Of a stretch of 64,000 nucleotides of DNA, positions 1-64,000 are shown piece after piece. The translations under genes and the position numbers were made by a program. Source of the DNA: Eubacteriales bacterium (lineage in GTDB: Bacteria; Bacillota; Clostridia; Christensenellales; Aristaeellaceae); NCBI GenBank assembly GCA_031555755.1, contig JAVBUD010000008.1, forward strand, positions 1,785-65,784, read 5' to 3'. Under the pieces are notes generated by a model. The model was not told the origin of the DNA and made no database searches. It was given only the letters and a program-made list of their open reading frames with translations. Position 1 is the first letter of the stretch; each line of letters starts with the position of its first letter.

Positions 1-523
1 TTCCCGCCTGGCTCCAGACGTGCTCCGGCACGATGTACAGCTCCGACAGGTAGGACAGCAGCGACGGGAACTTCTGGCTGCACTGGATCACCACTTCGTT
101 GCCGCTGCCGGTGACGGACTCAAACTTTTTCCACAGTCCGTACAGGTCCAGCGTGGTGTCCTTGATCATGTTGTAGGTGAACACCACGTCGTCCGCGTCG
201 AACGCCTCGCCGTCGTGCCACTTGACGCCCTCGCGCAGCTTCAGCGTCATCTGGGTGAAATCCTCGTTCCAGGTCCAGCTCTCGGCCAGCGCGGGGGTTG
301 TGGTGCCGTCCACGGGGTTGAAGTAGGTCAGCGCGTCGTACATGAACTGACGCAGCGTGCTGTTCCAGGTGCCGGTCGTCACGTAGGGGTTCTTGTTGGC
401 CATCTGGGTGTCCAGGATGAACTCGCCGATGATCAGCCGTCCGCCCTGCTTGGGGGCCTCGGCCATCGCGGGCATTGCCAGCACCATCAACAGCACCAGC
501 AGCAGGCTCAGGAATCTCTTCAC
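1..523 (-). CDS. ABC transporter substrate-binding protein, family 5 (peptide/nickel/oligosaccharide type), N-terminal part; gene continues past window start
   Basis: Own translation of the minus strand (absent from the ORF track because it runs off the edge). GTG at 523-521 is preceded by GGAGGAGGG. VKRFLSLLLVLLMVLAMPAMAEAPKQGGRLIIGEF...LAESWTWNEDFTQMTLKLREGVKWHDGEAFDADDVVFTYN gives a signal peptide plus a typical SBP_bac_5 N-terminus. Confidence 0.8.
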   Translation of the reverse strand, partial: MKRFLSLLLVLLMVLAMPAMAEAPKQGGRLIIGEFILDTQMANKNPYVTTGTWNSTLRQFMYDALTYFNPVDGTTTPALAESWTWNEDFTQMTLKLREGVKWHDGEAFDADDVVFTYNMIKDTTLDLYGLWKKFESVTGSGNEVVIQCSQKFPSLLSYLSELYIVPEHVWSQAG

Positions 524-648
524 GGAATCGCCCTCCTCCACTCACTTTGACGGCGCAATCGCGCCATCTTGTAAATTTATTATAAACGTTATGTTATCTT
601 TTTCAATGGCATATGTTCTGACATTCTTGTCATATGTTCAGATTGGTC

Positions 649-678
649 TAGACACGAACGCACAAAAGTGCGTATAAT
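649..678 (+). promoter_or_regulatory. Candidate sigma-70 promoter for the RR-HK-anSME-TSUP operon
   Basis: TAGACA (649-654), 18-nt spacer, TATAAT (673-678), 43 nt upstream of the ATG at 721. Confidence 0.4.
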
Positions 679-720
679 GGTGAAAATACGACCGCCGGGC
701 GGAGAGGAGGTGCGCGGGCC

Positions 721-1449
721 ATGTATTCCGTGGTATTTGTGGACGACGAGCCCTGGAGCGCCATCGACGCCATGAACAGCGTTGACTGGAAAAAGCACAA
801 CCTCTCGGTGGCCGCCTATCTGTCCAGCCCCGAAAAGGCGCTGGACGAGCTGTGCCGGCTGTCCCCGGACCTGGTGATCGTGGACATCCGCATGCCGGAG
901 ATGGACGGGTTCGAGTTCATCGAGGCCTGCCTCCGGCGCGAGGCGCGCTGCCTGTTTGTGATCCTGAGCGGATACAGCGACTTTGAGTACGCGCGGCGCG
1001 CGCTGCGTCTGCCCGTGGAGGATTACTGGCTTAAGCCGCTGGACCCGGTGCTGGTGGATGGGTCGCTGGGCAAGATCCGGCGCAAGCTGGACGATGCTGC
1101 ATCTGTCGAGCCCGACGCCGACCCCCACTTCCACGCGCTGCTCAGCTATGTGCGGGAGCACGCCGAGGGGAAGCTGCTGCTGGAGGACGTGGCGGCCGCG
1201 TTCAACTACAACCGCAACTACCTGTGTACGCTGTTCAAGCGCCACACCGGCCAGACGTTCGTGCAGTACCTGACCGACGTGCGGATGCGGCAGGCGTGCC
1301 GGATGCTGGCCCAGACCGACCAGGGCCTGGACGCCATCGCGCGCCAGTGCGGGCTGGGCGACGCGGTCTACTTCAACAAGGTCTTTCGCAAGCACACCGG
1401 CGCGACGCCCGCTGCCTACCGCAGGCGCGCGCGCGGCGGTGCGTCATGA
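721..1449 (+). CDS. Response regulator, CheY receiver + AraC-type HTH (YesN-like, short form)
   Basis: Receiver motifs VVFVDDE...DLVIVDIRMPEMDG...LKP. C-terminal AraC HTH NYLCTLFKRHTGQTFVQYLTDVRMRQACRML...AVYFNKVFRKHTGATPAAYRR. GGAGAGGAGG RBS upstream. Confidence 0.9.
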   Translation: MYSVVFVDDEPWSAIDAMNSVDWKKHNLSVAAYLSSPEKALDELCRLSPDLVIVDIRMPEMDGFEFIEACLRREARCLFVILSGYSDFEYARRALRLPVEDYWLKPLDPVLVDGSLGKIRRKLDDAASVEPDADPHFHALLSYVREHAEGKLLLEDVAAAFNYNRNYLCTLFKRHTGQTFVQYLTDVRMRQACRMLAQTDQGLDAIARQCGLGDAVYFNKVFRKHTGATPAAYRRRARGGAS

Positions 1450-3155
1450 GGCCGGGTAGCCTGCGCCGCCACATCTTCATCGCGGCGGCGTCGTCCCTGT
1501 GCCTGTTTTTGGCGGTGCAGATCGCGCTTTTCTTCGCGTACAACCGCTATCTGGCCGACGACGCCCAGGCACTGCTGGACAAGACGATCGACCGCAGCGC
1601 CCAGACGATCACGGAGCTGAGCGAGCGGCTGTTCGCGCTGGCGGGCTTTGCCCAGGTGCAGCCCGAGCTGGCCAATGCGGCGAGCATGCAGCCCAGCCAT
1701 CCGCTCACCAACGAGGAGCTCAACGCGGTGTTCATCCTCACTCGCACGGTCCGCGAGTCCGTGGGCGCGGTGTCCGACGTGGTGCTGGTGAACCGGCGCG
1801 GGCTGTGGCGCAGCTACATCTCCGCGCTGGGCGTGCCGCTGCTGGAACAGCTCGGGGAGCGGTACGATTTCCAGGACCCCAGCGGCGCCAGCCGGTTCTT
1901 CTTTTTTCCGGAGGGCACATTCGGCGTGGACCCGCAGTTCGCGTTCGTGATCCCGCTCCACGATGTGGACGTGCTGAACTGGACGTCCAGTTGCCTGGGC
2001 ACGGCGGTGCTGGCCTGCGACACGTCCGCGCTCTCCGGGCCGCTGACCCTCTCGTATCTGCAGCGAGACTACGGCTGCCAGTTGCTGGACGCGGGCGGAG
2101 ACGTGATCGTGCGCACCGGCGGCCGCGACCTGTCTGCCTATCCGCTGCACGCAGAGCGCACAGTGGCGGCCATGGGCCTCACGATCCGCGCGGCGCTGGC
2201 GCCCACGCCGTTCTTCCGCAGCAGCTTTTTCCTGTTTGCGATCCTACTGGACGCCTGCGTGCTGCTGGCGTCTTGGCTGACGTTCATGTATGTGTCCCAG
2301 CGGAAACTGGTGCGGCCCATCCGCGCGCTGGCGGGCGACATGGCGGCACTGCCCGGCGAGGGTGGGCGGCTCGAGGGCACCGGCGTGGGTGAGTTGGACG
2401 TGATCGTGGGCGGCGCGAACCAGATGCTGACCGCGCTGGATGCGGCGCATCAGTCCTCGCTGCGGGCTCAGAGCGAGCTGATCGAGTCCTCCTATCGCCA
2501 GCGCGAGGCGGAGCTATTTGCCCTGCAGAGCCAGATCAACCCTCACTTCCTGTTCAACACCATGCAGTGCATGCGCGCGCTGGCGCTGATCCACGGCGCG
2601 CAGGACGTGGCCGACATCGCCACCGCCATGGCCGGGCTGCTGCGCTACGCCATCAGCGCGGGCGACAGGGTCGCGCTCCAGGACGAGGTGCGCGCCATCG
2701 AGCAGTACCTGCTGATCACCGACATCCGTTATCAGCACCGGTTCGCCCACGAGGTCTGTGTGCCCCAGGACCTGCGCGCCGTCCCCTGCCTGCGCATGAG
2801 CATCCAGCCGCTGGTGGAAAACGCGATCCTGCACGGCCTGTCAGACGTGATGAGCGGCGGCATCGTGCGCATCGGCGCGGCGCTGGACGGCCAAGATATG
2901 GTCATTGAGGTGCGCGACAACGGCGCGGGCATTCCCGGGGATCGGCTGTCTGAGATTCAGGCCGCGCTGAAAATGGACTTCACCGAGTCGATCGGCGGCG
3001 ACGGCTTGAAGTCGTTCGGGCTGTACAACATCCACCGGCGGCTGTGCCTGATGTACGGCGAGCGCGCCGGACTGACCATCGAGTCCCGGCCCGGCGACAC
3101 GCGGCTTCGGCTGCGGTTTCCCGCAAAGCGCGACGAATCCATGCAAGGGAGCTGA
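1446..3155 (+). CDS. Sensor histidine kinase, YesM/LytS-type (PF06580-like H-box + HATPase)
   Basis: ATG at 1446 overlaps the RR stop (ATGA). N-terminal TM segment, H-box QINPHFLFNTMQ, N-box PLVENAILHG, G-box VRDNGAGIP. The ORF-track start at 1224 is an upstream extension inside the RR gene. Confidence 0.9.
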   Translation: MRPGSLRRHIFIAAASSLCLFLAVQIALFFAYNRYLADDAQALLDKTIDRSAQTITELSERLFALAGFAQVQPELANAASMQPSHPLTNEELNAVFILTRTVRESVGAVSDVVLVNRRGLWRSYISALGVPLLEQLGERYDFQDPSGASRFFFFPEGTFGVDPQFAFVIPLHDVDVLNWTSSCLGTAVLACDTSALSGPLTLSYLQRDYGCQLLDAGGDVIVRTGGRDLSAYPLHAERTVAAMGLTIRAALAPTPFFRSSFFLFAILLDACVLLASWLTFMYVSQRKLVRPIRALAGDMAALPGEGGRLEGTGVGELDVIVGGANQMLTALDAAHQSSLRAQSELIESSYRQREAELFALQSQINPHFLFNTMQCMRALALIHGAQDVADIATAMAGLLRYAISAGDRVALQDEVRAIEQYLLITDIRYQHRFAHEVCVPQDLRAVPCLRMSIQPLVENAILHGLSDVMSGGIVRIGAALDGQDMVIEVRDNGAGIPGDRLSEIQAALKMDFTESIGGDGLKSFGLYNIHRRLCLMYGERAGLTIESRPGDTRLRLRFPAKRDESMQGS

Positions 3156-3164
3156 CACCCACCA

Positions 3165-4295
3165 ATGAAAGCCCTCAACCTCCTCATCAAGCCCGCCTCG
3201 GGCAGCTGCAACATGCGCTGTGCCTACTGCTTCTACGACGACGTGGGCGACTCGCGCACCGTCAAGCGGCGCGGGCTCATGTCCCTGGACACGCTGGAGC
3301 GCGTGGTGAAGGCCTCGCTTCGGGAGGCCACCCACCAATGCACATTCGGGTTCCAGGGCGGCGAGCCGACGCTGGCGGGCCTGCCCTTTTTCCGCGCCCT
3401 GATCGAGTTTGAGCGCAGGCACAATGTGCACCGCGCTCAGATCCTGAACACCATCCAGACCAATGGCCAGCTGATCGACGGGGAATGGGCCTCGTTCCTG
3501 GCCGAGCACCGCTTCCTGACCGGCCTGAGCATCGACGGCCCGAAGGACATGCACGACGCGCTGCGCCTGGACCCCGCCGGCAAGGGCACCCACAACCAGG
3601 CCATGCGCGCCGCCAGGATGCTGACCAAGGCCGGCGCGGAGTTCAACATCCTCAGCGTGGTCACCCGCGCCCTGGCCGCCCACCCGGACGCGGCCTACGC
3701 GTTCTATAGGCGGCAGGGTTTCCGGTACCTGCAGTTCATCCCCTGCATGGATGAACTGGGCAATCAGCCCGGCGGCCACGACCATTCGCTGGACGCGGCG
3801 CTCTATGGCCGGTTCCTGATGAGGACGTTCGACCTGTGGCATCAGGACTACATAGCGGGCCAGCCCGTGTCCATCCGCGCCTTTGACAACTACGTGACCA
3901 TGCTCATGGGCTATCCGCCCGAGAGCTGCGCCATGGCGGGCCGATGCACGGCGTCGCTGGTGGTGGAGGCGGACGGCGAGGTGTACCCCTGCGACTTCTA
4001 CGCGCTGGACGAGCACAGGCTCGGCAACCTACGCCAGCAGTCCGTACAGGAACTGCTCTGCGGCGAGGCCGCGCGGGCGTTCGTGGAGCCGTCGCTGGCC
4101 GTTCATCCCGACTGCGCTGCCTGCCGTCACATGCCCATCTGCCGGGGCGGCTGCAGGCGCGACCGGGAAGTGCTCGAAGGCGGTGCGCTGGGGCGGAACC
4201 GGTACTGCGAATCCTACAGGATGCTGTTTGACCACGCGCTGCCCCGCATGCGGCAGGTCGCGTCCATGGAAATGCAGAGGAGGGCACGGCGATGA
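3165..4295 (+). CDS. Anaerobic sulfatase-maturating enzyme (radical SAM/SPASM, anSME family)
   Basis: LLIKPASGSCNMRCAYCFY (CX3CX2C), FGFQGGEPTLAG, QTNGQLID, LSIDGPKDMHD, SPASM-type C-terminal Cys clusters (CAACRHMPICRGGCRR). Collinear with the clostridial anSME as I recall it. Confidence 0.85.
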   Translation: MKALNLLIKPASGSCNMRCAYCFYDDVGDSRTVKRRGLMSLDTLERVVKASLREATHQCTFGFQGGEPTLAGLPFFRALIEFERRHNVHRAQILNTIQTNGQLIDGEWASFLAEHRFLTGLSIDGPKDMHDALRLDPAGKGTHNQAMRAARMLTKAGAEFNILSVVTRALAAHPDAAYAFYRRQGFRYLQFIPCMDELGNQPGGHDHSLDAALYGRFLMRTFDLWHQDYIAGQPVSIRAFDNYVTMLMGYPPESCAMAGRCTASLVVEADGEVYPCDFYALDEHRLGNLRQQSVQELLCGEAARAFVEPSLAVHPDCAACRHMPICRGGCRRDREVLEGGALGRNRYCESYRMLFDHALPRMRQVASMEMQRRARR

Positions 4296-5080
4296 GCACG
4301 GCGATCCTGTTCTTTTTGGTTACCGCCGGCGCGTCCGTCGTGGGCGCCATCAGCGGCATCGGCGGCGGCATCATCATCAAGCCCTTGTTGGAGCTGGTCA
4401 CCTCCGAGCCTGTGGAGGCCATCGCCTTTCTCAGCGGCTGCACGGTGCTTTCGATGGCCATCGTGTCGCTGCTGCGCAGGCGCAGGGAGATCAGCGCCGG
4501 CTTCGAGCTGCGGCGCGGCACGCTGCTCGCCATCGGCTCGGCGGTGGGCGGGGTGTTGGGCAAGCTGCTGTTCGTCGAGATCCGAAACGCGGCGGGCTCA
4601 GACATGGTGGGCATCAGCCAGTCCGTCGTGCTGGCGCTGATGGCCGTTTTCCTGATGGTGCACGTGCTCTGCAGCGCGCGCATCCGCGCCCGCGACATGC
4701 AGTCCGGCGCGGTGTGCGCGGCGCTGGGCGCTGGGCTGGGGCTGCTGTCCGCGTTCCTGGGCATCGGCGGTGGCCCGCTGAACCTCGCGGCGCTGAGCTT
4801 TTTCCTGTCGATGGACAACAAGCGCGCGTCGCTGCACTCCATCTACATCATTCTGTTCTCCCAGGCGGCGAGCCTGCTGATGACCTTCGCCCAGCGCGCG
4901 GTGCCCGACGTGCCCCATCAGCTGCTGCTCACCTCCATCCTCGGCGGCGTGTCCGGCGCGCTGATCGGCAGCGCCTTGGTCGCAAAAATGACAAACAAGA
5001 CTGTCGGCTACCTCTACTGGGCCATCCTCGCGTTCGTGCTCATCATGGCGCTGCTGAACCTGCACAGATACTTGGCTTAG
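4292..5080 (+). CDS. TSUP/TauE-SafE family membrane anion (sulfite/sulfonate-type) exporter
   Basis: ATG overlaps the anSME stop (ATGA). Polytopic protein with two GIGGG(x)I/L motifs (AISGIGGGIIIKPLL; FLGIGGGPLNLAAL), typical of TauE/TSUP. Confidence 0.8.
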   Translation: MSTAILFFLVTAGASVVGAISGIGGGIIIKPLLELVTSEPVEAIAFLSGCTVLSMAIVSLLRRRREISAGFELRRGTLLAIGSAVGGVLGKLLFVEIRNAAGSDMVGISQSVVLALMAVFLMVHVLCSARIRARDMQSGAVCAALGAGLGLLSAFLGIGGGPLNLAALSFFLSMDNKRASLHSIYIILFSQAASLLMTFAQRAVPDVPHQLLLTSILGGVSGALIGSALVAKMTNKTVGYLYWAILAFVLIMALLNLHRYLA

Positions 5081-5085
5081 GTCCA

Positions 5086-6075
5086 TCAATCGGCCAGCTG
5101 CGGGTGCTCCCATTCCACTTCCCATTCGAGCACTTCCCCGGTCAGTGCGTCGATGTCGTACTCGTAGTCTTTCTGTTCATAGCAGAACTCGACGTCGTAG
5201 ATGAGGCGGCTGTGGTCGATGTCCATTTCGCAGGTGAGTGAGGTCACGCGCTCTTTGCGCTGGTCGTGGCAGGCCAGGGCAATTTCGATGGCGCGCGCTT
5301 CGCCAATGTACTTGACGGCGTTGGCCGCACCGAGAAAATGGATGCCCTGTGGCCGCTGCGCCTTGGACGCCAGCACCAGGCTGATGTCAGTGATGGGCAC
5401 ATCTTTGACTGCGTCAAAGCTGAGCGCGGGATTGAGCAGGATCAGCCGTTCCACCAGTGCGGTCTTGCCCAGAGAGGTGTTGTGGTCGGTCGCCAATTGA
5501 TGCAGCTCAGCGCTGCCATCCACGCGCTGGCTGAGCACCGCGCCGTCGAACGCGCACTGGGCGAAGGCCTCGCTGGCGGCGCGCTCGGCTTGGGAGCGGA
5601 GCGCGTCGGCCAGGGCTGGGTCGGACGCTTCCGTGGAGATCAGCACCGTGTTCGCGTCGCCGTGAAGATATCCGTGCTTGAGCATCGAACCGAGCAGCGC
5701 GTTAACAGCCACATCGGCGGTCGTTCCGCGCAGTAGCATCGAGTCCAGCACCTTCACCCCGTCCGCGTTGACGGGCTCTGCCGCGACGACACGCTGTTGG
5801 CGGTTGAAGCGCAGCTCGATGGCGGGATTCACATCCAGATCCAGCAGCGCCACGCTCTGCAGGTTGAATGTCCAATGGCCCACGCCGGCAAGCAGCACGA
5901 TCATCGCCGCTGCAGCCAGCGCGAACTGGCGGATGGAGGCGCGGCGCGGTTTGGCAGGTTCGAGTGCGGCGGTTGGCGCCGGCGTGGGCCAGTTGGCCAG
6001 CACGCGATCCAGCACGTCCGGCGCGGTATCCCGCACGGCGCGGGACAGCATCCGCTCCACATCGCGGTTTCTCAC
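5086..6075 (-). CDS. Anti-sigma factor, single-pass membrane protein with RsgI-like middle region and C-terminal PepSY domain
   Basis: Overlaps the upstream ECF sigma gene by 4 nt. TM segment FALAAAAMIVLLAGVGHW, extracytoplasmic DLDVNPAIELRFN...NADG segment, C-terminal PepSY-like IGEARAIEIAL...YDVEF...YEYDIDALTGEVLEWE. Confidence 0.7.
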   Translation of the reverse strand: MRNRDVERMLSRAVRDTAPDVLDRVLANWPTPAPTAALEPAKPRRASIRQFALAAAAMIVLLAGVGHWTFNLQSVALLDLDVNPAIELRFNRQQRVVAAEPVNADGVKVLDSMLLRGTTADVAVNALLGSMLKHGYLHGDANTVLISTEASDPALADALRSQAERAASEAFAQCAFDGAVLSQRVDGSAELHQLATDHNTSLGKTALVERLILLNPALSFDAVKDVPITDISLVLASKAQRPQGIHFLGAANAVKYIGEARAIEIALACHDQRKERVTSLTCEMDIDHSRLIYDVEFCYEQKDYEYDIDALTGEVLEWEVEWEHPQLAD

Positions 6076-6638
6076 ACGAATCCCCCTTCCCTGAGCGCGC
6101 GCTTGAGCTTTTTCAGCGCGCGGTTGTATTTTGACAGCACGGTGGACAGCGGCAGGCCCATCAGCGTCGCGATCTCGCGGTGCTTCAGACCGGACAGCGC
6201 GTGCAGATTGACCACCTGGCGCTCCTCATCGGTCAGCAGCTTGAGTGTTGCCATCAGCACCAGCCGGTCCTCGTGGGCGATCAGCGGTTCAAAACCGGCG
6301 ATCGCCTCAAACAACACCGGTTCCGTCACCGCCTCGCGATCCAGCTTTCGCAGTTTCATCAGTGCCAGATTGCGCGCGATGGTCAGCAACCAGGCCATGG
6401 GCTTGCCCATCGCGCGGTATTGGTGGGCGGCGGCGCACAGGCTCATGTAGGTCTCCTGCATCACGTCCTCGGCGTCGCATCTGTGCTTCACGATGGACAG
6501 CGCATAGCCGAACACGGCGGCATGGGTCTCGGCATACAGCATGCGGAGTGCCTGCTGATCGCCCGAGGCAATCCGCGCAATCAGCACCTCGAGCGGCGGC
6601 GACGCCTGTGCATCACCCAAGGCCGTCAGCAGCCACAT
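6072..6638 (-). CDS. RNA polymerase sigma factor, ECF (sigma-70 group 4)
   Basis: Region 2 (DAEDVMQETYMSL...AWLLTIARNLALMKLRK) and region 4 HTH (LTDEERQVVNLHALSGLKHREIATLMGLPLSTVLSKYNRALKKL). GAAGGAGA RBS 7 nt before the ATG. Confidence 0.9.
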   Translation of the reverse strand: MWLLTALGDAQASPPLEVLIARIASGDQQALRMLYAETHAAVFGYALSIVKHRCDAEDVMQETYMSLCAAAHQYRAMGKPMAWLLTIARNLALMKLRKLDREAVTEPVLFEAIAGFEPLIAHEDRLVLMATLKLLTDEERQVVNLHALSGLKHREIATLMGLPLSTVLSKYNRALKKLKRALREGGFV

Positions 6639-6786
6639 TGCGTCATCTCCTTCACCTGGTTAATGCGCGGCGCGGGCAATTTATCGCAGCGCCCATGTAT
6701 AGTATAACAAATATTTGCGCATTGTGCGATAAACGGGCGAAGATGTGCATTATTGGGTTGAAGGGCTGAAAGAAGGAGGCGGATTT

Positions 6787-7278
6787 ATGAAGCGAATCTG
6801 GACGGCAATTGCTGTGGTGCTCGTGCTGGTGCTGGCCGCGCCCGCGCTGGCCGTGACACTGGATGAGGCGCGGCAGGCGGCGCTGGAGCACGCGGGTCTG
6901 ACCGCAGAGCAGGTCACATTCACGGCGCGGCACGCGGACCGCGAGGACGGGTTGTCGGTGTTTGACGTGGAGTTCTTCGCGGACGGCGCCGAGTACGACT
7001 ATGAGATCGACGCGGAGACCGGCGCGGTGCTGGCGTTCGACAACGACCTGGCGGACGGCGCGGCAGGCGAGCCGGTGGATGCCGAGCAGGCGCTGGCGAT
7101 TGCGCTCGCGCAGGCGGGACTCAGCATGGATGAGGTGCGCGTGCTCAAGACTGAGTCCGACCTCGAGGACGGGCGGCAGGTATTCGAGATCGAGTTTTTG
7201 CACGGCGGCGCGGAGTACGAGTGCGAGGTGGATCAAGCCACCGGGCGCATCACGGGATGGGACGTCGACAACGATTGA
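6787..7278 (+). CDS. Secreted protein with two PepSY domains
   Basis: ATG at 6787 follows GAAGGAGG. Signal peptide MKRIWTAIAVVLVLVLAAPALA. Two repeats of the pattern ...A..HAGL....V.F......EDG..VF(D/E)(V/I)EF...GAEY(D/E)YE(I/V)D..TG. Confidence 0.8.
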   Translation: MKRIWTAIAVVLVLVLAAPALAVTLDEARQAALEHAGLTAEQVTFTARHADREDGLSVFDVEFFADGAEYDYEIDAETGAVLAFDNDLADGAAGEPVDAEQALAIALAQAGLSMDEVRVLKTESDLEDGRQVFEIEFLHGGAEYECEVDQATGRITGWDVDND

Positions 7279-7294
7279 TGGGAGGTCTGTACTC

Positions 7295-7603
7295 ATGAGG
7301 GACAAGATTCAAAAGGGCATGGCGGTGGCGCTGGTTGCGCTGCTGCTCGGTGTGGCGAGTGCGCCACCGGCTCAGGCCGCGAAGTACATCAGCGCGGCCA
7401 AGGCCAAATCCATCGCGCTCAAGTGCGCCGGGCGGCGCTCGTCCGCCGTCAAGTTCACCAAAACGCGCCGCGAGCGCGACGACGGGCGCATGATCTACGA
7501 CATCGAGTTCCGACTGCGCAGCAACCGCCGGATCGAGTTCGAGTTTGAGATCGACGCGCGGACAGGCCGCATCCTGGAGTGGGATGAGGACTACGACGAT
7601 TGA
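7295..7603 (+). CDS. Secreted single-PepSY-domain protein
   Basis: ATG at 7295 follows GGGAGG. Signal peptide ...LLLGVASAPPAQA. AKAKSIALKCAG...DDGRMIYDIEF...EFEFEIDARTGRILEWDED. Confidence 0.75.
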   Translation: MRDKIQKGMAVALVALLLGVASAPPAQAAKYISAAKAKSIALKCAGRRSSAVKFTKTRRERDDGRMIYDIEFRLRSNRRIEFEFEIDARTGRILEWDEDYDD

Positions 7604-7625
7604 CCCGCTCACAATGATTGTAGAA

Positions 7626-7656
7626 AAGGCAGCTTCAAGTGGAGCTGCCTTTATCG
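7626..7656 (+). terminator. Candidate intrinsic terminator after the PepSY genes
   Basis: 9-bp stem AAGGCAGCT (7626-7634) / AGCTGCCTT (7643-7651), 8-nt loop, short T-containing tail. Confidence 0.5.
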
Positions 7657-7804
7657 CTTCGAGAACCGGCTCCATGAAGCGAGGACAGAATCGAACAGAT
7701 GACGCTGGACTTCATCGCCCACTTGTGCGGTGTCGCCCTAGTTCGGGTCACCGCGCACCCCCATGTCCATGCTGCGGGAAATGATGAGCGACAGGATCGA
7801 CGGA

Positions 7805-7840
7805 AAATGCTCATGAAAGGTCTGCTTTTCATGAGCATTT
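7805..7840. terminator. Perfect 14-bp hairpin between convergent genes (possible bidirectional terminator)
   Basis: AAATGCTCATGAAA (7805-7818) pairs with TTTCATGAGCATTT (7827-7840). Flanking U-tracts are weak in both directions. Confidence 0.4.
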
Positions 7841-7892
7841 CACCGATATCCATTGGAAATGGATGCCAGATCTGCGCCGCGCTTGAAGACGT

Positions 7893-8687
7893 CTACAGTA
7901 TCGGCACGTCCGCGACATTAAATGACGCGACGGGCTCGCCGGTCTCGGTGTTGAGCAGGGTGATTGTCTCCGGTGCGGCGGGCGTGCCCAGGTTGAACAC
8001 CAGGTCGTGGTCGATGGACTTGGTCGAGAGGGAGCTGATTTCGCCTGAGCCGTGCAGCGTGAAACTCCCCACGCTCAGCTCGAGGGTCTCGCCGTCGGCG
8101 ACGACGACGGCGGACAGCGCGGAGGCGTTCTGCCCATCCGGGTCCTTGAGCAGAACGATGCCGTTGCCACGGACCTTGATGACGGTGTGCCCATCCTGGT
8201 CCGTCTCGATCTGATAGCCCGAATAGGTGTAGGGCTGGCCATACACCACGCATTCGAAGGGGAACGCGCCCGAGTCCGCGCCCTCGGCGGCAGTGGCCTT
8301 CGCGGGCTCCGCCCTCGTGCAGGGCACCGTGTAGGCAAACACCCCGCTGGCCATCGTGGTCTTGACGTCCAGTGTCAGCACGCCGTCCGCGTAGGCATAG
8401 GTCCCTTCGCAGGTCTGGATGCCCAGCTTGTTGTCCTTCGGGATCTGCACGGAGAATGTGTCCGAATCCACCGATAGGGTGAAATCATAGCGCTCCTCAT
8501 ACCCGCTCTGCTCGAATGTGTACGTGCCCGCGCCGTCTGGGCCTACGCTGAATGACAGGTTGATGTCGCCGGAGTGGCCCGTCCAATCGCCGATGTACTC
8601 CGCGGGGACGGTATTGTCGGCCCATGCGGCGGAGCACAGCATCATCGACAACACCAGAACCAACAGCATGGACAGTGACTTTTTCAT
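7893..8687 (-). CDS. Secreted hypothetical protein
   Basis: Start taken at MKKSLSMLLVLVLSMMLCSAAWA (ATG 8687, TAGGAGGGA RBS) rather than the ORF-track start at 8756. No recognisable catalytic motif. The beta-rich composition is my impression only. Confidence 0.6.
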   Translation of the reverse strand: MKKSLSMLLVLVLSMMLCSAAWADNTVPAEYIGDWTGHSGDINLSFSVGPDGAGTYTFEQSGYEERYDFTLSVDSDTFSVQIPKDNKLGIQTCEGTYAYADGVLTLDVKTTMASGVFAYTVPCTRAEPAKATAAEGADSGAFPFECVVYGQPYTYSGYQIETDQDGHTVIKVRGNGIVLLKDPDGQNASALSAVVVADGETLELSVGSFTLHGSGEISSLSTKSIDHDLVFNLGTPAAPETITLLNTETGEPVASFNVADVPIL

Positions 8688-8803
8688 GAAATCCCTCCTA
8701 CAATTTGATTCAGCACACATAATCGCGCCAGATGGCCTTCGCCCATTCGGGGACAAAGCCCATGATCACGTCCGCCTTAGCCATAGCCTACCACGATATG
8801 GGC

Positions 8804-8870
8804 GAAAAGTCCACTGCTGCGGGCAGCTTTTTCGAGCGTCTGCCGCAGTCAATGGACTTTTCTTGTTTCG
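8804..8870 (+). terminator. Long imperfect hairpin + T-rich tail in the leader of the 8927 gene (attenuator or orphan terminator)
   Basis: Arms 8804-8826 and 8840-8862 pair over ~21 bp (1 mismatch, 2 bulges), followed by TTGTTTCG. Lies 57 nt upstream of the ATG at 8927. Confidence 0.35.
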
Positions 8871-8926
8871 TGTGATACCATGGAAGTGAAATCAGGGGCG
8901 AGCGTGCGCGCGAAGGAGGAAGGCTG

Positions 8927-9487
8927 ATGAAGAACTCGAAGGCACAAGTGGGACTCATCATTGGACTGCTCATTTTTTGGGCAGTGGTATCTGGCTACAT
9001 TGTGAGCATCTCGACGTCAAGCGGCCAGTTTCGGTATTTCACCAACGGCGTCGAAGTGACCGGCGTCATGAGGAACCCCTTCGCGCAATCACTGATGCTG
9101 GCCGTCATGCTGACAGCGCTCACCATGGGCCTGATCAACCTGGCGATTTGGTGCGTCGACGAACGCAACAGACGCAGGGCACGCTGCGCGGCGATGGCGC
9201 CGGGCGAACGCAGGGATCACGCCACCAGAAACCTGGCCACCCGCGCGGTGTTCATTGTCTGCCTGGGTTTCACGCTGTTCATGATCGTGGGCGCGGCCAT
9301 TGACCAGACGACTGGCCTCGCCATCATGCTAGGCATGAATGGACTCGGCGCGCTGCTGGGCATCGTCAGCTTGATTCGGTCGGGTCTGCACCACACTGAT
9401 GTGTACAGGCGCGCGGTCGTCGCCATCGTGCTCGCCATCGCTTTGACGCCCGCGCCGATCGTGATGCTCATGAGGAACCTGAAATAG
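8927..9487 (+). CDS. Hypothetical polytopic membrane protein
   Basis: GAAGGAGGAAGG RBS. Four or five hydrophobic segments with a basic loop (DERNRRRARC). No family recognised. Confidence 0.6.
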   Translation: MKNSKAQVGLIIGLLIFWAVVSGYIVSISTSSGQFRYFTNGVEVTGVMRNPFAQSLMLAVMLTALTMGLINLAIWCVDERNRRRARCAAMAPGERRDHATRNLATRAVFIVCLGFTLFMIVGAAIDQTTGLAIMLGMNGLGALLGIVSLIRSGLHHTDVYRRAVVAIVLAIALTPAPIVMLMRNLK

Positions 9488-9676
9488 TCGCGCGGGGGTG
9501 AGTGACTTCATCTGTTGCAAATCGGCCTTTCAGTTTGATGCACATCATGTTGCTCTCCAGCGCGGGATTGCCTTTCTTGCCATCAACAGCGTTTGCCCCA
9601 AGAACAGCTTTACTTCGGCCGTGGTTCGTGCTATGCTGTGGGGTGTCCAGATGCATATGAGAAAGGGTGTCACAGC

Positions 9677-10078
9677 ATGATTGGTCATTACCTGATGTTT
9701 GGCGGCAACTGTGGGGAGGCGCTCAAGGCGTACGAGGCGGCTTTCGATGCGGAGGTCCGGGAGATTCAAAAGTATGGGGACATGCCGCCGAATCCGGCGT
9801 TCCCGATTGCGGAGGAGGACAAGCAGCTGGTGCTGCATGCCCGAATCACGATTGACGGCGCGGACATCATGTGCGCCGACAGCGTCCAGCGAAATGAGTG
9901 CGGGGACAACATGTATGTGTCCGTCACAGCCGGCGCGGCGTTCGTCCAAAAGGCATGGGATGCGTTGGCCGAGGGCGGGTCGATCTATATGGCGCTGGCG
10001 CCCTCGTTCTTCGCCGCGCTGCACGGTTCTCTGCGCGATCGGTTTGGCGTCAACTGGATGTTTACGGCCACAAAATAG
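9677..10078 (+). CDS. VOC/glyoxalase-superfamily protein, PhnB-like (3-demethylubiquinone methyltransferase-like domain)
   Basis: Start at MIGHYLMFGGNCGEALKAYEAAF... Ends ...FGVNWMF, the pattern characteristic of PhnB/YjdN-like proteins. The ORF-track start at 9593 is an extension. Confidence 0.7.
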   Translation: MIGHYLMFGGNCGEALKAYEAAFDAEVREIQKYGDMPPNPAFPIAEEDKQLVLHARITIDGADIMCADSVQRNECGDNMYVSVTAGAAFVQKAWDALAEGGSIYMALAPSFFAALHGSLRDRFGVNWMFTATK

Positions 10079-10153
10079 CGGCAACATCGCGCTTCGCCCT
10101 TCCCGCGCATCTTCTCCGTTAAGAAAACCCCATTACCCGTCATTATTTCAAGC

Positions 10154-10182
10154 GAGAAAGTTGTGACCGTGACAACTTTCTC
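10154..10182. promoter_or_regulatory. 29-bp palindromic operator candidate upstream of the LuxR-type TCS operon
   Basis: GAGAAAGTTGT-GACCGTG-ACAACTTTCTC. Half-sites GAAAGTTGTGAC (10156-10167) and GTGACAACTTTC (10169-10180). The same half-site recurs at 13135-13158. Confidence 0.6.
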
Positions 10183-10213
10183 CTTGTCATACAACTGAGG
10201 AACCGCGCGGTTG

Positions 10214-10222
10214 TGGTATAAT
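10214..10222 (+). promoter_or_regulatory. Extended -10 promoter element (TGGTATAAT) for the RR operon
   Basis: TGnTATAAT at 10214-10222. No good -35 at 17 bp. This places the TTG at 10211 inside the promoter and favours the TTG at 10250 as the start. Confidence 0.45.
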
Positions 10223-10249
10223 GGAGCTGCGAAGGGGGGGGAATGCCGT

Positions 10250-10879
10250 TTGGAGCGGATCAAGGTCGCGGTGGGGGAGGACCATGCGGTGCTGCGGCGG
10301 GCGCTGGTGACGGCGCTGCGGCAGGACCCGGACATCGACGTGCTGGGCGACGCGGAGAACGGGCTGGAGTTGGTCGAGCTGTGCCGCGCGGCCGGGCCGG
10401 ACGTGGCGGTGGTGGACATCCGGATGCCGGTCATGGACGGGGTCCAGGCGGCATCTGTCATCAAGGCGGAGCTGCCCGCCGTCAAGGTGCTGATCCTGAC
10501 CACATTCGACGACGAGGAATACCTGCGCAAGCTGTTCGCGCTGGGCATCGACGGGTATCTGCTGAAGAACGAGGACCATGCCGCGCTCGCCAACGCGGTG
10601 AAGAGCGTCTATATCGGCTACAACACCCTGGACAGGAGCATCACGGCCAAGCTGGCCGCCATGATGGGCGGCCCGACGCCGCCCGCCGAGCTGAGCCCCA
10701 TGGAGGAAAAGGTGGCGCGGATGGCGGCCCAGGGGCTGTACAACAAGGACATCGCCAGGGAGCTGGACATCAGCTATGGCCGCGCGCGGAACCTGGTTTC
10801 GCAGGTGTACCGCAAGCTGGGCGCGCTGGAGCGGGCGGAGATGGGCGGCTTTTTGAGCGCGGAGGCGAAGGAACCGTGA
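10250..10879 (+). CDS. Response regulator, receiver + LuxR/NarL-type HTH
   Basis: TTG start after AAGGGGGGGG. IKVAVGEDHAVLR...DVAVVDIRMPVMDG...KVLILTTFDD...GYLLK. C-terminal LSPMEEKVARMAAQGLYNKDIARELDISYGRARNLVSQVYRKLG. Confidence 0.9.
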   Translation: MERIKVAVGEDHAVLRRALVTALRQDPDIDVLGDAENGLELVELCRAAGPDVAVVDIRMPVMDGVQAASVIKAELPAVKVLILTTFDDEEYLRKLFALGIDGYLLKNEDHAALANAVKSVYIGYNTLDRSITAKLAAMMGGPTPPAELSPMEEKVARMAAQGLYNKDIARELDISYGRARNLVSQVYRKLGALERAEMGGFLSAEAKEP

Positions 10880-12057
10880 GCATCTGGATGGCCTGCCAGT
10901 GGGCGATGCTGGTCCTGGCGCTGGGCCCGGCGCTGTATTTTCTGTGCCGCTGGCGCGACAGCCGGGTGATGGGCGCGTTCTGCGTGATCGTGCTGTTCGG
11001 CTACCTCTGGGCCGTGGGCCAGTTGTGGGGGAAGTGTGAGCAGCTGTATTGGCGCGGCGAGGCGCGGATGGGCTGGGCGCTGCTGCTGTGCTATCTGGGC
11101 ATGTGCGCGATGGGGCCTGCGTGCGTGTACTTCGCGTGGCGGTTTGCGGGTCGGCACCTTTTGTGCCGGGACAGACGGGCGGTGGGCGCGGTGTTCGGGG
11201 TGGGCGCGGTGTTCTATCTGCTGGTGCTGTCAAACGGCTGGCACCATCTTTATTATCGCTCGTTTTCGCTGGACGCGCGGGCGTATGGCCCGGCGTTCTA
11301 CGCGTTCACGGGGTTTTCTTATGGGTGCTTCTGTTACGCGTTCTGGGTGCTGCTGCGGGCGAAGTGGGATCACGGGCGCTCGCCGTGGCTGATCGGGCTG
11401 AACGTGGCGCTGCCGGTGCTGGGGAACACACTGGAGATGATCCTGCGCGACCCGGCCAGGGACATCGTGCCCGCGTGCTACTGCGCGATGCTGGCGGTGT
11501 CGCTATTCATCGCCCGCCGGTATCAGCCGGTGCACCTGCGGCCCATCGCCGCCAAGCGCGTGCTGGACGCCATGTCCAGCCCGGTGCTGGTGATGGGGTC
11601 GGAGGGCTATCGCAACGGCGCGGCGGTGGGCATCGACGCGGACGCGCTGGCGGACGGGCGCGTGGTGCTCCGGGACCGGGTGTATCAGTGCGCGCTGCGG
11701 GACATGGACGGCGATCAGGTGGCGGCGCTGACGGACGTGACGGAACACGACGCGGCGCTGCTGCAGCAGCGGCGGCATGTGGCGGCGCTGACGGAGGCCG
11801 CGCAGTTGCTGGACGCCCAGCGGGCGCGGCTGATGGAGCTGGAGCCGGTGGCCGAGGGTTTGGCCGCCGAGCGGCGGCGGGCGGAGATCATGGCGCGGCT
11901 GAGCGCGGAGGTGGCGGAAAAGCTGGACGCGCTGCAGAGGGCCATCGAGTGCAGCCTAGACGCGCCGGACGCGCCGCACATCGGGGAAAACCGGCGGCTG
12001 GCGCTGGACGCGTTCGCGGTGGTGCGCGACATCGTGAGTGAATACAAGAGGAAGTGA
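10876..12057 (+). CDS. Membrane sensor with HisKA_7TM-like N-terminal domain and coiled-coil C-terminus; no phospho-acceptor His or ATPase domain
   Basis: GTG overlaps the RR stop (GTGA). Six or seven TM helices including the LSNGWHHLYYRSF motif typical of the 7TM sensor-kinase N-domain. The C-terminus ERRRAEIMARLSAEVAEKLDALQ resembles a HisKA_3 DHp helix with His replaced. Confidence 0.7.
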   Translation: MSIWMACQWAMLVLALGPALYFLCRWRDSRVMGAFCVIVLFGYLWAVGQLWGKCEQLYWRGEARMGWALLLCYLGMCAMGPACVYFAWRFAGRHLLCRDRRAVGAVFGVGAVFYLLVLSNGWHHLYYRSFSLDARAYGPAFYAFTGFSYGCFCYAFWVLLRAKWDHGRSPWLIGLNVALPVLGNTLEMILRDPARDIVPACYCAMLAVSLFIARRYQPVHLRPIAAKRVLDAMSSPVLVMGSEGYRNGAAVGIDADALADGRVVLRDRVYQCALRDMDGDQVAALTDVTEHDAALLQQRRHVAALTEAAQLLDAQRARLMELEPVAEGLAAERRRAEIMARLSAEVAEKLDALQRAIECSLDAPDAPHIGENRRLALDAFAVVRDIVSEYKRK

Positions 12058-13084
12058 GCGGCGCGTGGACTACGAAAAGGTGCTCTCCCGCATCGACCAG
12101 CCGGTGCTGATCACGGACCGGCTGTTTCAGGTGGCGGCGATGAACGGCGCGTTTCGGGCGCTGTACCCGCTGCTGGAGCCGGGTGAGTCGGTGCGCGCTT
12201 TTTTCGGGGCGTATCCGGCGCTTGCGCCGCTGTTTGAGGGCGGCGAGGGCCGATGCAACCTGGAGCGGGACGGGCGGCTGTTCGTGGCGCAGGTGTCGCT
12301 GGTCTACCTGGGCGGGCATGCCGCGCCCGCCGCGCGGAGCGTGCTGCTGACGGAGGTGACGGACACGGTGCGCCTGGCGCAGAAGGCCGCCGAGGCGGGC
12401 GCACAGCTGGAGGCATACAACCGCCAAGCCGAGGCGCAGAACGGGGAGATCCAGTGCCGGATCGAGCAGCTGGCCCAGGCGTCGGCCCTGCTGGAGACGA
12501 ACAAGTTCATGCGCGACCTGCACGACACGCTGGGCCATGCGCTGACGGTGGTGAACGCGCTGCAGGGGCTGGCGCTGGCGGCGCTGCCGGACGAGGCCCG
12601 GGCGCGGTCGGAGCTGCGCGAGGCGCTGAACTACACCCGGCTCAGCATCGCCGATCTGGAGTCCCAGGGCGCTTTTTCGGAGGAGGGCGGCCTGACCGCG
12701 TTCCTGCGGCGGTTCCGGCGCTCCATGGCCCGGGCGGGGCTGGACGTGCGGCTGGACGTGCGGGGCGAGGAGGGGCCGGACCATCAGTACATGTACTCCG
12801 ACCTCAGCCGCATCTGCCAGGAGGCCGCCACGAACAGCCTGCGCCACGGCGGCGCGACGGCGCTCTGCGTGCGGTGCGAATTTGCAAAGGAGTCGGTGGC
12901 GCTGGTGTTGACGGACAACGGCACCGCGCCGGATGTGGTCAGGCCGGGCAACGGCCTGCGCGGCATGGACGAGCGCGCGAACAACCTGTTCGGCGACCTC
13001 GCGGCGGGCAGGGCCCCGGGCGGCGGATTCGAGATCCGCGTGCGCGCGCCGGTGATCCGGGCAGAGGGCGCGCCCAAGCGCTGA
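12038..13084 (+). CDS. Soluble sensor histidine kinase, HisKA_3 (NarX/DesK-type) + HATPase_c
   Basis: H-box FMRDLHDTLGHALTVV, N-box ICQEAATNSLRHG, G-box LTDNGTAP...GNGLRGMDERA. N-terminal ~130 aa are PAS-like and there is no TM segment. Start uncertain (GTG 12038 or GTG 12065). Overlaps the preceding ORF by 20 nt if 12038. Confidence 0.85.
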   Translation: MNTRGSERRVDYEKVLSRIDQPVLITDRLFQVAAMNGAFRALYPLLEPGESVRAFFGAYPALAPLFEGGEGRCNLERDGRLFVAQVSLVYLGGHAAPAARSVLLTEVTDTVRLAQKAAEAGAQLEAYNRQAEAQNGEIQCRIEQLAQASALLETNKFMRDLHDTLGHALTVVNALQGLALAALPDEARARSELREALNYTRLSIADLESQGAFSEEGGLTAFLRRFRRSMARAGLDVRLDVRGEEGPDHQYMYSDLSRICQEAATNSLRHGGATALCVRCEFAKESVALVLTDNGTAPDVVRPGNGLRGMDERANNLFGDLAAGRAPGGGFEIRVRAPVIRAEGAPKR

Positions 13085-13134
13085 TCCGCGGCGCGCCATG
13101 CAGAAAATGGCCGCCCGTTTTTATGCAAACCGCC

Positions 13135-13158
13135 GAAAGGTGTCACGTGACAACTTTC
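13135..13158. promoter_or_regulatory. 24-bp palindromic operator candidate upstream of the repeat surface-protein gene
   Basis: GAAAGGTGTCAC|GTGACAACTTTC (11/12 symmetric). The 13-mer CGTGACAACTTTC is identical to 10168-10180. Ends 4 nt before a perfect TTGACA. Confidence 0.6.
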
Positions 13159-13162
13159 CCTC

Positions 13163-13191
13163 TTGACAACGATAAAGAAATGGGAAACAAT
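13163..13191 (+). promoter_or_regulatory. Candidate sigma-70 promoter of the surface-protein gene
   Basis: TTGACA (13163-13168), 17-nt spacer, AACAAT (13186-13191). Confidence 0.4.
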
Positions 13192-13271
13192 GGATGTACA
13201 AGGCCACCCCCGTTCGCGGGGCTTTCTTTATTTTTGGCAGGACCCGGAAAGCGCAAAGGAGGTCGATCCTC

Positions 13272-16200
13272 ATGAAGCCCATCCACAAAACCCTCGCCTG
13301 GACCTTCATCTCCCTGATGCTCTGCCTGCTGCTGCCCCAGCCCGCCGCGCAGGCGGCTGATCTGGCGGACACGCTGTTTCTGCCCCCGGGGGTGACCAAG
13401 CCTGAGATCTCGACGGAGCCAAAGGCGTGGCCTGCGGAAGGCTATTTCTGCCCACTGGGCCAAACTGCGGGCGAGACCTACTGGTATGTCCGTGAGAAGG
13501 ATTGGAACCTTAACTATTATGGAATCACAATTATCGGCCACGTCAACATCATTCTGGAAAACGACTGCACTCTGACGTGCGATGCCAGCGGGTCATCCTA
13601 CCCCGGCATCCTTGTCCCGGGATACCTTGATACGGATGGCAAGCCGCTGCACTCCCTCACCATCTGGGCCACATCCGACGGCTCGAACAAGGGCAAGCTC
13701 ATCGCTAAGGGCGGTCCAGAAGGCGCGGGCATCGGAGGCTATGAGGGTGAAACCCCCGGCCCCATCACCATCAACGGCGGCGAGATTGAAGCCACCGGCG
13801 GCTACTACGGCGCGGGCATCGGCGGCAGCATGAGCGCAGCAGGAATAGGCGGCTCTGGCGGCATCATCACCATCAACGGCGGCGAGGTCACCGCCACCGG
13901 CGCCATGTTCGGCGCGGGCATCGGCGGTGGCGGTGGTAATATGTCCGCCGGTACCAGCGGTACCATCTCCATCCTCGGCGGCATCGTTACCGCCAATGGC
14001 GGCGAAAATGGCGCGTCGGCCATCGGCGGCGGCGGCGGCACAAACGTGACGCCCGCGCCCATGGGCGACATCACCATCGGCTCAGCGGCGAAGGTGACCA
14101 CCACAGTGGCATCCGGTGGCGACGCGCCGATCGGTCCTGGCCACTCGACCGCCCCGCCCGCCTTCACCCTCTCCGTCGCCTCTTCCGGCAACACCCACAC
14201 CGCCACCGTCTTCGCCAACGAGCGCATGCACCTGCTGCACAACGGGGCGAACGGGTTCCAGTATAAATGGGCGTATTCCACCGTCGGCACCACGTTTCAA
14301 CCCATCACCGATGCACCCAACGGACCCGCCTGCACCTACACAGGTGTGGACATCAAAAAAATCCAGTGCTCCATCTACACCCACGACACCGAATCCCCCA
14401 TGACCATATTCAGTGCTGACATCAACACTACCCTCACCGGCGACCCCTACTACGACCCCGTCCACGACTCGAATCGACAGGCGCCAAATGCGACAGAACT
14501 GAAGGATCAAACCACCCTCGGTGAAGGTGGCAACATCTCTTCATGGTACGTCCTCAAAGGCAACCGCGCCGGAAATGAGTCGATCGCCATCAAACCTGGC
14601 AGCCACGTCAACCTCATCCTGAACCAGGGCACGAGCATGACCGCCAATGGCCCAAATACTTTTCCGGGCATCTCCGTCCCCGGCAGTGCCTCCCTCACCA
14701 TCTGGGCTGCCCGGAAGGACGGCAACGGCGTACTCACGGCCAGTGGCAATGGCGGCGCAGGCATCGGCGGAGGGGCGCAACAAACCGGTACCCTCGGTCC
14801 TATCACCATCAACGGCGGCACCGTCGACGCTGCAAGCATCGGTGGCGCGGGCATCGGCGGAGGGGCGCAACAAACCGGTACCCTCGGCCCTATCACCATA
14901 AACGGCGGCACCGTCGAAGCGTCCAGCAATTTCGGCGCGGGCATCGGCGGAGGGGTCGGACAATCCGGTACCCTCGGCCCTATCACCATCCACGGCGGCA
15001 CCGTCACCGCAAGCAGCGAGTTTGCGGGCGCGGGCATCGGCACCGGCGCACGCAGCTCCATCTCCCAACCTAAAATCACGCTTGACAAGGCCGCGAAGAT
15101 CAAGGCCACGGGCGGAAAGACGGATAGTGGATACGGCCCCGGCGCGCCCATCGGCACCGGCGGTCAATCAAGCAAAACCTCCGGCACCCCCGCCCTCGCA
15201 CTGCAGACCATCACCCCCTCCGCCATCGCTGGCGCGCGCGGGGCGGTCACGTTCGAGATGATCAACCTCCGCCTCACCGGCACCCCCACCTACACCTACA
15301 TCCTCACGCCCGCCTCCGGCGCAACCATCACGATCCCAGGCGACGCAGGCGGCTTCACCGCGCCCGCGAGCGCGGGCACCTATCAGGTCTCCTGCATCGT
15401 CAACCACTACCGAGTAGGCACCACTGACTTCGGCATCACCACCGAGTCCCTCCCGCTCACTGTCACCTCCCTCTCCCCCTACAAGGCGGACCCCTCCATC
15501 ATCGGCGCGAACCCCGGCCTCGAGCATGAGTTGACGGAGACCGGTATCTCCGGGCAGCTGCTGATCCTCGGGGCGCACGCGGACACGCTGCGGCCCGTCG
15601 TCCGCATCCGCAACGAGCGCGGCGAAGTGGTGCACACCGCGCCCGGCGCGGCGCTGCAACCGGCGCGTCCCACCGGCCACAACGCCGGGTTTGCGGTCCC
15701 GGAAGCCGACCTGACCGGCCTTCCGGCGGGCCGCTACACGCTGTGGATGTCCGCGCCGTCCGACCCGTACAATGAGTCCATGGCGGACACCTGCGTGGGC
15801 TTTTTCCTGATCGCCGACGGCGTGCCGCACTACCTGGGCGACAACCAGCTCGCGGTGCTGACCGGCTCGGTGCAGCCGCTGCCGGTGGTGTTCCGGGTGA
15901 GCGGCCTGGCCCCGGCCCAGTCCGAGACCGTCACGCTCCGCGTCGCGGGCCGCGATTATCCCGCCATCCTGACCCGCAACGGCGAGCACATCCTGTCCAT
16001 CGACGCCAATTTCAGCGCGCCTGGCGAGCACCCGCTCACGCTGCACCCGGCGGAGGGCGACCCCGTCCCCCTGGGCACGCTGCGCGTCGTGGACCACAAC
16101 GAGACCTTCGCTGGCGAGCTGCAGGACCTGGTGGACGAGGGCGCACGGTTCGTGCCTGTGGCCCGGGGCGTGCAGCTGGCCGTCACCGGCACGGGCACCC

Positions 16201-17141
16201 GCACCCAGTTCATCCTGAAGTTCAAGGGCAAGGGCACACTCACCGCCCGCGCGCTGCAGATGCGCGTCAACCCCTTCGGGGCCAGCGGCAAGGCCACACT
16301 GGCCGTGCCCGACCTGCGCAGGATCAACGCAGAAGTGACCCACAGCCGCAAGAAGGGCACCGTCAAACTGGAGTTCCGCAACCGCGACCTGCAAAACCTC
16401 GCCCTCGGCACGCAGTTGCTGCAGATCACGCTGAAGTCGGCCTCCGGTGAGTCCAAGTCCCCGCCCATCACGCTGCTCAGCCTGGAGAGCCTCGCCCAAA
16501 ACTGGGCGCTGCCCACCTCGCTGCGCGCCGCCGCAGGCACCACCTACGACCTGATGCGCCTCAAGGACACCGACCCCGATGTCACCGTCAAGTCGGGCAA
16601 CAAGCGCATTGCCACCGTGGACGAGCGCGGAATCCTCACCGTCCACCGCCAGGGGAAGGTCACCCTCACCCTCGCGCTGCCCGGCGGCGCAACCAAGTCG
16701 TGCAAGCTCACCGCCCTCCCCAACAGCAGCAGCTACACCTGGCCGCTCCACATCCCCGGCCAGGCCGGGCTGTTCACCTCGCCGCGCCGCGTGTACTACG
16801 AAAAGGGCGCGCTGAGGCTGCAGATGTTCATCTACAACCGCACCGGCAAGACCCTCGCCGCCCTGCCCGCCATGAACATCGAGCTGTACCAAAACGGGGC
16901 GCTGGTCTACGCCGCCCCGGCCACCGTGAGCCCCCTCAAGACCCCGCTCAAACAAAATGCCTACATCACCCGCACGATCACCCTCACCACCGACGCCATC
17001 CCCGGCATCGACAAAAAACCTTTTGACCTCTCAAACCCGTTCTCCTTCCACCCCGCCCTCCGCGCACCCACCGCCGCCCCGCTGCACCCCGACACCCAGG
17101 GCACAAAAAACGCGCCGAACTCGGCGAAGCAGCAGCCATAA
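13272..17141 (+). CDS. Large secreted/surface protein: Gly-rich 'GAGIGG...ITINGG.V.A' repeat blocks (predicted beta-helix), Ig-like Big_2 domain, no recognisable wall anchor
   Basis: ATG at 13272 follows AAGGAGG. Signal peptide MKPIHKTLAWTFISLMLCLLLPQPAAQA. Two repeat blocks (about 13720-14060 and 14751-15020). Big_2-like VTVKSGNKRIATVDERGILTVHRQGKVTLTL near 16580-16700. The C-terminus has no LPXTG or TM segment. Confidence 0.85.
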   Translation: MKPIHKTLAWTFISLMLCLLLPQPAAQAADLADTLFLPPGVTKPEISTEPKAWPAEGYFCPLGQTAGETYWYVREKDWNLNYYGITIIGHVNIILENDCTLTCDASGSSYPGILVPGYLDTDGKPLHSLTIWATSDGSNKGKLIAKGGPEGAGIGGYEGETPGPITINGGEIEATGGYYGAGIGGSMSAAGIGGSGGIITINGGEVTATGAMFGAGIGGGGGNMSAGTSGTISILGGIVTANGGENGASAIGGGGGTNVTPAPMGDITIGSAAKVTTTVASGGDAPIGPGHSTAPPAFTLSVASSGNTHTATVFANERMHLLHNGANGFQYKWAYSTVGTTFQPITDAPNGPACTYTGVDIKKIQCSIYTHDTESPMTIFSADINTTLTGDPYYDPVHDSNRQAPNATELKDQTTLGEGGNISSWYVLKGNRAGNESIAIKPGSHVNLILNQGTSMTANGPNTFPGISVPGSASLTIWAARKDGNGVLTASGNGGAGIGGGAQQTGTLGPITINGGTVDAASIGGAGIGGGAQQTGTLGPITINGGTVEASSNFGAGIGGGVGQSGTLGPITIHGGTVTASSEFAGAGIGTGARSSISQPKITLDKAAKIKATGGKTDSGYGPGAPIGTGGQSSKTSGTPALALQTITPSAIAGARGAVTFEMINLRLTGTPTYTYILTPASGATITIPGDAGGFTAPASAGTYQVSCIVNHYRVGTTDFGITTESLPLTVTSLSPYKADPSIIGANPGLEHELTETGISGQLLILGAHADTLRPVVRIRNERGEVVHTAPGAALQPARPTGHNAGFAVPEADLTGLPAGRYTLWMSAPSDPYNESMADTCVGFFLIADGVPHYLGDNQLAVLTGSVQPLPVVFRVSGLAPAQSETVTLRVAGRDYPAILTRNGEHILSIDANFSAPGEHPLTLHPAEGDPVPLGTLRVVDHNETFAGELQDLVDEGARFVPVARGVQLAVTGTGTRTQFILKFKGKGTLTARALQMRVNPFGASGKATLAVPDLRRINAEVTHSRKKGTVKLEFRNRDLQNLALGTQLLQITLKSASGESKSPPITLLSLESLAQNWALPTSLRAAAGTTYDLMRLKDTDPDVTVKSGNKRIATVDERGILTVHRQGKVTLTLALPGGATKSCKLTALPNSSSYTWPLHIPGQAGLFTSPRRVYYEKGALRLQMFIYNRTGKTLAALPAMNIELYQNGALVYAAPATVSPLKTPLKQNAYITRTITLTTDAIPGIDKKPFDLSNPFSFHPALRAPTAAPLHPDTQGTKNAPNSAKQQP
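14751..15020 (+). repeat. Three tandem 90-bp (30-aa) in-frame repeats inside the surface-protein gene
   Basis: Units start at 14751, 14841 and 14931. Units 1 and 2 differ at only ~5 of their first 75 nt (GGAGIGGGAQQTGTLGPITINGGTV...). Confidence 0.9.
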
Positions 17142-17211
17142 GGCGGGAAGTATCATGTGAGAGGGGGATGGGTGATCGCCAAGACGGGTTTGACGCGCCG
17201 CGTTTTCGGGC

Positions 17212-17239
17212 TTGACGAACCGCCGATTTTGTGTATGCT
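17212..17239 (+). promoter_or_regulatory. Candidate promoter of the 17283 isomerase gene
   Basis: TTGACG (17212-17217), 16-nt spacer, TATGCT (17234-17239). CGGGYTTGACG is directly repeated 22 bp apart (17185-17195 and 17207-17217). Confidence 0.35.
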
Positions 17240-17282
17240 TAAGATAAGATGCGAATGGGCAACGCAAGGGAGGATGGGCCGG

Positions 17283-18083
17283 ATGATGCGGATTGGTCTG
17301 TGCGCGAACATGAGCGCAAAGGACCCGTGGGGTGTGGGTTATGAGTGCATCCCCGAACTGTCGCGGATGGGTTTTGACTTTGTGGAGCTGCCGCTGACCC
17401 CGATGGCCAACATGCCGGATGCCGCGTTTGAGGATGAGGTGCTGGGGCGGCTCGCGGGGGCGGGGATACCGTGCGGCGCTTGCAACATCTTTTTCCCGGG
17501 GGATGTGCGGCTGACCGGGCCGGACGCGGACCTGGGCAGGATCGGCGATTATGTGAAGCGCGCGCTGCCCCGCGCGGCGCGGGCGGGGGCGGAGGTCGTG
17601 GTGCTGGGCTCCTCAGGCGCGCGGAACCTGTCCCACGGCACGACGCCTGCCCAGGGCTATGTCCAGCTGGCCGAGGCGCTGGGCGTCATCGCGGGGATCG
17701 CGGCGCGGCACAGCATCCGCATCGCCATTGAGCCGCTGAACCGGCTGGAGTCCAACATCGTCAACAGCTACCTGAGCGCGCTGTACCTGGCCGCGCTGAG
17801 CCGTGCACCCAATGTGGGGGCGCTGGTGGACGCGTATCACTTCGCGCTGGGCAACGAGCCGCTGTCCGACCTTTGCACCTGCCTGCCCATTCATGTGCAC
17901 TACGCCGAGCCACTGGGCCGGAAGCTGCCGGATTGTCCCAGCGACTGGGGCCGCGCCTTCTTTGGCCAGCTCCGCGCCATCGGCTATGAGGGCATGGTGA
18001 GCCTGGAGGGCGTCGCAGGCGAGCCCTTCGGGCAGAGCGCCAGCCAAGCCCTGAACGCGATGCAGGCGTTGTGCCAAATATAG
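17283..18083 (+). CDS. Sugar phosphate isomerase/epimerase (xylose isomerase-like TIM barrel)
   Basis: ATG at 17283 follows GGGAGGA. GFDFVELP...VVVLGSSGAR...IRIAIEPLNRLESN...VDAYHF pattern of the AP_endonuc_2/TIM-barrel family. Confidence 0.75.
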   Translation: MMRIGLCANMSAKDPWGVGYECIPELSRMGFDFVELPLTPMANMPDAAFEDEVLGRLAGAGIPCGACNIFFPGDVRLTGPDADLGRIGDYVKRALPRAARAGAEVVVLGSSGARNLSHGTTPAQGYVQLAEALGVIAGIAARHSIRIAIEPLNRLESNIVNSYLSALYLAALSRAPNVGALVDAYHFALGNEPLSDLCTCLPIHVHYAEPLGRKLPDCPSDWGRAFFGQLRAIGYEGMVSLEGVAGEPFGQSASQALNAMQALCQI

Positions 18084-18096
18084 ACCACGGAAAACG

Positions 18097-18234
18097 CCGT
18101 CATTCTGAGCGGTAGCGAAGGACCTTCCTCAAGATCGTTAAGGTTTGAGGAAGGTCCTTCGCTACCGCTCAGGATGACGGGGGGCGCGGGGAGTAGGTTT
18201 GAGGAAGGTCCTTCGCTGGCGCTCAGGATGACGG
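18097..18234. repeat. REP-like palindromic intergenic element, copy 1 (left arm + two right arms)
   Basis: CCGTCATTCTGAGCGGTAGCGAAGGACCTTCCTCAA ... TTTGAGGAAGGTCCTTCGCTACCGCTCAGGATGACGG. A second right arm lies at 18198-18234. Starts 14 nt after the stop at 18083, between convergent genes. Confidence 0.85.
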
Positions 18235-18259
18235 GGGGATTTTTGGGTGCGAATGGGGG

Positions 18260-19279
18260 CTAGATCGTCGCCATTTTTCTTGCGCGGGCTTCGACCTTGC
18301 TGCGGATGACGTCGATGGTGACGGCGAGGATGATGACGGAGCCGATGACGATGTACTGGATGTCGTTGCCGGCGCTGAACAGGTTCAGGCCGTTGCGGAT
18401 GGTGGAGATCAGCAGCGCGCCGAGCAGCGTGCCCCAGATGGTGCCCTTGCCGCCCCGGAACGACGCGCCGCCGATGATGCAGGCCGCGATGGCGTCGGTG
18501 TCGTAGGTCGCCGCCGAGGCCGTGTTCGCGGTGTTCAGCCTGCCCGCGAGCACCACGCCCGCGATGCCGCACATCAGGCCGGATATGGTGTACACGACGG
18601 TCAGCACGTCCTTGGAGCGGATGCCGGACATGCGCGCCGCCTCGGGGTTGCCGCCCACGCAGTAGATCTGGCGGCCCAGCGCGGTGTGATTGAGGAACAC
18701 ATGGAACACGAGGTAGACCAGGATGACCAGGATGAAGCTGACCGGGAACCCGATGTCAAACACCGTCTGCTTGCCGATCCAAAGCACCTGGTCGATGCCC
18801 TTGCCGGAAAACCCGATGGTCTGGGAGCTGGTGATTAGCAGCGCCACGCCCCAGAACACATATTTCATGCCCAGCGTGGACACGAACGGATGCGGCAGGT
18901 CCAGCCGGGTCAGCAGCGTGCCGTTGATGAAACCGGCCACCGTGGACACGATGATGGCGCTGCCGATCAGCAGCACTGGGTTGGTAATGCCGAACTTCTG
19001 CATCAGCACGCCGATCACGCAGGTGGCGAGGATGGTGTTGTAGCCCACGGAGAGGTCGATGCCCGCCGTGATCAGCGCCAGCAGCATGCCGGACCCGATC
19101 AGGCAGTTGATGGACGTCTGCTTGAGGATGTTCATCATGTTGCTGATGCGCAGAAACCGGTCCGGCAGCGCCACGGAGAACACGCCGAACAGGATCGCCA
19201 GCACCAGCAGCGGCCCCAGCTTCATCAGAATGTCGCCGATGCCGGTCTTTTTCCTGGGCGGCGTCTGTGTGTTTGTCAT
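18260..19279 (-). CDS. Sugar ABC transporter permease (RbsC/BPD_transp_2 type)
   Basis: Start at MTNTQTPPRKK (ATG 19279) overlaps the upstream ATPase stop (ATGA). NILKQTSINCLIGSGMLLALITAGIDLSVG...GGASFRGGKGTIWGTLLGALL is typical of ribose-type permeases. Confidence 0.9.
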   Translation of the reverse strand: MTNTQTPPRKKTGIGDILMKLGPLLVLAILFGVFSVALPDRFLRISNMMNILKQTSINCLIGSGMLLALITAGIDLSVGYNTILATCVIGVLMQKFGITNPVLLIGSAIIVSTVAGFINGTLLTRLDLPHPFVSTLGMKYVFWGVALLITSSQTIGFSGKGIDQVLWIGKQTVFDIGFPVSFILVILVYLVFHVFLNHTALGRQIYCVGGNPEAARMSGIRSKDVLTVVYTISGLMCGIAGVVLAGRLNTANTASAATYDTDAIAACIIGGASFRGGKGTIWGTLLGALLISTIRNGLNLFSAGNDIQYIVIGSVIILAVTIDVIRSKVEARARKMATI

Positions 19280-20781
19280 GCGAGTGTCCCTCCCCATGCG
19301 GCCTTCATGATGTCCTCCTGATTGAAGTGCGCGCCGCCGCGCTCGATGGTCGCCATCACGCGGCCAGCGCGCATGACCACCACGCGGTCGGCCATGCCCA
19401 GCACCTCCGGCAACTCTGAGCTGACCATGATCACGCACTTGCCCTGGCGCACCAGGTCGTTCATGATGTTGTACACCTCGACCTTCGCGCCCACGTCGAT
19501 GCCGCGCGTGGGCTCATCGAAGATGTAGATGTCCACGTCACAATTGATCCATTTGCCGATGACCACCTTCTGCTGGTTGCCGCCGCTGAGCTGGACCACG
19601 ACCTCGTTCACCGAGGGCGTCTTGATCCGCAGCGCCTTGACCAGCGCACGGCTGTTCTCGTCGATCTGGCGGCGCTTCAGCAGCGGCCCCGCCTGGAACC
19701 GCTTCATGTTCGCCAGGATCACATTCGTCTTCACGGTCTGGGACAGCACCAGGCCCTGGCCCTTGCGGTCCTCCGTGAGAAACGCGATGCCGCCTCGGAT
19801 CGCGTCGCCGGGGCCGTGAAAGCGCACGGGCGCGCCCTTGATGGACAGCTGGCCGCCGTCCAGTTTGTCCGCCGCGAACACGGCGCGCATGGTCTCCGTG
19901 CGGCCCGCGCCCACCAGACCAGCAAACGCCAGGATCTCGCCCGCGTAGGCCTCGAAGCTCACGTCCCGCACCGCGCCGACCACGGACAGGCGCTCGGCCC
20001 TGAGGACGCATTCGCCCCGCCGGGCCGGGACCTTGGGGAACTGGTTGTCCAGCGTGCGGCCGACCATGGCCTGGATCAGCCGGTCGTTGGTCATGCCGGA
20101 CATGTCCTCGGTCATGATGTGCTCGCCGTCGCGCATCACGGTGACGCGGTCGCACAGCTCGAACAGCTCCTCCAGCTTGTGGGACACGAACAGGATCGCG
20201 ATGCCGCGCGACTTCAGCGTGCGCACGGTGGCCATCAGCTGCTTGATCTCCTGCTCGCCCAGTGAGCTGGTCGGCTCGTCCATGATCAGCAGCTTGGCGT
20301 TGACGGTGACTGCCTTGGCGATCTCAACCATCTGCTGCAGGCCGATGCCCAGCTTGCCGCACTCTTTTTTCGTGTCGATGTCCGTCTGGCCCAGCATGGC
20401 CAGCGCCTGCCGCGCCTCTCGGTGCATCGCCCTGTAGTCCAGCAGGCCCAGCCTGTTTTTGATCTTTCTGCCCATGAACACATTGTCCACCACCGGCAGC
20501 ATCGGCACGATGTTCAGCTCCTGATAGACGCAGGTGATGCCCGCCTCCCGGGCCTGGACGGGGTTTTGGAAGGCGCGCTTTTCGCCCTCCACCAGGATCT
20601 CACCCTCCTCGGGCACGTACACGCCCGTGAGCACCTTGATCAGTGTGGACTTGCCCGCGCCGTTTTCACCGATCAGCCCGTGGATCTCACCGGGCCGGAT
20701 CTGGATGTGCATGTCGCGCATGGCCACCACGCCGGGAAACTTCTTGGTCACATGCCTGAGTTCGACGATGTATTCGGACAT
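19276..20781 (-). CDS. Sugar ABC transporter ATP-binding protein, duplicated ABC domains (RbsA/MglA type)
   Basis: Walker A GENGAGKSTL, ABC signature LSGGNQQKV, Walker B IYIFDEPTRGID. Two-cassette length of 501 aa. Confidence 0.95.
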   Translation of the reverse strand: MSEYIVELRHVTKKFPGVVAMRDMHIQIRPGEIHGLIGENGAGKSTLIKVLTGVYVPEEGEILVEGEKRAFQNPVQAREAGITCVYQELNIVPMLPVVDNVFMGRKIKNRLGLLDYRAMHREARQALAMLGQTDIDTKKECGKLGIGLQQMVEIAKAVTVNAKLLIMDEPTSSLGEQEIKQLMATVRTLKSRGIAILFVSHKLEELFELCDRVTVMRDGEHIMTEDMSGMTNDRLIQAMVGRTLDNQFPKVPARRGECVLRAERLSVVGAVRDVSFEAYAGEILAFAGLVGAGRTETMRAVFAADKLDGGQLSIKGAPVRFHGPGDAIRGGIAFLTEDRKGQGLVLSQTVKTNVILANMKRFQAGPLLKRRQIDENSRALVKALRIKTPSVNEVVVQLSGGNQQKVVIGKWINCDVDIYIFDEPTRGIDVGAKVEVYNIMNDLVRQGKCVIMVSSELPEVLGMADRVVVMRAGRVMATIERGGAHFNQEDIMKAAWGGTLA

Positions 20782-20870
20782 GGCTCAGGTTCACCTCGCT
20801 GTCGATAGAGGGCGGGCGACCCGGGGACTTAAGCGTGCCCAGGTCGCCCGCGCGTTTGTGCGATGCCGGT

Positions 20871-21788
20871 TTACTTCAGGAACTCGGCGCTGTTCGCCGC
20901 GTCGATGACCACCGTGGCGACGGACACGGTCTTCTCGACGGCCTCGCCCTTCAGGGCCTTCAGCGCGGTCTCCACGGCCTGATAGCCCATCAGTTTCGGC
21001 TGCTGGGCGACGGTGCCCATCAGTTTTCCCGCTGCGATCAGCTCGACCGCGCTCTTGTTGCCGTCGAAGCCCAGGATGTTGATCCCGGAGGCGCCCGCGG
21101 ACTCGACCGCGTTCAGCGCGCCGATGGCGGTGTCGTCATTGTGGCACAGCACCAGGTTGATGCCGTCCGGATACGCGTTCAGCAGGTCCTCCATGACCTT
21201 GGTCGCGCCGTCGGTGGTGTTGTTGCCGCTGAGCATGGCGACGGGGGCCAGGCCCGCCTCGGTCAGCGCGCGCTCATAGCCCGCCTTGCGCAGGTTGGAC
21301 GTGTTGTCGCCCTCCTGGCCGTAGATGATGACGGCCTTGGTGGCCTCGCCGCCGATCTTCGCGGCGTACGCGCCGCCGGAGTACGCGGCCTCCTCGTTGG
21401 AGGTGCCCACGAACGAGGTCTTGGACTCAAAGGCGCAGTCGGTGTCGCAGAAAACGACGTAGCCCGTGTAGCCCGTCGATTCCAGCACGCCGATCACGGC
21501 GTCGCCGTCCAGCGGGGCGATGATGATGGCGTCGGGGTTGCCGGCCAGCTGGGTCTCCAGCTGGGCGACCTGCTCGGCGATCTCGGTCTCGGCGGCGGCG
21601 CCCTGCACGTCGATGGCCACGCCCAGCTCGGCCGCGGCCTCGTCACAGCCGCTCTTGACGGTCTGCCAGTATTCGCTGGACAATGTCTTGAGGTTGATTG
21701 CGATGTTGAATGATTCCTCAGCCATCACGGGGGAGCAGACGAGCAGAACCATGACCATCACCAACAGAGCGGAAAGCAGTTTCTTCAT
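20871..21788 (-). CDS. Sugar ABC substrate-binding protein (periplasmic-binding-protein type I, RbsB-like)
   Basis: Start at MKKLLSALLVMVMVLLVCSPVMA follows AGGAGGGA. NIAINLKTLSSEYWQTVKSG...AIIIAPLDGDA...GFDGN are typical Peripla_BP_4 features. Confidence 0.9.
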   Translation of the reverse strand: MKKLLSALLVMVMVLLVCSPVMAEESFNIAINLKTLSSEYWQTVKSGCDEAAAELGVAIDVQGAAAETEIAEQVAQLETQLAGNPDAIIIAPLDGDAVIGVLESTGYTGYVVFCDTDCAFESKTSFVGTSNEEAAYSGGAYAAKIGGEATKAVIIYGQEGDNTSNLRKAGYERALTEAGLAPVAMLSGNNTTDGATKVMEDLLNAYPDGINLVLCHNDDTAIGALNAVESAGASGINILGFDGNKSAVELIAAGKLMGTVAQQPKLMGYQAVETALKALKGEAVEKTVSVATVVIDAANSAEFLK

Positions 21789-21948
21789 GAGCGGGATCCC
21801 TCCTGTTTTTATCGTGTGTGCGCGCACCGCGCCGCTGAATCCATTTTATATCCAGCTTAACGTTTCTGTCAATCCCTTTCGACGAACTTGCACAAAAACT
21901 AGTCGTCGCTCTGCCGCGATTGTTTGGCGGATGATACAAACGGTTAAC

Positions 21949-22773
21949 TCATTTTCTTCGGTAGGCCGAGGGGGTCACGCCCGCCTTGCGCTTGAACAGC
22001 CTGCTGAAATAATACTCGTTGCCGAAGCCGCAGCGCAGCGCGACTTCGCGCAGGCTGAGTTCTGTGGAAAGCAGCAGTCGCTTGGCCGCCGTGACGCGCA
22101 TCAGAATCAGGTCTTCTGCCGGGCTGACGTTGAACTGCTCGCGGTACACCACGGAGAACCGGCTGGGGCTCAGGTTCAGGATTGTGGCCATGCGCGGCAC
22201 GGACCAATCCTGCTCCGGCGCGTCCTCCACCTGCTGGCGGAGCTCCAGCAGCTGCGCGTGGTACAGTGTGCTGGAGCGGGCGCTGCCCAGCTCGCCATAG
22301 GCGCGCTGGATGCGGATCAGCATGCGCTCGATGGCGCCGGAGACCATCAGCTCGTAGGACTCGCGCCGGTAAAGCAGCTCTTCCCGCATCTGCGACAGCT
22401 CGGCGCGGATGAACAGCGGGTCGCCGGTGGGGATCAGGGCGTTCACCGGTACGTTCAGCGCCTCGAAGGCTGCTGGGTTCATCACCCACAGGTGCGCCCA
22501 ATCGTTCACAAACCCGGTCCGCTCGCCGGGTGCGGTGGTGTGATATTCGCTGAAGGTGGGCGCCAGCACGAAGCAGTCGCCGGGCTGGCCGATCTGCAGC
22601 CCGTCCCGAGTCAAGATTTGGATGGGCGTGGCGAAGCAGAGCACCACGATCTGGTAGGCGCCGGGCTGGCGGCGCTGAGGGCTGTTCTGCGCGATGATGA
22701 AGGGCGGATTGTTGACGACATCGGCCGCGTCATGGCCGGTTTCGGTGTCCAGTAGCTCCACCTGGTAATGCAT
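21949..22773 (-). CDS. AraC-family transcriptional regulator (cupin sensor + HTH)
   Basis: Start at MHYQVELLD follows AAAGGAG. C-terminal W.VPRMATILNLSPSRFSVVYREQFNVSPAEDLILMRVTAAKRLL...EYYFSRLFKRKAGVTPSAYRRK. Confidence 0.85.
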   Translation of the reverse strand: MHYQVELLDTETGHDAADVVNNPPFIIAQNSPQRRQPGAYQIVVLCFATPIQILTRDGLQIGQPGDCFVLAPTFSEYHTTAPGERTGFVNDWAHLWVMNPAAFEALNVPVNALIPTGDPLFIRAELSQMREELLYRRESYELMVSGAIERMLIRIQRAYGELGSARSSTLYHAQLLELRQQVEDAPEQDWSVPRMATILNLSPSRFSVVYREQFNVSPAEDLILMRVTAAKRLLLSTELSLREVALRCGFGNEYYFSRLFKRKAGVTPSAYRRK

Positions 22774-22931
22774 GACAAATCCGCTCCTTTGGACAGTTGA
22801 AAAGTATAAACCGCACATCATACTATACTCGATAGTGCAAAGAAATGCAATATAATTCTATTGAATCTCGCCGGACATGCTGATAAACTTAATTTATATC
22901 GCCGCATGTTTTAACAATAAGAGGTGGACAA

Positions 22932-23900
22932 ATGAACACAATGCGCGCTTGGGTGCTGACCGGTCCGGGTGAACTGGCCCTCATGAACGTGCCCGTCCCG
23001 GAGCCCGCTTCGGATGAGGTGTTGATTCGGATAGACGTAATGTGCATCTGCAACGGATCGGACCCAGAGATTTTCCATGGCCACGAGGCGTATCAGCTGC
23101 CCATGATCTTCGGGCATGAGGCATCGGGCTCGATCGTGAAGCTGGGCGCGGACGTGACGGGCTTTTCATTGGGCGACCGGGTCTGCTGGTGGTGCACCAT
23201 GGGCGCGTTCGCGGAGTACACGGCGGTGTCCCCGGCCCGGGCGGCCATGTTCGTCGTGCCGGAGAACGTGACGCGGGAGCAGTCGCCGGTGCTGGAGCTT
23301 GTCATCGCCGCCAGCCGTGCGCTGATGCCGTTCACAGAGGACTGCCGGGGCAAGCGGCTGCTGATCATGGGGCTTGGGCCCAGCGGGCTCACCGCTGTCC
23401 AGTACGCCAAGGCGCTGGGGTTTGAGGCGGTCTATGGCTGGGATCTGTACGCGCAGCGCCGGGAGCGCGCGCTGCAAGTGGGCTGCGACAGCGTGCTGGA
23501 CCCCGCGTCGCCGGACTTTGACCGGGCCGCGCAGGCGCTGCCCGAGGCGGACATCGCCATCGACATGATGGGGGACGAGCTGCTTTCGACCAGCACATTC
23601 ACCAAGATGCTGCGCCGCACCAAGGTGGGCGGCACCGTGGTGTCCTACGGCCATCCGGAGCACGGGCGCACGTTTTCGCCCTATGTGTTCCAGTCGCGCA
23701 ACCTGACGATGATCCCGCCGGAGAACCGGCTCCCCGTGATCCGCGAAAAGGGCGCGGCGCTGATGGGGATGATCCGGGACGGAAGGCTGCAGATTCAGCC
23801 GCTGATCACCGATGTGCGCCCATTCGACGCGCTGGGGGACTCGTTTCGGGCGCTGCTCGCTGATCCGGGCAGCGAGATCAAGCTGATCTTCACACTGTAA
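22932..23900 (+). CDS. Zn-dependent medium-chain dehydrogenase/reductase (polyol/sugar dehydrogenase-like)
   Basis: C..CICNGSD...GHEASGSIVKLG...GDRV catalytic-zinc motifs and a Rossmann segment LLIMGLGPSGL. Confidence 0.85.
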   Translation: MNTMRAWVLTGPGELALMNVPVPEPASDEVLIRIDVMCICNGSDPEIFHGHEAYQLPMIFGHEASGSIVKLGADVTGFSLGDRVCWWCTMGAFAEYTAVSPARAAMFVVPENVTREQSPVLELVIAASRALMPFTEDCRGKRLLIMGLGPSGLTAVQYAKALGFEAVYGWDLYAQRRERALQVGCDSVLDPASPDFDRAAQALPEADIAIDMMGDELLSTSTFTKMLRRTKVGGTVVSYGHPEHGRTFSPYVFQSRNLTMIPPENRLPVIREKGAALMGMIRDGRLQIQPLITDVRPFDALGDSFRALLADPGSEIKLIFTL

Positions 23901-23919
23901 AGAGAGGGGCTGACCACCC

Positions 23920-24780
23920 ATGAAACTCGGCATCTCCGGGCAGGCGCTGGGCGGCGTGATGGACTTCTCGCAGATCGTCAGCATGGGCAAATCGTACGGC
24001 GTTTTTGACTTTGAGATCTGGCCCGTCAACGCGAAGGGCGAGGGCGCGGGTTATCTCAGGCGCGATGTGGGCGAGATACGGCGCGTGTGCGAGGGCGAGG
24101 GCGTGCGCATAGGATGCGTGACGCTGGGCGACGCGTTTGACGAAGCCGCTGTGGGGGACGAGGCTGGCTATGTGGCCGCGCTGTGCTCCGCCGTCGAGGC
24201 CGCCAAGATCCTCGGCGCGCCCGTGGTGAACCACTACTGCTACCACATCAGCCGGGACGAGCCGGACTTCGCCCGGATGGAGCGCTACTGGTCGGAGCCG
24301 CTGCGCCTGGCGGAAAACCTTAACATCGCACTGGCCCTGGAAAACGAGGCCCACGACGCCACGCGCACGCCGGATCGAATGGCGGCGGTGCTGGCCCACT
24401 TCGACCACCCGAATTTTCTGACCAACTACGACGCCACCAACTACTTCCACGCGAGCTGTGAGGGCTATCCGGCGGGGTACGAGGTGCTCTGTGACCGCAT
24501 CGGCTATGTGCACCTGAAGAACGCCTGCCTGCACCGGCCCGGGATGCCCCAGGAAAACACCGGCGCGCCCATGTCGGGCCATTTTGGGCCTGCGCCGATT
24601 CAGTACACGCCCATCCCAGACGGCGCGCTGAACATCGCCGGACTGATCACGCGGCTCATGGAGGACGGAAAGTACGATGGGTTGTGCACGCTGGAGCCGC
24701 ACACGAAACCAGAGTTCGTCCAGTCGTTCTACGCCCGCGAGTGCGCGTACCTGCACGGCCTCGGATTTTTCATTGAATAG
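23920..24780 (+). CDS. Sugar phosphate isomerase/epimerase (xylose isomerase-like TIM barrel)
   Basis: GAPVVNHYCYH...IALALENE...YVHLKN pattern. GAGAGGGG RBS. Confidence 0.75.
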   Translation: MKLGISGQALGGVMDFSQIVSMGKSYGVFDFEIWPVNAKGEGAGYLRRDVGEIRRVCEGEGVRIGCVTLGDAFDEAAVGDEAGYVAALCSAVEAAKILGAPVVNHYCYHISRDEPDFARMERYWSEPLRLAENLNIALALENEAHDATRTPDRMAAVLAHFDHPNFLTNYDATNYFHASCEGYPAGYEVLCDRIGYVHLKNACLHRPGMPQENTGAPMSGHFGPAPIQYTPIPDGALNIAGLITRLMEDGKYDGLCTLEPHTKPEFVQSFYARECAYLHGLGFFIE

Positions 24781-24791
24781 GAGGGATTGAC

Positions 24792-25790
24792 ATGCTCGCC
24801 GCCGTCGTCGAAAGGCCGGGCCAACTGGTCATCAAGGACATTCCCGTGCCGGAGGTGCCTAAGGGACACTTCCTGCTGAAGGTGGAGGCCGCCTCCATCT
24901 GCAACGCCACCGACAACCACATCGTCGAGGGGATCTTCGACGGGTACCACGACCACTATCCCCAGGTGCTGGGCCACGAGGTCTGCGGCTCGGTGTGCGA
25001 GATCGGCGAGGGCGTGGACAACGTCAGGCTGGGCGAGCGCATCGCGCTGTACACGCCCAACGGCGCGTTTCAGGAGTACCTGCTGGTCCGGGCGGACTGG
25101 ACGCTGGCGCGCATCCCCGAGGGCATGCCGCCCGAAGTGGGCGCAATGTGCGAGGTGTTTGACGGCTCGTACACGTCGCTGGTCGCACCGGCGGAGCTGA
25201 CGAAGGACGACACCGTGCTGATCATCGGCGCGGGCCCGCTGGGCCTGGCGGCGACGGGCATGGCGGCGCTGTCGGCCAAGGCCGTGCTGTGCGTGGACTT
25301 CTACCAAAACCGGCTGGACATGGCCAAGCAGTTCGGCGCGAAGTACACCTATAACCGGTCCGAGATGAGCACCCAGCAGATTTTGGACGCCATCGCCCGC
25401 GACGTGGGCGAGGTGGACGTGTCGCTGATGTGCATCGCGCTGGACCGCAGCGACGACCTCAGCGCGTTCCACATGGCCATCGAGGCCACCCGCCGCGACG
25501 GGCGCATGGCGGGGCTGAACGTGGAGGTCAAGCTGGACCACCACAACCACCGGATGAACCCGTTCCACATGAACAGAAAGAACATCAAGTACCGCCACAA
25601 CCTGGAGCGGGCCAGCGACGGCCGCGACTTCCAGCGGGCCTACGACGCGGTGGGCCAGGGCAAGGTGCCCATGGAAAAGATGATCACCCACAAGGTCACG
25701 CTGGACAAGCTCCCTTGGGCACTGGACATGACACACGCGCACCTGGACGAGTGCATCAAGATCATCGTGTACCCGAGGGTTGAGGCATGA
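24792..25790 (+). CDS. Zn-dependent medium-chain dehydrogenase/reductase (second copy)
   Basis: ASICNATD...GHEVCGSVCEIGEGV...GERI and a Rossmann segment VLIIGAGPLGL. TAGGAGGGA RBS. Confidence 0.85.
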   Translation: MLAAVVERPGQLVIKDIPVPEVPKGHFLLKVEAASICNATDNHIVEGIFDGYHDHYPQVLGHEVCGSVCEIGEGVDNVRLGERIALYTPNGAFQEYLLVRADWTLARIPEGMPPEVGAMCEVFDGSYTSLVAPAELTKDDTVLIIGAGPLGLAATGMAALSAKAVLCVDFYQNRLDMAKQFGAKYTYNRSEMSTQQILDAIARDVGEVDVSLMCIALDRSDDLSAFHMAIEATRRDGRMAGLNVEVKLDHHNHRMNPFHMNRKNIKYRHNLERASDGRDFQRAYDAVGQGKVPMEKMITHKVTLDKLPWALDMTHAHLDECIKIIVYPRVEA

Positions 25791-25820
25791 CGCTGTAGAT
25801 ACTGGAAAGGGGGTCACGCC

Positions 25821-26774
25821 ATGCAAGGCACCGCGAGGGGGATGACGAAGCCCACGCTCGCCGCCCGGTGGCTGCGCGCACTGAAGCGCGACTGGCGGCT
25901 GCATGTGTTGATTGCGCTGCCCGTGGTCTGGCTGATCGTGTTCTGTTACGCGCCGATGGTGGGCGCACAGATCGCGTTCCGCAAGTTCCAGGGGAACCTC
26001 GGCATCTGGGGCAGCCCGTGGGTAGGTTTTGCCAACTTCACCAAGTTTTTTGCCAGTCCCTACTTCAGGCAGGTGATCTGGAACTCGCTGCGCATCAGCG
26101 TGTACGCGCTGGTGGCGGGCTTCCCGGCGTCCATCATCCTGGCGCTGATGATCAATGCGGTGAGCGGGACGGGCTTCAAGAAGACGGTGCAGATGGTCAC
26201 CTACGCGCCCTATTTTATCTCCACCGTGGTCATGGTGGGCATGGTGATCCAGTTTCTGAGCCCCACGGTGGGGTTGTACGGCCAGCTCTCGGGCCTGCTT
26301 GGAATCAACAACCCCACCAACCTGCTCGCCAAGAGCCAGTACTTCGACCACATCTATGTGATCTCGGGCATCTGGCAGGGCGCGGGCTACGGCGCGATCA
26401 TCTACATCGCCACGCTGTCGGGGGTGGACCCCAGCCTGTACGAGGCCGCGACCATCGACGGCGCGACGAAGCTGCAAAAGATCCGCCACATCGACCTGCC
26501 CTCGATCCTGCCCACGGCGATGATCCTGCTGATCATGAACATGGGCAGCATCCTGAACGTGGGCTTTGAGAAGATCTTCCTGCTGCAGAACCCCATGAAC
26601 AAGGCGGTCTCTGAGGTCATCTCCACGTATGTGTACAAGGTCGGCATCGGCGCGGGTTTTCCGGATTATTCCTATTCCACCGCCGTGGGCCTGTTCAATT
26701 CGGTGATCAGCTGCGCACTGGTGCTGACCGCCAACGCGCTGTCGCGGCGGGTCGGGCAATCGAGTCTGTGGTGA
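25821..26774 (+). CDS. Carbohydrate ABC transporter permease (LplB/YtcP-like)
   Basis: N-terminus ...LKRDWRLHVLIALPVVWLIVFCYAPMVGAQIAFRKF is typical of LplB-type permeases. EAA-like loop YEAATIDGATKLQKIRHIDLP. Confidence 0.9.
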   Translation: MQGTARGMTKPTLAARWLRALKRDWRLHVLIALPVVWLIVFCYAPMVGAQIAFRKFQGNLGIWGSPWVGFANFTKFFASPYFRQVIWNSLRISVYALVAGFPASIILALMINAVSGTGFKKTVQMVTYAPYFISTVVMVGMVIQFLSPTVGLYGQLSGLLGINNPTNLLAKSQYFDHIYVISGIWQGAGYGAIIYIATLSGVDPSLYEAATIDGATKLQKIRHIDLPSILPTAMILLIMNMGSILNVGFEKIFLLQNPMNKAVSEVISTYVYKVGIGAGFPDYSYSTAVGLFNSVISCALVLTANALSRRVGQSSLW

Positions 26775-26784
26775 GGAGGGGGAT

Positions 26785-27708
26785 GTGAACGTGGCGCAAA
26801 GGGCGAAAGGGCGCGATGCCAACGGCATCCACCGCGCCAGGCAGGACGTGGTCTTCGACGCGGTGAACAATGGGGTGCTGGGCGCGATCCTGCTGATCGT
26901 GCTGTTCCCGCTGCTGTACGTGGTCAGCTGCTCGTTCTCCAGCGGCAACGCGGTCACCTCGGGCCGTGTCTGGTTCTGGCCCGTAGAGCCGTCTCTGGAG
27001 GCCTACAGGGCCGTGTTGGGCTACCAGGCCATCTGGCGCGGGTATGTGAACAGCGTGCTCTACGCGGGCGTAGGAGCCCTTTTCAGCGTGCTCATGACGC
27101 TGCTGGCGGCCTACCCGCTGTCGCGCAGGGATTTTGGCGCGCGCCGGGTGTACATGATGCTATTTACCTTCACGATGCTGTTTTCCGGCGGGCTGGTGCC
27201 CTACTATCTGGTTGTGCTGAACCTGGGTCTGGTGAACACATTCTGGGCGATGATCATCCCCAGTGCGCTGTCGGTGTGGAATGTGATCATCACCCGCACG
27301 TTCTTTAACCAGACCTTTTCCGGCGAGATCCTGGACGCGTCGCAGATCGACGGCTGCACGGATTTTGGGTTTTTCCTGCACATCGCGCTGCCCCTGTCCG
27401 GGGCGATCATCGCGGTCAACGCGCTGTTTTACGCGGTGGGCAAGTGGAACAGCTATTTTGAGGCCTTTATCCTGCTCCGGAACGCGGACCTGATGCCGCT
27501 GCAGATCATCTTGCGCCGCATCCTGGTGCTGAACGAAAAGTCGATGACCGACGTGGCCAGCGCGGGCAGCGAGGCCGAACTGGCCAAGCTGCGCGACCTG
27601 ATCAAGTACGCGCTGATCGTGGTGTCGTCGCTGCCGGTGCTGTGCATCTACCCGTTCGTGCAGAAGTATTTTGTGCGCGGGCTGATGATCGGCTCGGTGA
27701 AGGGCTGA
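26785..27708 (+). CDS. Carbohydrate ABC transporter permease (LplC-like)
   Basis: GTG start follows GAGGAGGGGG. EAA loop LDASQIDGCTDFGFFLHIALP. Six TM segments. Confidence 0.9.
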   Translation: MNVAQRAKGRDANGIHRARQDVVFDAVNNGVLGAILLIVLFPLLYVVSCSFSSGNAVTSGRVWFWPVEPSLEAYRAVLGYQAIWRGYVNSVLYAGVGALFSVLMTLLAAYPLSRRDFGARRVYMMLFTFTMLFSGGLVPYYLVVLNLGLVNTFWAMIIPSALSVWNVIITRTFFNQTFSGEILDASQIDGCTDFGFFLHIALPLSGAIIAVNALFYAVGKWNSYFEAFILLRNADLMPLQIILRRILVLNEKSMTDVASAGSEAELAKLRDLIKYALIVVSSLPVLCIYPFVQKYFVRGLMIGSVKG

Positions 27709-27780
27709 TGCCCGCGGACGAATGGGACGCCCACCCGGGCGCTCAGAGATACACCCAGTAATCATAAGGAGGTTTCCCCC

Positions 27781-29418
27781 ATGAAGAGAGGTTTGACCCT
27801 GGTTCTGGCGCTGGTGATGCTGTTGATGACCGCCGTGCCCGCGCTGGCCAATGCGCTGCCCCTCACGACGGAGCCCCAGACGCTGACGGTGCTGGTGCAG
27901 ACCACCAACAAGATGGTGGACATCAACGCCAACGACTACACCCAGTGGCTGGAGGAGCAGACTGGCGTGCACCTGGACTTCGTGACGGTCCTCGACTCCA
28001 CGCCCGAGTCCGAGCAGGCGCTGTCCCTGATGCTCAACTCCGGCGAAAAGCTGCCCGACATCCTGCTGGGCAGGCTGAGCTACGACCAGCAGTACCTGTA
28101 CGGCCAGCAGGGCATTTTGATGCCGCTGAACGAGCTGATCAAGGAGCACGCGCCCAATGTGACAGAGACCTTCGAGCAGTACCCGCTGTACGCCGCCACC
28201 TCTACCCGCACCGACGGCAATGTGTACTATGTGACCGCCTACGAGGAGTGCTATCACTGCACCGGCGCGCAGAAGCTGTGGATCAACCAGAAGTGGCTTT
28301 CAAACCTGGGCCTTGAAATGCCCACCACCACCGACGAGTTTGAGGCCGTGCTGAAGGCGTTCAAGGAGCAGGACGCGAACGGCAACGGCGACCCCAACGA
28401 CGAGATCCCCATGTCCGGCATCAAGACCACCTGGCACTTCAACATGGAAGCGTTCCTGATGAACAGCTTTATCTATGACGACGGCAGCCAGTCAGGCGGC
28501 TACCGCATGGGCGTGAAGGACGGCCAGCTGATCCCGTCGTTCACCCAGGACGAGTGGCGGCAGGGCCTGACCTGGATGAATGACATGTTCAAGCAGGGCC
28601 TGATCGACGAGAACGCGTTCGTCCAGGACGAGGCCACGATCAAGTCGCTGACTACCGGCGAAGTGGCCCAGGTGGGCGTGATCCCGGCGGGCCACCCGGC
28701 GATCTTCTGCACCGTGGACAGCCCGAACATCTATGAGTACGTGGCCGTGACCCCGCTGAAGGGGCCCACCGGGCTGCAGCAGGCCGGCTATTTCCCGAAT
28801 GTGGCCAAGACCTCCGACGGCTTTGCGGTGTTTTCTGGCTGCCAGAACCCCGAACTGGCGATCAAGTGGCTGGACTTCCTGTTCACCGAGCAGGCCACCA
28901 TCCGCTCCCAGTACGGCGTGGAGGGACGCGACTGGGCCTACAATGATGACCCCGCCGTGCTGGGCCTGAATGACGAGAAGGCGCTGTTCACCACCTTCGG
29001 CAAGAATCCGGTCTTCCAGAAGACCCAGCTCAGCGAGTCCTGGGAGCACACCGCGCCGTTCAAATGGGTGGACTACATCTTCGCAGGCCAGGCCGTGTTG
29101 GGCGGCGAGGGCTACGACCTGGAAAAGGTGCTGTACGACGCCACCAAGCCCTATGAGCCCTTCTTCCCCAAGGAGTACTGCATGAGCCTGTCGTTTGAGG
29201 GCGAGGACGCCGAGTTCGTGGCCATGAACCGCCGCCCCATGGAGGACTTCGTGGACCAGTGCGTCGCCGAGTTCATCGTGGGCACCCGCGACATCACCAG
29301 TGACGGCGACTGGAGCGCCTACCTGGAAGAGCTGAACGGCCTGGGCCTTGAGCAGTACGTCCAGATCCTGCAAAAGGGCTACGACGCCCAACAGGCAGCA
29401 ATCTCGAGCCTGTCCTAA
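27781..29418 (+). CDS. Extracellular solute-binding protein, large family-1 (LplA-like)
   Basis: TAAGGAGG RBS, signal peptide MKRGLTLVLALVMLLMTAVPALA, 545-aa size. Follows the LplB/LplC-type permeases, the usual partner arrangement. Confidence 0.85.
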   Translation: MKRGLTLVLALVMLLMTAVPALANALPLTTEPQTLTVLVQTTNKMVDINANDYTQWLEEQTGVHLDFVTVLDSTPESEQALSLMLNSGEKLPDILLGRLSYDQQYLYGQQGILMPLNELIKEHAPNVTETFEQYPLYAATSTRTDGNVYYVTAYEECYHCTGAQKLWINQKWLSNLGLEMPTTTDEFEAVLKAFKEQDANGNGDPNDEIPMSGIKTTWHFNMEAFLMNSFIYDDGSQSGGYRMGVKDGQLIPSFTQDEWRQGLTWMNDMFKQGLIDENAFVQDEATIKSLTTGEVAQVGVIPAGHPAIFCTVDSPNIYEYVAVTPLKGPTGLQQAGYFPNVAKTSDGFAVFSGCQNPELAIKWLDFLFTEQATIRSQYGVEGRDWAYNDDPAVLGLNDEKALFTTFGKNPVFQKTQLSESWEHTAPFKWVDYIFAGQAVLGGEGYDLEKVLYDATKPYEPFFPKEYCMSLSFEGEDAEFVAMNRRPMEDFVDQCVAEFIVGTRDITSDGDWSAYLEELNGLGLEQYVQILQKGYDAQQAAISSLS

Positions 29419-29435
29419 TCTCGCGCTCTTTTCCC

Positions 29436-29525
29436 CCGTCATCCTGAGCGCATGCGAAGGACCTTCCTCAAACTATCTGCCAGGATAGCATGAGGAAGGT
29501 CCTTTTCTGGCGCTCAGGATGACGG
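29436..29525. repeat. REP-like palindromic intergenic element, copy 2
   Basis: CCGTCATCCTGAGCGCATGCGAAGGACCTTCCTCAAA ... TGAGGAAGGTCCTTTTCTGGCGCTCAGGATGACGG. Starts 18 nt after the stop at 29418, between convergent genes. Confidence 0.85.
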
Positions 29526-29557
29526 CGGGGAGGGCGGATTAGAAGCTCCTTGCCCCG

Positions 29558-30619
29558 TCAATCCCGCGTCCACGCCCCGATCCGCTTCACCATCTCGTCC
29601 GCCTCCTCCTGCGTGTCCGCCGAGCTCACCAGATACAGTCCCTTGCTCGACAGCCCGCTCATCAGCGGCTCGATCTGCTGTTTATGTGCCATGATCACCA
29701 GACCGACACCAGCCGACTGAATCCGCTTCAGCTCGTTCATGTATGCCGTCGCGGGCGGCTGGCCGTCAACCTGGGTCCACTGGATGGCGCGCAGATTCGG
29801 AATCGACAGCAGGCTATCCAAATGGCGCACCTGTTCGGCACCGTCGAAGTGATACAGCGGATATGCTAGAAACGCACACTGCCGCACCAGCTCGGGCAGG
29901 ATGAACGCGTCGAACATCGCCTTTGACACCATCACGGACATGTCGGCCTGCATCTGCGCATGCAGCCCGGGCGCCCATGTGTCCAGCCAGCCGATGCATG
30001 AGCCACCCTGGTTGTTGTCCCTGACGATGTCATAGACCTCTGAGATGATGCGCTCATAGGCGGTCTGAATCTTGCGCAGCGCGTCCTGCACGGCCACCGG
30101 TTCCTCCAGCATGGCGGGCAGCAGGTTTTCCGGCCCCATCAGGTGCGACAGGGCGTCCGCGTTGCCGCTCGTGTCGGGCATGGACACAAAGTAGTCGCCC
30201 CCGCTGTCGTCGACCAGCGCCTGCGCCAACTCAAGCGTCTTGCGATACAAAAAGCTGTCTTCATCGAACGCCAGGTCATCGGGCTTATCAAGGCTCGGAA
30301 AGAACCAAACGGACTCCTCAAAGCGGTGTCGCTCGCCCCGAAAGAAGCCTGCATGACCCGCCGCGCCAAGGTCCAGGAACACCTGCGGGAACGAATCCCC
30401 CGCATAGTACGTGCCGTCAAGCCGCGCGCGGTGGCGGCGGATCACGACCTCCGGGTCCGTCCAGTGCCGCAGCCGCTCCGCCGTCGTCTTCGGCACAATC
30501 CGCTCATGGGCGCCCACAGGCGCGACCGTCACGCTGCAGCAGCACCGGTCCAAGATCTCCCGCTCCCAAAACGCCGCATGCCTCGACCTGCGCCGATCCC
30601 AATCGTTGATGCACCTCAA
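29558..30619 (-). CDS. Uroporphyrinogen-decarboxylase-like (URO-D/MtaA-type TIM barrel) family protein, function unknown
   Basis: TTG start follows AAGGAGGG. The overall pattern (FWEREILDR..., GNADALSHLMGPENLLPAMLEEP, HFDG...LRAIQW) resembles URO-D-like proteins found in sugar-utilisation loci. The product call is weak. Confidence 0.55.
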   Translation of the reverse strand: MRCINDWDRRRSRHAAFWEREILDRCCCSVTVAPVGAHERIVPKTTAERLRHWTDPEVVIRRHRARLDGTYYAGDSFPQVFLDLGAAGHAGFFRGERHRFEESVWFFPSLDKPDDLAFDEDSFLYRKTLELAQALVDDSGGDYFVSMPDTSGNADALSHLMGPENLLPAMLEEPVAVQDALRKIQTAYERIISEVYDIVRDNNQGGSCIGWLDTWAPGLHAQMQADMSVMVSKAMFDAFILPELVRQCAFLAYPLYHFDGAEQVRHLDSLLSIPNLRAIQWTQVDGQPPATAYMNELKRIQSAGVGLVIMAHKQQIEPLMSGLSSKGLYLVSSADTQEEADEMVKRIGAWTRD

Positions 30620-30868
30620 ATGACATCCCTCCTTGGCCCTTTATCATTCCGAGAGGATCGGTCTCCAGCACATCCTCCATAACGATATTTACATGATAGG
30701 GTCAAATTGATGGCCTGTCAATGGCTATACATATAACAGACCGAAGTCTGGTATCCATGGAGAGATAGAACGAGATGAAAAGGCTTGAATATGTTGAGTT
30801 CATGCAGTGAATCAGCCTACAATGGCCGCGAGTATTGAAGATGTGTTCTGAAGGAATGGGACGAATAG

Positions 30869-30926
30869 AGACTTTGGTCTGTAATTGAGTCAGGCGGTTC
30901 ATTTTTCAGAAAACAGACCAAAGTCT
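30869..30926. promoter_or_regulatory. 14-bp perfect inverted repeat with 30-nt loop in the AT-rich region upstream of the giant gene
   Basis: AGACTTTGGTCTGT (30869-30882) pairs with ACAGACCAAAGTCT (30913-30926), followed by TTTTG. Confidence 0.4.
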
Positions 30927-31136
30927 TTTGCAAAAACTCCGATACCCGTGACTGCCAATGAGATCGGGGCCAGCGGTTGCCTTGATGGGGGTGCGAAGAA
31001 GGGGGATTGCGCAGAAAAATTACACGGTTTCGCGCGAATTTTGCCTACGTGCAACCGCAAATGTAACGTTTGATCTGGTATAATAAGTCAAATCTGAAAA
31101 GTTGTGTCGATACACAGCATATGAAAGTGGAGACAG

Positions 31137-34100
31137 ATGAAAATGATGAGCAAGAGAATCCGGACTTGGACACTGATTTTGTTGGTGTGCGCGGCGCTGC
31201 TGGTGCAGCCGTTTGATGCGCTGCTGGTTCGGAATGCCGCGTCGGTGGCGTACGCGGCGTCCCGCATCGTCAGCATTGATGCGCGCGGCGGGGCGTCCGG
31301 GATGAACCGGATGCTGGTCATGTCTGGCGCATATAATAATGAAGCGCGTGCGCCACATCGGCAGCAGATCGCGACAACGAATGCCGATCAAGCGGCGTTC
31401 GGCTTCGGCAACCCGTTCGCAAGGCCGAAGTTCACAGGCAACACAGGCGCGGCGTCCAGTGGGATGGTCAGCCTGTCCACGGGCGGGGAATTTTTCCCCG
31501 GGCTGCCCCCGGATATGGATAAGGAAGAGGACGTCGATATCATCGTGGATTCGGAATCGGTTGTATTGACCATGCCGACTGCGACGCCGACGCCTGATAC
31601 CACCCATGAAGGCGCCGCGAAGATCGAACCAGAGGTCACAAGTGGCAGTGATCCCGATGTGACTGGTGGTCCCGAGGAGGGCGATGCGCATCCGGGCAAC
31701 AGCATGAGTCTGTTCGGCGCGTTCGGCGTGGAAGGCATGATGGGTAACCAGATGCTGATCGCCGGCGACGAGTCCGGCATGGTGGTGTCCGAAGACATCG
31801 TAATGGTCGAAAACTCGTTCCTGTCGCTGGATGAGTACGTCGCGCTGCGCGACGGCCATCCGCAGACGTTCGCCTATCTGACCTCGCTGTTCGGCGCGGA
31901 AGATCTGACCCAGGTCACGGCGGATCAGGCGCTGTCGGTGACGACGTTCGATCCGTCGAGCGCTGGCGCATATGACATGAACAGCACTGCAGTCCTGACG
32001 CGCATGAGCGGTCTGAAAACGATCAACCTGTCCGGGCAGCCGATCTCTGATTTTCCTGCGAGCGCATTTTCCGGCGTGACGAGTTTGGACCTCAGCGGCT
32101 TGGGCCTGTCGCTCAGCTTTGCTGCGGGCGACATGACGTCGCTGACCTCGCTGAACGTGTCCGGCTCCGCCAGTGTGGATTTCCAGGACGGTGCGCTGCC
32201 GTCGTTGAGCCAGCTGAACGTGGACAATGTGGGCAGTGTGACGTTTGGCGCGGGCGCGTTGTCGGGCAGCGGCATCAAGTCGCTGAGCATCGGCAGCGCG
32301 GGCAGCGTGTCGTTCGGCGCGGGCGCGCTGGGGAACCTGACCACGCTGACGCTCACGGGCGACACCGACAGCCTGACCCTCGGCGCGGGTGCGCTGCCCT
32401 CCATGACCAAGCTGGACACCGGCGCGAGCCTCAGCACGCTGACGATGGAGGATGGCGCTTGCGCCAGCCTGACCAATGCCGCGAACCTGGTGACCACCAA
32501 TTTGGGCAGCCTGTATCTCGGCACAGGCGCACTGCCTAAAATGACCTCGGGCAATTTTTCGGCGCACGCGATTGCGAACATCACCTTCGCGGGCGGCGCG
32601 GCGCCAATCTGTACAGCGCTGACGCTGTCCAGTCCGGCGCTGCAGACGCTGACATTCGAGGACGGCGCTTGCAACGCGGTGACGACGCTGACGCTGAACA
32701 ACACCGGGAGCGCCGCGCTGCAGAAGGTTTCCATTGGCAGCAACGCGCTCAATGGGCTCACCAGCAGTGCACTGAACTTGTCGAAGAACGCGAACCTGAA
32801 CTCGTTTACGCTGGGCAGTGGCTCGCTGAGCAATCTGCAGACATTCACAATCAGCGAGTCTGGGCTGCAGAGCCTGGGCTTCCTGGGCGAGGGCGCATTG
32901 CCTGCCGTCAAGACGTTCAACATGTTGAACATGAGCATCGAAGAGCTGGTCATCCCGGGCAACTGCCTGGGTGCCATGACGACGCTGAACATGTCGGACA
33001 ACCACGCCGCGCGTTCGATCACCTTCGCAGACAACTCGGCGCCTGTGATGACCGGTCTGTCAATCAACAATACGGAAAATGTCACAGACTTTATTGTGGG
33101 CGATGGCGCGATGAACGCGTATGTGTCGTTCAACACATCGCTGATGGTTTCGCCGATCCAGCGGTTCGCGGTGGGTGACAACTCACTGATTGCGGCGACC
33201 ACGTACAATGTGGGCAAATATGCGGAAGAGGTGACCATCGGCAGCGGCTCGCTGGGCAAGTGCACAACGTTCGTTGTGAATGGCGTCAACAACGCGGGCG
33301 CGCCGCTGAGGGCGCTCTCCATCGGCGCTGGATCGCTGGGCAGCGCGACGGCGCTCAACCTCGCCAACAACAAGCAGATATTGGACGATCAGCTCTCCAT
33401 CGGCGCGGACTCGCTCGCCAATGTCAAGACGCTGACGCTGGACGGCACCGGCGTGACGGATCTGGGTTTCCTTACCGGAAAACTGAGCGGTCTGACCACA
33501 CTCAGTTGGAAGAATATGGCCTCTGAATCAGTGACCATTCCCGCGAACGCGCTGCCGGGGCTGCTGACGTTGGACCTGAGCAACAGCGGCCAGCTGAAAA
33601 ACCTGAACATCGGCGCGAACGCCGCGCCAGGCGGCAAGACGCTGACGTTGACCGGCTGCGCGAACCTGACCAATATCCACTGCGATAGCGGCGCCATGGG
33701 CGCGCTGGGCATCCTCACGGTGAAGTCGCTGAGCGGCTCTGCGCTGACGGTGTCGGGCGGCGGCTTCGCGGCCACGACACGAATCGATCTGACGAGCAGT
33801 GGCGCGCTGGAGACGCTGAACATTGGCGACGGCGCGATGCCGATGCTGAGCGCGTTCACGACCACCGGCTGCACATCGCTGGTCCGGATGAACATCGGCA
33901 ATGGCGCCGTGACTGGTGCCACCTCGTTCGGTATCCCGTCCACAATCAAGGAAATCAGCGTCGGCGACGGCGCGATGAACGCAGTGAGCGCATTCGCCAT
34001 TCCGACGATCGCCACAACTGTGAGCATCGGCGACAACGCGCTGAACAGCGCGAAACTGACGGTGAACGCGACCGCGGCCTCGCAGCTTGTGACGTTTGTA

Positions 34101-37100
34101 GTGGGCAACGGCTCGCTCAATGGCAGTACAATGAATGCGCTGAACTTTGCGAACAACGCCAACCTGACGCAGTTGTCCGTGGGCGAAGGCTCGCTGAGCA
34201 ACGTGGCGACGCTGACGCTGGACAGCACGCCGCTGGACAGCGTGGGCTTCGGCGCTGGTGCGTTCGCAGGGCTGACCACGCTGTACATGAGAAAAATGTC
34301 CTCGGATGTGCTGCGGTTTGACAGCAACACGCCGAGCAGCATCACCGCGCTGGACCTGACCGGCAGCGCCGCCAGCCAGATTGTGTTTGGTGAGGGCGCA
34401 CTGCCCGGCTTGACCGCGCTGACGCTGAGCGGAACGGGCGTGGAGACGCTGGCCATCGGCCAGGGCACATTGCCCAAGCTGATCACGTTGACGCTGGGGA
34501 CCACCGGCGCGGGCAGTTCCAAGCTGCGCTCGTTCTCTGTGGGCGACGGCGCACTGAACAGCCTGAACACGCTGACCTTTGGCACCGGCGCAGGCGCACC
34601 GCTTGAGAAGATCAGCATCGGCAGTGACGCGCTGGGCGCGATTGCCGCGATGAACCTGGGGAACAACCTGCAGTTGGCGGAGATCAGCGTCGGCAACGGC
34701 TCGCTGGGCAGCCTGAAATCGCTGACCACGCCGAGCGGACTGGTGTCGCTGAAAATCGGCGACGACGCCATGAACGCCGCGACCGGGCTCACTTTCTCCA
34801 CCGCATCCACCGCGCCGCTGTCGCTTACAGTCGGGAAGAACTCGCTGTGCGCGATCAAGACGCTCGGCTGGAACAGTACCGCGCTCGAAACCTTTACTGC
34901 GGGCGAGGGTTCGTTTGCCGCGCTGGAATCGCTGTCGATGAACAACACGAAGCTCATGAACATGGATTTCCTCAAGGAAGGCGCCATGCAGCAGCTTCAG
35001 AGGTTGTACATGCAAAATGTGGCTGCGACCGAGCTGACTGTGCCGGAAGGTTCGCTGCAGAAGTGTATCTATCTGGACCTGCATATCAACCCCACGTTGG
35101 AGTCGCTCACCTTTGAAGACAATACCTGTCCGCTGGTGCCTCAGGGTAGTTTCCAGCTGTACGAGTGTCCCAAGCTGTCCACGCTGATCGTGGGCGACAA
35201 CTGCTTGAACAGTTATGGCTGCTGGAATCCCATCGAGGGCAAGCTGCCGGTCAAGACCTATATCATCGGCAATGGCTCGCTCAACAAGGCTGTGCGTTTC
35301 GGACTGAGCAATGAAATGGAAACCGTGCAGATTGGCAACAACTCGTTCCAGAACATCGAGACGCTGCATTTCAAGGTTGGCGGAAGCAGCAGCGTCACGG
35401 CAACACCTGTGAATCTGCGCAGTTTCGTCGTCGGCACGAACTCGTTCACCGGCGCCAAACTTCAGTCTGCTGGCGCGACGTATCAGTTTGATTTCACCGG
35501 TTACGCGTCACTGAGCCATCTGAGCATCGGCGCGGGCTCGTTCACGAACCTGGCCACCATGAACCTGACGAACACCGGCAACCTGAAGGGCATTCAGATG
35601 GGCGATGGCGCGCTGGCGCACCTGACCACGCTGACGCTGACGAACTCCGGCATCACGGAACTGGCGGTGGGCGACAGCGCGCTGGGCGATCTGACCACGC
35701 TCACGCTAGGCGACAGCAAGGGCAGCAATGTGAAAGCGCTGAACGTCGGCGCGAACGCACTGCCCAAGCTGACGGCGCTGAACTTCGGCATCGGCGGCCC
35801 GCTGGCCCGGCTGACCGTGGGCGACGGCGCGCTCGCCAGCCTGAAGGCGCTCTCCTTGACCAACAACAAGCAGCTCCAGGCGGTGGAGCTGGGCGTGGGC
35901 GCACTGCCCGTGGCGGGCACCATCGACATGAGCAACATCGCGGCGGACTTGGTATCCTTCGGTGCAAGCAGCGCACCCGCGATGACGTCGCTGAAGCTGA
36001 ACGGTGCGGCGATCGGCAAACTGTCCTTCGGCGAAGGCAGCGGCGGGGCCTTGACCGGCGCGACCGCGCTGCTGAACGGCGTGACCAGCCTGAAAGAATT
36101 TGAGGCGGCCAATGGCGCGCTGAAGAACCTGACCAACCTGGGCGCGGTACCCGGCAACCAGCTGACCCGGTTCGCCACGGCCGGCGACGCGCTGGCGAAC
36201 GTGCAGTCGTTGAACCTGGGCATCCAGGCTGGACTGACCGCGCTGGATGCGGACCTGACCGGCATGATCGCGCTGACGGACCTGCAGCTTTCGGGCACGG
36301 CCATCCAGGCGCTGGACTTCGCGGACGGTTCGCTGCAGAAGGTCACCAAGCTCTCGCTGCCCGCAGAGTCGCTGCAGTCGCTGCGGTTCGGCGTGAACAC
36401 GCTGCCGCTCTATGCCGGAAACAGCGGCGCGCTGCTGCTGAACAATTATCCGCAGCTCACCTCGCTGGAGTTCGGCGCGGGCAGCCTGCCGCTGCCGACT
36501 TCCATCCGCATCGACGCCAATCCGAGCCTGAATCTGTTTGAGGTGGGGGATGGGGCGCTGGCGGGCGTGACGCAGTTTACTGCCAACGGCGAATCCGGAA
36601 AATCTACCTTGTCCACATTCCGTCTGCTGGGCAAGGGCATGAGCAAGGTGCAGCGCATTGACCTGAGCGATGCCGCGAACCTGTCGCGGTTCGAGGTGGA
36701 CGCCAGCGCGCTGACCGCGCTGACCGCGCTGGATCTGTCGCGCACGAAGCTGGCGCTGGAGACGGTGGAAGCGGGCGCATATCCCGCGCTGACCGAACTG
36801 AAACTCGAGGGCATGGACAATCTGACAGGCTTCTCCGTGGGCGAAGGCGCGCTCGATGCGCTGCAGACGCTGAAGCTGACCGATAGCCGGAATCTGGCCT
36901 CGCTGTCCGTGGGCAACGGCTCGATGAACAAGCTGAGCACGCTGGACGTGGCGGGCACCGCGATTGCGGACGCGACATTCGGCGACGACGCGGCGAATGC
37001 GCTGGTGAACATCGACTGGACCGCGCTGCCGCTGGAGACCCTGCAGATCGGCGAAAACACACTGAAGGCGCTGACCAGCCTCGCGCTGTGCGCACCTGAG

Positions 37101-40100
37101 GGCAGCGCGCTGCGCCTGCTGACGGTGGGCGACGGCTCCCTGGGCGGGATTGAAGCCCTGAACCTGGCGGACGCCGCGAACCTGAGCGTGTTTGAACTGG
37201 AGCCCAATGCCCTCGCGGGCCTCAAGGCACTGGACGTGAGCCGCTCTGGCCTGACCGAGATGGACTTCTCCGACGGCCGCTATCAGGCGCTGGAAGTGCT
37301 GACCGCAGAAGAGATGTTAAGCCTCGGCAACGGCGGCGCATTCAGCATCGAAAACGGCGAGCTGCCCATGCTGAAGAGCCTGCTGCTGAAGGGCCAGCGC
37401 TCCATGACCACACTGGACATCAAGGCGGGTTCCGCGGGCAGCCCCACATTGCCGAACCTCACTGAGCTGAGCGTCGCGCCGCTGGATTACGCGGGCGGCA
37501 CCTCCATCACGAGCATCCCGTTCCACACCGGCACCATGCCGCTGGTGCGCGAGATTGCGTTGAACAACATCGGCATTTCGGGCATCGAACTGGAAGAAGG
37601 CGCCATGGTGGGCCTGGAAAAACTCAGCCCGTCGGGCAGCACCAAGTTCACGTCCTTTGTGGCGATGGACGGCGCGGCGCCCAATCTGTACCGGTTCCAG
37701 CGCGACAACTCGGCGCTGACTGAGCTTTCGATCGGCGATGGCGCGTGCCTGAACCTCGGCTTGCCGCTGGAAGGCGAAGACTACGATCCGCTGGGCGGCA
37801 TCAGCCCGGACGTGTTCCAGACGCTGTCCATCGGCGCGGGCGAGCGCGGCGGCGAATGGCTGCGGCAGCTGGACCTGACCGGCTTTACAGCGTTCCGCGC
37901 GCTGGATCTGGCGGAGGGCTGTGCGTTGCCCGACATGGAAAATATCTGGATCACCGGCACGCAGCTGATGAGCTTCCCGTCGCTGGATGGCGTCAGCCTG
38001 CCGAATCTGAAGCAGCTGCACCTGTACGACAACCCGTCGCTGACCGGCGAGTTTGTCCAGGGCAATCTGCCCGAGACGCTGGTGGAGCTGAAGCTGAGCA
38101 GAACCGGCATCGCCGCGCTGAACCTGTCCGGCAGCACCGTTGCGGACCTCCGCGCGCTGGAGGCGGACAACTGCAAGGCCCTGACCTCAGTGACGATCAA
38201 CACGACCGGCGGCGCGTTCGGCAGCCGCGTCATGGACGCGTTCAAGTTCGCCAATGACACGAGCCTCGCGAGCATGAAACTGGACAGCGCGACCATCGAC
38301 AACCTGATGGGCAGCGGCGGCCAGAGCTTCATCGAACTGTACAACACCCGCCTGGGCTACAAGGACCTGCTGCCGCTGGTGCGGACGCAGAACAGCGGCG
38401 GCGCGGTCACCATCCGCCTGCCCGACGACTTCATGCAGGCGCTGAATGCCGGCGAAGTGAGCGAAAACCCCGAGACCGGTTCCCGCGTGGCTTTGATCTA
38501 TTCCGATGCCACCTACAACAGCGGATCGGGCGACGGCCACATCGCGTCCGGTGTCATCGTGGATAACCTGTACCCGGTATACCGCGTGCAGCCCGAGATC
38601 TATTATGCGGCCGGTGCGGCGAACGGGCTTGAAGGCCCCATGAACGGCATGGCGGGCACCTTCGAAGCAGACCAGGCTGATGGCGGACTCATCGCCTATC
38701 TGAACACGCTGCCCGAGTCGCAGGCCCAGGGCGTGCGCGCGCTGCTGGCCTATGGATTCCCCAACAAAACGCTGGGCCTGTCGGCCAACGACGCCGCATG
38801 CGCCACCGCGGAGGCCATCTCGGCCTACTTGAACGAAAACCTGCCCGCCGATCGGCGCGTGGCTGGTAACTACAACTACCTGAGGGCGGATTCAGAGCCG
38901 GTGGACGGCCTCCATTACGCGGAAGCGCCGGATCCCGACCAGAACCCCGAGGGCTACAAGCTCTATATGGCCGTCATGCAGCTGCTGGATAAGGCACGGT
39001 TCGCGGAGACGGTAGCCGTAGACAATACGCCTGCAGAGCTGTCAGGCGCCATCGACCAGATCCTGACCGACGACAAACTGAACGCGGGCCAGGCCACCAT
39101 GACCGTGCGCGTGACCCAGAAGAACATCAACGGCAAGTACTTCATCGCCGACTATTCGGATAACATCACCAAGATTGAGCGCCAGCAGGATGGCGACTGG
39201 GTGGCCATCGAAAATCCGCTGCGCTATCAGGGCGACCCGGACGACATGCTCCGGCTGACCATCAACAACAGAGACAAGACCGCGCCCATCCTGCTCACGC
39301 TGAAGGCGGTGAACACCCTGGGCATCGGGCAGTACTATGACGTGACCTCCAGTGACGGCGACGACCTGCAGAATGACCGCTACAAGAGCGATTATATCTC
39401 GGTGCGCGGCGTGGAGACCACCGATTATGACACCCCGATCACGCTGCGCGCGGCAGAAGCGGTGATCCTGGTGCACCACATGTGGAAGGGCCAGGACGCG
39501 GCGATCGCGCCGATCCGCACCGTGACGTTCCCGAAACTGAAGCCGGGCGACAAGATCAGCACCGACGGCTCGGGCGATGTGGGCCTCAGCCCGCTGGCCA
39601 TCGAAGGCTTCGTCGACCCCGCGGCGGACTGCGGCGCGAGCTTCGAGATCACCCTGGACGGCGGCGAGATCACCTACTACTACAAAAAACCCGTGACCGT
39701 CACCGGCGACAGCGGTAAGCTGACCTACAACGGCAAGGATCAAGTGTTCTCGGGCTACAGGACCGACCTGGTGGACGACGAGCTGTACGGCATGACGGCC
39801 ACCGCGACGGGCAGAAGCGCCGGCGCCTATGACGTGGAAGTCAGCGGCACGCCGAGCCTGGCCAGCAACAAGGCATTTGACGAGCTATATCGGCTCAGCA
39901 CGGCCAAGGGCCTGCTGACCATCGAGCCTGCTGAGCTCTCGGTCAAGGCGGCATCCGGCAGCTTCTCCTACGACGCCACTGAACACACCGTGGAGGGCTA
40001 TGTACTTGAGAGCGGCACGACGCTGTTCGGGAACGACCAGCTGACCGTGGAACTCACCGGCAACACCCGCACCCTGGCGGGCACGGGCGACACTGCCATC

Positions 40101-43100
40101 GCCAGCTTCGCCATCATGAACGGCGAGGACGACGCCGCCGCCAACTACCTGGTGGACGCCACGGGCACCGGCACGATCATCGTGAACCGCGCAATGTTCT
40201 CGATCAATGCGCCCTCCGGCCAGTTCACGTACGACGCGAGACCGCACGCCGTGACAGGCTACGAGCACGACGCAGGCGCACTGTACGGCGGCGCGATACT
40301 GGAGACGACGCTCTCCGGCGACAGCCGTACCGAGGTGGGCGTGAATGAGACCGCCATCGAAGGCTTTGCGATTCGGATCGGGAACGAAGATGTGACCGAT
40401 AACTACGACGTGACGGTCAGCGCACGCGGCCAGATCGAGATCAAGCGCGCCCCGCTGAACATCAAGGCCGCCTCGAACAGCTTTGTGTACAACGGAAACC
40501 CGCAGACGGTAGTGGGCTACGAAATTGCTGGCGGCACGCTGTTTGGCGGCGACCAGCTGACCGTGGAACTGGCGGACGCCACGCGCACCCATGTGGGCAG
40601 CAACGCCACCCGCATCGCCAACTTCGCGATCCAAAACGGCGGCGCGGACGCCTCCGGCAGCTATGATGTGACGTACACCGGCACGGGCACGGTCAGCGTG
40701 ACCGCCGCGCCGCTCACCATCAAGGCCGGGTCCGGTGAGTATGAGTACAACGCCACCGAGCGCAGCGCCTCAGGCTATGAGATCATCGGCGGCCAGCTGT
40801 TCGGCGGAGACCAGCTGAGCGTGGTGCTGGCGGACAACACCCGCACCGACGCGGGCGACAGCGAGACCCGTATCGCCGAATATGCCATCGCGAACGGCAC
40901 CGAGACCGTCACTGGCGATTACGCCGTGAATGCCGAGGCCAAGGGCCTGCTGCGCGTGAACAAGAAACAGCTGACGGTGACCCCGGGCACGCAGAGCTTC
41001 GTGTATAACGGCACCGAGCATGCGGTGAGCTACGCGGTCGAAGGGCTGCTGCCGAACCACGCCGAGCAGGTCGTGCTGGAAGGCGCGAAGCGCAAGCTGG
41101 CGGGCAACAACGACGTGACGGTGGCCTCCACCAGGGTCATGGCCGGCAACGCGGACGTGACGGACAACTACGACATCACAAGCGGCACGGGCCGGATCAC
41201 GGTCACCCAGGCCAGCGTCACCTTCAAGGCGGGCAGCGGAAGCTTCCTGTTTAGCGGTGAGCCGCACACCATCACCAGCACAGACGTCATCGGCGCAATC
41301 GCGCCGGGCGACGCCGCGGACGTGGAGCTGCAGGACAACCGCCGCACCGAGGTGGGCGAGCAGGAGCTGAAGGTCAGCAAGGCCGTGATCAGGAGCGGCA
41401 ATGAGGACGTGACCGACAGCTACAAGATCACCAACCTCCCCGGCAAGATCACCGTCGCGATGATCGAGACGGACCTGATCATCACCGCCAACGACGTGGT
41501 GGCGGCCTATGACGGCCAAATGCACAGCGGCACGGCGTACTCGGTGGCCGGGCTGAAGGACGGCGACACCGTCCGCTCGGTGACCATCACCGGCCAGGGC
41601 ACGGACGCGGGCAGCTATGAGCTGGTGCCGTCCGCCGTGGAGATCGTGGACGCCAACAACAAGCCGGTGCTGGCCTATGCCAACATCAGCTATGTGAGCG
41701 GCAAACTGACCATCACACAGCGCCCCGCGACCTTGACCATCGACAACCTCAAGGCAGTCTACGACATGGGCGACCACACCGCCAGCTTCAAGGCCATCGG
41801 CCTGCTGACGGGGCATGAGCCCAGCGCAGCGCTGGTCGGCGCGACGCGCAGGGAAGTCGGCCAGAACCCGGTCACCTTCGACGCGTCCAGCGCCCCGGCC
41901 ATCCTGGCGGGCACGGCGGACGTGACCAAGAACTACAGCCTGACGCTGATCCCGGGCTCCATCTCGGTGAGCGCCAGGGGCGGCGCGGTGAAAATCGCCG
42001 CCAAGAACGTCAGGGCCGCCTATGACGGCCAATGGCACGGCGCGAACGGCTTTGACGTGACTGGCCTCGCCAGCGGCGACCATGTAGACGGCGTGACGAT
42101 CTCGGGTGAGGGCGTGAACGCGGGCACCTACAACCTGATCCCGGCGGGCGCGCGGATTCTGGACGCCAACAACCGCAACGTCACCTCGGGCTACCAGCGG
42201 ATCGACTATGCCTCGGGCACGTTGACCATCGTCAAACGCATGCTGACGATCAGCGCCGAAACCAGATCCTTCCCGTTCGACGGCGAGCCGCACAAGGTGG
42301 GCTACACCGTTTCCGGTGACCTGCTCTCGGGCGACGCCGTGACCGGCGTGGTGTTGACCGGCAACGCGCGGACCCAGGCCGGCTCCAACGAGGTGCTGGT
42401 GGGCAAGGTCAGCGTCGAAAACGGCGGTACAAACGTCTCGGGCAACTATGACATCATCAAGCGCAACGGTCTGATCGAGGTCGCGCCCAGAAGCGACGCC
42501 AGCTACCGCGTGCAGTACTACTACGCGGGCGTGCTGGACAGCGCCGCCACGGTGGTGCGCACCAACCAGATGCTGGGCCAGGTGATCGCCAATTACCCCA
42601 ACAAGGCCAAGGCCGGATTCACCCTCAGCCGCGTGCAGTACGGCGCGGACATCGGCGCGACCGCGCTGACCATCGGCCAGCACGACGCGAACAATGTCAT
42701 CAACGTGTACTATGAGCGCACCGGCGGCACCCCGTATACCGTGGAATACCTCTATCAGAACATCAAGCTCGACGGCTATGACCTGGGCAATGTGGACACT
42801 GTGGGCGGCATGAAGCCGGGCGACGTGGTCACCCAGATCGGCCAGCGCGTCGAGGCCGCGACACTGAGCGGGTTCACGTTCGAGCGCAGCGAAGGGCTGC
42901 CGATGACGATCGTGGAGGACGCCTCGCAAAACGTGATCCGCGTGTACTACGACCGCGCAACGAACCTCGAATACCGCGTGGAGTACTACTACAACGGCGT
43001 GCGCGATGACGCCGCCACCGAGCGCTACAATGGCCTCACGTACGGCACAGTGATCCGTAAGTATCAGGACAAGAACCGGTCAGGACATCAGCTACAGAGC

Positions 43101-43265
43101 GTAGAGACGCTGCCGTTTGCGCTGACTGCGCAGGGCGGTCAGAACGTGATCCGCGTGTACTACGACCTGGTCGGCGGCGGCGAGCTGCCTGAGACCATCG
43201 TGGAAGACACCATCCCGCTGGGTGCGGGCGTGGGCAGCCTGAACGCTGGCGACGCCATGGAATAA
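31137..43265 (+). CDS. Giant (4042 aa) secreted surface protein: signal peptide, disordered acidic region, ~2100 aa of LRRs, unknown middle module, ~11 MBG repeats, MucBP-like repeats; no canonical cell-wall anchor
   Basis: Single uninterrupted ORF. ATG follows GTGGAGA. N-terminus MKMMSKRIRTWTLILLVCAALLV. Repeat families are described in the sub-features. Ends ...IPLGAGVGSLNAGDAME without LPXTG, TM, SLH or CWB motifs. Confidence 0.9.
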   Translation: MKMMSKRIRTWTLILLVCAALLVQPFDALLVRNAASVAYAASRIVSIDARGGASGMNRMLVMSGAYNNEARAPHRQQIATTNADQAAFGFGNPFARPKFTGNTGAASSGMVSLSTGGEFFPGLPPDMDKEEDVDIIVDSESVVLTMPTATPTPDTTHEGAAKIEPEVTSGSDPDVTGGPEEGDAHPGNSMSLFGAFGVEGMMGNQMLIAGDESGMVVSEDIVMVENSFLSLDEYVALRDGHPQTFAYLTSLFGAEDLTQVTADQALSVTTFDPSSAGAYDMNSTAVLTRMSGLKTINLSGQPISDFPASAFSGVTSLDLSGLGLSLSFAAGDMTSLTSLNVSGSASVDFQDGALPSLSQLNVDNVGSVTFGAGALSGSGIKSLSIGSAGSVSFGAGALGNLTTLTLTGDTDSLTLGAGALPSMTKLDTGASLSTLTMEDGACASLTNAANLVTTNLGSLYLGTGALPKMTSGNFSAHAIANITFAGGAAPICTALTLSSPALQTLTFEDGACNAVTTLTLNNTGSAALQKVSIGSNALNGLTSSALNLSKNANLNSFTLGSGSLSNLQTFTISESGLQSLGFLGEGALPAVKTFNMLNMSIEELVIPGNCLGAMTTLNMSDNHAARSITFADNSAPVMTGLSINNTENVTDFIVGDGAMNAYVSFNTSLMVSPIQRFAVGDNSLIAATTYNVGKYAEEVTIGSGSLGKCTTFVVNGVNNAGAPLRALSIGAGSLGSATALNLANNKQILDDQLSIGADSLANVKTLTLDGTGVTDLGFLTGKLSGLTTLSWKNMASESVTIPANALPGLLTLDLSNSGQLKNLNIGANAAPGGKTLTLTGCANLTNIHCDSGAMGALGILTVKSLSGSALTVSGGGFAATTRIDLTSSGALETLNIGDGAMPMLSAFTTTGCTSLVRMNIGNGAVTGATSFGIPSTIKEISVGDGAMNAVSAFAIPTIATTVSIGDNALNSAKLTVNATAASQLVTFVVGNGSLNGSTMNALNFANNANLTQLSVGEGSLSNVATLTLDSTPLDSVGFGAGAFAGLTTLYMRKMSSDVLRFDSNTPSSITALDLTGSAASQIVFGEGALPGLTALTLSGTGVETLAIGQGTLPKLITLTLGTTGAGSSKLRSFSVGDGALNSLNTLTFGTGAGAPLEKISIGSDALGAIAAMNLGNNLQLAEISVGNGSLGSLKSLTTPSGLVSLKIGDDAMNAATGLTFSTASTAPLSLTVGKNSLCAIKTLGWNSTALETFTAGEGSFAALESLSMNNTKLMNMDFLKEGAMQQLQRLYMQNVAATELTVPEGSLQKCIYLDLHINPTLESLTFEDNTCPLVPQGSFQLYECPKLSTLIVGDNCLNSYGCWNPIEGKLPVKTYIIGNGSLNKAVRFGLSNEMETVQIGNNSFQNIETLHFKVGGSSSVTATPVNLRSFVVGTNSFTGAKLQSAGATYQFDFTGYASLSHLSIGAGSFTNLATMNLTNTGNLKGIQMGDGALAHLTTLTLTNSGITELAVGDSALGDLTTLTLGDSKGSNVKALNVGANALPKLTALNFGIGGPLARLTVGDGALASLKALSLTNNKQLQAVELGVGALPVAGTIDMSNIAADLVSFGASSAPAMTSLKLNGAAIGKLSFGEGSGGALTGATALLNGVTSLKEFEAANGALKNLTNLGAVPGNQLTRFATAGDALANVQSLNLGIQAGLTALDADLTGMIALTDLQLSGTAIQALDFADGSLQKVTKLSLPAESLQSLRFGVNTLPLYAGNSGALLLNNYPQLTSLEFGAGSLPLPTSIRIDANPSLNLFEVGDGALAGVTQFTANGESGKSTLSTFRLLGKGMSKVQRIDLSDAANLSRFEVDASALTALTALDLSRTKLALETVEAGAYPALTELKLEGMDNLTGFSVGEGALDALQTLKLTDSRNLASLSVGNGSMNKLSTLDVAGTAIADATFGDDAANALVNIDWTALPLETLQIGENTLKALTSLALCAPEGSALRLLTVGDGSLGGIEALNLADAANLSVFELEPNALAGLKALDVSRSGLTEMDFSDGRYQALEVLTAEEMLSLGNGGAFSIENGELPMLKSLLLKGQRSMTTLDIKAGSAGSPTLPNLTELSVAPLDYAGGTSITSIPFHTGTMPLVREIALNNIGISGIELEEGAMVGLEKLSPSGSTKFTSFVAMDGAAPNLYRFQRDNSALTELSIGDGACLNLGLPLEGEDYDPLGGISPDVFQTLSIGAGERGGEWLRQLDLTGFTAFRALDLAEGCALPDMENIWITGTQLMSFPSLDGVSLPNLKQLHLYDNPSLTGEFVQGNLPETLVELKLSRTGIAALNLSGSTVADLRALEADNCKALTSVTINTTGGAFGSRVMDAFKFANDTSLASMKLDSATIDNLMGSGGQSFIELYNTRLGYKDLLPLVRTQNSGGAVTIRLPDDFMQALNAGEVSENPETGSRVALIYSDATYNSGSGDGHIASGVIVDNLYPVYRVQPEIYYAAGAANGLEGPMNGMAGTFEADQADGGLIAYLNTLPESQAQGVRALLAYGFPNKTLGLSANDAACATAEAISAYLNENLPADRRVAGNYNYLRADSEPVDGLHYAEAPDPDQNPEGYKLYMAVMQLLDKARFAETVAVDNTPAELSGAIDQILTDDKLNAGQATMTVRVTQKNINGKYFIADYSDNITKIERQQDGDWVAIENPLRYQGDPDDMLRLTINNRDKTAPILLTLKAVNTLGIGQYYDVTSSDGDDLQNDRYKSDYISVRGVETTDYDTPITLRAAEAVILVHHMWKGQDAAIAPIRTVTFPKLKPGDKISTDGSGDVGLSPLAIEGFVDPAADCGASFEITLDGGEITYYYKKPVTVTGDSGKLTYNGKDQVFSGYRTDLVDDELYGMTATATGRSAGAYDVEVSGTPSLASNKAFDELYRLSTAKGLLTIEPAELSVKAASGSFSYDATEHTVEGYVLESGTTLFGNDQLTVELTGNTRTLAGTGDTAIASFAIMNGEDDAAANYLVDATGTGTIIVNRAMFSINAPSGQFTYDARPHAVTGYEHDAGALYGGAILETTLSGDSRTEVGVNETAIEGFAIRIGNEDVTDNYDVTVSARGQIEIKRAPLNIKAASNSFVYNGNPQTVVGYEIAGGTLFGGDQLTVELADATRTHVGSNATRIANFAIQNGGADASGSYDVTYTGTGTVSVTAAPLTIKAGSGEYEYNATERSASGYEIIGGQLFGGDQLSVVLADNTRTDAGDSETRIAEYAIANGTETVTGDYAVNAEAKGLLRVNKKQLTVTPGTQSFVYNGTEHAVSYAVEGLLPNHAEQVVLEGAKRKLAGNNDVTVASTRVMAGNADVTDNYDITSGTGRITVTQASVTFKAGSGSFLFSGEPHTITSTDVIGAIAPGDAADVELQDNRRTEVGEQELKVSKAVIRSGNEDVTDSYKITNLPGKITVAMIETDLIITANDVVAAYDGQMHSGTAYSVAGLKDGDTVRSVTITGQGTDAGSYELVPSAVEIVDANNKPVLAYANISYVSGKLTITQRPATLTIDNLKAVYDMGDHTASFKAIGLLTGHEPSAALVGATRREVGQNPVTFDASSAPAILAGTADVTKNYSLTLIPGSISVSARGGAVKIAAKNVRAAYDGQWHGANGFDVTGLASGDHVDGVTISGEGVNAGTYNLIPAGARILDANNRNVTSGYQRIDYASGTLTIVKRMLTISAETRSFPFDGEPHKVGYTVSGDLLSGDAVTGVVLTGNARTQAGSNEVLVGKVSVENGGTNVSGNYDIIKRNGLIEVAPRSDASYRVQYYYAGVLDSAATVVRTNQMLGQVIANYPNKAKAGFTLSRVQYGADIGATALTIGQHDANNVINVYYERTGGTPYTVEYLYQNIKLDGYDLGNVDTVGGMKPGDVVTQIGQRVEAATLSGFTFERSEGLPMTIVEDASQNVIRVYYDRATNLEYRVEYYYNGVRDDAATERYNGLTYGTVIRKYQDKNRSGHQLQSVETLPFALTAQGGQNVIRVYYDLVGGGELPETIVEDTIPLGAGVGSLNAGDAME
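31995..38390 (+). repeat. Leucine-rich-repeat array (TpLRR/BspA-like ~23-25-aa units) within the giant gene; approximate bounds
   Basis: Continuous pattern L..L.(I/V/F)G.(G/N)(A/S)L..(L/A)..L.L....., e.g. LTALTLSGTGVETLAIGQGTLPKLITLTLG / LRSFSVGDGALNSLNTLTFG, running from ...LKTINLSGQPISDF to ...FIELYNTRLGYKDL. Confidence 0.75.
39691..42489 (+). repeat. About eleven MBG-type (YDG...NY...G.L.I) repeats within the giant gene; approximate bounds
   Basis: Recurrent (F/Y)xY(D/N)(G/A)xxHxV.GY ... G(S/T)Y ... NYD(I/V)T...G.I.V, e.g. FSYDATEHTVEGY...ANYLVDATGTGTIIV and AAYDGQMHSGTAY...GSYELVP...ISYVSGKLTIT. Confidence 0.75.
42501..43175 (+). repeat. Three MucBP-like repeats at the C-terminus of the giant protein
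   Basis: YRVQYYYAG...NVINVYYER / YTVEYLYQN...NVIRVYYDR / YRVEYYYNG...NVIRVYYDL. A further similar unit lies near 39460-39690 (ILVHHMWKG...ITYYYKK). Confidence 0.65.
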
Positions 43266-43275
43266 CAAAACTTCA

Positions 43276-43305
43276 GCAGAGGGCGCGATCCCATCCGCCC
43301 TCTGC
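43276..43305 (+). terminator. GC-rich hairpin 11 nt after the giant-gene stop (weak terminator candidate)
   Basis: GCAGAGGGCG (43276-43285) pairs with CGCCCTCTGC (43296-43305), 10-nt loop, no clear U-tract. Confidence 0.45.
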
Positions 43306-43346
43306 GCAGTATTCTGGAACCGATTGACGTGAGAGAAGGATGCAAC

Positions 43347-45260
43347 ATGAGAAAGCTGATCGCGATGGCGCTCTGTCTCGGGCTGCTCTTGGCGGGGCTC
43401 CCCGCGCGGGCGGAGCGCTCCATGGACGCGCTGAACATCGGAGTGCTCGCCCAGATGAGCGGCGATTTTTTCACCGACATGTGGGGCAACAACACCGTCG
43501 ATATGGACGTGCGGGCGCTGATCCACGGCCAATCAACCGTGTCGTTTGGCGGCCATGGCAATTTTGAGCTGGACATGAGCGTGCTGAAGGATGCCGCGCT
43601 GAGCGACGATGCGCAGGGAAACCGCACGTACCTGTTCACGCTGGACGACGGGCTGATGTACAGCGACGGCAGCGCGCTCACCGCGAAGGACTACGTGTTC
43701 TCGGCGCTGCTGCTGACCGATCCCAGGATGACCGATCTGGGCGCTGTGCCCGGCGCGATGGCGCATCTGGTGGGGTTCCAGGATTATGTGGAAGGCGTGC
43801 GCAATGAGGATGAGCAGGCGCACTTTGGCGGCGTGCGTCTGCTGTCGGATCGCCAGTTCAGCATCACCATTGCCGCCGATTTTCTGCCCTACTATTATGA
43901 GCTGACGCTGGTCAACATCCAGCCGTATCCCATGACGGTCATCGCGCCTGACTGCGATGTCCGGGACGATGGCGAGGGCGCGTACATCACCGGTCCGTTC
44001 AGCAAAAAACTGCTGCAGCGCACCGTGCTGGACCCCAAGAGCGGATACCGGTACCGGCCATCCCTCACCACGGGCGCGTATGTGCTGGACGCCTATGACA
44101 GCAAGGCGCACACAGCCACGCTGGCCATCAACCCCAATTATCCGGGCAACTACGAGGGCCAAAAGCCCAGCATCGAGACCCTCACCATCAAAACCATCGC
44201 AGAGGACGAGATGATCGATCAGCTGCTGACGGGCGAGCTGGACCTGGTGAATAAGGTCTCCAGCGGCGAGCGGATCAACCAGGGCATGGACGCATCGAGA
44301 AACGGCGAGCTGTCCAGGACCAACTATATGCGGGCCGGATTGAGCTTTCTGAGCTTCGCGTGTGAGCGTGAGCCTGCGCAGTCGCTAAATGTGCGCAAGG
44401 CCATCGCCATGTGCATCGACGAGGGGGCGCTAACGGAGCAATTCCTCAAGGGGTTCGGCTTGGTGAGCTACGGTTTCTACGGCTATGGCCAATGGATGGC
44501 CGCCGCCATGGGCGACGATGTGTTGCAATTAGCGCGGTACACCATCAACCCCAATGCCGCCATCGGGCTGCTGGAACAGGATGGCTGGACGCTCGGGGAG
44601 GACGGCGCGGCGTACGACGATGAGCTGGGTGGCGTGCGGTGGAGGAAGGCGGAGGACGGCAAGCTGGAAAAGCTGGGCATCAGCCTGGCGATTCCGGACA
44701 ACTCCGAGGCGGGCAGGCTGCTGGCGGCGCTGATCACGCCCCACATGGAGCGGGTGGGCTTTGCGCTGAGCGTGACGGAGCTGCCCTATGCGGAGCTGCT
44801 CAAGCACTATTACCGCCAGGACGAGCGCAAGTACGACATGTTCTTCGCGGCCACCAACTTCAACCTGGTGTTCGATCCCTACTACACATTCAGCACTGAT
44901 CCCGCGTATCAGGGCGTGTTCAACACCACCGGCGTCCAGGATGAGCAGTTGATGCAGTTGGCGGACGACATGCGCAGAACCGCGTATGGTGACATGGACG
45001 GCTATCGCGAGAAGTGGCTGGCGTTCCAGCAGCGGTTCGTGGACGTGCTACCGATGGTGCCGCTGTATTCCAATGTATACTTCGATTTTTATCGCCCCGA
45101 CCTGATGGACTACCGGCCCAATGCCAACTGGGGCTTTGCCAACGCGCTGCTGTACGCGCATCTTGGCGAGCAGCAGACAGAGGCCCCAGACGATGTGGAA
45201 GTAGAGGCCGAGCTGGACCTGAGCGGCGCGGAGGATGGGGAGATCGTGATCCTCGACTGA
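43347..45260 (+). CDS. ABC-type substrate-binding protein, family 5, orphan (no cognate permease/ATPase genes adjacent)
   Basis: Start at MRKLIAMALCLGLLLAGLPARA. The ~640-aa length and motifs (YLFTLDDGLMYSDGSALTAKDYVFS, ...INPNYPGNYEG..., FFAATNFNLVFDPYYTF) fit SBP_bac_5. Confidence 0.8.
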   Translation: MRKLIAMALCLGLLLAGLPARAERSMDALNIGVLAQMSGDFFTDMWGNNTVDMDVRALIHGQSTVSFGGHGNFELDMSVLKDAALSDDAQGNRTYLFTLDDGLMYSDGSALTAKDYVFSALLLTDPRMTDLGAVPGAMAHLVGFQDYVEGVRNEDEQAHFGGVRLLSDRQFSITIAADFLPYYYELTLVNIQPYPMTVIAPDCDVRDDGEGAYITGPFSKKLLQRTVLDPKSGYRYRPSLTTGAYVLDAYDSKAHTATLAINPNYPGNYEGQKPSIETLTIKTIAEDEMIDQLLTGELDLVNKVSSGERINQGMDASRNGELSRTNYMRAGLSFLSFACEREPAQSLNVRKAIAMCIDEGALTEQFLKGFGLVSYGFYGYGQWMAAAMGDDVLQLARYTINPNAAIGLLEQDGWTLGEDGAAYDDELGGVRWRKAEDGKLEKLGISLAIPDNSEAGRLLAALITPHMERVGFALSVTELPYAELLKHYYRQDERKYDMFFAATNFNLVFDPYYTFSTDPAYQGVFNTTGVQDEQLMQLADDMRRTAYGDMDGYREKWLAFQQRFVDVLPMVPLYSNVYFDFYRPDLMDYRPNANWGFANALLYAHLGEQQTEAPDDVEVEAELDLSGAEDGEIVILD

Positions 45261-45275
45261 ACGGAAATATAAGCG

Positions 45276-45310
45276 AAAGAGCCTGGAATCGCCAGGCTCT
45301 TTTCTTGTTG
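45276..45310. terminator. Bidirectional intrinsic terminator between convergent genes
   Basis: AAAGAGCCTGG (45276-45286) pairs with CCAGGCTCTTT (45292-45302), 5-nt loop, T-rich tail TCTTGTTG, A-rich 5' flank. Confidence 0.7.
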
Positions 45311-45328
45311 TACCGGGTCTCCGCCCGT

Positions 45329-45796
45329 TCAACCGATGCAGCTGTCTTCCGCCGCCAGCAGCGCCAGCGCGGCTGGCAGGTCCTGCTCGGACATCGCTTT
45401 GACCTGCATGGCGTGGCGGCACAGCTGCCGCGCCTCGCCGCCGTGTGTCACGCACACCGGGCCCTTGCAGCCGCCGGGATGAAAACCGCAGGGCTTGGCG
45501 AGCAGATCGCATCGCACCTGCTCAGACAGGTCATCCAGCAGTTCCGCGTACGCCTGCAGATGGTACAGTTTCAGCAGCGCGCTCCACTTCATGCCTTCGA
45601 TGCGCAGCACCAGCAGCGAGCGGGCGGGCTTGCCCTTGCGATACTCGATCTTGTACTTGTCATGCTTGCCGCCCGCCGCCGAGGCGGCACAGGTGCACCC
45701 GAGTGCCAGCATGCGCTCGTGCAGTGTGCCCACGACCGCCATCTGTGCCGGCGTCAGTGACGTCGTTGCCATTTCATAAGTCACCTTGTCCGCCAT
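45329..45796 (-). CDS. Hypothetical Cys-rich protein (155 aa) co-oriented 22 nt downstream of the GRE activase
   Basis: ATG at 45796 follows GGAGGCGAG. Eight Cys including KPCGFHPGGCKGPVCVTHGGEARQLC (Cx6Cx4Cx10C). No family recognised. Confidence 0.5.
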   Translation of the reverse strand: MADKVTYEMATTSLTPAQMAVVGTLHERMLALGCTCAASAAGGKHDKYKIEYRKGKPARSLLVLRIEGMKWSALLKLYHLQAYAELLDDLSEQVRCDLLAKPCGFHPGGCKGPVCVTHGGEARQLCRHAMQVKAMSEQDLPAALALLAAEDSCIG

Positions 45797-45818
45797 ACGC
45801 TCGCCTCCAAAACTCATT

Positions 45819-46580
45819 CTAGAAAAATGCCCGAACGCCGCAGCTCGAAATCGCATCGCGATAATCCATCAAGTACTGTTCCCTCAGCGGCTTGGCGTCC
45901 CGATATGCGTAGGCCAATCCGAGCTGTTCATACTTTTTTTCGCCAAACTGATGGAAGGGGAGCAATTGCGCCCGCTTGAGTCCCAGCTCGCTGAGCGCCT
46001 GGGCAAAGCGCTTCGTGTCCTCCGGGGCATCGTTGTAGCCGGGGATGACCGGGATTCGGGGTAGGATCTGGTCGCCTCGACGCGCGGCGCGGCGCATGTT
46101 CTCGAGGATGAGCGCGTTGCTGACGCCGGTGCCTGCGACATGGCGCGCGTCGTCCCAGTGCTTGAAGTCGATCAACAGCAGGTCGGCCTTCGATGCGACG
46201 CGGTCGAAGACATCACGGCTCACGAAGCCGGTGGTCTCCAGCGCCGTGTGAATGCCCTCCGCCCGCAGCGCATCCAGCAGCGCCGCCGCGAAATCCGGCT
46301 GCATTAATGGCTCGCCGCCGGACAGTGTCACGCCGCCGCCGCTCTCCTCATAGAATGGGCGGTCTTGCAGGCACACGGACAGCACGTCTGAAACCGACCG
46401 CGGCTCGCCTGTGGGCGTGCATATATCCCCATCGCGCAGCACCTGCGGCTGCATGCGCTGGCTCTCCGGATTGCTGCACCACGCGCAACGGAGCGGGCAA
46501 CCCTTCAGAAACACGACCGTGCGGATGCCCGGCCCATCGTGCAGGCAGAACTTTTGGATGTTGAACACGATCCCTTTCAT
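45819..46580 (-). CDS. Glycyl-radical enzyme activating enzyme (radical SAM, short PflA-like form)
   Basis: Start at MKGIVFNIQKFCLHDGPGIRTVVFLKGCPLRCAWCSNPES (CX3CX2C), then GGVTLSGGEPL. 253 aa. The ORF-track start at 46772 is an extension. Confidence 0.9.
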   Translation of the reverse strand: MKGIVFNIQKFCLHDGPGIRTVVFLKGCPLRCAWCSNPESQRMQPQVLRDGDICTPTGEPRSVSDVLSVCLQDRPFYEESGGGVTLSGGEPLMQPDFAAALLDALRAEGIHTALETTGFVSRDVFDRVASKADLLLIDFKHWDDARHVAGTGVSNALILENMRRAARRGDQILPRIPVIPGYNDAPEDTKRFAQALSELGLKRAQLLPFHQFGEKKYEQLGLAYAYRDAKPLREQYLMDYRDAISSCGVRAFF

Positions 46581-46680
46581 GAGCGGCCTCCACACGATGC
46601 ATTGATGCCATTGTACCACGTCTTGTCCAGGAATGCAATTCCGAACGAAATAATAATGAGTTGCGTTCGTAAATTCTGGA

Positions 46681-46709
46681 TTGACATGTCGCTGTGCGTG
46701 TGATATAAA
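46681..46709 (+). promoter_or_regulatory. Candidate sigma-70 promoter of the ROK-GRE operon
   Basis: TTGACA (46681-46686), 17-nt spacer, TATAAA (46704-46709). The hairpin/palindrome GGAATGCAATTCC lies just upstream (~46630). Confidence 0.5.
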
Positions 46710-46759
46710 GGATACAGGGGCAGAGATGCGGATGGATTGGCAAAGAGAGGGTGCGGACG

Positions 46760-47713
46760 ATGGGCATGTCATACACTGTGGGCGTGGATGTGGGAGGCAC
46801 GAAAGTGGCCTATGGGCTGTTCGACGGGGAGAAAAAGCGGATCGCGAAGTCTGTGTATCCCACTGCGCAGGGGTTGCCTCCGGCCGAGTTCCTGTCGGAT
46901 GTGGCCAAGCGCGTGTGCACGCTGTGCGAAGAGCACGGCGTTGACCCGCAGTCCCTGAGCGGCGTGGGATTGGGCATGCCCTGTTTCATCCGCCAGACCG
47001 ACGGCCACATCATTAAGAGCAGCAACATCCCCACGCTGAGGGATTTCCCGGCGCGCGCTTTTCTGGAAAATGCGCTGGGTACGCGCATCGAACTCGGCAA
47101 CGATACCCACGCTGCTGGGCTCGCGGAGAGCCGTCATGGCGCCGGCCGCGGATATCAAGACATGCTGTACTGCTCGGTCAGTTCCGGCATCGCGTCCGCG
47201 CCGATTCTGGGCGGCAAACTGTTTCGGGGCAGCTACGGCTTCGCGGGCGAGAGCGGGCACATGGTCGTGACGCCGGGCGAAGGCGTTACCTGCGCCTGCG
47301 GCAAACAGGGCTGCTTCATGAGCTGGTGCAGCGGCCACATGATCGTCAAGCATGTGCAGCGCTGGATTGCGGAGGGCGGTCAGACGGCCATGCTGGCCAT
47401 GGCGAACGGCGACCCGATGCGCATAACCACACATGAGCTCAGTCGCGCTTGGCAGCAGAGCGACAAGATGGCTGTCCGCGCGGTCGAACAAATGCAGCAG
47501 TTTCTGTCGCTGTGGCTGTTTGACCTGTATCTGTTCACGAACATCAACTGCTTCGTGCTCGGCGGCGGCCTGCTCAAGATGGGCGACGCATTCTGGGACG
47601 AGGTGTTCCGGCGCTTTCATCAGCTCGACGACGGCGGCATGCCGGTCTACTTCAAGCGCGCCGAGATGGGCGACGAAACGGGCATCATCGGCGCGAACGA
47701 ACTGCTGTATTAA
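46760..47713 (+). CDS. ROK-family sugar kinase (no N-terminal HTH)
   Basis: MGMSYTVGVDVGGTKVAYG (ATP-binding DxGGT), GNDTHAAGLAE, zinc motif GHM...CACGKQGCFMSWCSG. Confidence 0.85.
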   Translation: MGMSYTVGVDVGGTKVAYGLFDGEKKRIAKSVYPTAQGLPPAEFLSDVAKRVCTLCEEHGVDPQSLSGVGLGMPCFIRQTDGHIIKSSNIPTLRDFPARAFLENALGTRIELGNDTHAAGLAESRHGAGRGYQDMLYCSVSSGIASAPILGGKLFRGSYGFAGESGHMVVTPGEGVTCACGKQGCFMSWCSGHMIVKHVQRWIAEGGQTAMLAMANGDPMRITTHELSRAWQQSDKMAVRAVEQMQQFLSLWLFDLYLFTNINCFVLGGGLLKMGDAFWDEVFRRFHQLDDGGMPVYFKRAEMGDETGIIGANELLY

Positions 47714-47726
47714 GGAGCTGACAACA

Positions 47727-50129
47727 GTGAAACATTTTGGATCATTGACGCCGCGCATGCAGGCGTTCCGAGAGGCGCTGATCGACGCGCAGCCGCAGGT
47801 GTGCGTGGAGCGCGCGATCATCACCACCCGCGTATACAGGGAGCACCAGGACCAGCCGCTGGCCATCAAGCGCGCGCTGATGCTGAAAGAGATCCTGGAA
47901 GGCATGACCCTCTTCATCGAACCCGAGACACTGATTGCCGGGAATCAGGCCTCCACGAACCGCAGCGCGCCCATTTTTCCCGAGTACGCCATGAGTTGGG
48001 TTATCGACGAGCTGGATCAATTCGAGCACCGCGACGGAGACGTGTTCCACATCACCGAGCAGAACAAGCGGGCGCTGAGGGAGATCGCGCCGTTTTGGGC
48101 GCACAACACCGTGCTCGACCGGGGCCTGGCCGCATTCCCGCCCCACAGCAAGCTGTTCTACGACCTGGGCATCATCAAGTCCGAGGGCAACATCACCTCC
48201 GGCGACGCCCACTGCGCCGTGGATTACGCGCGCTTGCTGAAGGTGGGCTTGAAGGACTACGCCCGCCGCGCCCAAGAAAAGCTGGACGCGCTGGACCTGA
48301 CCGATTATCGAAACATCCAAAAGAGCTACTTCTACCGCGCGATCCTGATCGTGTGTGACGCCGTTCGGGCGTTCGCATGGCGTTACGCCGACCTGGCCGA
48401 GGAGATGGCGCTGCGGGAAGTGAGTCCAGCCCGTACCGTCGAACTGCACGAGATGGCGCGCATCCTGCGCAAGGTGCCCTACGAACCGGCAGAAACCCTT
48501 CGCGAGGCGGTGCAGTCCATGTGGCTCACCCACCTGGTGCTGCAGATCGAATCCAATGGCCACAGCTTGAGCTACGGCCGCGTGGACCAGTTTCTGAATC
48601 CCTATTTGGAGCGCGACCTGGCCGAAGGCCGCGCCACCGAGGCCGAAGCGTGCGAGCTGATGACTAACCTCTGGCTTAAAACTTTCACCATCAACAAGAT
48701 CCGCTCCTGGTCCCACACCCAGTTCAGCGCGGGCAGCCCGCTGTACCAGAACGTGACCATCGGCGGCCAGACGCGGGACGGCAGGGACGCCGTGAACAGG
48801 ATGAGCTTCTTGATCCTGCGTTCCGTGGCGCAGTGCCACCTGACCCAGCCCAACCTCACCGTACGCTACCATGCCGGACTCAGCGATGAGTTCATGAAGG
48901 CGTGCATCGAGGTCGTCCGGTGCGGATTTGGCATGCCCGCGTTCAACAGCGACGAGGTGATCAGTCCCTCGTTCATCAGGCACGGCGTGGCTCGGGAGGA
49001 TGCCTTCGACTATTCGGCCATCGGCTGCGTCGAGACCGCCGTGCCGGGAAAATGGGGCTACCGCGTGACGGGCATGAGCTTTCTCAATTTTCCCAAGGCG
49101 CTGCTGATCGCCATGAACGACGGCGTCGACCCCAACAGCGGCACAAAGCTTTGCCGGGGCGTGGGCCACTTCAGGCACATGCGGACCTTTGACGAGCTGC
49201 TCAGGTGCTGGGATGTGGTCATCCGCGAGATGTGCAGGCAGTGCACGATCATCGATGCCACCTGCGACATGGTGCTGGAGCAGGACACCGCCGACATCCT
49301 GTGCAGCGCGCTGACCGACGACTGCATTGAGCGCGGCCTGAACATGAAGCAGGGCGGCGCGGTCTACGACTTCATCTCCGACCTGCAGGTGGGCATCGCG
49401 AATCTGGCCGACAGCCTCGCCGCGATAAAGAAAGTCGTGTTCGAACAGCGGGACGTGTCCCCGACCCAGCTCTGGGACGCGCTCATGAGTAACTTCGCGG
49501 GCGCGGAGGGCGAGCGGATTCGAAAGCTGCTGCTGGCCGCGCCAAAGTACGGCAACGACGACGACGATGTGGATCAGCTGATCGTGGACGCGTACAAGGT
49601 GTACATCGATGAGATGAAGAAATACCACAACACCCGCTTCGGGCGGGGCCCCATCGGCGGCATCTATTATGCAGGCACCAGCTCCATCTCCGCCAACGTG
49701 CCGCAGGGGGCGGGCACGCTGGCCACGCCGGACGGCCGCAGGGCGGGCGAGCCGCTGGCCGAGGGCTGCAGCCCCAGCCACGGCAGCGACCGCAACGGAC
49801 CCACGGCGGTGTTCAAGACCGTCGCCAAACTGCCGACCGAGGAGATCACGGGCGGCGTGCTGCTCAACCAGAAGCTGACGCCGATGATGCTTATGTCTGA
49901 GGAGAACAGACAAAAATTGATCGCGCTGCTGCGGACGTTCTTCAACCGGCTGAAGGGCTATCATGTGCAGATCAACGTGGTGAGCCGGGAGACGCTGCTG
50001 GACGCCCAGGCGCATCCGGAAAAACACAGGGACCTGATCGTGCGCGTGGCGGGCTACAGCGCGTTCTTTCATGTGCTCTCCAAGCGCACTCAGGACGACA
50101 TCATCGAGCGGACGGAGCAGGCGCTGTAG
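47727..50129 (+). CDS. Glycyl radical enzyme, PFL2/eliminase class, substrate unknown
   Basis: GTG lies 8 nt after AAGGAG and 13 nt after the ROK stop. Thiyl loop YSAIGCVETAVPGK. Glycyl loop HRDLIVRVAGYSAFFHVLSKRTQDDIIERTEQ. ~800 aa. The ORF-track start at 47433 is an extension inside the ROK gene. Confidence 0.92.
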   Translation: MKHFGSLTPRMQAFREALIDAQPQVCVERAIITTRVYREHQDQPLAIKRALMLKEILEGMTLFIEPETLIAGNQASTNRSAPIFPEYAMSWVIDELDQFEHRDGDVFHITEQNKRALREIAPFWAHNTVLDRGLAAFPPHSKLFYDLGIIKSEGNITSGDAHCAVDYARLLKVGLKDYARRAQEKLDALDLTDYRNIQKSYFYRAILIVCDAVRAFAWRYADLAEEMALREVSPARTVELHEMARILRKVPYEPAETLREAVQSMWLTHLVLQIESNGHSLSYGRVDQFLNPYLERDLAEGRATEAEACELMTNLWLKTFTINKIRSWSHTQFSAGSPLYQNVTIGGQTRDGRDAVNRMSFLILRSVAQCHLTQPNLTVRYHAGLSDEFMKACIEVVRCGFGMPAFNSDEVISPSFIRHGVAREDAFDYSAIGCVETAVPGKWGYRVTGMSFLNFPKALLIAMNDGVDPNSGTKLCRGVGHFRHMRTFDELLRCWDVVIREMCRQCTIIDATCDMVLEQDTADILCSALTDDCIERGLNMKQGGAVYDFISDLQVGIANLADSLAAIKKVVFEQRDVSPTQLWDALMSNFAGAEGERIRKLLLAAPKYGNDDDDVDQLIVDAYKVYIDEMKKYHNTRFGRGPIGGIYYAGTSSISANVPQGAGTLATPDGRRAGEPLAEGCSPSHGSDRNGPTAVFKTVAKLPTEEITGGVLLNQKLTPMMLMSEENRQKLIALLRTFFNRLKGYHVQINVVSRETLLDAQAHPEKHRDLIVRVAGYSAFFHVLSKRTQDDIIERTEQAL

Positions 50130-50143
50130 GGAACTGCGGTTCG

Positions 50144-50890
50144 CTACGCCTTGAACACCCCGATCCCCTTTTCTACGAGCAGCGTCTCCGCCTCTCGCGG
50201 AATCCGCTCGTCGGTGTAAACGCCTGTCACCGCTGAGAACGGGACCAGCGACACGACGCCCCGGCGACTGAACTTGCTGCTCTCGGTCAGAATGTACAGG
50301 CTGCTTGCCCGCCTGCGCATGGCCCTGACGGCCTCCACGCGCATCATGTCGTCATTGGTGAACCCATAATTGGCGGTGAATCCGTCGGTGCCGATGAACA
50401 GCTTGTCCACACAGAATGACTCGCAGCACAGGGCGGTCAGCGGGCCGACCATCACCTGGGACTCGCTTTGGTCTTCGCCGCCCAGCAAAATGAGCTTGAC
50501 GCTGCGCTGGCCGCGCACGGAATCGGCGATGAACGCGGAGTTCGTGATGATCGTCACGTCACGATCCTGAGCGGCCAGCGCCGCCGCGAGCAGCGCACAG
50601 CAGGAACCGCTCTCGATCATCACCGTCTCGCCCGGCTGCACAGACCGCGCCGCCAACTGCGCGATGCGGCGCTTTTCTTCGTAGTGATACGCCAGCCGGT
50701 TGTTCAGGTTGTCGCGTGAACCGATCGTGGCATGGCCATGTTCGCGCACGATCAGACCCATCTTTTCCAGCGCGTCCAGGTCCTTGCGCATCGTCACCGG
50801 CGACACCTTCATCCGCTCCGCCAGCGTCGCCACTTCGATGCGATGCTCGTCTGTCAATTGTTCCAAGATCCGCTTCTGCCGGTCCATCAT
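50144..50890 (-). CDS. DeoR/GlpR-family transcriptional repressor
   Basis: N-terminal HTH RQKRILEQLTDEHRIEVATLAERMKVSPVTMRKDLDALEKMGLIVR. C-terminal DeoR sugar-phosphate-binding-type domain (VMIESGSCCALLA...LFIGTDG). Confidence 0.9.
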   Translation of the reverse strand: MMDRQKRILEQLTDEHRIEVATLAERMKVSPVTMRKDLDALEKMGLIVREHGHATIGSRDNLNNRLAYHYEEKRRIAQLAARSVQPGETVMIESGSCCALLAAALAAQDRDVTIITNSAFIADSVRGQRSVKLILLGGEDQSESQVMVGPLTALCCESFCVDKLFIGTDGFTANYGFTNDDMMRVEAVRAMRRRASSLYILTESSKFSRRGVVSLVPFSAVTGVYTDERIPREAETLLVEKGIGVFKA

Positions 50891-51035
50891 CGCACAAGCC
50901 CTCCATCAGTTTCGTTATCTTGAGTATAGCCGATTTTTTGCGGGCTCACAAGCATCACATGAAATTGTTTTCCTACCGTTCGAAACCGATAGCACCGACT
51001 TCGCGGGCATGATGCATGTCGATTTCATGGCGCTG

Positions 51036-51065
51036 TTGCGCAATGCGTGGCGCGCGTGATATAGT
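51036..51065 (+). promoter_or_regulatory. Candidate promoter of the second YesN/YesM-type operon
   Basis: TTGCGC (51036-51041), 18-nt spacer, TGaTATAGT extended -10 (51057-51065). Confidence 0.45.
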
Positions 51066-51112
51066 ACACAGAGCGTTGGCGCGAAAGCGGATGGCAGGAA
51101 AGGTGATGCCGG

Positions 51113-52642
51113 GTGTACAGGTTGTTGATTGTCGACGATGAGGCGGGGCACCGCGCCGGGTTGATTGGGCTGCTGCGCTCGATCAAGCCGGAGTATCTCG
51201 TGTTCGAGGCGGAGAACGGCGCGGTGGCGCTCTCGATGATGGATGCGATGGACTTCGATTTGGTGCTGACGGACATTCGCATGCCCCGGGTGGACGGGTT
51301 GGATTTTTTGGAACGGGCGAAGGCTATGCACGCGCGGGTGCGCATCGCGATCCTGAGCGCGTACGACGTGTTTGACTACGCGAAGCGGAGCGTGGCGCTG
51401 GGCGCGGACGATTATCTGCTCAAGCCGGTCGATCCGGACGAGCTGAACCGCTGCCTCGACCGCATGGAAAACCGGCTGGTTCCCCAGCGGGCCAAGGAAG
51501 ACGGACACAATGTGGAGACGAAGCTGCATCTGTTCGTCACCGGCGCGCTGCAGGAGGCGGAGCGGCGCGAGATGCGCGCGTTGTTTCAGGAGGGGGACGC
51601 GGGCGCGGTTTGCTGCGCGCTGCCTGTGGACGGCTGGCGGGGAGACGAGGCGCGGGAAGCGCTGAAGCACGCGCTGCGGGGACGGTTGAAGCAGCTGGGC
51701 AGCGCGGTGGTATTCCGCTCACCGGTGGAGCGCGACGTGCTCACGGGCATCGTCTCGTTTTCCTTGGACCGTGCCCGAGACATGGCGGCGGCGCTGGACG
51801 AAGTGCTCGCGGAACTGTGGCAGCGCCACGGGCAGAAAGTCGTGGTCGGATACACCGTGGTGGCGGGCGGCCTGTTTGCGCATCTGGAAGACGCGCACAA
51901 CCGCGCGCGGGCGGTGTGCATGCGGCATTTTTTCGAGCCGGATCGGCATGTGTTTGAGGCGGACGGGTCGGTCTCGTTCGACCCCTACCAGACGATGCGG
52001 CTGGATGTGTCGATCAAGGCGATGGATCAGGGCCTGTGCGCCGGGGCCGTCGAGCAGACGCTTCAATTGTTGACCGCCGAGATCGAGCGGCTGTGCGTGC
52101 CGGGCGCGTACCCCAGCAAGATCAAGGAAGTGATCATGTACACATTCCTGTTCCTGCTGAGCAATCTGAGCTATCCGCTGCCGCGGGAAGCGAAGGACGA
52201 GATCCTGCTGTCCATCGACAAGAGCGTGCTGGAAAGCCGCAGCCTGGGCGACATGATGGCGGGCGTGCGCGCCGCACTGGCGCGCATCGCGTCGGCGATC
52301 GAACAGAGCCGGGGAAACCAGCACGATGAGGTGTTCCAAGAGGTGCTCAGGTATCTGGACGCGCGGTTCAGCGAGGACCTTTCCCTGGCGTTTGTGGCGG
52401 AGCGGTTTCATTATCACCCTTCATATTTCTCCACGCTGTTCAAGCAGAATGTGGGCAGCACATTCTCGGATTATCTGTTCGATCTGCGGATGCGGGAGGC
52501 CGCGCGGCTGTTGATCAAGACCCAGCTGTTCGCGTCGAAGGTGGGGGAGAAGGTGGGCTATCCCAGCGCCGCCTACTTCACCAAGGCGTTCAAGAAGCGG
52601 TTCGGCATGTCGCCGGACCAATATCGAAAGCGCGGGAGGTAG
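51113..52642 (+). CDS. Response regulator, CheY receiver + long linker + AraC-type HTH (YesN-like)
   Basis: GTG start. RLLIVDDEAGHR...DLVLTDIRMPRVDG...DYLLKP. C-terminal HYHPSYFSTLFKQNVGSTFSDYLFDLRMREAARLL...AAYFTKAFKKRFGMSPDQYRK. Confidence 0.9.
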   Translation: MYRLLIVDDEAGHRAGLIGLLRSIKPEYLVFEAENGAVALSMMDAMDFDLVLTDIRMPRVDGLDFLERAKAMHARVRIAILSAYDVFDYAKRSVALGADDYLLKPVDPDELNRCLDRMENRLVPQRAKEDGHNVETKLHLFVTGALQEAERREMRALFQEGDAGAVCCALPVDGWRGDEAREALKHALRGRLKQLGSAVVFRSPVERDVLTGIVSFSLDRARDMAAALDEVLAELWQRHGQKVVVGYTVVAGGLFAHLEDAHNRARAVCMRHFFEPDRHVFEADGSVSFDPYQTMRLDVSIKAMDQGLCAGAVEQTLQLLTAEIERLCVPGAYPSKIKEVIMYTFLFLLSNLSYPLPREAKDEILLSIDKSVLESRSLGDMMAGVRAALARIASAIEQSRGNQHDEVFQEVLRYLDARFSEDLSLAFVAERFHYHPSYFSTLFKQNVGSTFSDYLFDLRMREAARLLIKTQLFASKVGEKVGYPSAAYFTKAFKKRFGMSPDQYRKRGR

Positions 52643-52648
52643 CGGGCG

Positions 52649-54436
52649 ATGAGGAAAAAGTTGGCGGCCGCCTTCCGCAGCCTGAGCATCAAGCAGAAGC
52701 TGTTCGTGTGCATTATCCTGATCTCGCTGGCGCCGCAGTGTCTGCTGGTCGCCCGGTTTTTTGAGAACAGCAAGGGCACACTGACCGAGACGACGCAGGC
52801 GGACATCTATCAGCTGGTGCAGGTGAACAACGAGCTGATCAACCAGCAGCTGCTCTCGGTCCGGCAGGCCACACTGAACATCATGGTGGACGCGGAGCTG
52901 TACGAGATCTTCACCAACGCCAGTTTCGGCGGCGCCATCGACCGCGCCGCGGTGGAAAAGGAGATCCACAGCGTGCTCTCCAAGTACTTCGGCAGCCTGG
53001 ACAGCGTGGACCAGGTGGACATCGTGACGCGCGGCTACACCTATTCCATGCGGATTGACGCGCGGGTCTCCCAGTATCTGGGCTTCTTTGACAGCGAGCC
53101 CTACGGGCGCATCGCGGCCAAGAACGGCGGCGTCGAATGGCTTTCCAAGGACGACATGCAGCCGTTCCAGCTCAGCCGTTCGGGGGTGTCCTGCGCGCGG
53201 CTGCTGAACTTGACCTATGTGGGCCCGTCCGGCATCGGCGTGCCGCTGCCTGCTGATTATGAGCGGCCCGTGATCCGGGTACAGTTCAAAGACGCGTTCC
53301 TGGCGGACCGGCTGGAGAAGAACATCGCCAACCTGCAGGGCGCGGAGTTTTATCTGATGGACGACCGGGGCGAGCCGATGATCTGGGGCGGCGATTACCA
53401 GGGCTTTCAGATGGAGCCATCCTGGTGGGACGATGTGCGGCGCGAGGGCAGCGGCATGATCCGGGTGGAGACGAAACCGGGCGTTCAATCCGTGGTCTGC
53501 TTTGACCGGCTGGACCCGTCGGGCTGGACCAGCATCGTGGCGTTTTCTGTGGATGCCCTGGCGGGAGATCTGATCAGCGGGATGAACAGGACGTTCTGGG
53601 GCGTCGTGCTCGTGCAGGTGCTGACCTCGCTGGGCGCCACGCTGCTGGCGATCTCGATGATCACCAAGCGCATCAAGCGGCTGAACCAGGGCGTCGATTC
53701 GCTGAAAGAGGGGAACTTCAAGGCCATCATCGAGGACAACCACAGGGATGAGTTCACCTACCTGGTCGACAACTTCAACGGCATGAGCGTGACCCTGCGG
53801 CAGCTGATCGACGAGAACTATAAGGTGCGGCTGTCGGAGCAGGAGGCGCGGCTGCAGGCGCTGATGATGCAGTTCAATCCGCACTATCTGTACAACACGC
53901 TGAACGTGATCAACTGGGTCGCGCTCAGGGGCGACACGCGGCGGACCAGCGCGCTGATCGTGTCGCTGTCGCGCATGCTGCGCTACACCAGCGACAACCG
54001 GCAGGCGCTGACGCCGCTTCGGGACGATATCGAGTGGGTGAGGCAGTATCTGCTGCTGATGCAGGCGCGGTTTGAGGGGCTGTTCCGCGTGGCGTGGGCG
54101 GTGGACGAGGCTTTGCTGGACTGTGAACTGCCCAAGCTGTTCATGCAGCCGTTGCTGGAAAACAGCATTCTGCACGGGTTCTCGGACCGCAAGGCCGGCG
54201 GCGAGATCGAGATTCGCATCTTCGCGGAAGGACGAGACGTGATGTGCGAGGTGCGCGACAACGGCATCGGCATGTCGCAGGCGCGCATCGAGCAGGTGCT
54301 GCGCGAGGAGGGCGCGTCGATCGGGATCTACAATGTGAACAAGCGGATCCAATTGATGTACGGCGAGGGGTATGGCCTCAGCATCAAGAGCGCGGAGGGC
54401 GAGGGATCGGTGGTCACCGTGCGGATGCGCTTCTGA
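52649..54436 (+). CDS. Sensor histidine kinase, YesM-type (two TM segments, HAMP, PF06580-like H-box, HATPase)
   Basis: GGGAGG RBS. QFNPHYLYNTLNVINW, PLLENSILHGF, VRDNGIGMS. Confidence 0.9.
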   Translation: MRKKLAAAFRSLSIKQKLFVCIILISLAPQCLLVARFFENSKGTLTETTQADIYQLVQVNNELINQQLLSVRQATLNIMVDAELYEIFTNASFGGAIDRAAVEKEIHSVLSKYFGSLDSVDQVDIVTRGYTYSMRIDARVSQYLGFFDSEPYGRIAAKNGGVEWLSKDDMQPFQLSRSGVSCARLLNLTYVGPSGIGVPLPADYERPVIRVQFKDAFLADRLEKNIANLQGAEFYLMDDRGEPMIWGGDYQGFQMEPSWWDDVRREGSGMIRVETKPGVQSVVCFDRLDPSGWTSIVAFSVDALAGDLISGMNRTFWGVVLVQVLTSLGATLLAISMITKRIKRLNQGVDSLKEGNFKAIIEDNHRDEFTYLVDNFNGMSVTLRQLIDENYKVRLSEQEARLQALMMQFNPHYLYNTLNVINWVALRGDTRRTSALIVSLSRMLRYTSDNRQALTPLRDDIEWVRQYLLLMQARFEGLFRVAWAVDEALLDCELPKLFMQPLLENSILHGFSDRKAGGEIEIRIFAEGRDVMCEVRDNGIGMSQARIEQVLREEGASIGIYNVNKRIQLMYGEGYGLSIKSAEGEGSVVTVRMRF

Positions 54437-54483
54437 CCCGATAATCAGCCAATCAAAACGCAAGTATACAAGATTTTGGTCGG

Positions 54484-54512
54484 TTGTTCGCGGGCGCTGA
54501 TGATTCTATAAT
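54484..54512 (+). promoter_or_regulatory. Candidate sigma-70 promoter of the fructan ABC/GH operon
   Basis: TTGTTC (54484-54489), 17-nt spacer, TATAAT (54507-54512). Confidence 0.5.
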
Positions 54513-54573
54513 GGCTGTATGGGATGCGCGTCCTGCGCGTCCGATGGAACAGAGAGAATCGGAGGGTTACTTT

Positions 54574-55899
54574 ATGAAGAGGGGTATCGCTTTCCTGTTG
54601 GCACTGGTGTTGCTGCTCAGCGCTTCGTCTGTTGCGCTGGCCGAGGACGTTCAGCTCCGCTTTGCCTATTGGGGCAGCGGCGCGGAGAAGCAGGCGCTGG
54701 AGAACGCGATCACGGCGTTTGAACAGGCCAATCCGGAGATCCATGTGGAGAGAATGCACATCCCGGACGACTTTGCCACCAAGCTGAACGCCATGATCGC
54801 CGCCAACGAGGCGCCCGACGTGACCTATTCCGGCCCTTGGAAGATCCAGCTGGGCCGCGACGGGCTGATCTACAACTACAATGAGATCGCGCCCATGGAC
54901 CCCACCATCCAGGCCGACGATGTGGCGGACTTCTGCTGGTGGAACTGGTCCAAGACCGAGTCCGCCGGCCCGTTCCAGGCAAGTGTGACGCCCAGCCTGA
55001 TGTACAACGCGGACCTGTTCAACGAAAAGGGCATCGCGCTGCCGCCCACCAAGGCCGACGAGGCCTGGACCTATGAGCAGTTTGTGGACGTGGCCCAGCA
55101 GCTCACGATCGACCGCAACGGCAAGAACGCCAAGGACCCGGAGTTTGATCCCGAGAACATCCTGCAGTACGGCGCGCAGGTCGGCCTGTTCTGGGCGTGT
55201 TGGTATCCCTTCGTGCTGTCGAACGGCGGCTCCTGGCTGAGTGAGGACGGCACCGAGTTCACGCTCAACAAGCCCGAGGCCACCGAGGCCATCCAGATGG
55301 TGGCGGATCTGATCACCAAGTACCACGTCAGCCCGTCCCCGGCCCAGGCCGCGACCCTGCCCGGCAGCAGCGCGGCGCTGCAGACCCGGCGCGTGGCGAT
55401 GGTCATCAACGGCTCCTGGACCCATGCGGACCTGGCGCAGACCGAGGACCTGAACTGGGGCGTCGGCTGCCTGCCGGTGGTCAAGGAATACAAGAGCTTC
55501 TTCCATGGCGGCTCGCTGATCATCTTCAAAAGCACCAAGAACCTGGAGGCGTCGCTGAAGCTGCACAACTGGATCATCAACCCGGCCAACCAGCTGGACC
55601 TGCACCGCGGGCTGTGGCTGCCCCAGTTGAAGAGCTGGTACACCGATCCCGAGAAGATCGCGCTGTGGGCCGAAGAGGGCACCCCTGGCCGCCCCGTGGG
55701 CTTCCAGGACGCGGTCATGCGTTCCACCTTTGAGCACGCGGCGCCCGCGCCGGAAAACAATGTTAACAACTTCGCCGAGCAGGAGCCGATCATCAACGCC
55801 GCGCTGGACAACGTCTGGAATGGCGAGATGACCGCACAAGAGGCGATGGACAGCATCGTGGACCAGATCAAACCGCTGGTCGAGGGCTGGTCGTACTAA
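54574..55899 (+). CDS. Carbohydrate ABC substrate-binding protein (family 1)
   Basis: ATG follows GGAGGG. Signal peptide MKRGIAFLLALVLLLSASSVALA. LRFAYWGSGAEKQALENAI... is typical of SBP_bac_1/8. Confidence 0.85.
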   Translation: MKRGIAFLLALVLLLSASSVALAEDVQLRFAYWGSGAEKQALENAITAFEQANPEIHVERMHIPDDFATKLNAMIAANEAPDVTYSGPWKIQLGRDGLIYNYNEIAPMDPTIQADDVADFCWWNWSKTESAGPFQASVTPSLMYNADLFNEKGIALPPTKADEAWTYEQFVDVAQQLTIDRNGKNAKDPEFDPENILQYGAQVGLFWACWYPFVLSNGGSWLSEDGTEFTLNKPEATEAIQMVADLITKYHVSPSPAQAATLPGSSAALQTRRVAMVINGSWTHADLAQTEDLNWGVGCLPVVKEYKSFFHGGSLIIFKSTKNLEASLKLHNWIINPANQLDLHRGLWLPQLKSWYTDPEKIALWAEEGTPGRPVGFQDAVMRSTFEHAAPAPENNVNNFAEQEPIINAALDNVWNGEMTAQEAMDSIVDQIKPLVEGWSY

Positions 55900-55980
55900 G
55901 CGGTACATGGGCACACAAATGGCTTGCGGCATCGCCCGATGGTGCCGCAAGCCATTGGTCTGTTTAGACATCGAAAGGGG

Positions 55981-56922
55981 ATGTTGTGTTTGAACTATCC
56001 ATTGAGCGGCGGGGCCGCGCCGAGGCGCAGGCGGTCCAGCGCGGCGGCCACGGAAAACCGCATGGGCTGGCTGTTCGGCGCGCCTGCGGTGCTGGGCTTT
56101 CTGATTTTCACGCTGGGGCCGATGATCGCCAGCCTGATCTACAGCTTCACGAACCTTGGGATCAGCGGCAAGATGGACTTTGTGGGGCTTTTAAACTTCC
56201 GGAACATGTTCTCCGGCGCGGACGGCTATTTTTACAAGGCGCTGGGCGTCACCTCGCACTATGTGGCGCTGGCGGTGCCGATGCAGATTGTGTACGCCTT
56301 TCTGCTGGCGCTGCTCTTAAACCGCGACGTGCGCGGCAAGTCCGTGTTCCGCACGATCTTTTATCTGCCCACCATCGTGCCGGTGGTGGCCACGTCGATG
56401 ATCTGGCTGTGGCTGCTGAACCCAGACTTTGGCCTGGTGAACGAGATGTTGCGCGCGCTGCATCTGCCGACCAGCAAATGGATCTTTGACAAGGCGACGG
56501 TGGTGCCGAGCCTGGCGATGATGAGCGTGTGGACGACCGGCACCATGACGCTGGTTTTCCTGGCGGGCCTGCAGGACGTGCCGCGCCACCTCTATGAGGC
56601 GATGTCAATCGACGGCGCGGGCAGCCTGTCGCAGTTCCGGCACATCACGATCCCGATGATGACGCCCACGATCTTTTTCAATCTGTGCACCACGCTGATC
56701 GGCGCGTTCCAGGTGTTTTCGGAGGCGTACATCATGACCGACGGTGGGCCGGACAACGCCAGCCTGTTCTACGTGTTCTACCTGTACCGCGAGGCATTCA
56801 CATACGGGCGCATGGGCTCCGCCAGCGCCATCGCATGGGTGCTGTTCGTGATCATCACGGCGGTGACGGTGGTGGTGTTCAAGTCGTCGGACAACTGGGT
56901 ATTTTATGAGGGGGGGCGCTGA
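55981..56922 (+). CDS. Carbohydrate ABC permease (MalF/UgpA-like)
   Basis: Start uncertain (ATG 55981 follows AAAGGGG). MGWLFGAPAVLGFLIFTLGPM... EAA loop YEAMSIDGAGSLSQFRHITIP. Confidence 0.85.
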   Translation: MLCLNYPLSGGAAPRRRRSSAAATENRMGWLFGAPAVLGFLIFTLGPMIASLIYSFTNLGISGKMDFVGLLNFRNMFSGADGYFYKALGVTSHYVALAVPMQIVYAFLLALLLNRDVRGKSVFRTIFYLPTIVPVVATSMIWLWLLNPDFGLVNEMLRALHLPTSKWIFDKATVVPSLAMMSVWTTGTMTLVFLAGLQDVPRHLYEAMSIDGAGSLSQFRHITIPMMTPTIFFNLCTTLIGAFQVFSEAYIMTDGGPDNASLFYVFYLYREAFTYGRMGSASAIAWVLFVIITAVTVVVFKSSDNWVFYEGGR

Positions 56923-56924
56923 GA

Positions 56925-57767
56925 ATGGTGGTATCGAATGTGCGCAAGTATGCGGGTACGGCCATCATCTACGCGCTGCTGATCGTCGGTTCGCTGATTT
57001 CGCTGGTGCCGCTGTACTGGCTGGTGAGGTCCTCGCTGATGAGCATGGGCCAGATTTTCGTGTTGCCGCCGGTCTGGATTCCGAATCCCGTGAAGTGGAG
57101 CAACTACCAGAAGGCGCTCAGCGTGGTGCCGTTTCCGAGGTACTATCTGAACTCCGCGCTGCTCGTGCTGGGCACGGTCTCTGGCACACTGTTTTCCTGC
57201 AGCGTGAGCGGCTACGCGTTCGCGCGGCTGAAGTGGTCGGGCAGGAACATCATGTTCTCCTGCGTGGTGGCGTCGATGATGCTGCCGTTCGCGGTGACGA
57301 TGATCCCGCGCTTTGTGGGCTGGAGCAAGATCGGGCTCACCAACACCTACGTGCCGCTGATCCTGCCCGCGTGGCTGGCGGGCAACGCTTACTTTGTGTT
57401 CCTCATGCGCCAGTTCTACATGACGATTCCCCGGGAGCTGGACGAGTCGGCGTTCGTGGACGGCGCGAACCACTGGCAGATTTTTGCCCAGATTCTGATG
57501 CCGCTGACCAAGCCCGCGCTGATCGTGGTGAGCCTGCTGTCGTTCCGGGACGCCTGGAACGATTTTCTGGGGCCGCTGCTGTATCTGTCCTCGGAGTCGA
57601 AGTATACGGTGTCGCTGGGGCTTCGGATGTTCCAGGGCATGTACAATGCCGAGTGGCACCTGATGATGGCCGCGTCTTGCCTTGCGCTGTTGCCGGTCAT
57701 CGTGGTATTCTTTATTGGGCAGCGCTATTTCGTGGAGGGCATCGCCCTGACGGGCATCAAAGGATAG
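56925..57767 (+). CDS. Carbohydrate ABC permease (MalG/UgpE-like)
   Basis: EAA loop DESAFVDGANHWQIFAQILMPLTKP. Six TM segments. Starts 3 nt after the previous stop. Confidence 0.9.
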   Translation: MVVSNVRKYAGTAIIYALLIVGSLISLVPLYWLVRSSLMSMGQIFVLPPVWIPNPVKWSNYQKALSVVPFPRYYLNSALLVLGTVSGTLFSCSVSGYAFARLKWSGRNIMFSCVVASMMLPFAVTMIPRFVGWSKIGLTNTYVPLILPAWLAGNAYFVFLMRQFYMTIPRELDESAFVDGANHWQIFAQILMPLTKPALIVVSLLSFRDAWNDFLGPLLYLSSESKYTVSLGLRMFQGMYNAEWHLMMAASCLALLPVIVVFFIGQRYFVEGIALTGIKG

Positions 57768-57781
57768 GGGGCGTAGAGCGA

Positions 57782-59365
57782 ATGGATCTGACGTATGTGG
57801 ACTTGCTGTCGCGGCTGACGGACATGGAGCGGCTCAGCCTTGCGCCGGTTGACGGGGAGCGGGCGGGCTGCGTGTCGAGCTATGACCGGCACTCGCGGTA
57901 TGATCCGGACACGGACACATATCGGGACTGGGACGCCAACGACGACGGCGGTGGATTTGAGCGCGAGGTCGAGGGCGGCGGCGTGGTGGCACTGGAGCTG
58001 AAGGGCCCTGGCGTGATCTGGCGCAGCTGGTCGGCGATGCCGGACAAAGGGCATGTGCGGGTGTTTGTGGACGGCGAGCTGATCATCGACGAGCCGTTCA
58101 TCCGATACCTGACCGGCTTCGGGACGGACTTCGCGCCGCTGAATGTGCCGGACGTGTGCCCGCACATCTCCAGGGGCTACAACCGCTTCCTGCCGATCCC
58201 GTTCCAGCGGGACATCCGCATCGAGTTCGCGGAGGGCTGGGGGCGGTACTATCACTTTACCTATTCGGTCTTTGGCGGGGACGTCGCACTGCCCCGCTAT
58301 GATGAGCTGTTCCGGCGGCCCGCCCGGGTGGCGCTGGCGAAGCTGGACCGCATGCTGCATCTGCGAGCGATGCACGGGTTTTCGCCGGAGGTCTCGCGCC
58401 AGGTGGGCGCTGGGGCGCGGGCGGAGCTGCTGAACGCGCCGGGGCAGGGCGCCATTGAGCGGATGCAGCTGCGCCTGTCCGATCCTTCGGCCGCTGGGCG
58501 GCTGCTGCTCAGGATCTACTGGGACGGCGAGGCGCGGCCCTCCGTGTGCGCACCGGTCTGCGATCTGTTCGGCACGTCCGGCGAGATGAACCCGTTCGCG
58601 ACCTGGGTCTCGGGCTATGCGGGCGGCGCGCTGTACATGCGCTGGCACATGCCGTTTGCGCAGGGCGCGCGCGTGGAACTGGAGAACCTGGGCGGGGCTG
58701 CCGTGGGTGTGGAGGCGAGCTTCGCAATGGCTGAATGCCAGGACGCGGCGCAGCGGCTGCGGTTCTGCGCCAAGTTTCATCGCGACGACTGGGCAGGGCT
58801 CGACGAGGCGCGGTTCGCGCCGGGCGGCGACCGCTGGCCCGATTGGCCGGTGCTCAGGGCGGCAGGCGGCGCGGGCCGGTTTGTGGGCATGCACCTGCGG
58901 ATTCAGGACAGCTGGGTCTACCCGGACCGCATGCAGCGGGACGATTGGTGGTTCGGCTATGACGGCTGTGAGCGGCTCGACTGGTGGTGGGGCGAGGGCG
59001 ACGAAAAGTTTTTCGTGGACGGCGAAAAGCATCCGTCCACATTCGGCACCGGCAGCGAGGACTACATCGGCTACGCCTGGGCCGCCGAGCCGCCGTTTGC
59101 GCTGTTCGATTCGCCCTTCGCCGCCAACGCCGCCATGCCGCTGGACGGCAACGGGCTGACCAGCGTGTGCCGGTTCCATGTGTGCGACAATGTGCCCTTT
59201 CAGGACCGCTTTGAGGCGTTCATCGAAAAGTACAAGGGCAATGCATGGGGTGAGTCCGGCGAAAACAAATGCCTGTACGGCGCGACGGCGTTCTGGTATC
59301 AGCAGGGCGGCGCGCAGGATCAGTATGCCGCGCCCACACTGCGCGAGTTGGAGGCGTTGGCATGA
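57782..59365 (+). CDS. DUF2961-family protein (glycoside hydrolase family 172-like; difructose-dianhydride / fructofuranosidase-type)
   Basis: Start at MDLTYVDLLSRL. WWGEGDEKFFVDGEKHPSTFGTGSEDYIGYAW is the characteristic DUF2961 core as I recall it. The ORF-track start at 56906 is a long out-of-context extension over the permease gene. Confidence 0.75.
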   Translation: MDLTYVDLLSRLTDMERLSLAPVDGERAGCVSSYDRHSRYDPDTDTYRDWDANDDGGGFEREVEGGGVVALELKGPGVIWRSWSAMPDKGHVRVFVDGELIIDEPFIRYLTGFGTDFAPLNVPDVCPHISRGYNRFLPIPFQRDIRIEFAEGWGRYYHFTYSVFGGDVALPRYDELFRRPARVALAKLDRMLHLRAMHGFSPEVSRQVGAGARAELLNAPGQGAIERMQLRLSDPSAAGRLLLRIYWDGEARPSVCAPVCDLFGTSGEMNPFATWVSGYAGGALYMRWHMPFAQGARVELENLGGAAVGVEASFAMAECQDAAQRLRFCAKFHRDDWAGLDEARFAPGGDRWPDWPVLRAAGGAGRFVGMHLRIQDSWVYPDRMQRDDWWFGYDGCERLDWWWGEGDEKFFVDGEKHPSTFGTGSEDYIGYAWAAEPPFALFDSPFAANAAMPLDGNGLTSVCRFHVCDNVPFQDRFEAFIEKYKGNAWGESGENKCLYGATAFWYQQGGAQDQYAAPTLRELEALA

Positions 59366-60705
59366 GTGAAATGAAGATCGCACGACCGAACCTCAGGTTC
59401 GCGCCGCAGGCGGGCTGGATCAACGACCCCAACGGATTGGTGTATGACGGGGTGACCTACCACCTGTTTGCGCAGCACAACCCGAACGACACGGTCTGGG
59501 GGCCGATGCACTGGCTGCACGCGGTGTCGGACGACCTGATCCACTGGCGCGAGCTGGGCATCGCGCTGTATCCGGACGAGCTGGGCACCATGTTCTCAGG
59601 CAGCGCGGTGATCGATAAGGACGACACCGCCGGGTTCGGCGCGGGCGCGATGGTGGCGATTTTTACCCAGCACGGCGATCGGCAGACCCAGGGCATTGCA
59701 CACTCGTCAGACGGCCTACACTTCAGCGTGTATCCGGGCAACCCGGTGATCGAAAATCCGGGCATTGCGGACTTCCGCGACCCGAAGGTGTTTTGGGACG
59801 CTGCGCGCGGCCGCTGGGCGATGGCGCTGGCCGAGGGCGACCGCATCGGGTTTTATGTCTCGTCGGACCTTCGGACCTGGTGCAGGACGGGTGAATTTGG
59901 CGCGGCCGAAAACCGGCTGGCGGGCGTGTTTGAATGCCCCGACCTGTTCCCGCTCACCGCGCCGGACGGGCGGGAGATCTGGGCGCTGCTGATCAGCATG
60001 GGCGCGGGGCCGGAACACGGCGGTTGCCGCATCCAGTATTTCCTCGGCGCGTTCGACGGCGAGACCTTCCGCCAAACGGAGGCGGTGGGGGAGACGCTGA
60101 TGCTGGATCGCGGGTTCGACGACTATGCGGGCGTGACCTACAGCGGCACCGCTGAGCGCGTATTCGTCGGCTGGGCGGCCAACGCGACGTACGCGGGCGA
60201 CGTGCCCGCGAATGCGTTCCGCGGCACGATGACCTTGCCGCGCCGGTTGTTCCTGCTGGACACGCTGTGCGGTTTGCGCCTCGGTGCTCTGCCCATGCTG
60301 CCCGAGGTTCCGTTCGCGCCTATCGCGGATGGCGGCGCGCTGCCCGCCAAGGGCGCCTATGAGCTCCGCGCCCGTGCGGCGTCCGCGTTTGAGCTTTCGC
60401 TCCGCAGCCCAGCCGGCGACGAACTCCGCATCGGCTTGGGCGGCCAAAACGAGCTGTATGTGGACCGCACCCGCGCCGGCGAGACCGGTTTTCACGAGTG
60501 GTTCGGCAAGCCGATGTACAGTGTCGCGAAGACCCCGCGCGCGCGGAGCGGCGATGTCTGCCTGTGCGTGATCGTGGATGAAAACCTGGTGGAGGTCTAT
60601 GCGGAGGACGGCGCGTACGTGGCCACACTGCTGGTCTATCCGAACGCCCGCTACAGCGAACTCAGTATCCATAACGCGGACGTCGAGGTGGCCGTGCGCA
60701 CGTAG
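59362..60705 (+). CDS. Glycoside hydrolase family 32 (beta-fructofuranosidase / fructan hydrolase)
   Basis: ATG overlaps the previous stop (ATGA). Catalytic motifs GWINDPNG, FRDPKVFW and ECPDLF. Confidence 0.92.
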   Translation: MSEMKIARPNLRFAPQAGWINDPNGLVYDGVTYHLFAQHNPNDTVWGPMHWLHAVSDDLIHWRELGIALYPDELGTMFSGSAVIDKDDTAGFGAGAMVAIFTQHGDRQTQGIAHSSDGLHFSVYPGNPVIENPGIADFRDPKVFWDAARGRWAMALAEGDRIGFYVSSDLRTWCRTGEFGAAENRLAGVFECPDLFPLTAPDGREIWALLISMGAGPEHGGCRIQYFLGAFDGETFRQTEAVGETLMLDRGFDDYAGVTYSGTAERVFVGWAANATYAGDVPANAFRGTMTLPRRLFLLDTLCGLRLGALPMLPEVPFAPIADGGALPAKGAYELRARAASAFELSLRSPAGDELRIGLGGQNELYVDRTRAGETGFHEWFGKPMYSVAKTPRARSGDVCLCVIVDENLVEVYAEDGAYVATLLVYPNARYSELSIHNADVEVAVRT

Positions 60706-60720
60706 CGGCGCGCACAATCG

Positions 60721-60808
60721 CCGTCATCCTGAGCGACAGCGAAGGACCTTCCTCAAACTCTTTGGTATGGAGTTTGAGGAAGGTCCTTCGCTGCGCTCAG
60801 GATGACGG
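60721..60808. repeat. REP-like palindromic intergenic element, copy 3
   Basis: CCGTCATCCTGAGCGACAGCGAAGGACCTTCCTCAAACTC...GAGTTTGAGGAAGGTCCTTCGCTGCGCTCAGGATGACGG. Starts 16 nt after the GH32 stop. Confidence 0.85.
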
Positions 60809-60874
60809 CGCAGAAAGGGCGGATGCGGTGCAGCTTTATTCAGCCGCAAACCATGCCGTATGCGTCGAGATATC

Positions 60875-60903
60875 TTGACAACGACATCAAATTCGAATAA
60901 CAT
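60875..60903 (+). promoter_or_regulatory. Candidate promoter of the membrane LuxR regulator gene
   Basis: TTGACA (60875-60880), 17-nt spacer, TAACAT (60898-60903). Confidence 0.4.
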
Positions 60904-60974
60904 TATGGTAACACAGAGGCGCGGCAGTGTGGTTGGGTGCGAACAGATCCAATGACCGCGGCAAAGCTGAAGGG

Positions 60975-62474
60975 ATGTGCGCATGCATGGATGAGGGCGG
61001 AGCGGTGGTCGGCGCGCCGGGGGCACAGGTTCGCCAGGAGGATGGACGGATACAATCCCGCAAATGGCTGCTGCTGTTCTGCCTGACGAGCGTGTGGGTG
61101 TACGCGTTTCGGTCGGGCGGGACGTTTTTGCTGATTCAGAGCGAGCTGCACACCCAGTTCATGGCGGTGGGTTTCTTTGAATACCCGGTGCAGATTCTGG
61201 GCGCGTGCGCGCTGCCGTGGCTGCTGGACCGGTTGGGGCTGGCGGGCAATCCGCGCGCGGACCGGCTCGTGTTTGCGGGCTTGATGGCGCTGAGCCTGGC
61301 GCTGATGGCCTTGCTGTGGTTTACGCCGGGGTTTGTGCTGCCGCTGATCCTGACCTATCTGCTGGTGCTCTCAACCGCCACGGCCATGGGGCTTGCGCTG
61401 CGGCGCGGCGCGATGCTGTGGGCGCCGAACCGCGCGGCGTTGATCATCGGTGGCGCGCACATACTGTATTACGTGGCGGAGTATCTGCATTACTATTCGT
61501 TCTTCCTGACGGGCAATCCGTTCGTGTACCTGGTGGTCGCGTCCGCGCTGTTCGCGGGATTGCTGGTCACAGCTCTCGCGGTGCGGCTTAGAATGAGAGA
61601 CAGCGCGCTGGTGGCCGCGCCCGCCTCGCTCGGTCAACCTTATCCCAAGGCGTTCCTGCGCGGCGCGGTGCTGGTGTTGGTGCTGCACGCGCTGTTTTCG
61701 GTGATGATCAACACCGTGTGGTACTTCGAAAACGACGGCGCGTTCCCGTCGCTCGCGTATGAGCTGGCGTTCAAGCTGTTGGCGCTGGTGGTGATGGGCG
61801 CGGCGACATGGCTGCTCCATCAGCGGCGCTGGTTCGTGCTGACGCTCAGTTGCCTGCTTTTGCTGTGCCTGGGCCAGGGGTTGACGCTGTGGAACATCGA
61901 GAGCATGCCGCTGGCGGTGAGCTACAATCTGGCCACCATGACGGCCAAGATGCCGCCCTATCTGCTGTCGTTGACCGTGCCGCTTTGGTACGCGGCCTCA
62001 CGCAGAAAACCGTCCGTCGCGAGCGTGGGATTCGGCATCAACACGGGCGTGGAGTTTTTGATCCTGCTGACACAGCTGCGGCCGGGCACGCTGGGCGTCA
62101 TCCCGCGCCAGGGATTCTTGCTGCTGCTGGGGCTGGGGCTGGTGGCGCTGCTCACCTGGCTGTATCTGTTGTATCAGAAGATCCAGACCGACGATCTGCT
62201 GTCGTCCATCCGCGCCAGCCATGAGGAGCGCAAGACGCCCGAGCAGACGCTCTGTGCGTTGAACCTGACCCCACGAGAGCAGGAGGTGGCGCAGTTGCTG
62301 CTGACCGGCGACTCCAACAAGATCATCGCCGCCAAACTGCACATCTCACAGCCCACAGTGGGCTTCCACACCAAGAACCTGTACCGCAAACTGAACATCC
62401 AAAGCCGCTCGGAGCTGTTCGCACTGTTCATCCTGCCCGCACCGAGCGGCCTGGCGGAGGAAGTGGGCGTGTGA
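60975..62474 (+). CDS. Membrane-embedded LuxR-family transcriptional regulator (polytopic N-domain + C-terminal HTH)
   Basis: About ten hydrophobic segments followed by LTPREQEVAQLLLTGDSNKIIAAKLHISQPTVGFHTKNLYRKLNIQSRSEL. Start uncertain (GTG 60927, or ATG 60975 after GAAGGG). Confidence 0.75.
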   Translation: MCACMDEGGAVVGAPGAQVRQEDGRIQSRKWLLLFCLTSVWVYAFRSGGTFLLIQSELHTQFMAVGFFEYPVQILGACALPWLLDRLGLAGNPRADRLVFAGLMALSLALMALLWFTPGFVLPLILTYLLVLSTATAMGLALRRGAMLWAPNRAALIIGGAHILYYVAEYLHYYSFFLTGNPFVYLVVASALFAGLLVTALAVRLRMRDSALVAAPASLGQPYPKAFLRGAVLVLVLHALFSVMINTVWYFENDGAFPSLAYELAFKLLALVVMGAATWLLHQRRWFVLTLSCLLLLCLGQGLTLWNIESMPLAVSYNLATMTAKMPPYLLSLTVPLWYAASRRKPSVASVGFGINTGVEFLILLTQLRPGTLGVIPRQGFLLLLGLGLVALLTWLYLLYQKIQTDDLLSSIRASHEERKTPEQTLCALNLTPREQEVAQLLLTGDSNKIIAAKLHISQPTVGFHTKNLYRKLNIQSRSELFALFILPAPSGLAEEVGV

Positions 62475-62521
62475 ACGAAAAATCATCCCATCATCACATC
62501 CGCTACCTGCGCGGTGCTGCC

Positions 62522-63607
62522 TTAAGGCGGCGCGTCCTCCTCCTCGCATGGGGATGAGCCGCGGTAAGCGAAGCGCGCGTAACCGTCCAGCGCGCGCTGA
62601 TGCCTTGCGGACGGCGTTTCGTCTGCTGGCAGCGGGACAAACAGCTTGTCTGCGTACAGCTCGATGAGGCAGCCTGGCAGCCAGGCGCTGTCCGGCAAAG
62701 AGGGCTGATCGAACAGCAGGGCAAAGGCGCGGGCATCGGGCGCTGCGTCTCCATCCATGCGGGCAACAGCCGCGCCGTCGCGGATCAGGAACAGGGAATA
62801 TTCGCGCTCCCTGAACGCGCGGAGGAAAACCAGCACGTCGCCCTGCTCGGGGAAGCGGGACAGGCATCGGCTGCGCCTGCGGAGGCGGTCGAGCCGTTCG
62901 ATCCGGTGCTTGATGAGCACCGCCTTTTCAAACGCCATGGCGGCAGCCTGGCGCTTCATCTCCGCCTCCAGCCGGGCGAACACCGGCGTCCTCTCGCCGC
63001 GCAACAGCGTGACGATCTCATCGATGGCTGCCCGGTAGGCGCGTTCGTCCAGTGCATGGCCGCATGGCGCCATGCAGCGCCCCACCTCATGCTGAACGCA
63101 GGGGCGGGCGGCGGGCTCGAAGCGGCGCTTGCCGCAGACCGGCGTGCGCCACGCCGCATTCAGCAGGTTGATGGCGTCCTCCGCATCGAATCGGTCGCGG
63201 AAGTAACCGAAGTATTCCGCGCCGTCGTCGGCGTCTCGCTCGGAGACGGTCAGCGTGGGGCGGAGGGCTGTGGCGTCGATGCGCAGATACAGCTGCCTGG
63301 GGTCTGTGACCAGCTGCGCGTTGAACCAGGGCCTGTACCGCTTGATGAGCCGATACTCCAGCATCAGCGCGTCGCGCTCGGTGGGCGCGGTCTGGTATTC
63401 CACGTCCGCGATCACGCGCACGAGGTTTTCCAGCTTTGGATTGTCGTCCTCGCGCGGCTTTTGGAAATACTGGCGCACGCGGTGCTTCAAAAACTTGGCC
63501 TTGCCGACATAGATCACATTGCCCATGCCGTCCTGGTACAGATAGCAGCCGGCCTGCATGGGTGCGTTTTTGATTTTGGACATCAATTCTGGTCGCTGCA
63601 TGGGCAC
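62522..63607 (-). CDS. UvrC N-terminal-half homologue (GIY-YIG nuclease + UVR-like helix; Cho-like), unique C-terminal region
   Basis: GCYLYQDGMGNVIYVGKAKFLKHRVRQYF...EYQTAPTERDALMLEYRLIKRYRPWFN (GIY-YIG). AMAFEKAVLIKHRIERL (UVR-like). No RNase H-like endonuclease or HhH region. Confidence 0.7.
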   Translation of the reverse strand: MPMQRPELMSKIKNAPMQAGCYLYQDGMGNVIYVGKAKFLKHRVRQYFQKPREDDNPKLENLVRVIADVEYQTAPTERDALMLEYRLIKRYRPWFNAQLVTDPRQLYLRIDATALRPTLTVSERDADDGAEYFGYFRDRFDAEDAINLLNAAWRTPVCGKRRFEPAARPCVQHEVGRCMAPCGHALDERAYRAAIDEIVTLLRGERTPVFARLEAEMKRQAAAMAFEKAVLIKHRIERLDRLRRRSRCLSRFPEQGDVLVFLRAFREREYSLFLIRDGAAVARMDGDAAPDARAFALLFDQPSLPDSAWLPGCLIELYADKLFVPLPADETPSARHQRALDGYARFAYRGSSPCEEEDAPP

Positions 63608-63731
63608 CCCACATTTTCATGAGTCCTTGGCGCTGGCGGCATTACACCATGCGCCGCGGGTCCTCGCAAGAATTGCATTGCATATCACGTTTGAATATTC
63701 GAGCGCCGGCGACGCGGACCTCAAGAGTTGA

Positions 63732-64000
63732 TTATGGAGTCAGGCGGTTGGTGGCTGAATCCGGCGCGGTGCGAGTGGTCTTGATCGTCGCCGCGTAGAT
63801 CGAGTTTGCGATGCCCAGCACCGCTGACAGCGAAAACAGCACTTCGATGCCCACATTCGCCCAGATCCAGCCGCCGACCAGCGCGATGAAGATGCTGATC
63901 ACATGATTGACGGAAACCCCCGTGGACAAGGTCGCGACGACTTCCTCCGGGCTGTCCGCGATGTCGCGCACGTAGACACTGCTCGCCATGCTCGCCAGTG
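63732..64000 (-). CDS. C-terminal fragment of a membrane transporter (MFS-like), gene start beyond window end
   Basis: The frame stays open to position 64000. Hydrophobic helices ...VSVNHVISIFIALVGGWIWANVGIEVLFSLSAVLGIANSIYAA. The family call is weak. Confidence 0.4.
   Translation of the reverse strand, partial: LASMASSVYVRDIADSPEEVVATLSTGVSVNHVISIFIALVGGWIWANVGIEVLFSLSAVLGIANSIYAATIKTTRTAPDSATNRLTP

What the first reader, a model, noticed from the sequence alone, without database searches (positions are those of the whole stretch)
45329..50890. Uncharacterised glycyl-radical-enzyme locus: sugar kinase coupled to an eliminase-type GRE, with divergent activase and convergent DeoR repressor
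Seen in sequence: 47727..50129 encodes an ~800-aa PFL2-type GRE. It has the glycyl loop RVAGYS and the thiyl loop IGCVET, with Glu two residues after Cys. That arrangement belongs to GRE dehydratases/lyases, not the Cys-Cys of pyruvate formate-lyase. Its GTG start lies 13 nt after the stop of a ROK protein that has no HTH and keeps the CxCGxxGC zinc motif, so it is a sugar kinase. Kinase and GRE therefore look co-transcribed from the TTGACA-17-TATAAA promoter at 46681. A DeoR/GlpR repressor, a family whose effectors are typically sugar phosphates, ends 14 nt from the GRE stop on the other strand. The context markers of characterised GREs are absent from the window: no microcompartment shell genes, no aldehyde/alcohol dehydrogenase pair, and no proline-reductase, sulfite-reductase or aromatic-acid genes. 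Inference: the substrate is a phosphorylated sugar or polyol made by the ROK kinase. The nearest analogy I know is the E. coli pflD/ybiW class, which also sits among sugar-phosphate genes (frw PTS, fsaA). I recall it being linked to anhydro-hexitol-6-phosphate dehydration, but this is unverified recollection. Here a kinase replaces the PTS and no aldolase is nearby, so any related pathway would be wired differently.
Basis: partly seen in the sequence, partly recalled or inferred. Interest (0 to 1): 0.75.

Follow-up and report, generated by a model that had tools for sequence, protein, structure and literature searches.

The report
Kinase-fed YbiW-type anhydroglucitol radical enzyme operon
This is a gut-anaerobe version of the recently solved E. 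coli YbiW pathway that breaks down the food and blood sugar analogue 1,5-anhydroglucitol with a glycyl radical enzyme; it very likely uses a dedicated kinase instead of a PTS, so it is largely explained rather than unknown.

Summary
The enzyme family, however, is not uncharacterised.

- **Closest match.** The 800-aa GRE is 52% identical to E. coli YbiW (PDB 8ID7, 884 bits). YbiW is the 1,5-anhydroglucitol-6-phosphate (AG6P) C-O lyase/isomerase of the "anhydroglycolysis" pathway (Ma et al., JACS 2024).
- **Pocket.** The segments that line the active site are almost identical to YbiW and unlike PflD or glycerol dehydratase.
- **Synteny.** In 72 species-representative genomes (Clostridia, Bifidobacterium, Coriobacteriia, Treponema) the 60-82% identical orthologue usually sits with the same partners:
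  - DeoR regulator: 56 loci
  - activase: 61 loci
  - FsaA-type aldolase: 36 loci
  - ROK kinase: 40 loci, of which 21 have the window's own type immediately upstream
- **Operator.** A 12-mer, TTACGAAYGAAA, recurs upstream of the operon in 38 of 73 loci. In the window it forms an inverted pair between the two divergent promoters.

Best reading: ROK phosphorylates anhydroglucitol, the GRE ring-opens AG6P to 1-deoxyfructose-6-phosphate, and DeoR controls the operon. The aldolase is encoded outside this window.

Side finding: the activase lacks the ferredoxin-like auxiliary-cluster domain. That loss recurs at least 9 times in this clade.

The parts
45275..45303 (.). Bidirectional terminator-like hairpin that closes the minus-strand unit (activase plus small ORF).
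   Evidence: 11-12 bp stem with 6 GC pairs and T-runs on both strands.
45329..45796 (-). Orphan 155-aa Cys-containing ORF, 22 nt after the activase stop. It is probably co-transcribed but is not a conserved part of the system.
   Evidence: No Pfam or NCBIfam hit. Only one homologue among 5.8 billion proteins (64% identity), and that one sits next to a flavin reductase. Absent from all 72 related loci.
45819..46580 (-). Glycyl-radical-enzyme activase (radical SAM, CPLRCAWC at residues 28-35). It is a short form that lacks the ferredoxin-like auxiliary-cluster insert.
   Evidence: TIGR02494 at 285 bits against a cutoff of 174, and PF04055. 53-57% identical to the activases of Enterocloster and Anaerotruncus loci. 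The linker is 45 aa with 2 Cys, against about 89 aa with 9-10 Cys in those relatives.
46610..46638 (-). Tentative activase promoter: TTGCAT, 17-nt spacer, TGgTACAAT.
   Evidence: Read by eye. The -35 hexamer matches only 3 of 6 positions and the scan did not call it. Inference only.
46639..46672 (.). Inverted repeat TTCCGAACGAAA / TTGCGTTCGTAA with 10 nt between the arms. It is the candidate DeoR operator and lies between the two divergent -35 boxes.
   Evidence: arms 83% complementary. Each arm is a variant of the 12-mer TTACGAAYGAAA, which occurs upstream of the (ROK-)GRE operon in 38 of 73 loci at 2.82 hits per kb, against 0.060 per kb elsewhere in the same loci.
46681..46709 (+). Promoter of the ROK-GRE operon: TTGACA, 17-nt spacer, TATAAA with a TGn extended -10.
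   Evidence: Read directly.
46760..47713 (+). ROK-family sugar kinase (317 aa, no HTH). Proposed 1,5-anhydroglucitol 6-kinase.
   Evidence: PF00480 at 163 bits. Motifs DVGGTK, GNDTH, GESGH and CACGKQGC. The closest solved structures are ROK glucokinases 3VOV and 3VGK. Orthologues (47-68% identity in tblastn) lie immediately upstream of the GRE on the same strand in 21 of 72 genomes.
47727..50129 (+). YbiW-type glycyl radical enzyme (800 aa). Proposed 1,5-anhydroglucitol-6-phosphate C-O lyase/isomerase. Catalytic C434 and E436 lie within nt 49026-49034 and the radical glycine G776 within nt 50043-50060.
50144..50890 (-). DeoR/GlpR-family regulator (248 aa), convergent with the GRE.
   Evidence: PF08220 and PF00455. 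55-58% identical to the DeoR genes of the Enterocloster and Anaerotruncus GRE loci. A DeoR orthologue lies within 3.5 kb of the GRE in 56 of 72 genomes.
50923..50951 (-). Promoter-like site upstream of the DeoR gene (TTGTGA, 17-nt spacer, TATACT).
   Evidence: This is a consensus match only.

Best explanation
The locus is a kinase-dependent form of the 'anhydroglycolysis' (radical-mediated glycolysis) module first worked out for E. coli ybiW-ybiY-fsaA.

Proposed steps:
1. The ROK kinase uses ATP to phosphorylate imported 1,5-anhydro-D-glucitol at O6, giving AG6P. This step is inferred.
2. The radical-SAM activase installs a radical on Gly776 of the GRE. This follows from family knowledge.
3. 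The Cys434 thiyl radical abstracts H from C2 of AG6P. Glu436 deprotonates the C2-OH. The ring C1-O5 bond breaks, and H return gives 1-deoxy-fructose-6-phosphate. This is the mechanism published for YbiW, transferred here by homology.
4. An FsaA-type aldolase, encoded outside this window, splits the product into glyceraldehyde-3-phosphate and hydroxyacetone. Hydroxyacetone is then reduced to 1,2-propanediol.
5. The DeoR protein represses the divergent activase and ROK-GRE promoters through the inverted TTNCGAACGNAA pair between them. A sugar-phosphate intermediate probably releases it. This step is inferred.
For: Identity and pocket:
- The best solved-structure matches are YbiW (8ID7/8YJN, 884 bits, E 5e-265) and its unnamed orthologue 6XS4. 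Glycerol dehydratase scores 568 bits and PflD 483 bits.
- BLASTP gives 52% identity to YbiW and 37% to PflD.
- The numbering is validated: YbiW GCIE starts at residue 440, giving the C441 and E443 named in the review.
- At the positions that line the glycerol dehydratase pocket (H164, H281/S282, Y339, C433/E435, D447, Y640, mapped), the window and YbiW share the same motifs: SGDAH, NGHS, SPLYQN, GC(V/I)E, GKWGYRxTGMSF, AGTSSISANVP and GGVLLNQK. PflD differs at all of them.
- Of 201 positions invariant across the clade, 166 are identical in YbiW and 115 in PflD.

Context in 72 species-representative loci:
- Activase in 61 loci, DeoR in 56, FSA in 36, a ROK in 40.
- All 36 adjacent TAL_FSA proteins carry the aldolase signature D6/Q59/K85/Y131.
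- The Enterocloster lavalensis locus adds a PTS EIICBA and an Fe-ADH.
- GREs linked to ROKa and GREs linked to ROKb have no position fixed differently.

Other support:
- Metagenomic ROK relatives at 38% identity or more have the GRE or activase next door wherever the flank is long enough.
- The operator motif is conserved.
- Glucose-phosphorylating enzymes are known to phosphorylate 1,5-anhydroglucitol (abstract of PMC6347702).
Against: - No activity data exist for this clade.
- 52% identity alone does not fix substrate in GREs.
- The residues that actually contact AG6P in 8ID7 could not be read, because no coordinates were available and the primary paper is not held. Pocket identity therefore rests on positions mapped from glycerol dehydratase.
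- 35 clade-invariant residues differ from YbiW, some near pocket segments: Y283F, P440G, Q660F, H685S.
- The window has no aldolase, hydroxyacetone reductase or obvious anhydroglucitol transporter.
- The ROK scores below the glucokinase subfamily cutoff (150 against 260 bits), and its sugar specificity is untested.
- The activase lacks the auxiliary-cluster domain that most GRE activases have.
Confidence: 0.72

Rival explanations
1. The chemistry and pathway logic are the same but the substrate is different. The clade would ring-open a related anhydro- or deoxy-hexitol phosphate (for example 1,5-anhydromannitol-6-phosphate, or a broader set), and still yield an FSA-cleavable 1-deoxyketose phosphate.
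For: - 52% identity leaves room for changed specificity.
- 35 clade-invariant positions differ from YbiW.
- Two unrelated ROK types (21% identical to each other) serve the same GRE clade, which could reflect different feeding sugars.
- E. coli itself has two such enzymes for two epimers.
Against: - The pocket segments match YbiW and not the anhydromannitol enzyme PflD.
- GREs linked to ROKa and to ROKb have no differently fixed positions.
- The PflD equivalog model scores 557 bits against a cutoff of 1109.
Confidence: 0.15
2. The ROK is a general gluco- or fructokinase serving the neighbouring fructan (GH32/GH172) locus. Its position next to the GRE would be incidental.
For: - A GH32, a DUF2961 (GH172-type) protein, an ABC transporter and a two-component system lie 1-10 kb downstream.
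- The closest solved ROK structures are glucokinases.
Against: - The gap is 13 nt, with the Shine-Dalgarno sequence overlapping the ROK stop codon.
- Orthologous ROKs lie immediately upstream of the GRE in 21 genomes from several phyla that have no fructan locus beside them.
- The DeoR gene and a separate two-component system lie between the operon and the fructan genes.
Confidence: 0.05
3. The GRE is a true 1,2-eliminase or dehydratase acting on a polyol or sugar phosphate, rather than an isomerising C-O lyase.
For: - The Cys-x-Glu loop is shared with GRE eliminases.
- Glycerol dehydratase is the next-best characterised hit (568 bits).
Against: - The match to YbiW is much stronger (884 bits).
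- All eliminase equivalog models fall far below their cutoffs: CutC 537 of 1050, HypD 534 of 1100, HpsG 539 of 1000.
- The conserved aldolase partner fits a ketose-phosphate product and not an aldehyde. There is no aldehyde dehydrogenase or microcompartment gene.
Confidence: 0.04
4. The locus is decaying in this genome. The aldolase is missing, the activase has lost its ferredoxin domain, and DeoR sits in the aldolase's usual place, so the GRE may no longer be activated or useful.
For: - The window lacks FSA.
- The activase has a 45-aa linker with 2 Cys.
Against: - All four ORFs are intact, with every catalytic motif present.
- 18 of the 24 ROKa-type loci also lack an adjacent FSA.
- Short activases occur in 21 of 61 loci and in about 45 of the 120 best database homologues, with the radical-SAM core otherwise conserved.
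Confidence: 0.04

Closest known systems
E. coli ybiW-ybiY-fsaA (AG6P C-O lyase YbiW, PDB 8ID7/8YJN; 'anhydroglycolysis', Ma et al., JACS 2024, as summarised in PMC13450708 and PMC12441222)
   Same: - The GRE is 52% identical over its full length, with the same Cys-x-Glu loop and near-identical pocket segments.
- It has an adjacent radical-SAM activase.
- In most relatives an FsaA-type aldolase sits next door.
   Different: - E. coli phosphorylates the substrate through a PTS. Here a dedicated ROK kinase is translationally coupled to the GRE.
- A DeoR regulator and a conserved operator are present, whereas the E. coli locus has none adjacent.
- The aldolase is not in the window.
- The activase lacks the ferredoxin-like insert. 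YbiY keeps a long insert with 6 Cys.
E. coli frwCB-pflD-pflC-frwD / ptsA-fsaB-gldA (AM6P C-O lyase PflD, PDB 8ID0/8YJO)
   Same: It follows the same pathway logic: phosphorylated 1,5-anhydrohexitol, then GRE ring opening, then an FSA aldolase, then hydroxyacetone reduction.
   Different: - Identity is only 37-38%.
- The pocket segments differ throughout.
- The PflD equivalog model is not met, at 557 bits against 1109.
- PflD is fed by a PTS.
Clostridium butyricum B12-independent glycerol dehydratase (PDB 1R8W/1R9D) and other GRE 1,2-eliminases
   Same: They share the PFL2 fold, the Cys-x-Glu loop, and conserved His162, His279/Ser280 and Tyr340 equivalents.
   Different: - The score is 568 bits against 884 for YbiW.
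- The D447 and Y640 equivalents are replaced (GYRxTGMS and AGTSSIS).
- These enzymes carry out net dehydration of small diols rather than isomerisation of a sugar phosphate.
PFL-activating enzyme PflA (radical-SAM domain only)
   Same: The window activase likewise has only the radical-SAM core and no ferredoxin-like domain.
   Different: By sequence it belongs to the PFL2-type activase subfamily (TIGR02494 at 285 bits, above its cutoff; PflA model TIGR02493 at 189 bits, below its cutoff of 232). Its closest relatives carry the full domain. The domain was therefore lost secondarily.
ROK glucokinases (Thermus thermophilus 3VOV, Streptomyces griseus GlkA 3VGK)
   Same: It has the ROK fold motifs, the zinc site and the catalytic Asp, and no HTH.
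   Different: It scores below the ROK glucokinase subfamily cutoff (150 against 260 bits), and its family is genomically tied to the GRE.

Membership tests
Glycyl radical enzymes, PFL2 subfamily | PFL-like domain plus C-terminal glycine-radical domain with an RVxG loop | tested here: met
   PF02901 at 683 bits, PF01228 at 118 bits, and TIGR01774 at 920 bits against a cutoff of 678. RVAGYS at residues 773-778.
Glycyl radical enzymes, PFL2 subfamily | Catalytic Cys on the Cys loop and a cognate radical-SAM activase nearby | tested here: met
   GCVE with C434. The activase at 45819-46580 matches TIGR02494 at 285 bits.
YbiW-type AG6P C-O lyase (GRE isomerase class) | Closest characterised relative is YbiW, at a level well above other GRE classes | tested here: met
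   884 bits and 52% identity to YbiW, against 568 bits for glycerol dehydratase and 483 bits for PflD. YbiW groups with the clade when PflD is the outgroup.
YbiW-type AG6P C-O lyase (GRE isomerase class) | Cys-x-Glu motif, with Glu hydrogen-bonding the substrate C2-OH (YbiW C441/E443) | tested here: met
   C434 and E436 align with YbiW C441 and E443.
YbiW-type AG6P C-O lyase (GRE isomerase class) | Same substrate-pocket residues as YbiW | tested here: inconclusive
   All pocket-lining segments mapped from glycerol dehydratase are the same as in YbiW and differ from PflD. The actual AG6P contacts of 8ID7 could not be read, and the AlphaFold model was too poor to use (pLDDT 56).
YbiW-type AG6P C-O lyase (GRE isomerase class) | Genomic linkage to an FsaA-type aldolase | tested here: not met
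   There is no FSA homologue in the 64-kb window. The feature is met for the clade: 36 of 72 loci, all with the Q59/Y131 aldolase signature.
YbiW-type AG6P C-O lyase (GRE isomerase class) | Converts AG6P to 1-deoxyfructose-6-phosphate | not testable with these tools
   This needs anaerobic reconstitution.
PflD-type AM6P C-O lyase | Passes the PflD equivalog model and has the PflD pocket | tested here: not met
   NF007437 scores 557 bits against a cutoff of 1109. Identity is 37-38% and the pocket segments differ.
GRE 1,2-eliminases (CutC, HypD, HpsG/HpfG, glycerol/propanediol dehydratase) | Passes the respective equivalog model | tested here: not met
   CutC 537 of 1050, HypD 534 of 1100, HpsG 539 of 1000, HpfG 501 of 1000.
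ROK sugar kinases | ROK domain without an HTH, with the DxGxT ATP motif, catalytic Asp, and the ExGH plus CxCGxxGC zinc site | tested here: met
   PF00480 at 163 bits and a length of 317 aa. DVGGTK, GNDTH, GESGH and CACGKQGC are present, and all are invariant in 22 orthologues.
ROK glucokinase subfamily (TIGR00744) | Reaches the subfamily cutoff | tested here: not met
   150 bits against a cutoff of 260.
PFL2-type GRE activases | Radical-SAM CX3CX2C core of the PFLE_PFLC subfamily | tested here: met
   CPLRCAWC, and TIGR02494 at 285 bits against a cutoff of 174.
PFL2-type GRE activases | Ferredoxin-like insert with eight Cys for auxiliary [4Fe-4S] clusters | tested here: not met
   The linker is 45 aa with 2 Cys, against about 89 aa with 9-10 Cys in sister activases. 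No Fer4 Pfam hit.
DeoR/GlpR regulators | N-terminal DeoR HTH plus C-terminal DeoRC sensor domain | tested here: met
   PF08220 at 46.5 bits and PF00455 at 148 bits.

The most novel reading that the evidence does not exclude
Two linked points go beyond what the held literature describes.

1. A large clade of YbiW orthologues, spread across several phyla, is fed by dedicated ROK kinases of two unrelated types rather than by a PTS. It is governed by a conserved DeoR regulator with a TTACGAAYGAAA operator.
2. Within this one clade the activase has lost or degraded its ferredoxin-like auxiliary-cluster domain at least nine times (21 short and 8 degenerate among 61 loci), and the GRE stays intact.

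If these short activases are active, the auxiliary clusters are dispensable for activating a PFL2-type GRE. The full and short sister pairs would then be a ready-made natural experiment on a domain whose function is still unknown.
Probability: 0.5. Interest if true: 0.5.

Novelty: new variant of a known kind. Interest (0 to 1): 0.35.

Why it matters
- **Ecology and health.** 1,5-Anhydroglucitol is a dietary and blood metabolite, a clinical glycaemia marker, and the precursor of the toxic AG6P in GSD-Ib and G6PC3 neutropenia. Knowing which gut anaerobes can consume it, and by which entry step, matters for microbiome and host metabolite models.
- **Reach of the pathway.** This locus and its 72 relatives suggest that Clostridia, Bifidobacterium, Coriobacteriia and termite-gut Treponema carry the pathway in a kinase-dependent form. 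That extends the E. coli PTS paradigm.
- **Annotation.** These findings give a concrete rule for genes that public sources currently name only generically ('glycyl radical protein'; 'ROK family' by Pfam).
- **Activase biochemistry.** The repeated natural loss of the activase's ferredoxin domain offers a tractable way to study what the auxiliary clusters do.

Tried and rejected
- **Primary paper.** Ma et al. 2024 could not be read by DOI or PubMed id. Its content is taken second-hand from PMC13450708 and PMC12441222. I therefore cannot say whether kinase-type clusters were already noted there.
- **AlphaFold2 model.** The GRE model, built from an 18-sequence alignment, was poor (mean pLDDT 56; the Cys and Gly loops below 50). 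No fold search was run, and pocket comparison stayed at the sequence level.
- **Metagenome scan with the single ROK sequence.** It found nothing. The repeat with a 22-sequence profile returned mostly generic soil ROKs at about 30% identity. Only six hits were at 38% or above, so the reciprocal synteny test is small.
- **Small ORF 45329-45796.** I considered it as a trans-acting Fe-S partner for the short activase and rejected it. It has one homologue, in another context, and is absent from every other short-activase locus.
- **CUT2 ABC transporter at 18260-21827.** I tested it as the anhydroglucitol importer. It shows only family-level similarity (substrate-binding protein 25-26%) to the CUT2 systems next to ROKa-GRE loci in Christensenella and Treponema.
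- **Rfam.** No match in 45000-51300.
- **Source organism.** A Clostridia (Oscillospiraceae-like) origin is only inferred, from 62-63% GC and the best hits.
Full report
**1. Observation**

The region holds five ORFs.

- **GRE.** 47727-50129 (+) is an 800-aa glycyl radical enzyme. It matches PF02901 at 683 bits, PF01228 at 118 bits, and the PFL2-3 subfamily model TIGR01774 at 920 bits against a cutoff of 678. The glycyl loop RVAGYS lies at residues 773-778. The thiyl loop is GCVE, with C434 and E436.
- **ROK.** It starts at ATG 46760, giving 317 aa, the same start as the public gene call. It has a ROK domain only and no HTH. It keeps DVGGTK, the catalytic GNDTH, GESGH and CACGKQGC. Its TAA stop ends at 47713, AAGGAG overlaps that stop, and the GRE GTG follows after 13 nt.
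- **Promoter.** TTGACA (46681), a 17-nt spacer, then TGaTATAAA can be read directly in the sequence. The scan tool skips it only because it requires T at position 6 of the -10 hexamer.
- **DeoR.** The gene at 50144-50890 (-) ends 14 nt from the GRE stop.
- **Activase.** It spans 45819-46580 (-) and is 253 aa.
- **Left edge.** The finding's left edge, 45329, belongs instead to a 155-aa orphan ORF that follows the activase. A bidirectional terminator at 45275-45303 comes after it.

Rfam finds no known RNA element in 45000-51300.

**2. What the GRE is**

Against all PDB sequences, the top hits are 6XS4 (897 bits) and E. coli YbiW (8ID7/8YJN, 884 bits, E 5e-265). Glycerol dehydratase scores 568 bits, propanediol dehydratase 537, CutC 526 and PflD 483. 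BLASTP against the E. coli K-12 genes gives 52% identity to YbiW and 37% to PflD.

A 2026 review describes YbiW and PflD as a new GRE isomerase class (PMC13450708, section 5.7). They cleave the ring C-O bond of 1,5-anhydroglucitol-6-phosphate (AG6P) and 1,5-anhydromannitol-6-phosphate respectively, and both give 1-deoxyfructose-6-phosphate. Aldolases then split that product into glyceraldehyde-3-phosphate and hydroxyacetone. In E. coli the substrates are phosphorylated by a PTS (PMC12441222). The primary paper (Ma et al., JACS 2024, 146:26187) is not held.

No NCBIfam equivalog cutoff is reached. The scores are PflD 557 of 1109, CutC 537 of 1050, HypD 534 of 1100 and HpsG 539 of 1000.

**3. 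Pocket comparison**

I mapped the classic glycerol dehydratase pocket positions onto the window protein using the HMMER alignment to 1R8W. The positions N156/H164, H281/S282, Y339, C433/E435, D447 and Y640 are taken from my knowledge of the 1R9D literature. The numbering was checked by counting in that alignment.

In a 72-sequence MAFFT alignment, the window and YbiW share the same motifs at all these segments:

- SGDAH
- NGHS
- SAGSPLYQNVTIGGQ
- GC(V/I)ETAV
- GKWGYRxTGMSF
- YYAGTSSISANVP
- GGVLLNQK

PflD reads GQGH, NASS, AGFPTGYT, GR-TYGLHDIAMF, PGSYTVSAHVP and NGTLLNVK at the same places.

Of 201 positions invariant across the clade, 166 are identical in YbiW and 115 in PflD. The YbiW numbering is validated, because GCIE starts at residue 440 and gives the C441 and E443 named in the review.

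Thirty-five clade-invariant residues do differ from YbiW, including Y283F, P440G, Q660F and H685S. I could not read the true AG6P contacts. An AlphaFold2 model built from a shallow alignment was unusable (pLDDT 56). Pocket identity is therefore strongly suggested but not proven.

**4. Is the ROK/DeoR context conserved?**

Close homologues at 79-83% identity are abundant. Two examples show the pattern.

- In Enterocloster lavalensis the order is PTS-EIICBA, DeoR, activase (-), GRE, TAL_FSA, ROK, Fe-ADH.
- In Anaerotruncus massiliensis the order is DeoR, activase (-), ROK, GRE, TAL_FSA.

A scan of species-representative genomes returned 72 loci at 60-82% identity. They come from Lachnospiraceae, Oscillospiraceae, Christensenella, Erysipelotrichaceae, Veillonellaceae, Bifidobacterium, Coriobacteriia and termite-gut Treponema.

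tblastn mapping within 3.5 kb of the GRE gives these counts:

| Neighbour | Loci (of 72) |
|---|---|
| Activase | 61 |
| DeoR | 56 |
| FSA aldolase | 36 (35 of the 65 loci with at least 1.5 kb of sequence downstream of the GRE) |
| Any ROK | 40 |
| PTS | 1 |

Two unrelated ROK types occur.

- **ROKa** is the window's type, with 47-68% identity to the reference ROKa proteins in tblastn. It occurs in 24 loci, and in 21 of them it lies immediately upstream of the GRE on the same strand.
- **ROKb** is only 21% identical to ROKa. It follows the aldolase in 16 loci.

Eighteen of the 24 ROKa loci lack an adjacent aldolase, as the window does. The window's layout is therefore the usual one for its type.

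Several further points tie the partners together.

- All 36 adjacent TAL_FSA proteins carry D6/Q59/K85/Y131. From the FsaA/TalB literature, as I recall it, this signature distinguishes fructose-6-phosphate aldolases from transaldolases.
- GREs linked to ROKa and to ROKb have no differently fixed position, which argues for one specificity.
- Metagenomic ROK relatives at 38% identity or more have the GRE or activase next door wherever the flank allows. ROKs at about 30% identity mostly do not. This sample is small.
- Some ROKa loci carry a ribose-type ABC transporter. The window's CUT2 system at 18-22 kb is not orthologous to it.

**5. Regulation**

K-mer counting in the intergenic DNA upstream of the (ROK-)GRE operon recovers a 12-mer, TTACGAAYGAAA. 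It occurs in 38 of 73 loci, at 2.82 hits per kb in the 400 nt upstream and 0.060 per kb elsewhere in the same loci.

In the window, two variants form an inverted repeat, TTCCGAACGAAA (46639-46650) and TTGCGTTCGTAA (46661-46672). The right arm ends 8 nt before the ROK -35 box. The left arm abuts a tentative activase promoter on the other strand (TTGCAT, 17-nt spacer, TGgTACAAT), which I read by eye.

DeoR is the only regulator conserved with the system, so I assign this site to it. That assignment and the identity of the inducer (AG6P or 1-deoxyfructose-6-phosphate) are inference.

**6. Mechanism proposed**

1. 1,5-Anhydroglucitol is imported by an unidentified transporter.
2. The ROK kinase converts it to AG6P. 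This is plausible because glucose-phosphorylating enzymes are known to do so (abstract of PMC6347702).
3. The activated GRE (Gly776 radical, then Cys434 thiyl) abstracts H from C2. Glu436 deprotonates the C2-OH. The C1-O5 bond breaks, and H return gives 1-deoxyfructose-6-phosphate. This is the published YbiW mechanism.
4. An FSA aldolase and a hydroxyacetone reductase, both encoded outside the window, finish the pathway.

The GRE family placement, synteny, motifs and operator conservation are shown. All enzymatic steps are inferred by homology.

**7. Rivals**

- A related but different anhydrohexitol phosphate remains possible (about 0.15).
- A general hexokinase role for the ROK, serving the nearby fructan locus, is unlikely given the conserved coupling. 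That locus comprises a two-component system, a CUT1 ABC transporter, DUF2961 and GH32 at 51113-60705.
- A true dehydratase role is unlikely given the gap between the YbiW and eliminase scores and the aldolase partner.
- Decay of the locus is unlikely because all motifs are intact and the same layout recurs.

**8. Side finding**

The activase is a PFL2-type enzyme by sequence. TIGR02494 scores 285 bits, above its cutoff. The PflA model TIGR02493 scores 189 bits, below its cutoff of 232. Yet it has a clean excision of about 45 aa that removes both CX2CX2CX3C motifs.

Across the clade, 32 activases are full length, 21 are short and 8 keep the insert length but have lost Cys residues. On the GRE neighbour-joining tree this needs at least 9 changes of state. 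About 45 of the 120 best database homologues are also short and have no Fer4 hits.

The review states that the vast majority of GRE activases carry this domain, that its function is unknown, and that it was reported as needed for a lasting radical in HPAD. These natural full and short pairs are therefore worth testing.

**9. Verdict**

The enzyme family was solved in 2024, so the locus is a new variant of a known kind: kinase-fed, DeoR-controlled, with the aldolase unlinked and a short activase. It is not an unknown GRE chemistry. Interest is 0.35.

Noticed in passing
window 45819-46580 (-); also L014, L018, L020, L022, L023, L031-L033, L043, L047, L053, L057, L059-L061, L064, L067, L068, L074: The PFL2-type activase has lost the ferredoxin-like auxiliary-cluster insert (45-aa linker with 2 Cys, against about 89 aa with 9-10 Cys). 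In this GRE clade 21 of 61 activases are short and 8 are Cys-depleted, which needs at least 9 changes on the GRE tree. E. coli YbiY itself keeps only 6 Cys in its insert.
   Followed up: partly
window 46639-46672, and upstream of the GRE operon in 37 related loci: A conserved 12-mer, TTACGAAYGAAA, is 47-fold enriched upstream of the operon across Clostridia, Bifidobacterium, Coriobacteriia and Erysipelotrichaceae. It is not found in the Treponema loci. It is the likely DeoR operator.
   Followed up: partly
window 45329-45796 (-): An orphan 155-aa ORF lies 22 nt after the activase stop. It has five Cys conserved with its single known homologue (64% identity), which sits next to a flavin reductase. 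It has no family assignment.
   Followed up: partly
window 51113-60705 (+): A separate carbohydrate locus: a YesN/YesM-type response regulator and histidine kinase, a CUT1 ABC binding protein and two permeases, a DUF2961 protein (GH172-type, by my recollection) and a GH32 fructosidase. It looks like a fructan or difructose-anhydride utilisation cluster.
   Followed up: no
window 17157-29418: A cluster with two xylose-isomerase-like TIM-barrel proteins, two Zn-dependent alcohol/polyol dehydrogenases, a CUT2 ABC system (minus strand) and a CUT1 ABC system with its binding protein. It may be another rare-sugar or polyol pathway. It is not orthologous to the GRE-linked transporters.
   Followed up: partly
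window 31137-43265 (+): A single 4042-aa ORF with a signal-peptide-like N-terminus and long leucine-rich, repeat-like stretches. It is a giant surface protein, followed by a lone family-5 solute-binding protein at 43329-45260.
   Followed up: no
L091 (metagenome contig WOYI011148391.1), 4998-9324: A more distant GRE (45% identical to the window's) is also preceded by a ROK (32% identity) and followed by an activase. ROK-GRE pairing therefore extends beyond the 60-82% clade.
   Followed up: no
L026, L047, L053, L057, L060, L067: Several ROKa-GRE loci (Christensenella, Treponema, uncultured Clostridia) carry a ribose-type (CUT2) ABC transporter nearby. It is a candidate 1,5-anhydroglucitol importer for the kinase-dependent variant.
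   Followed up: partly
window 3165-5080 (+): A radical-SAM/SPASM protein is followed directly by a TauE/SafE-family exporter, next to a histidine kinase (1224-3155).
   Followed up: no
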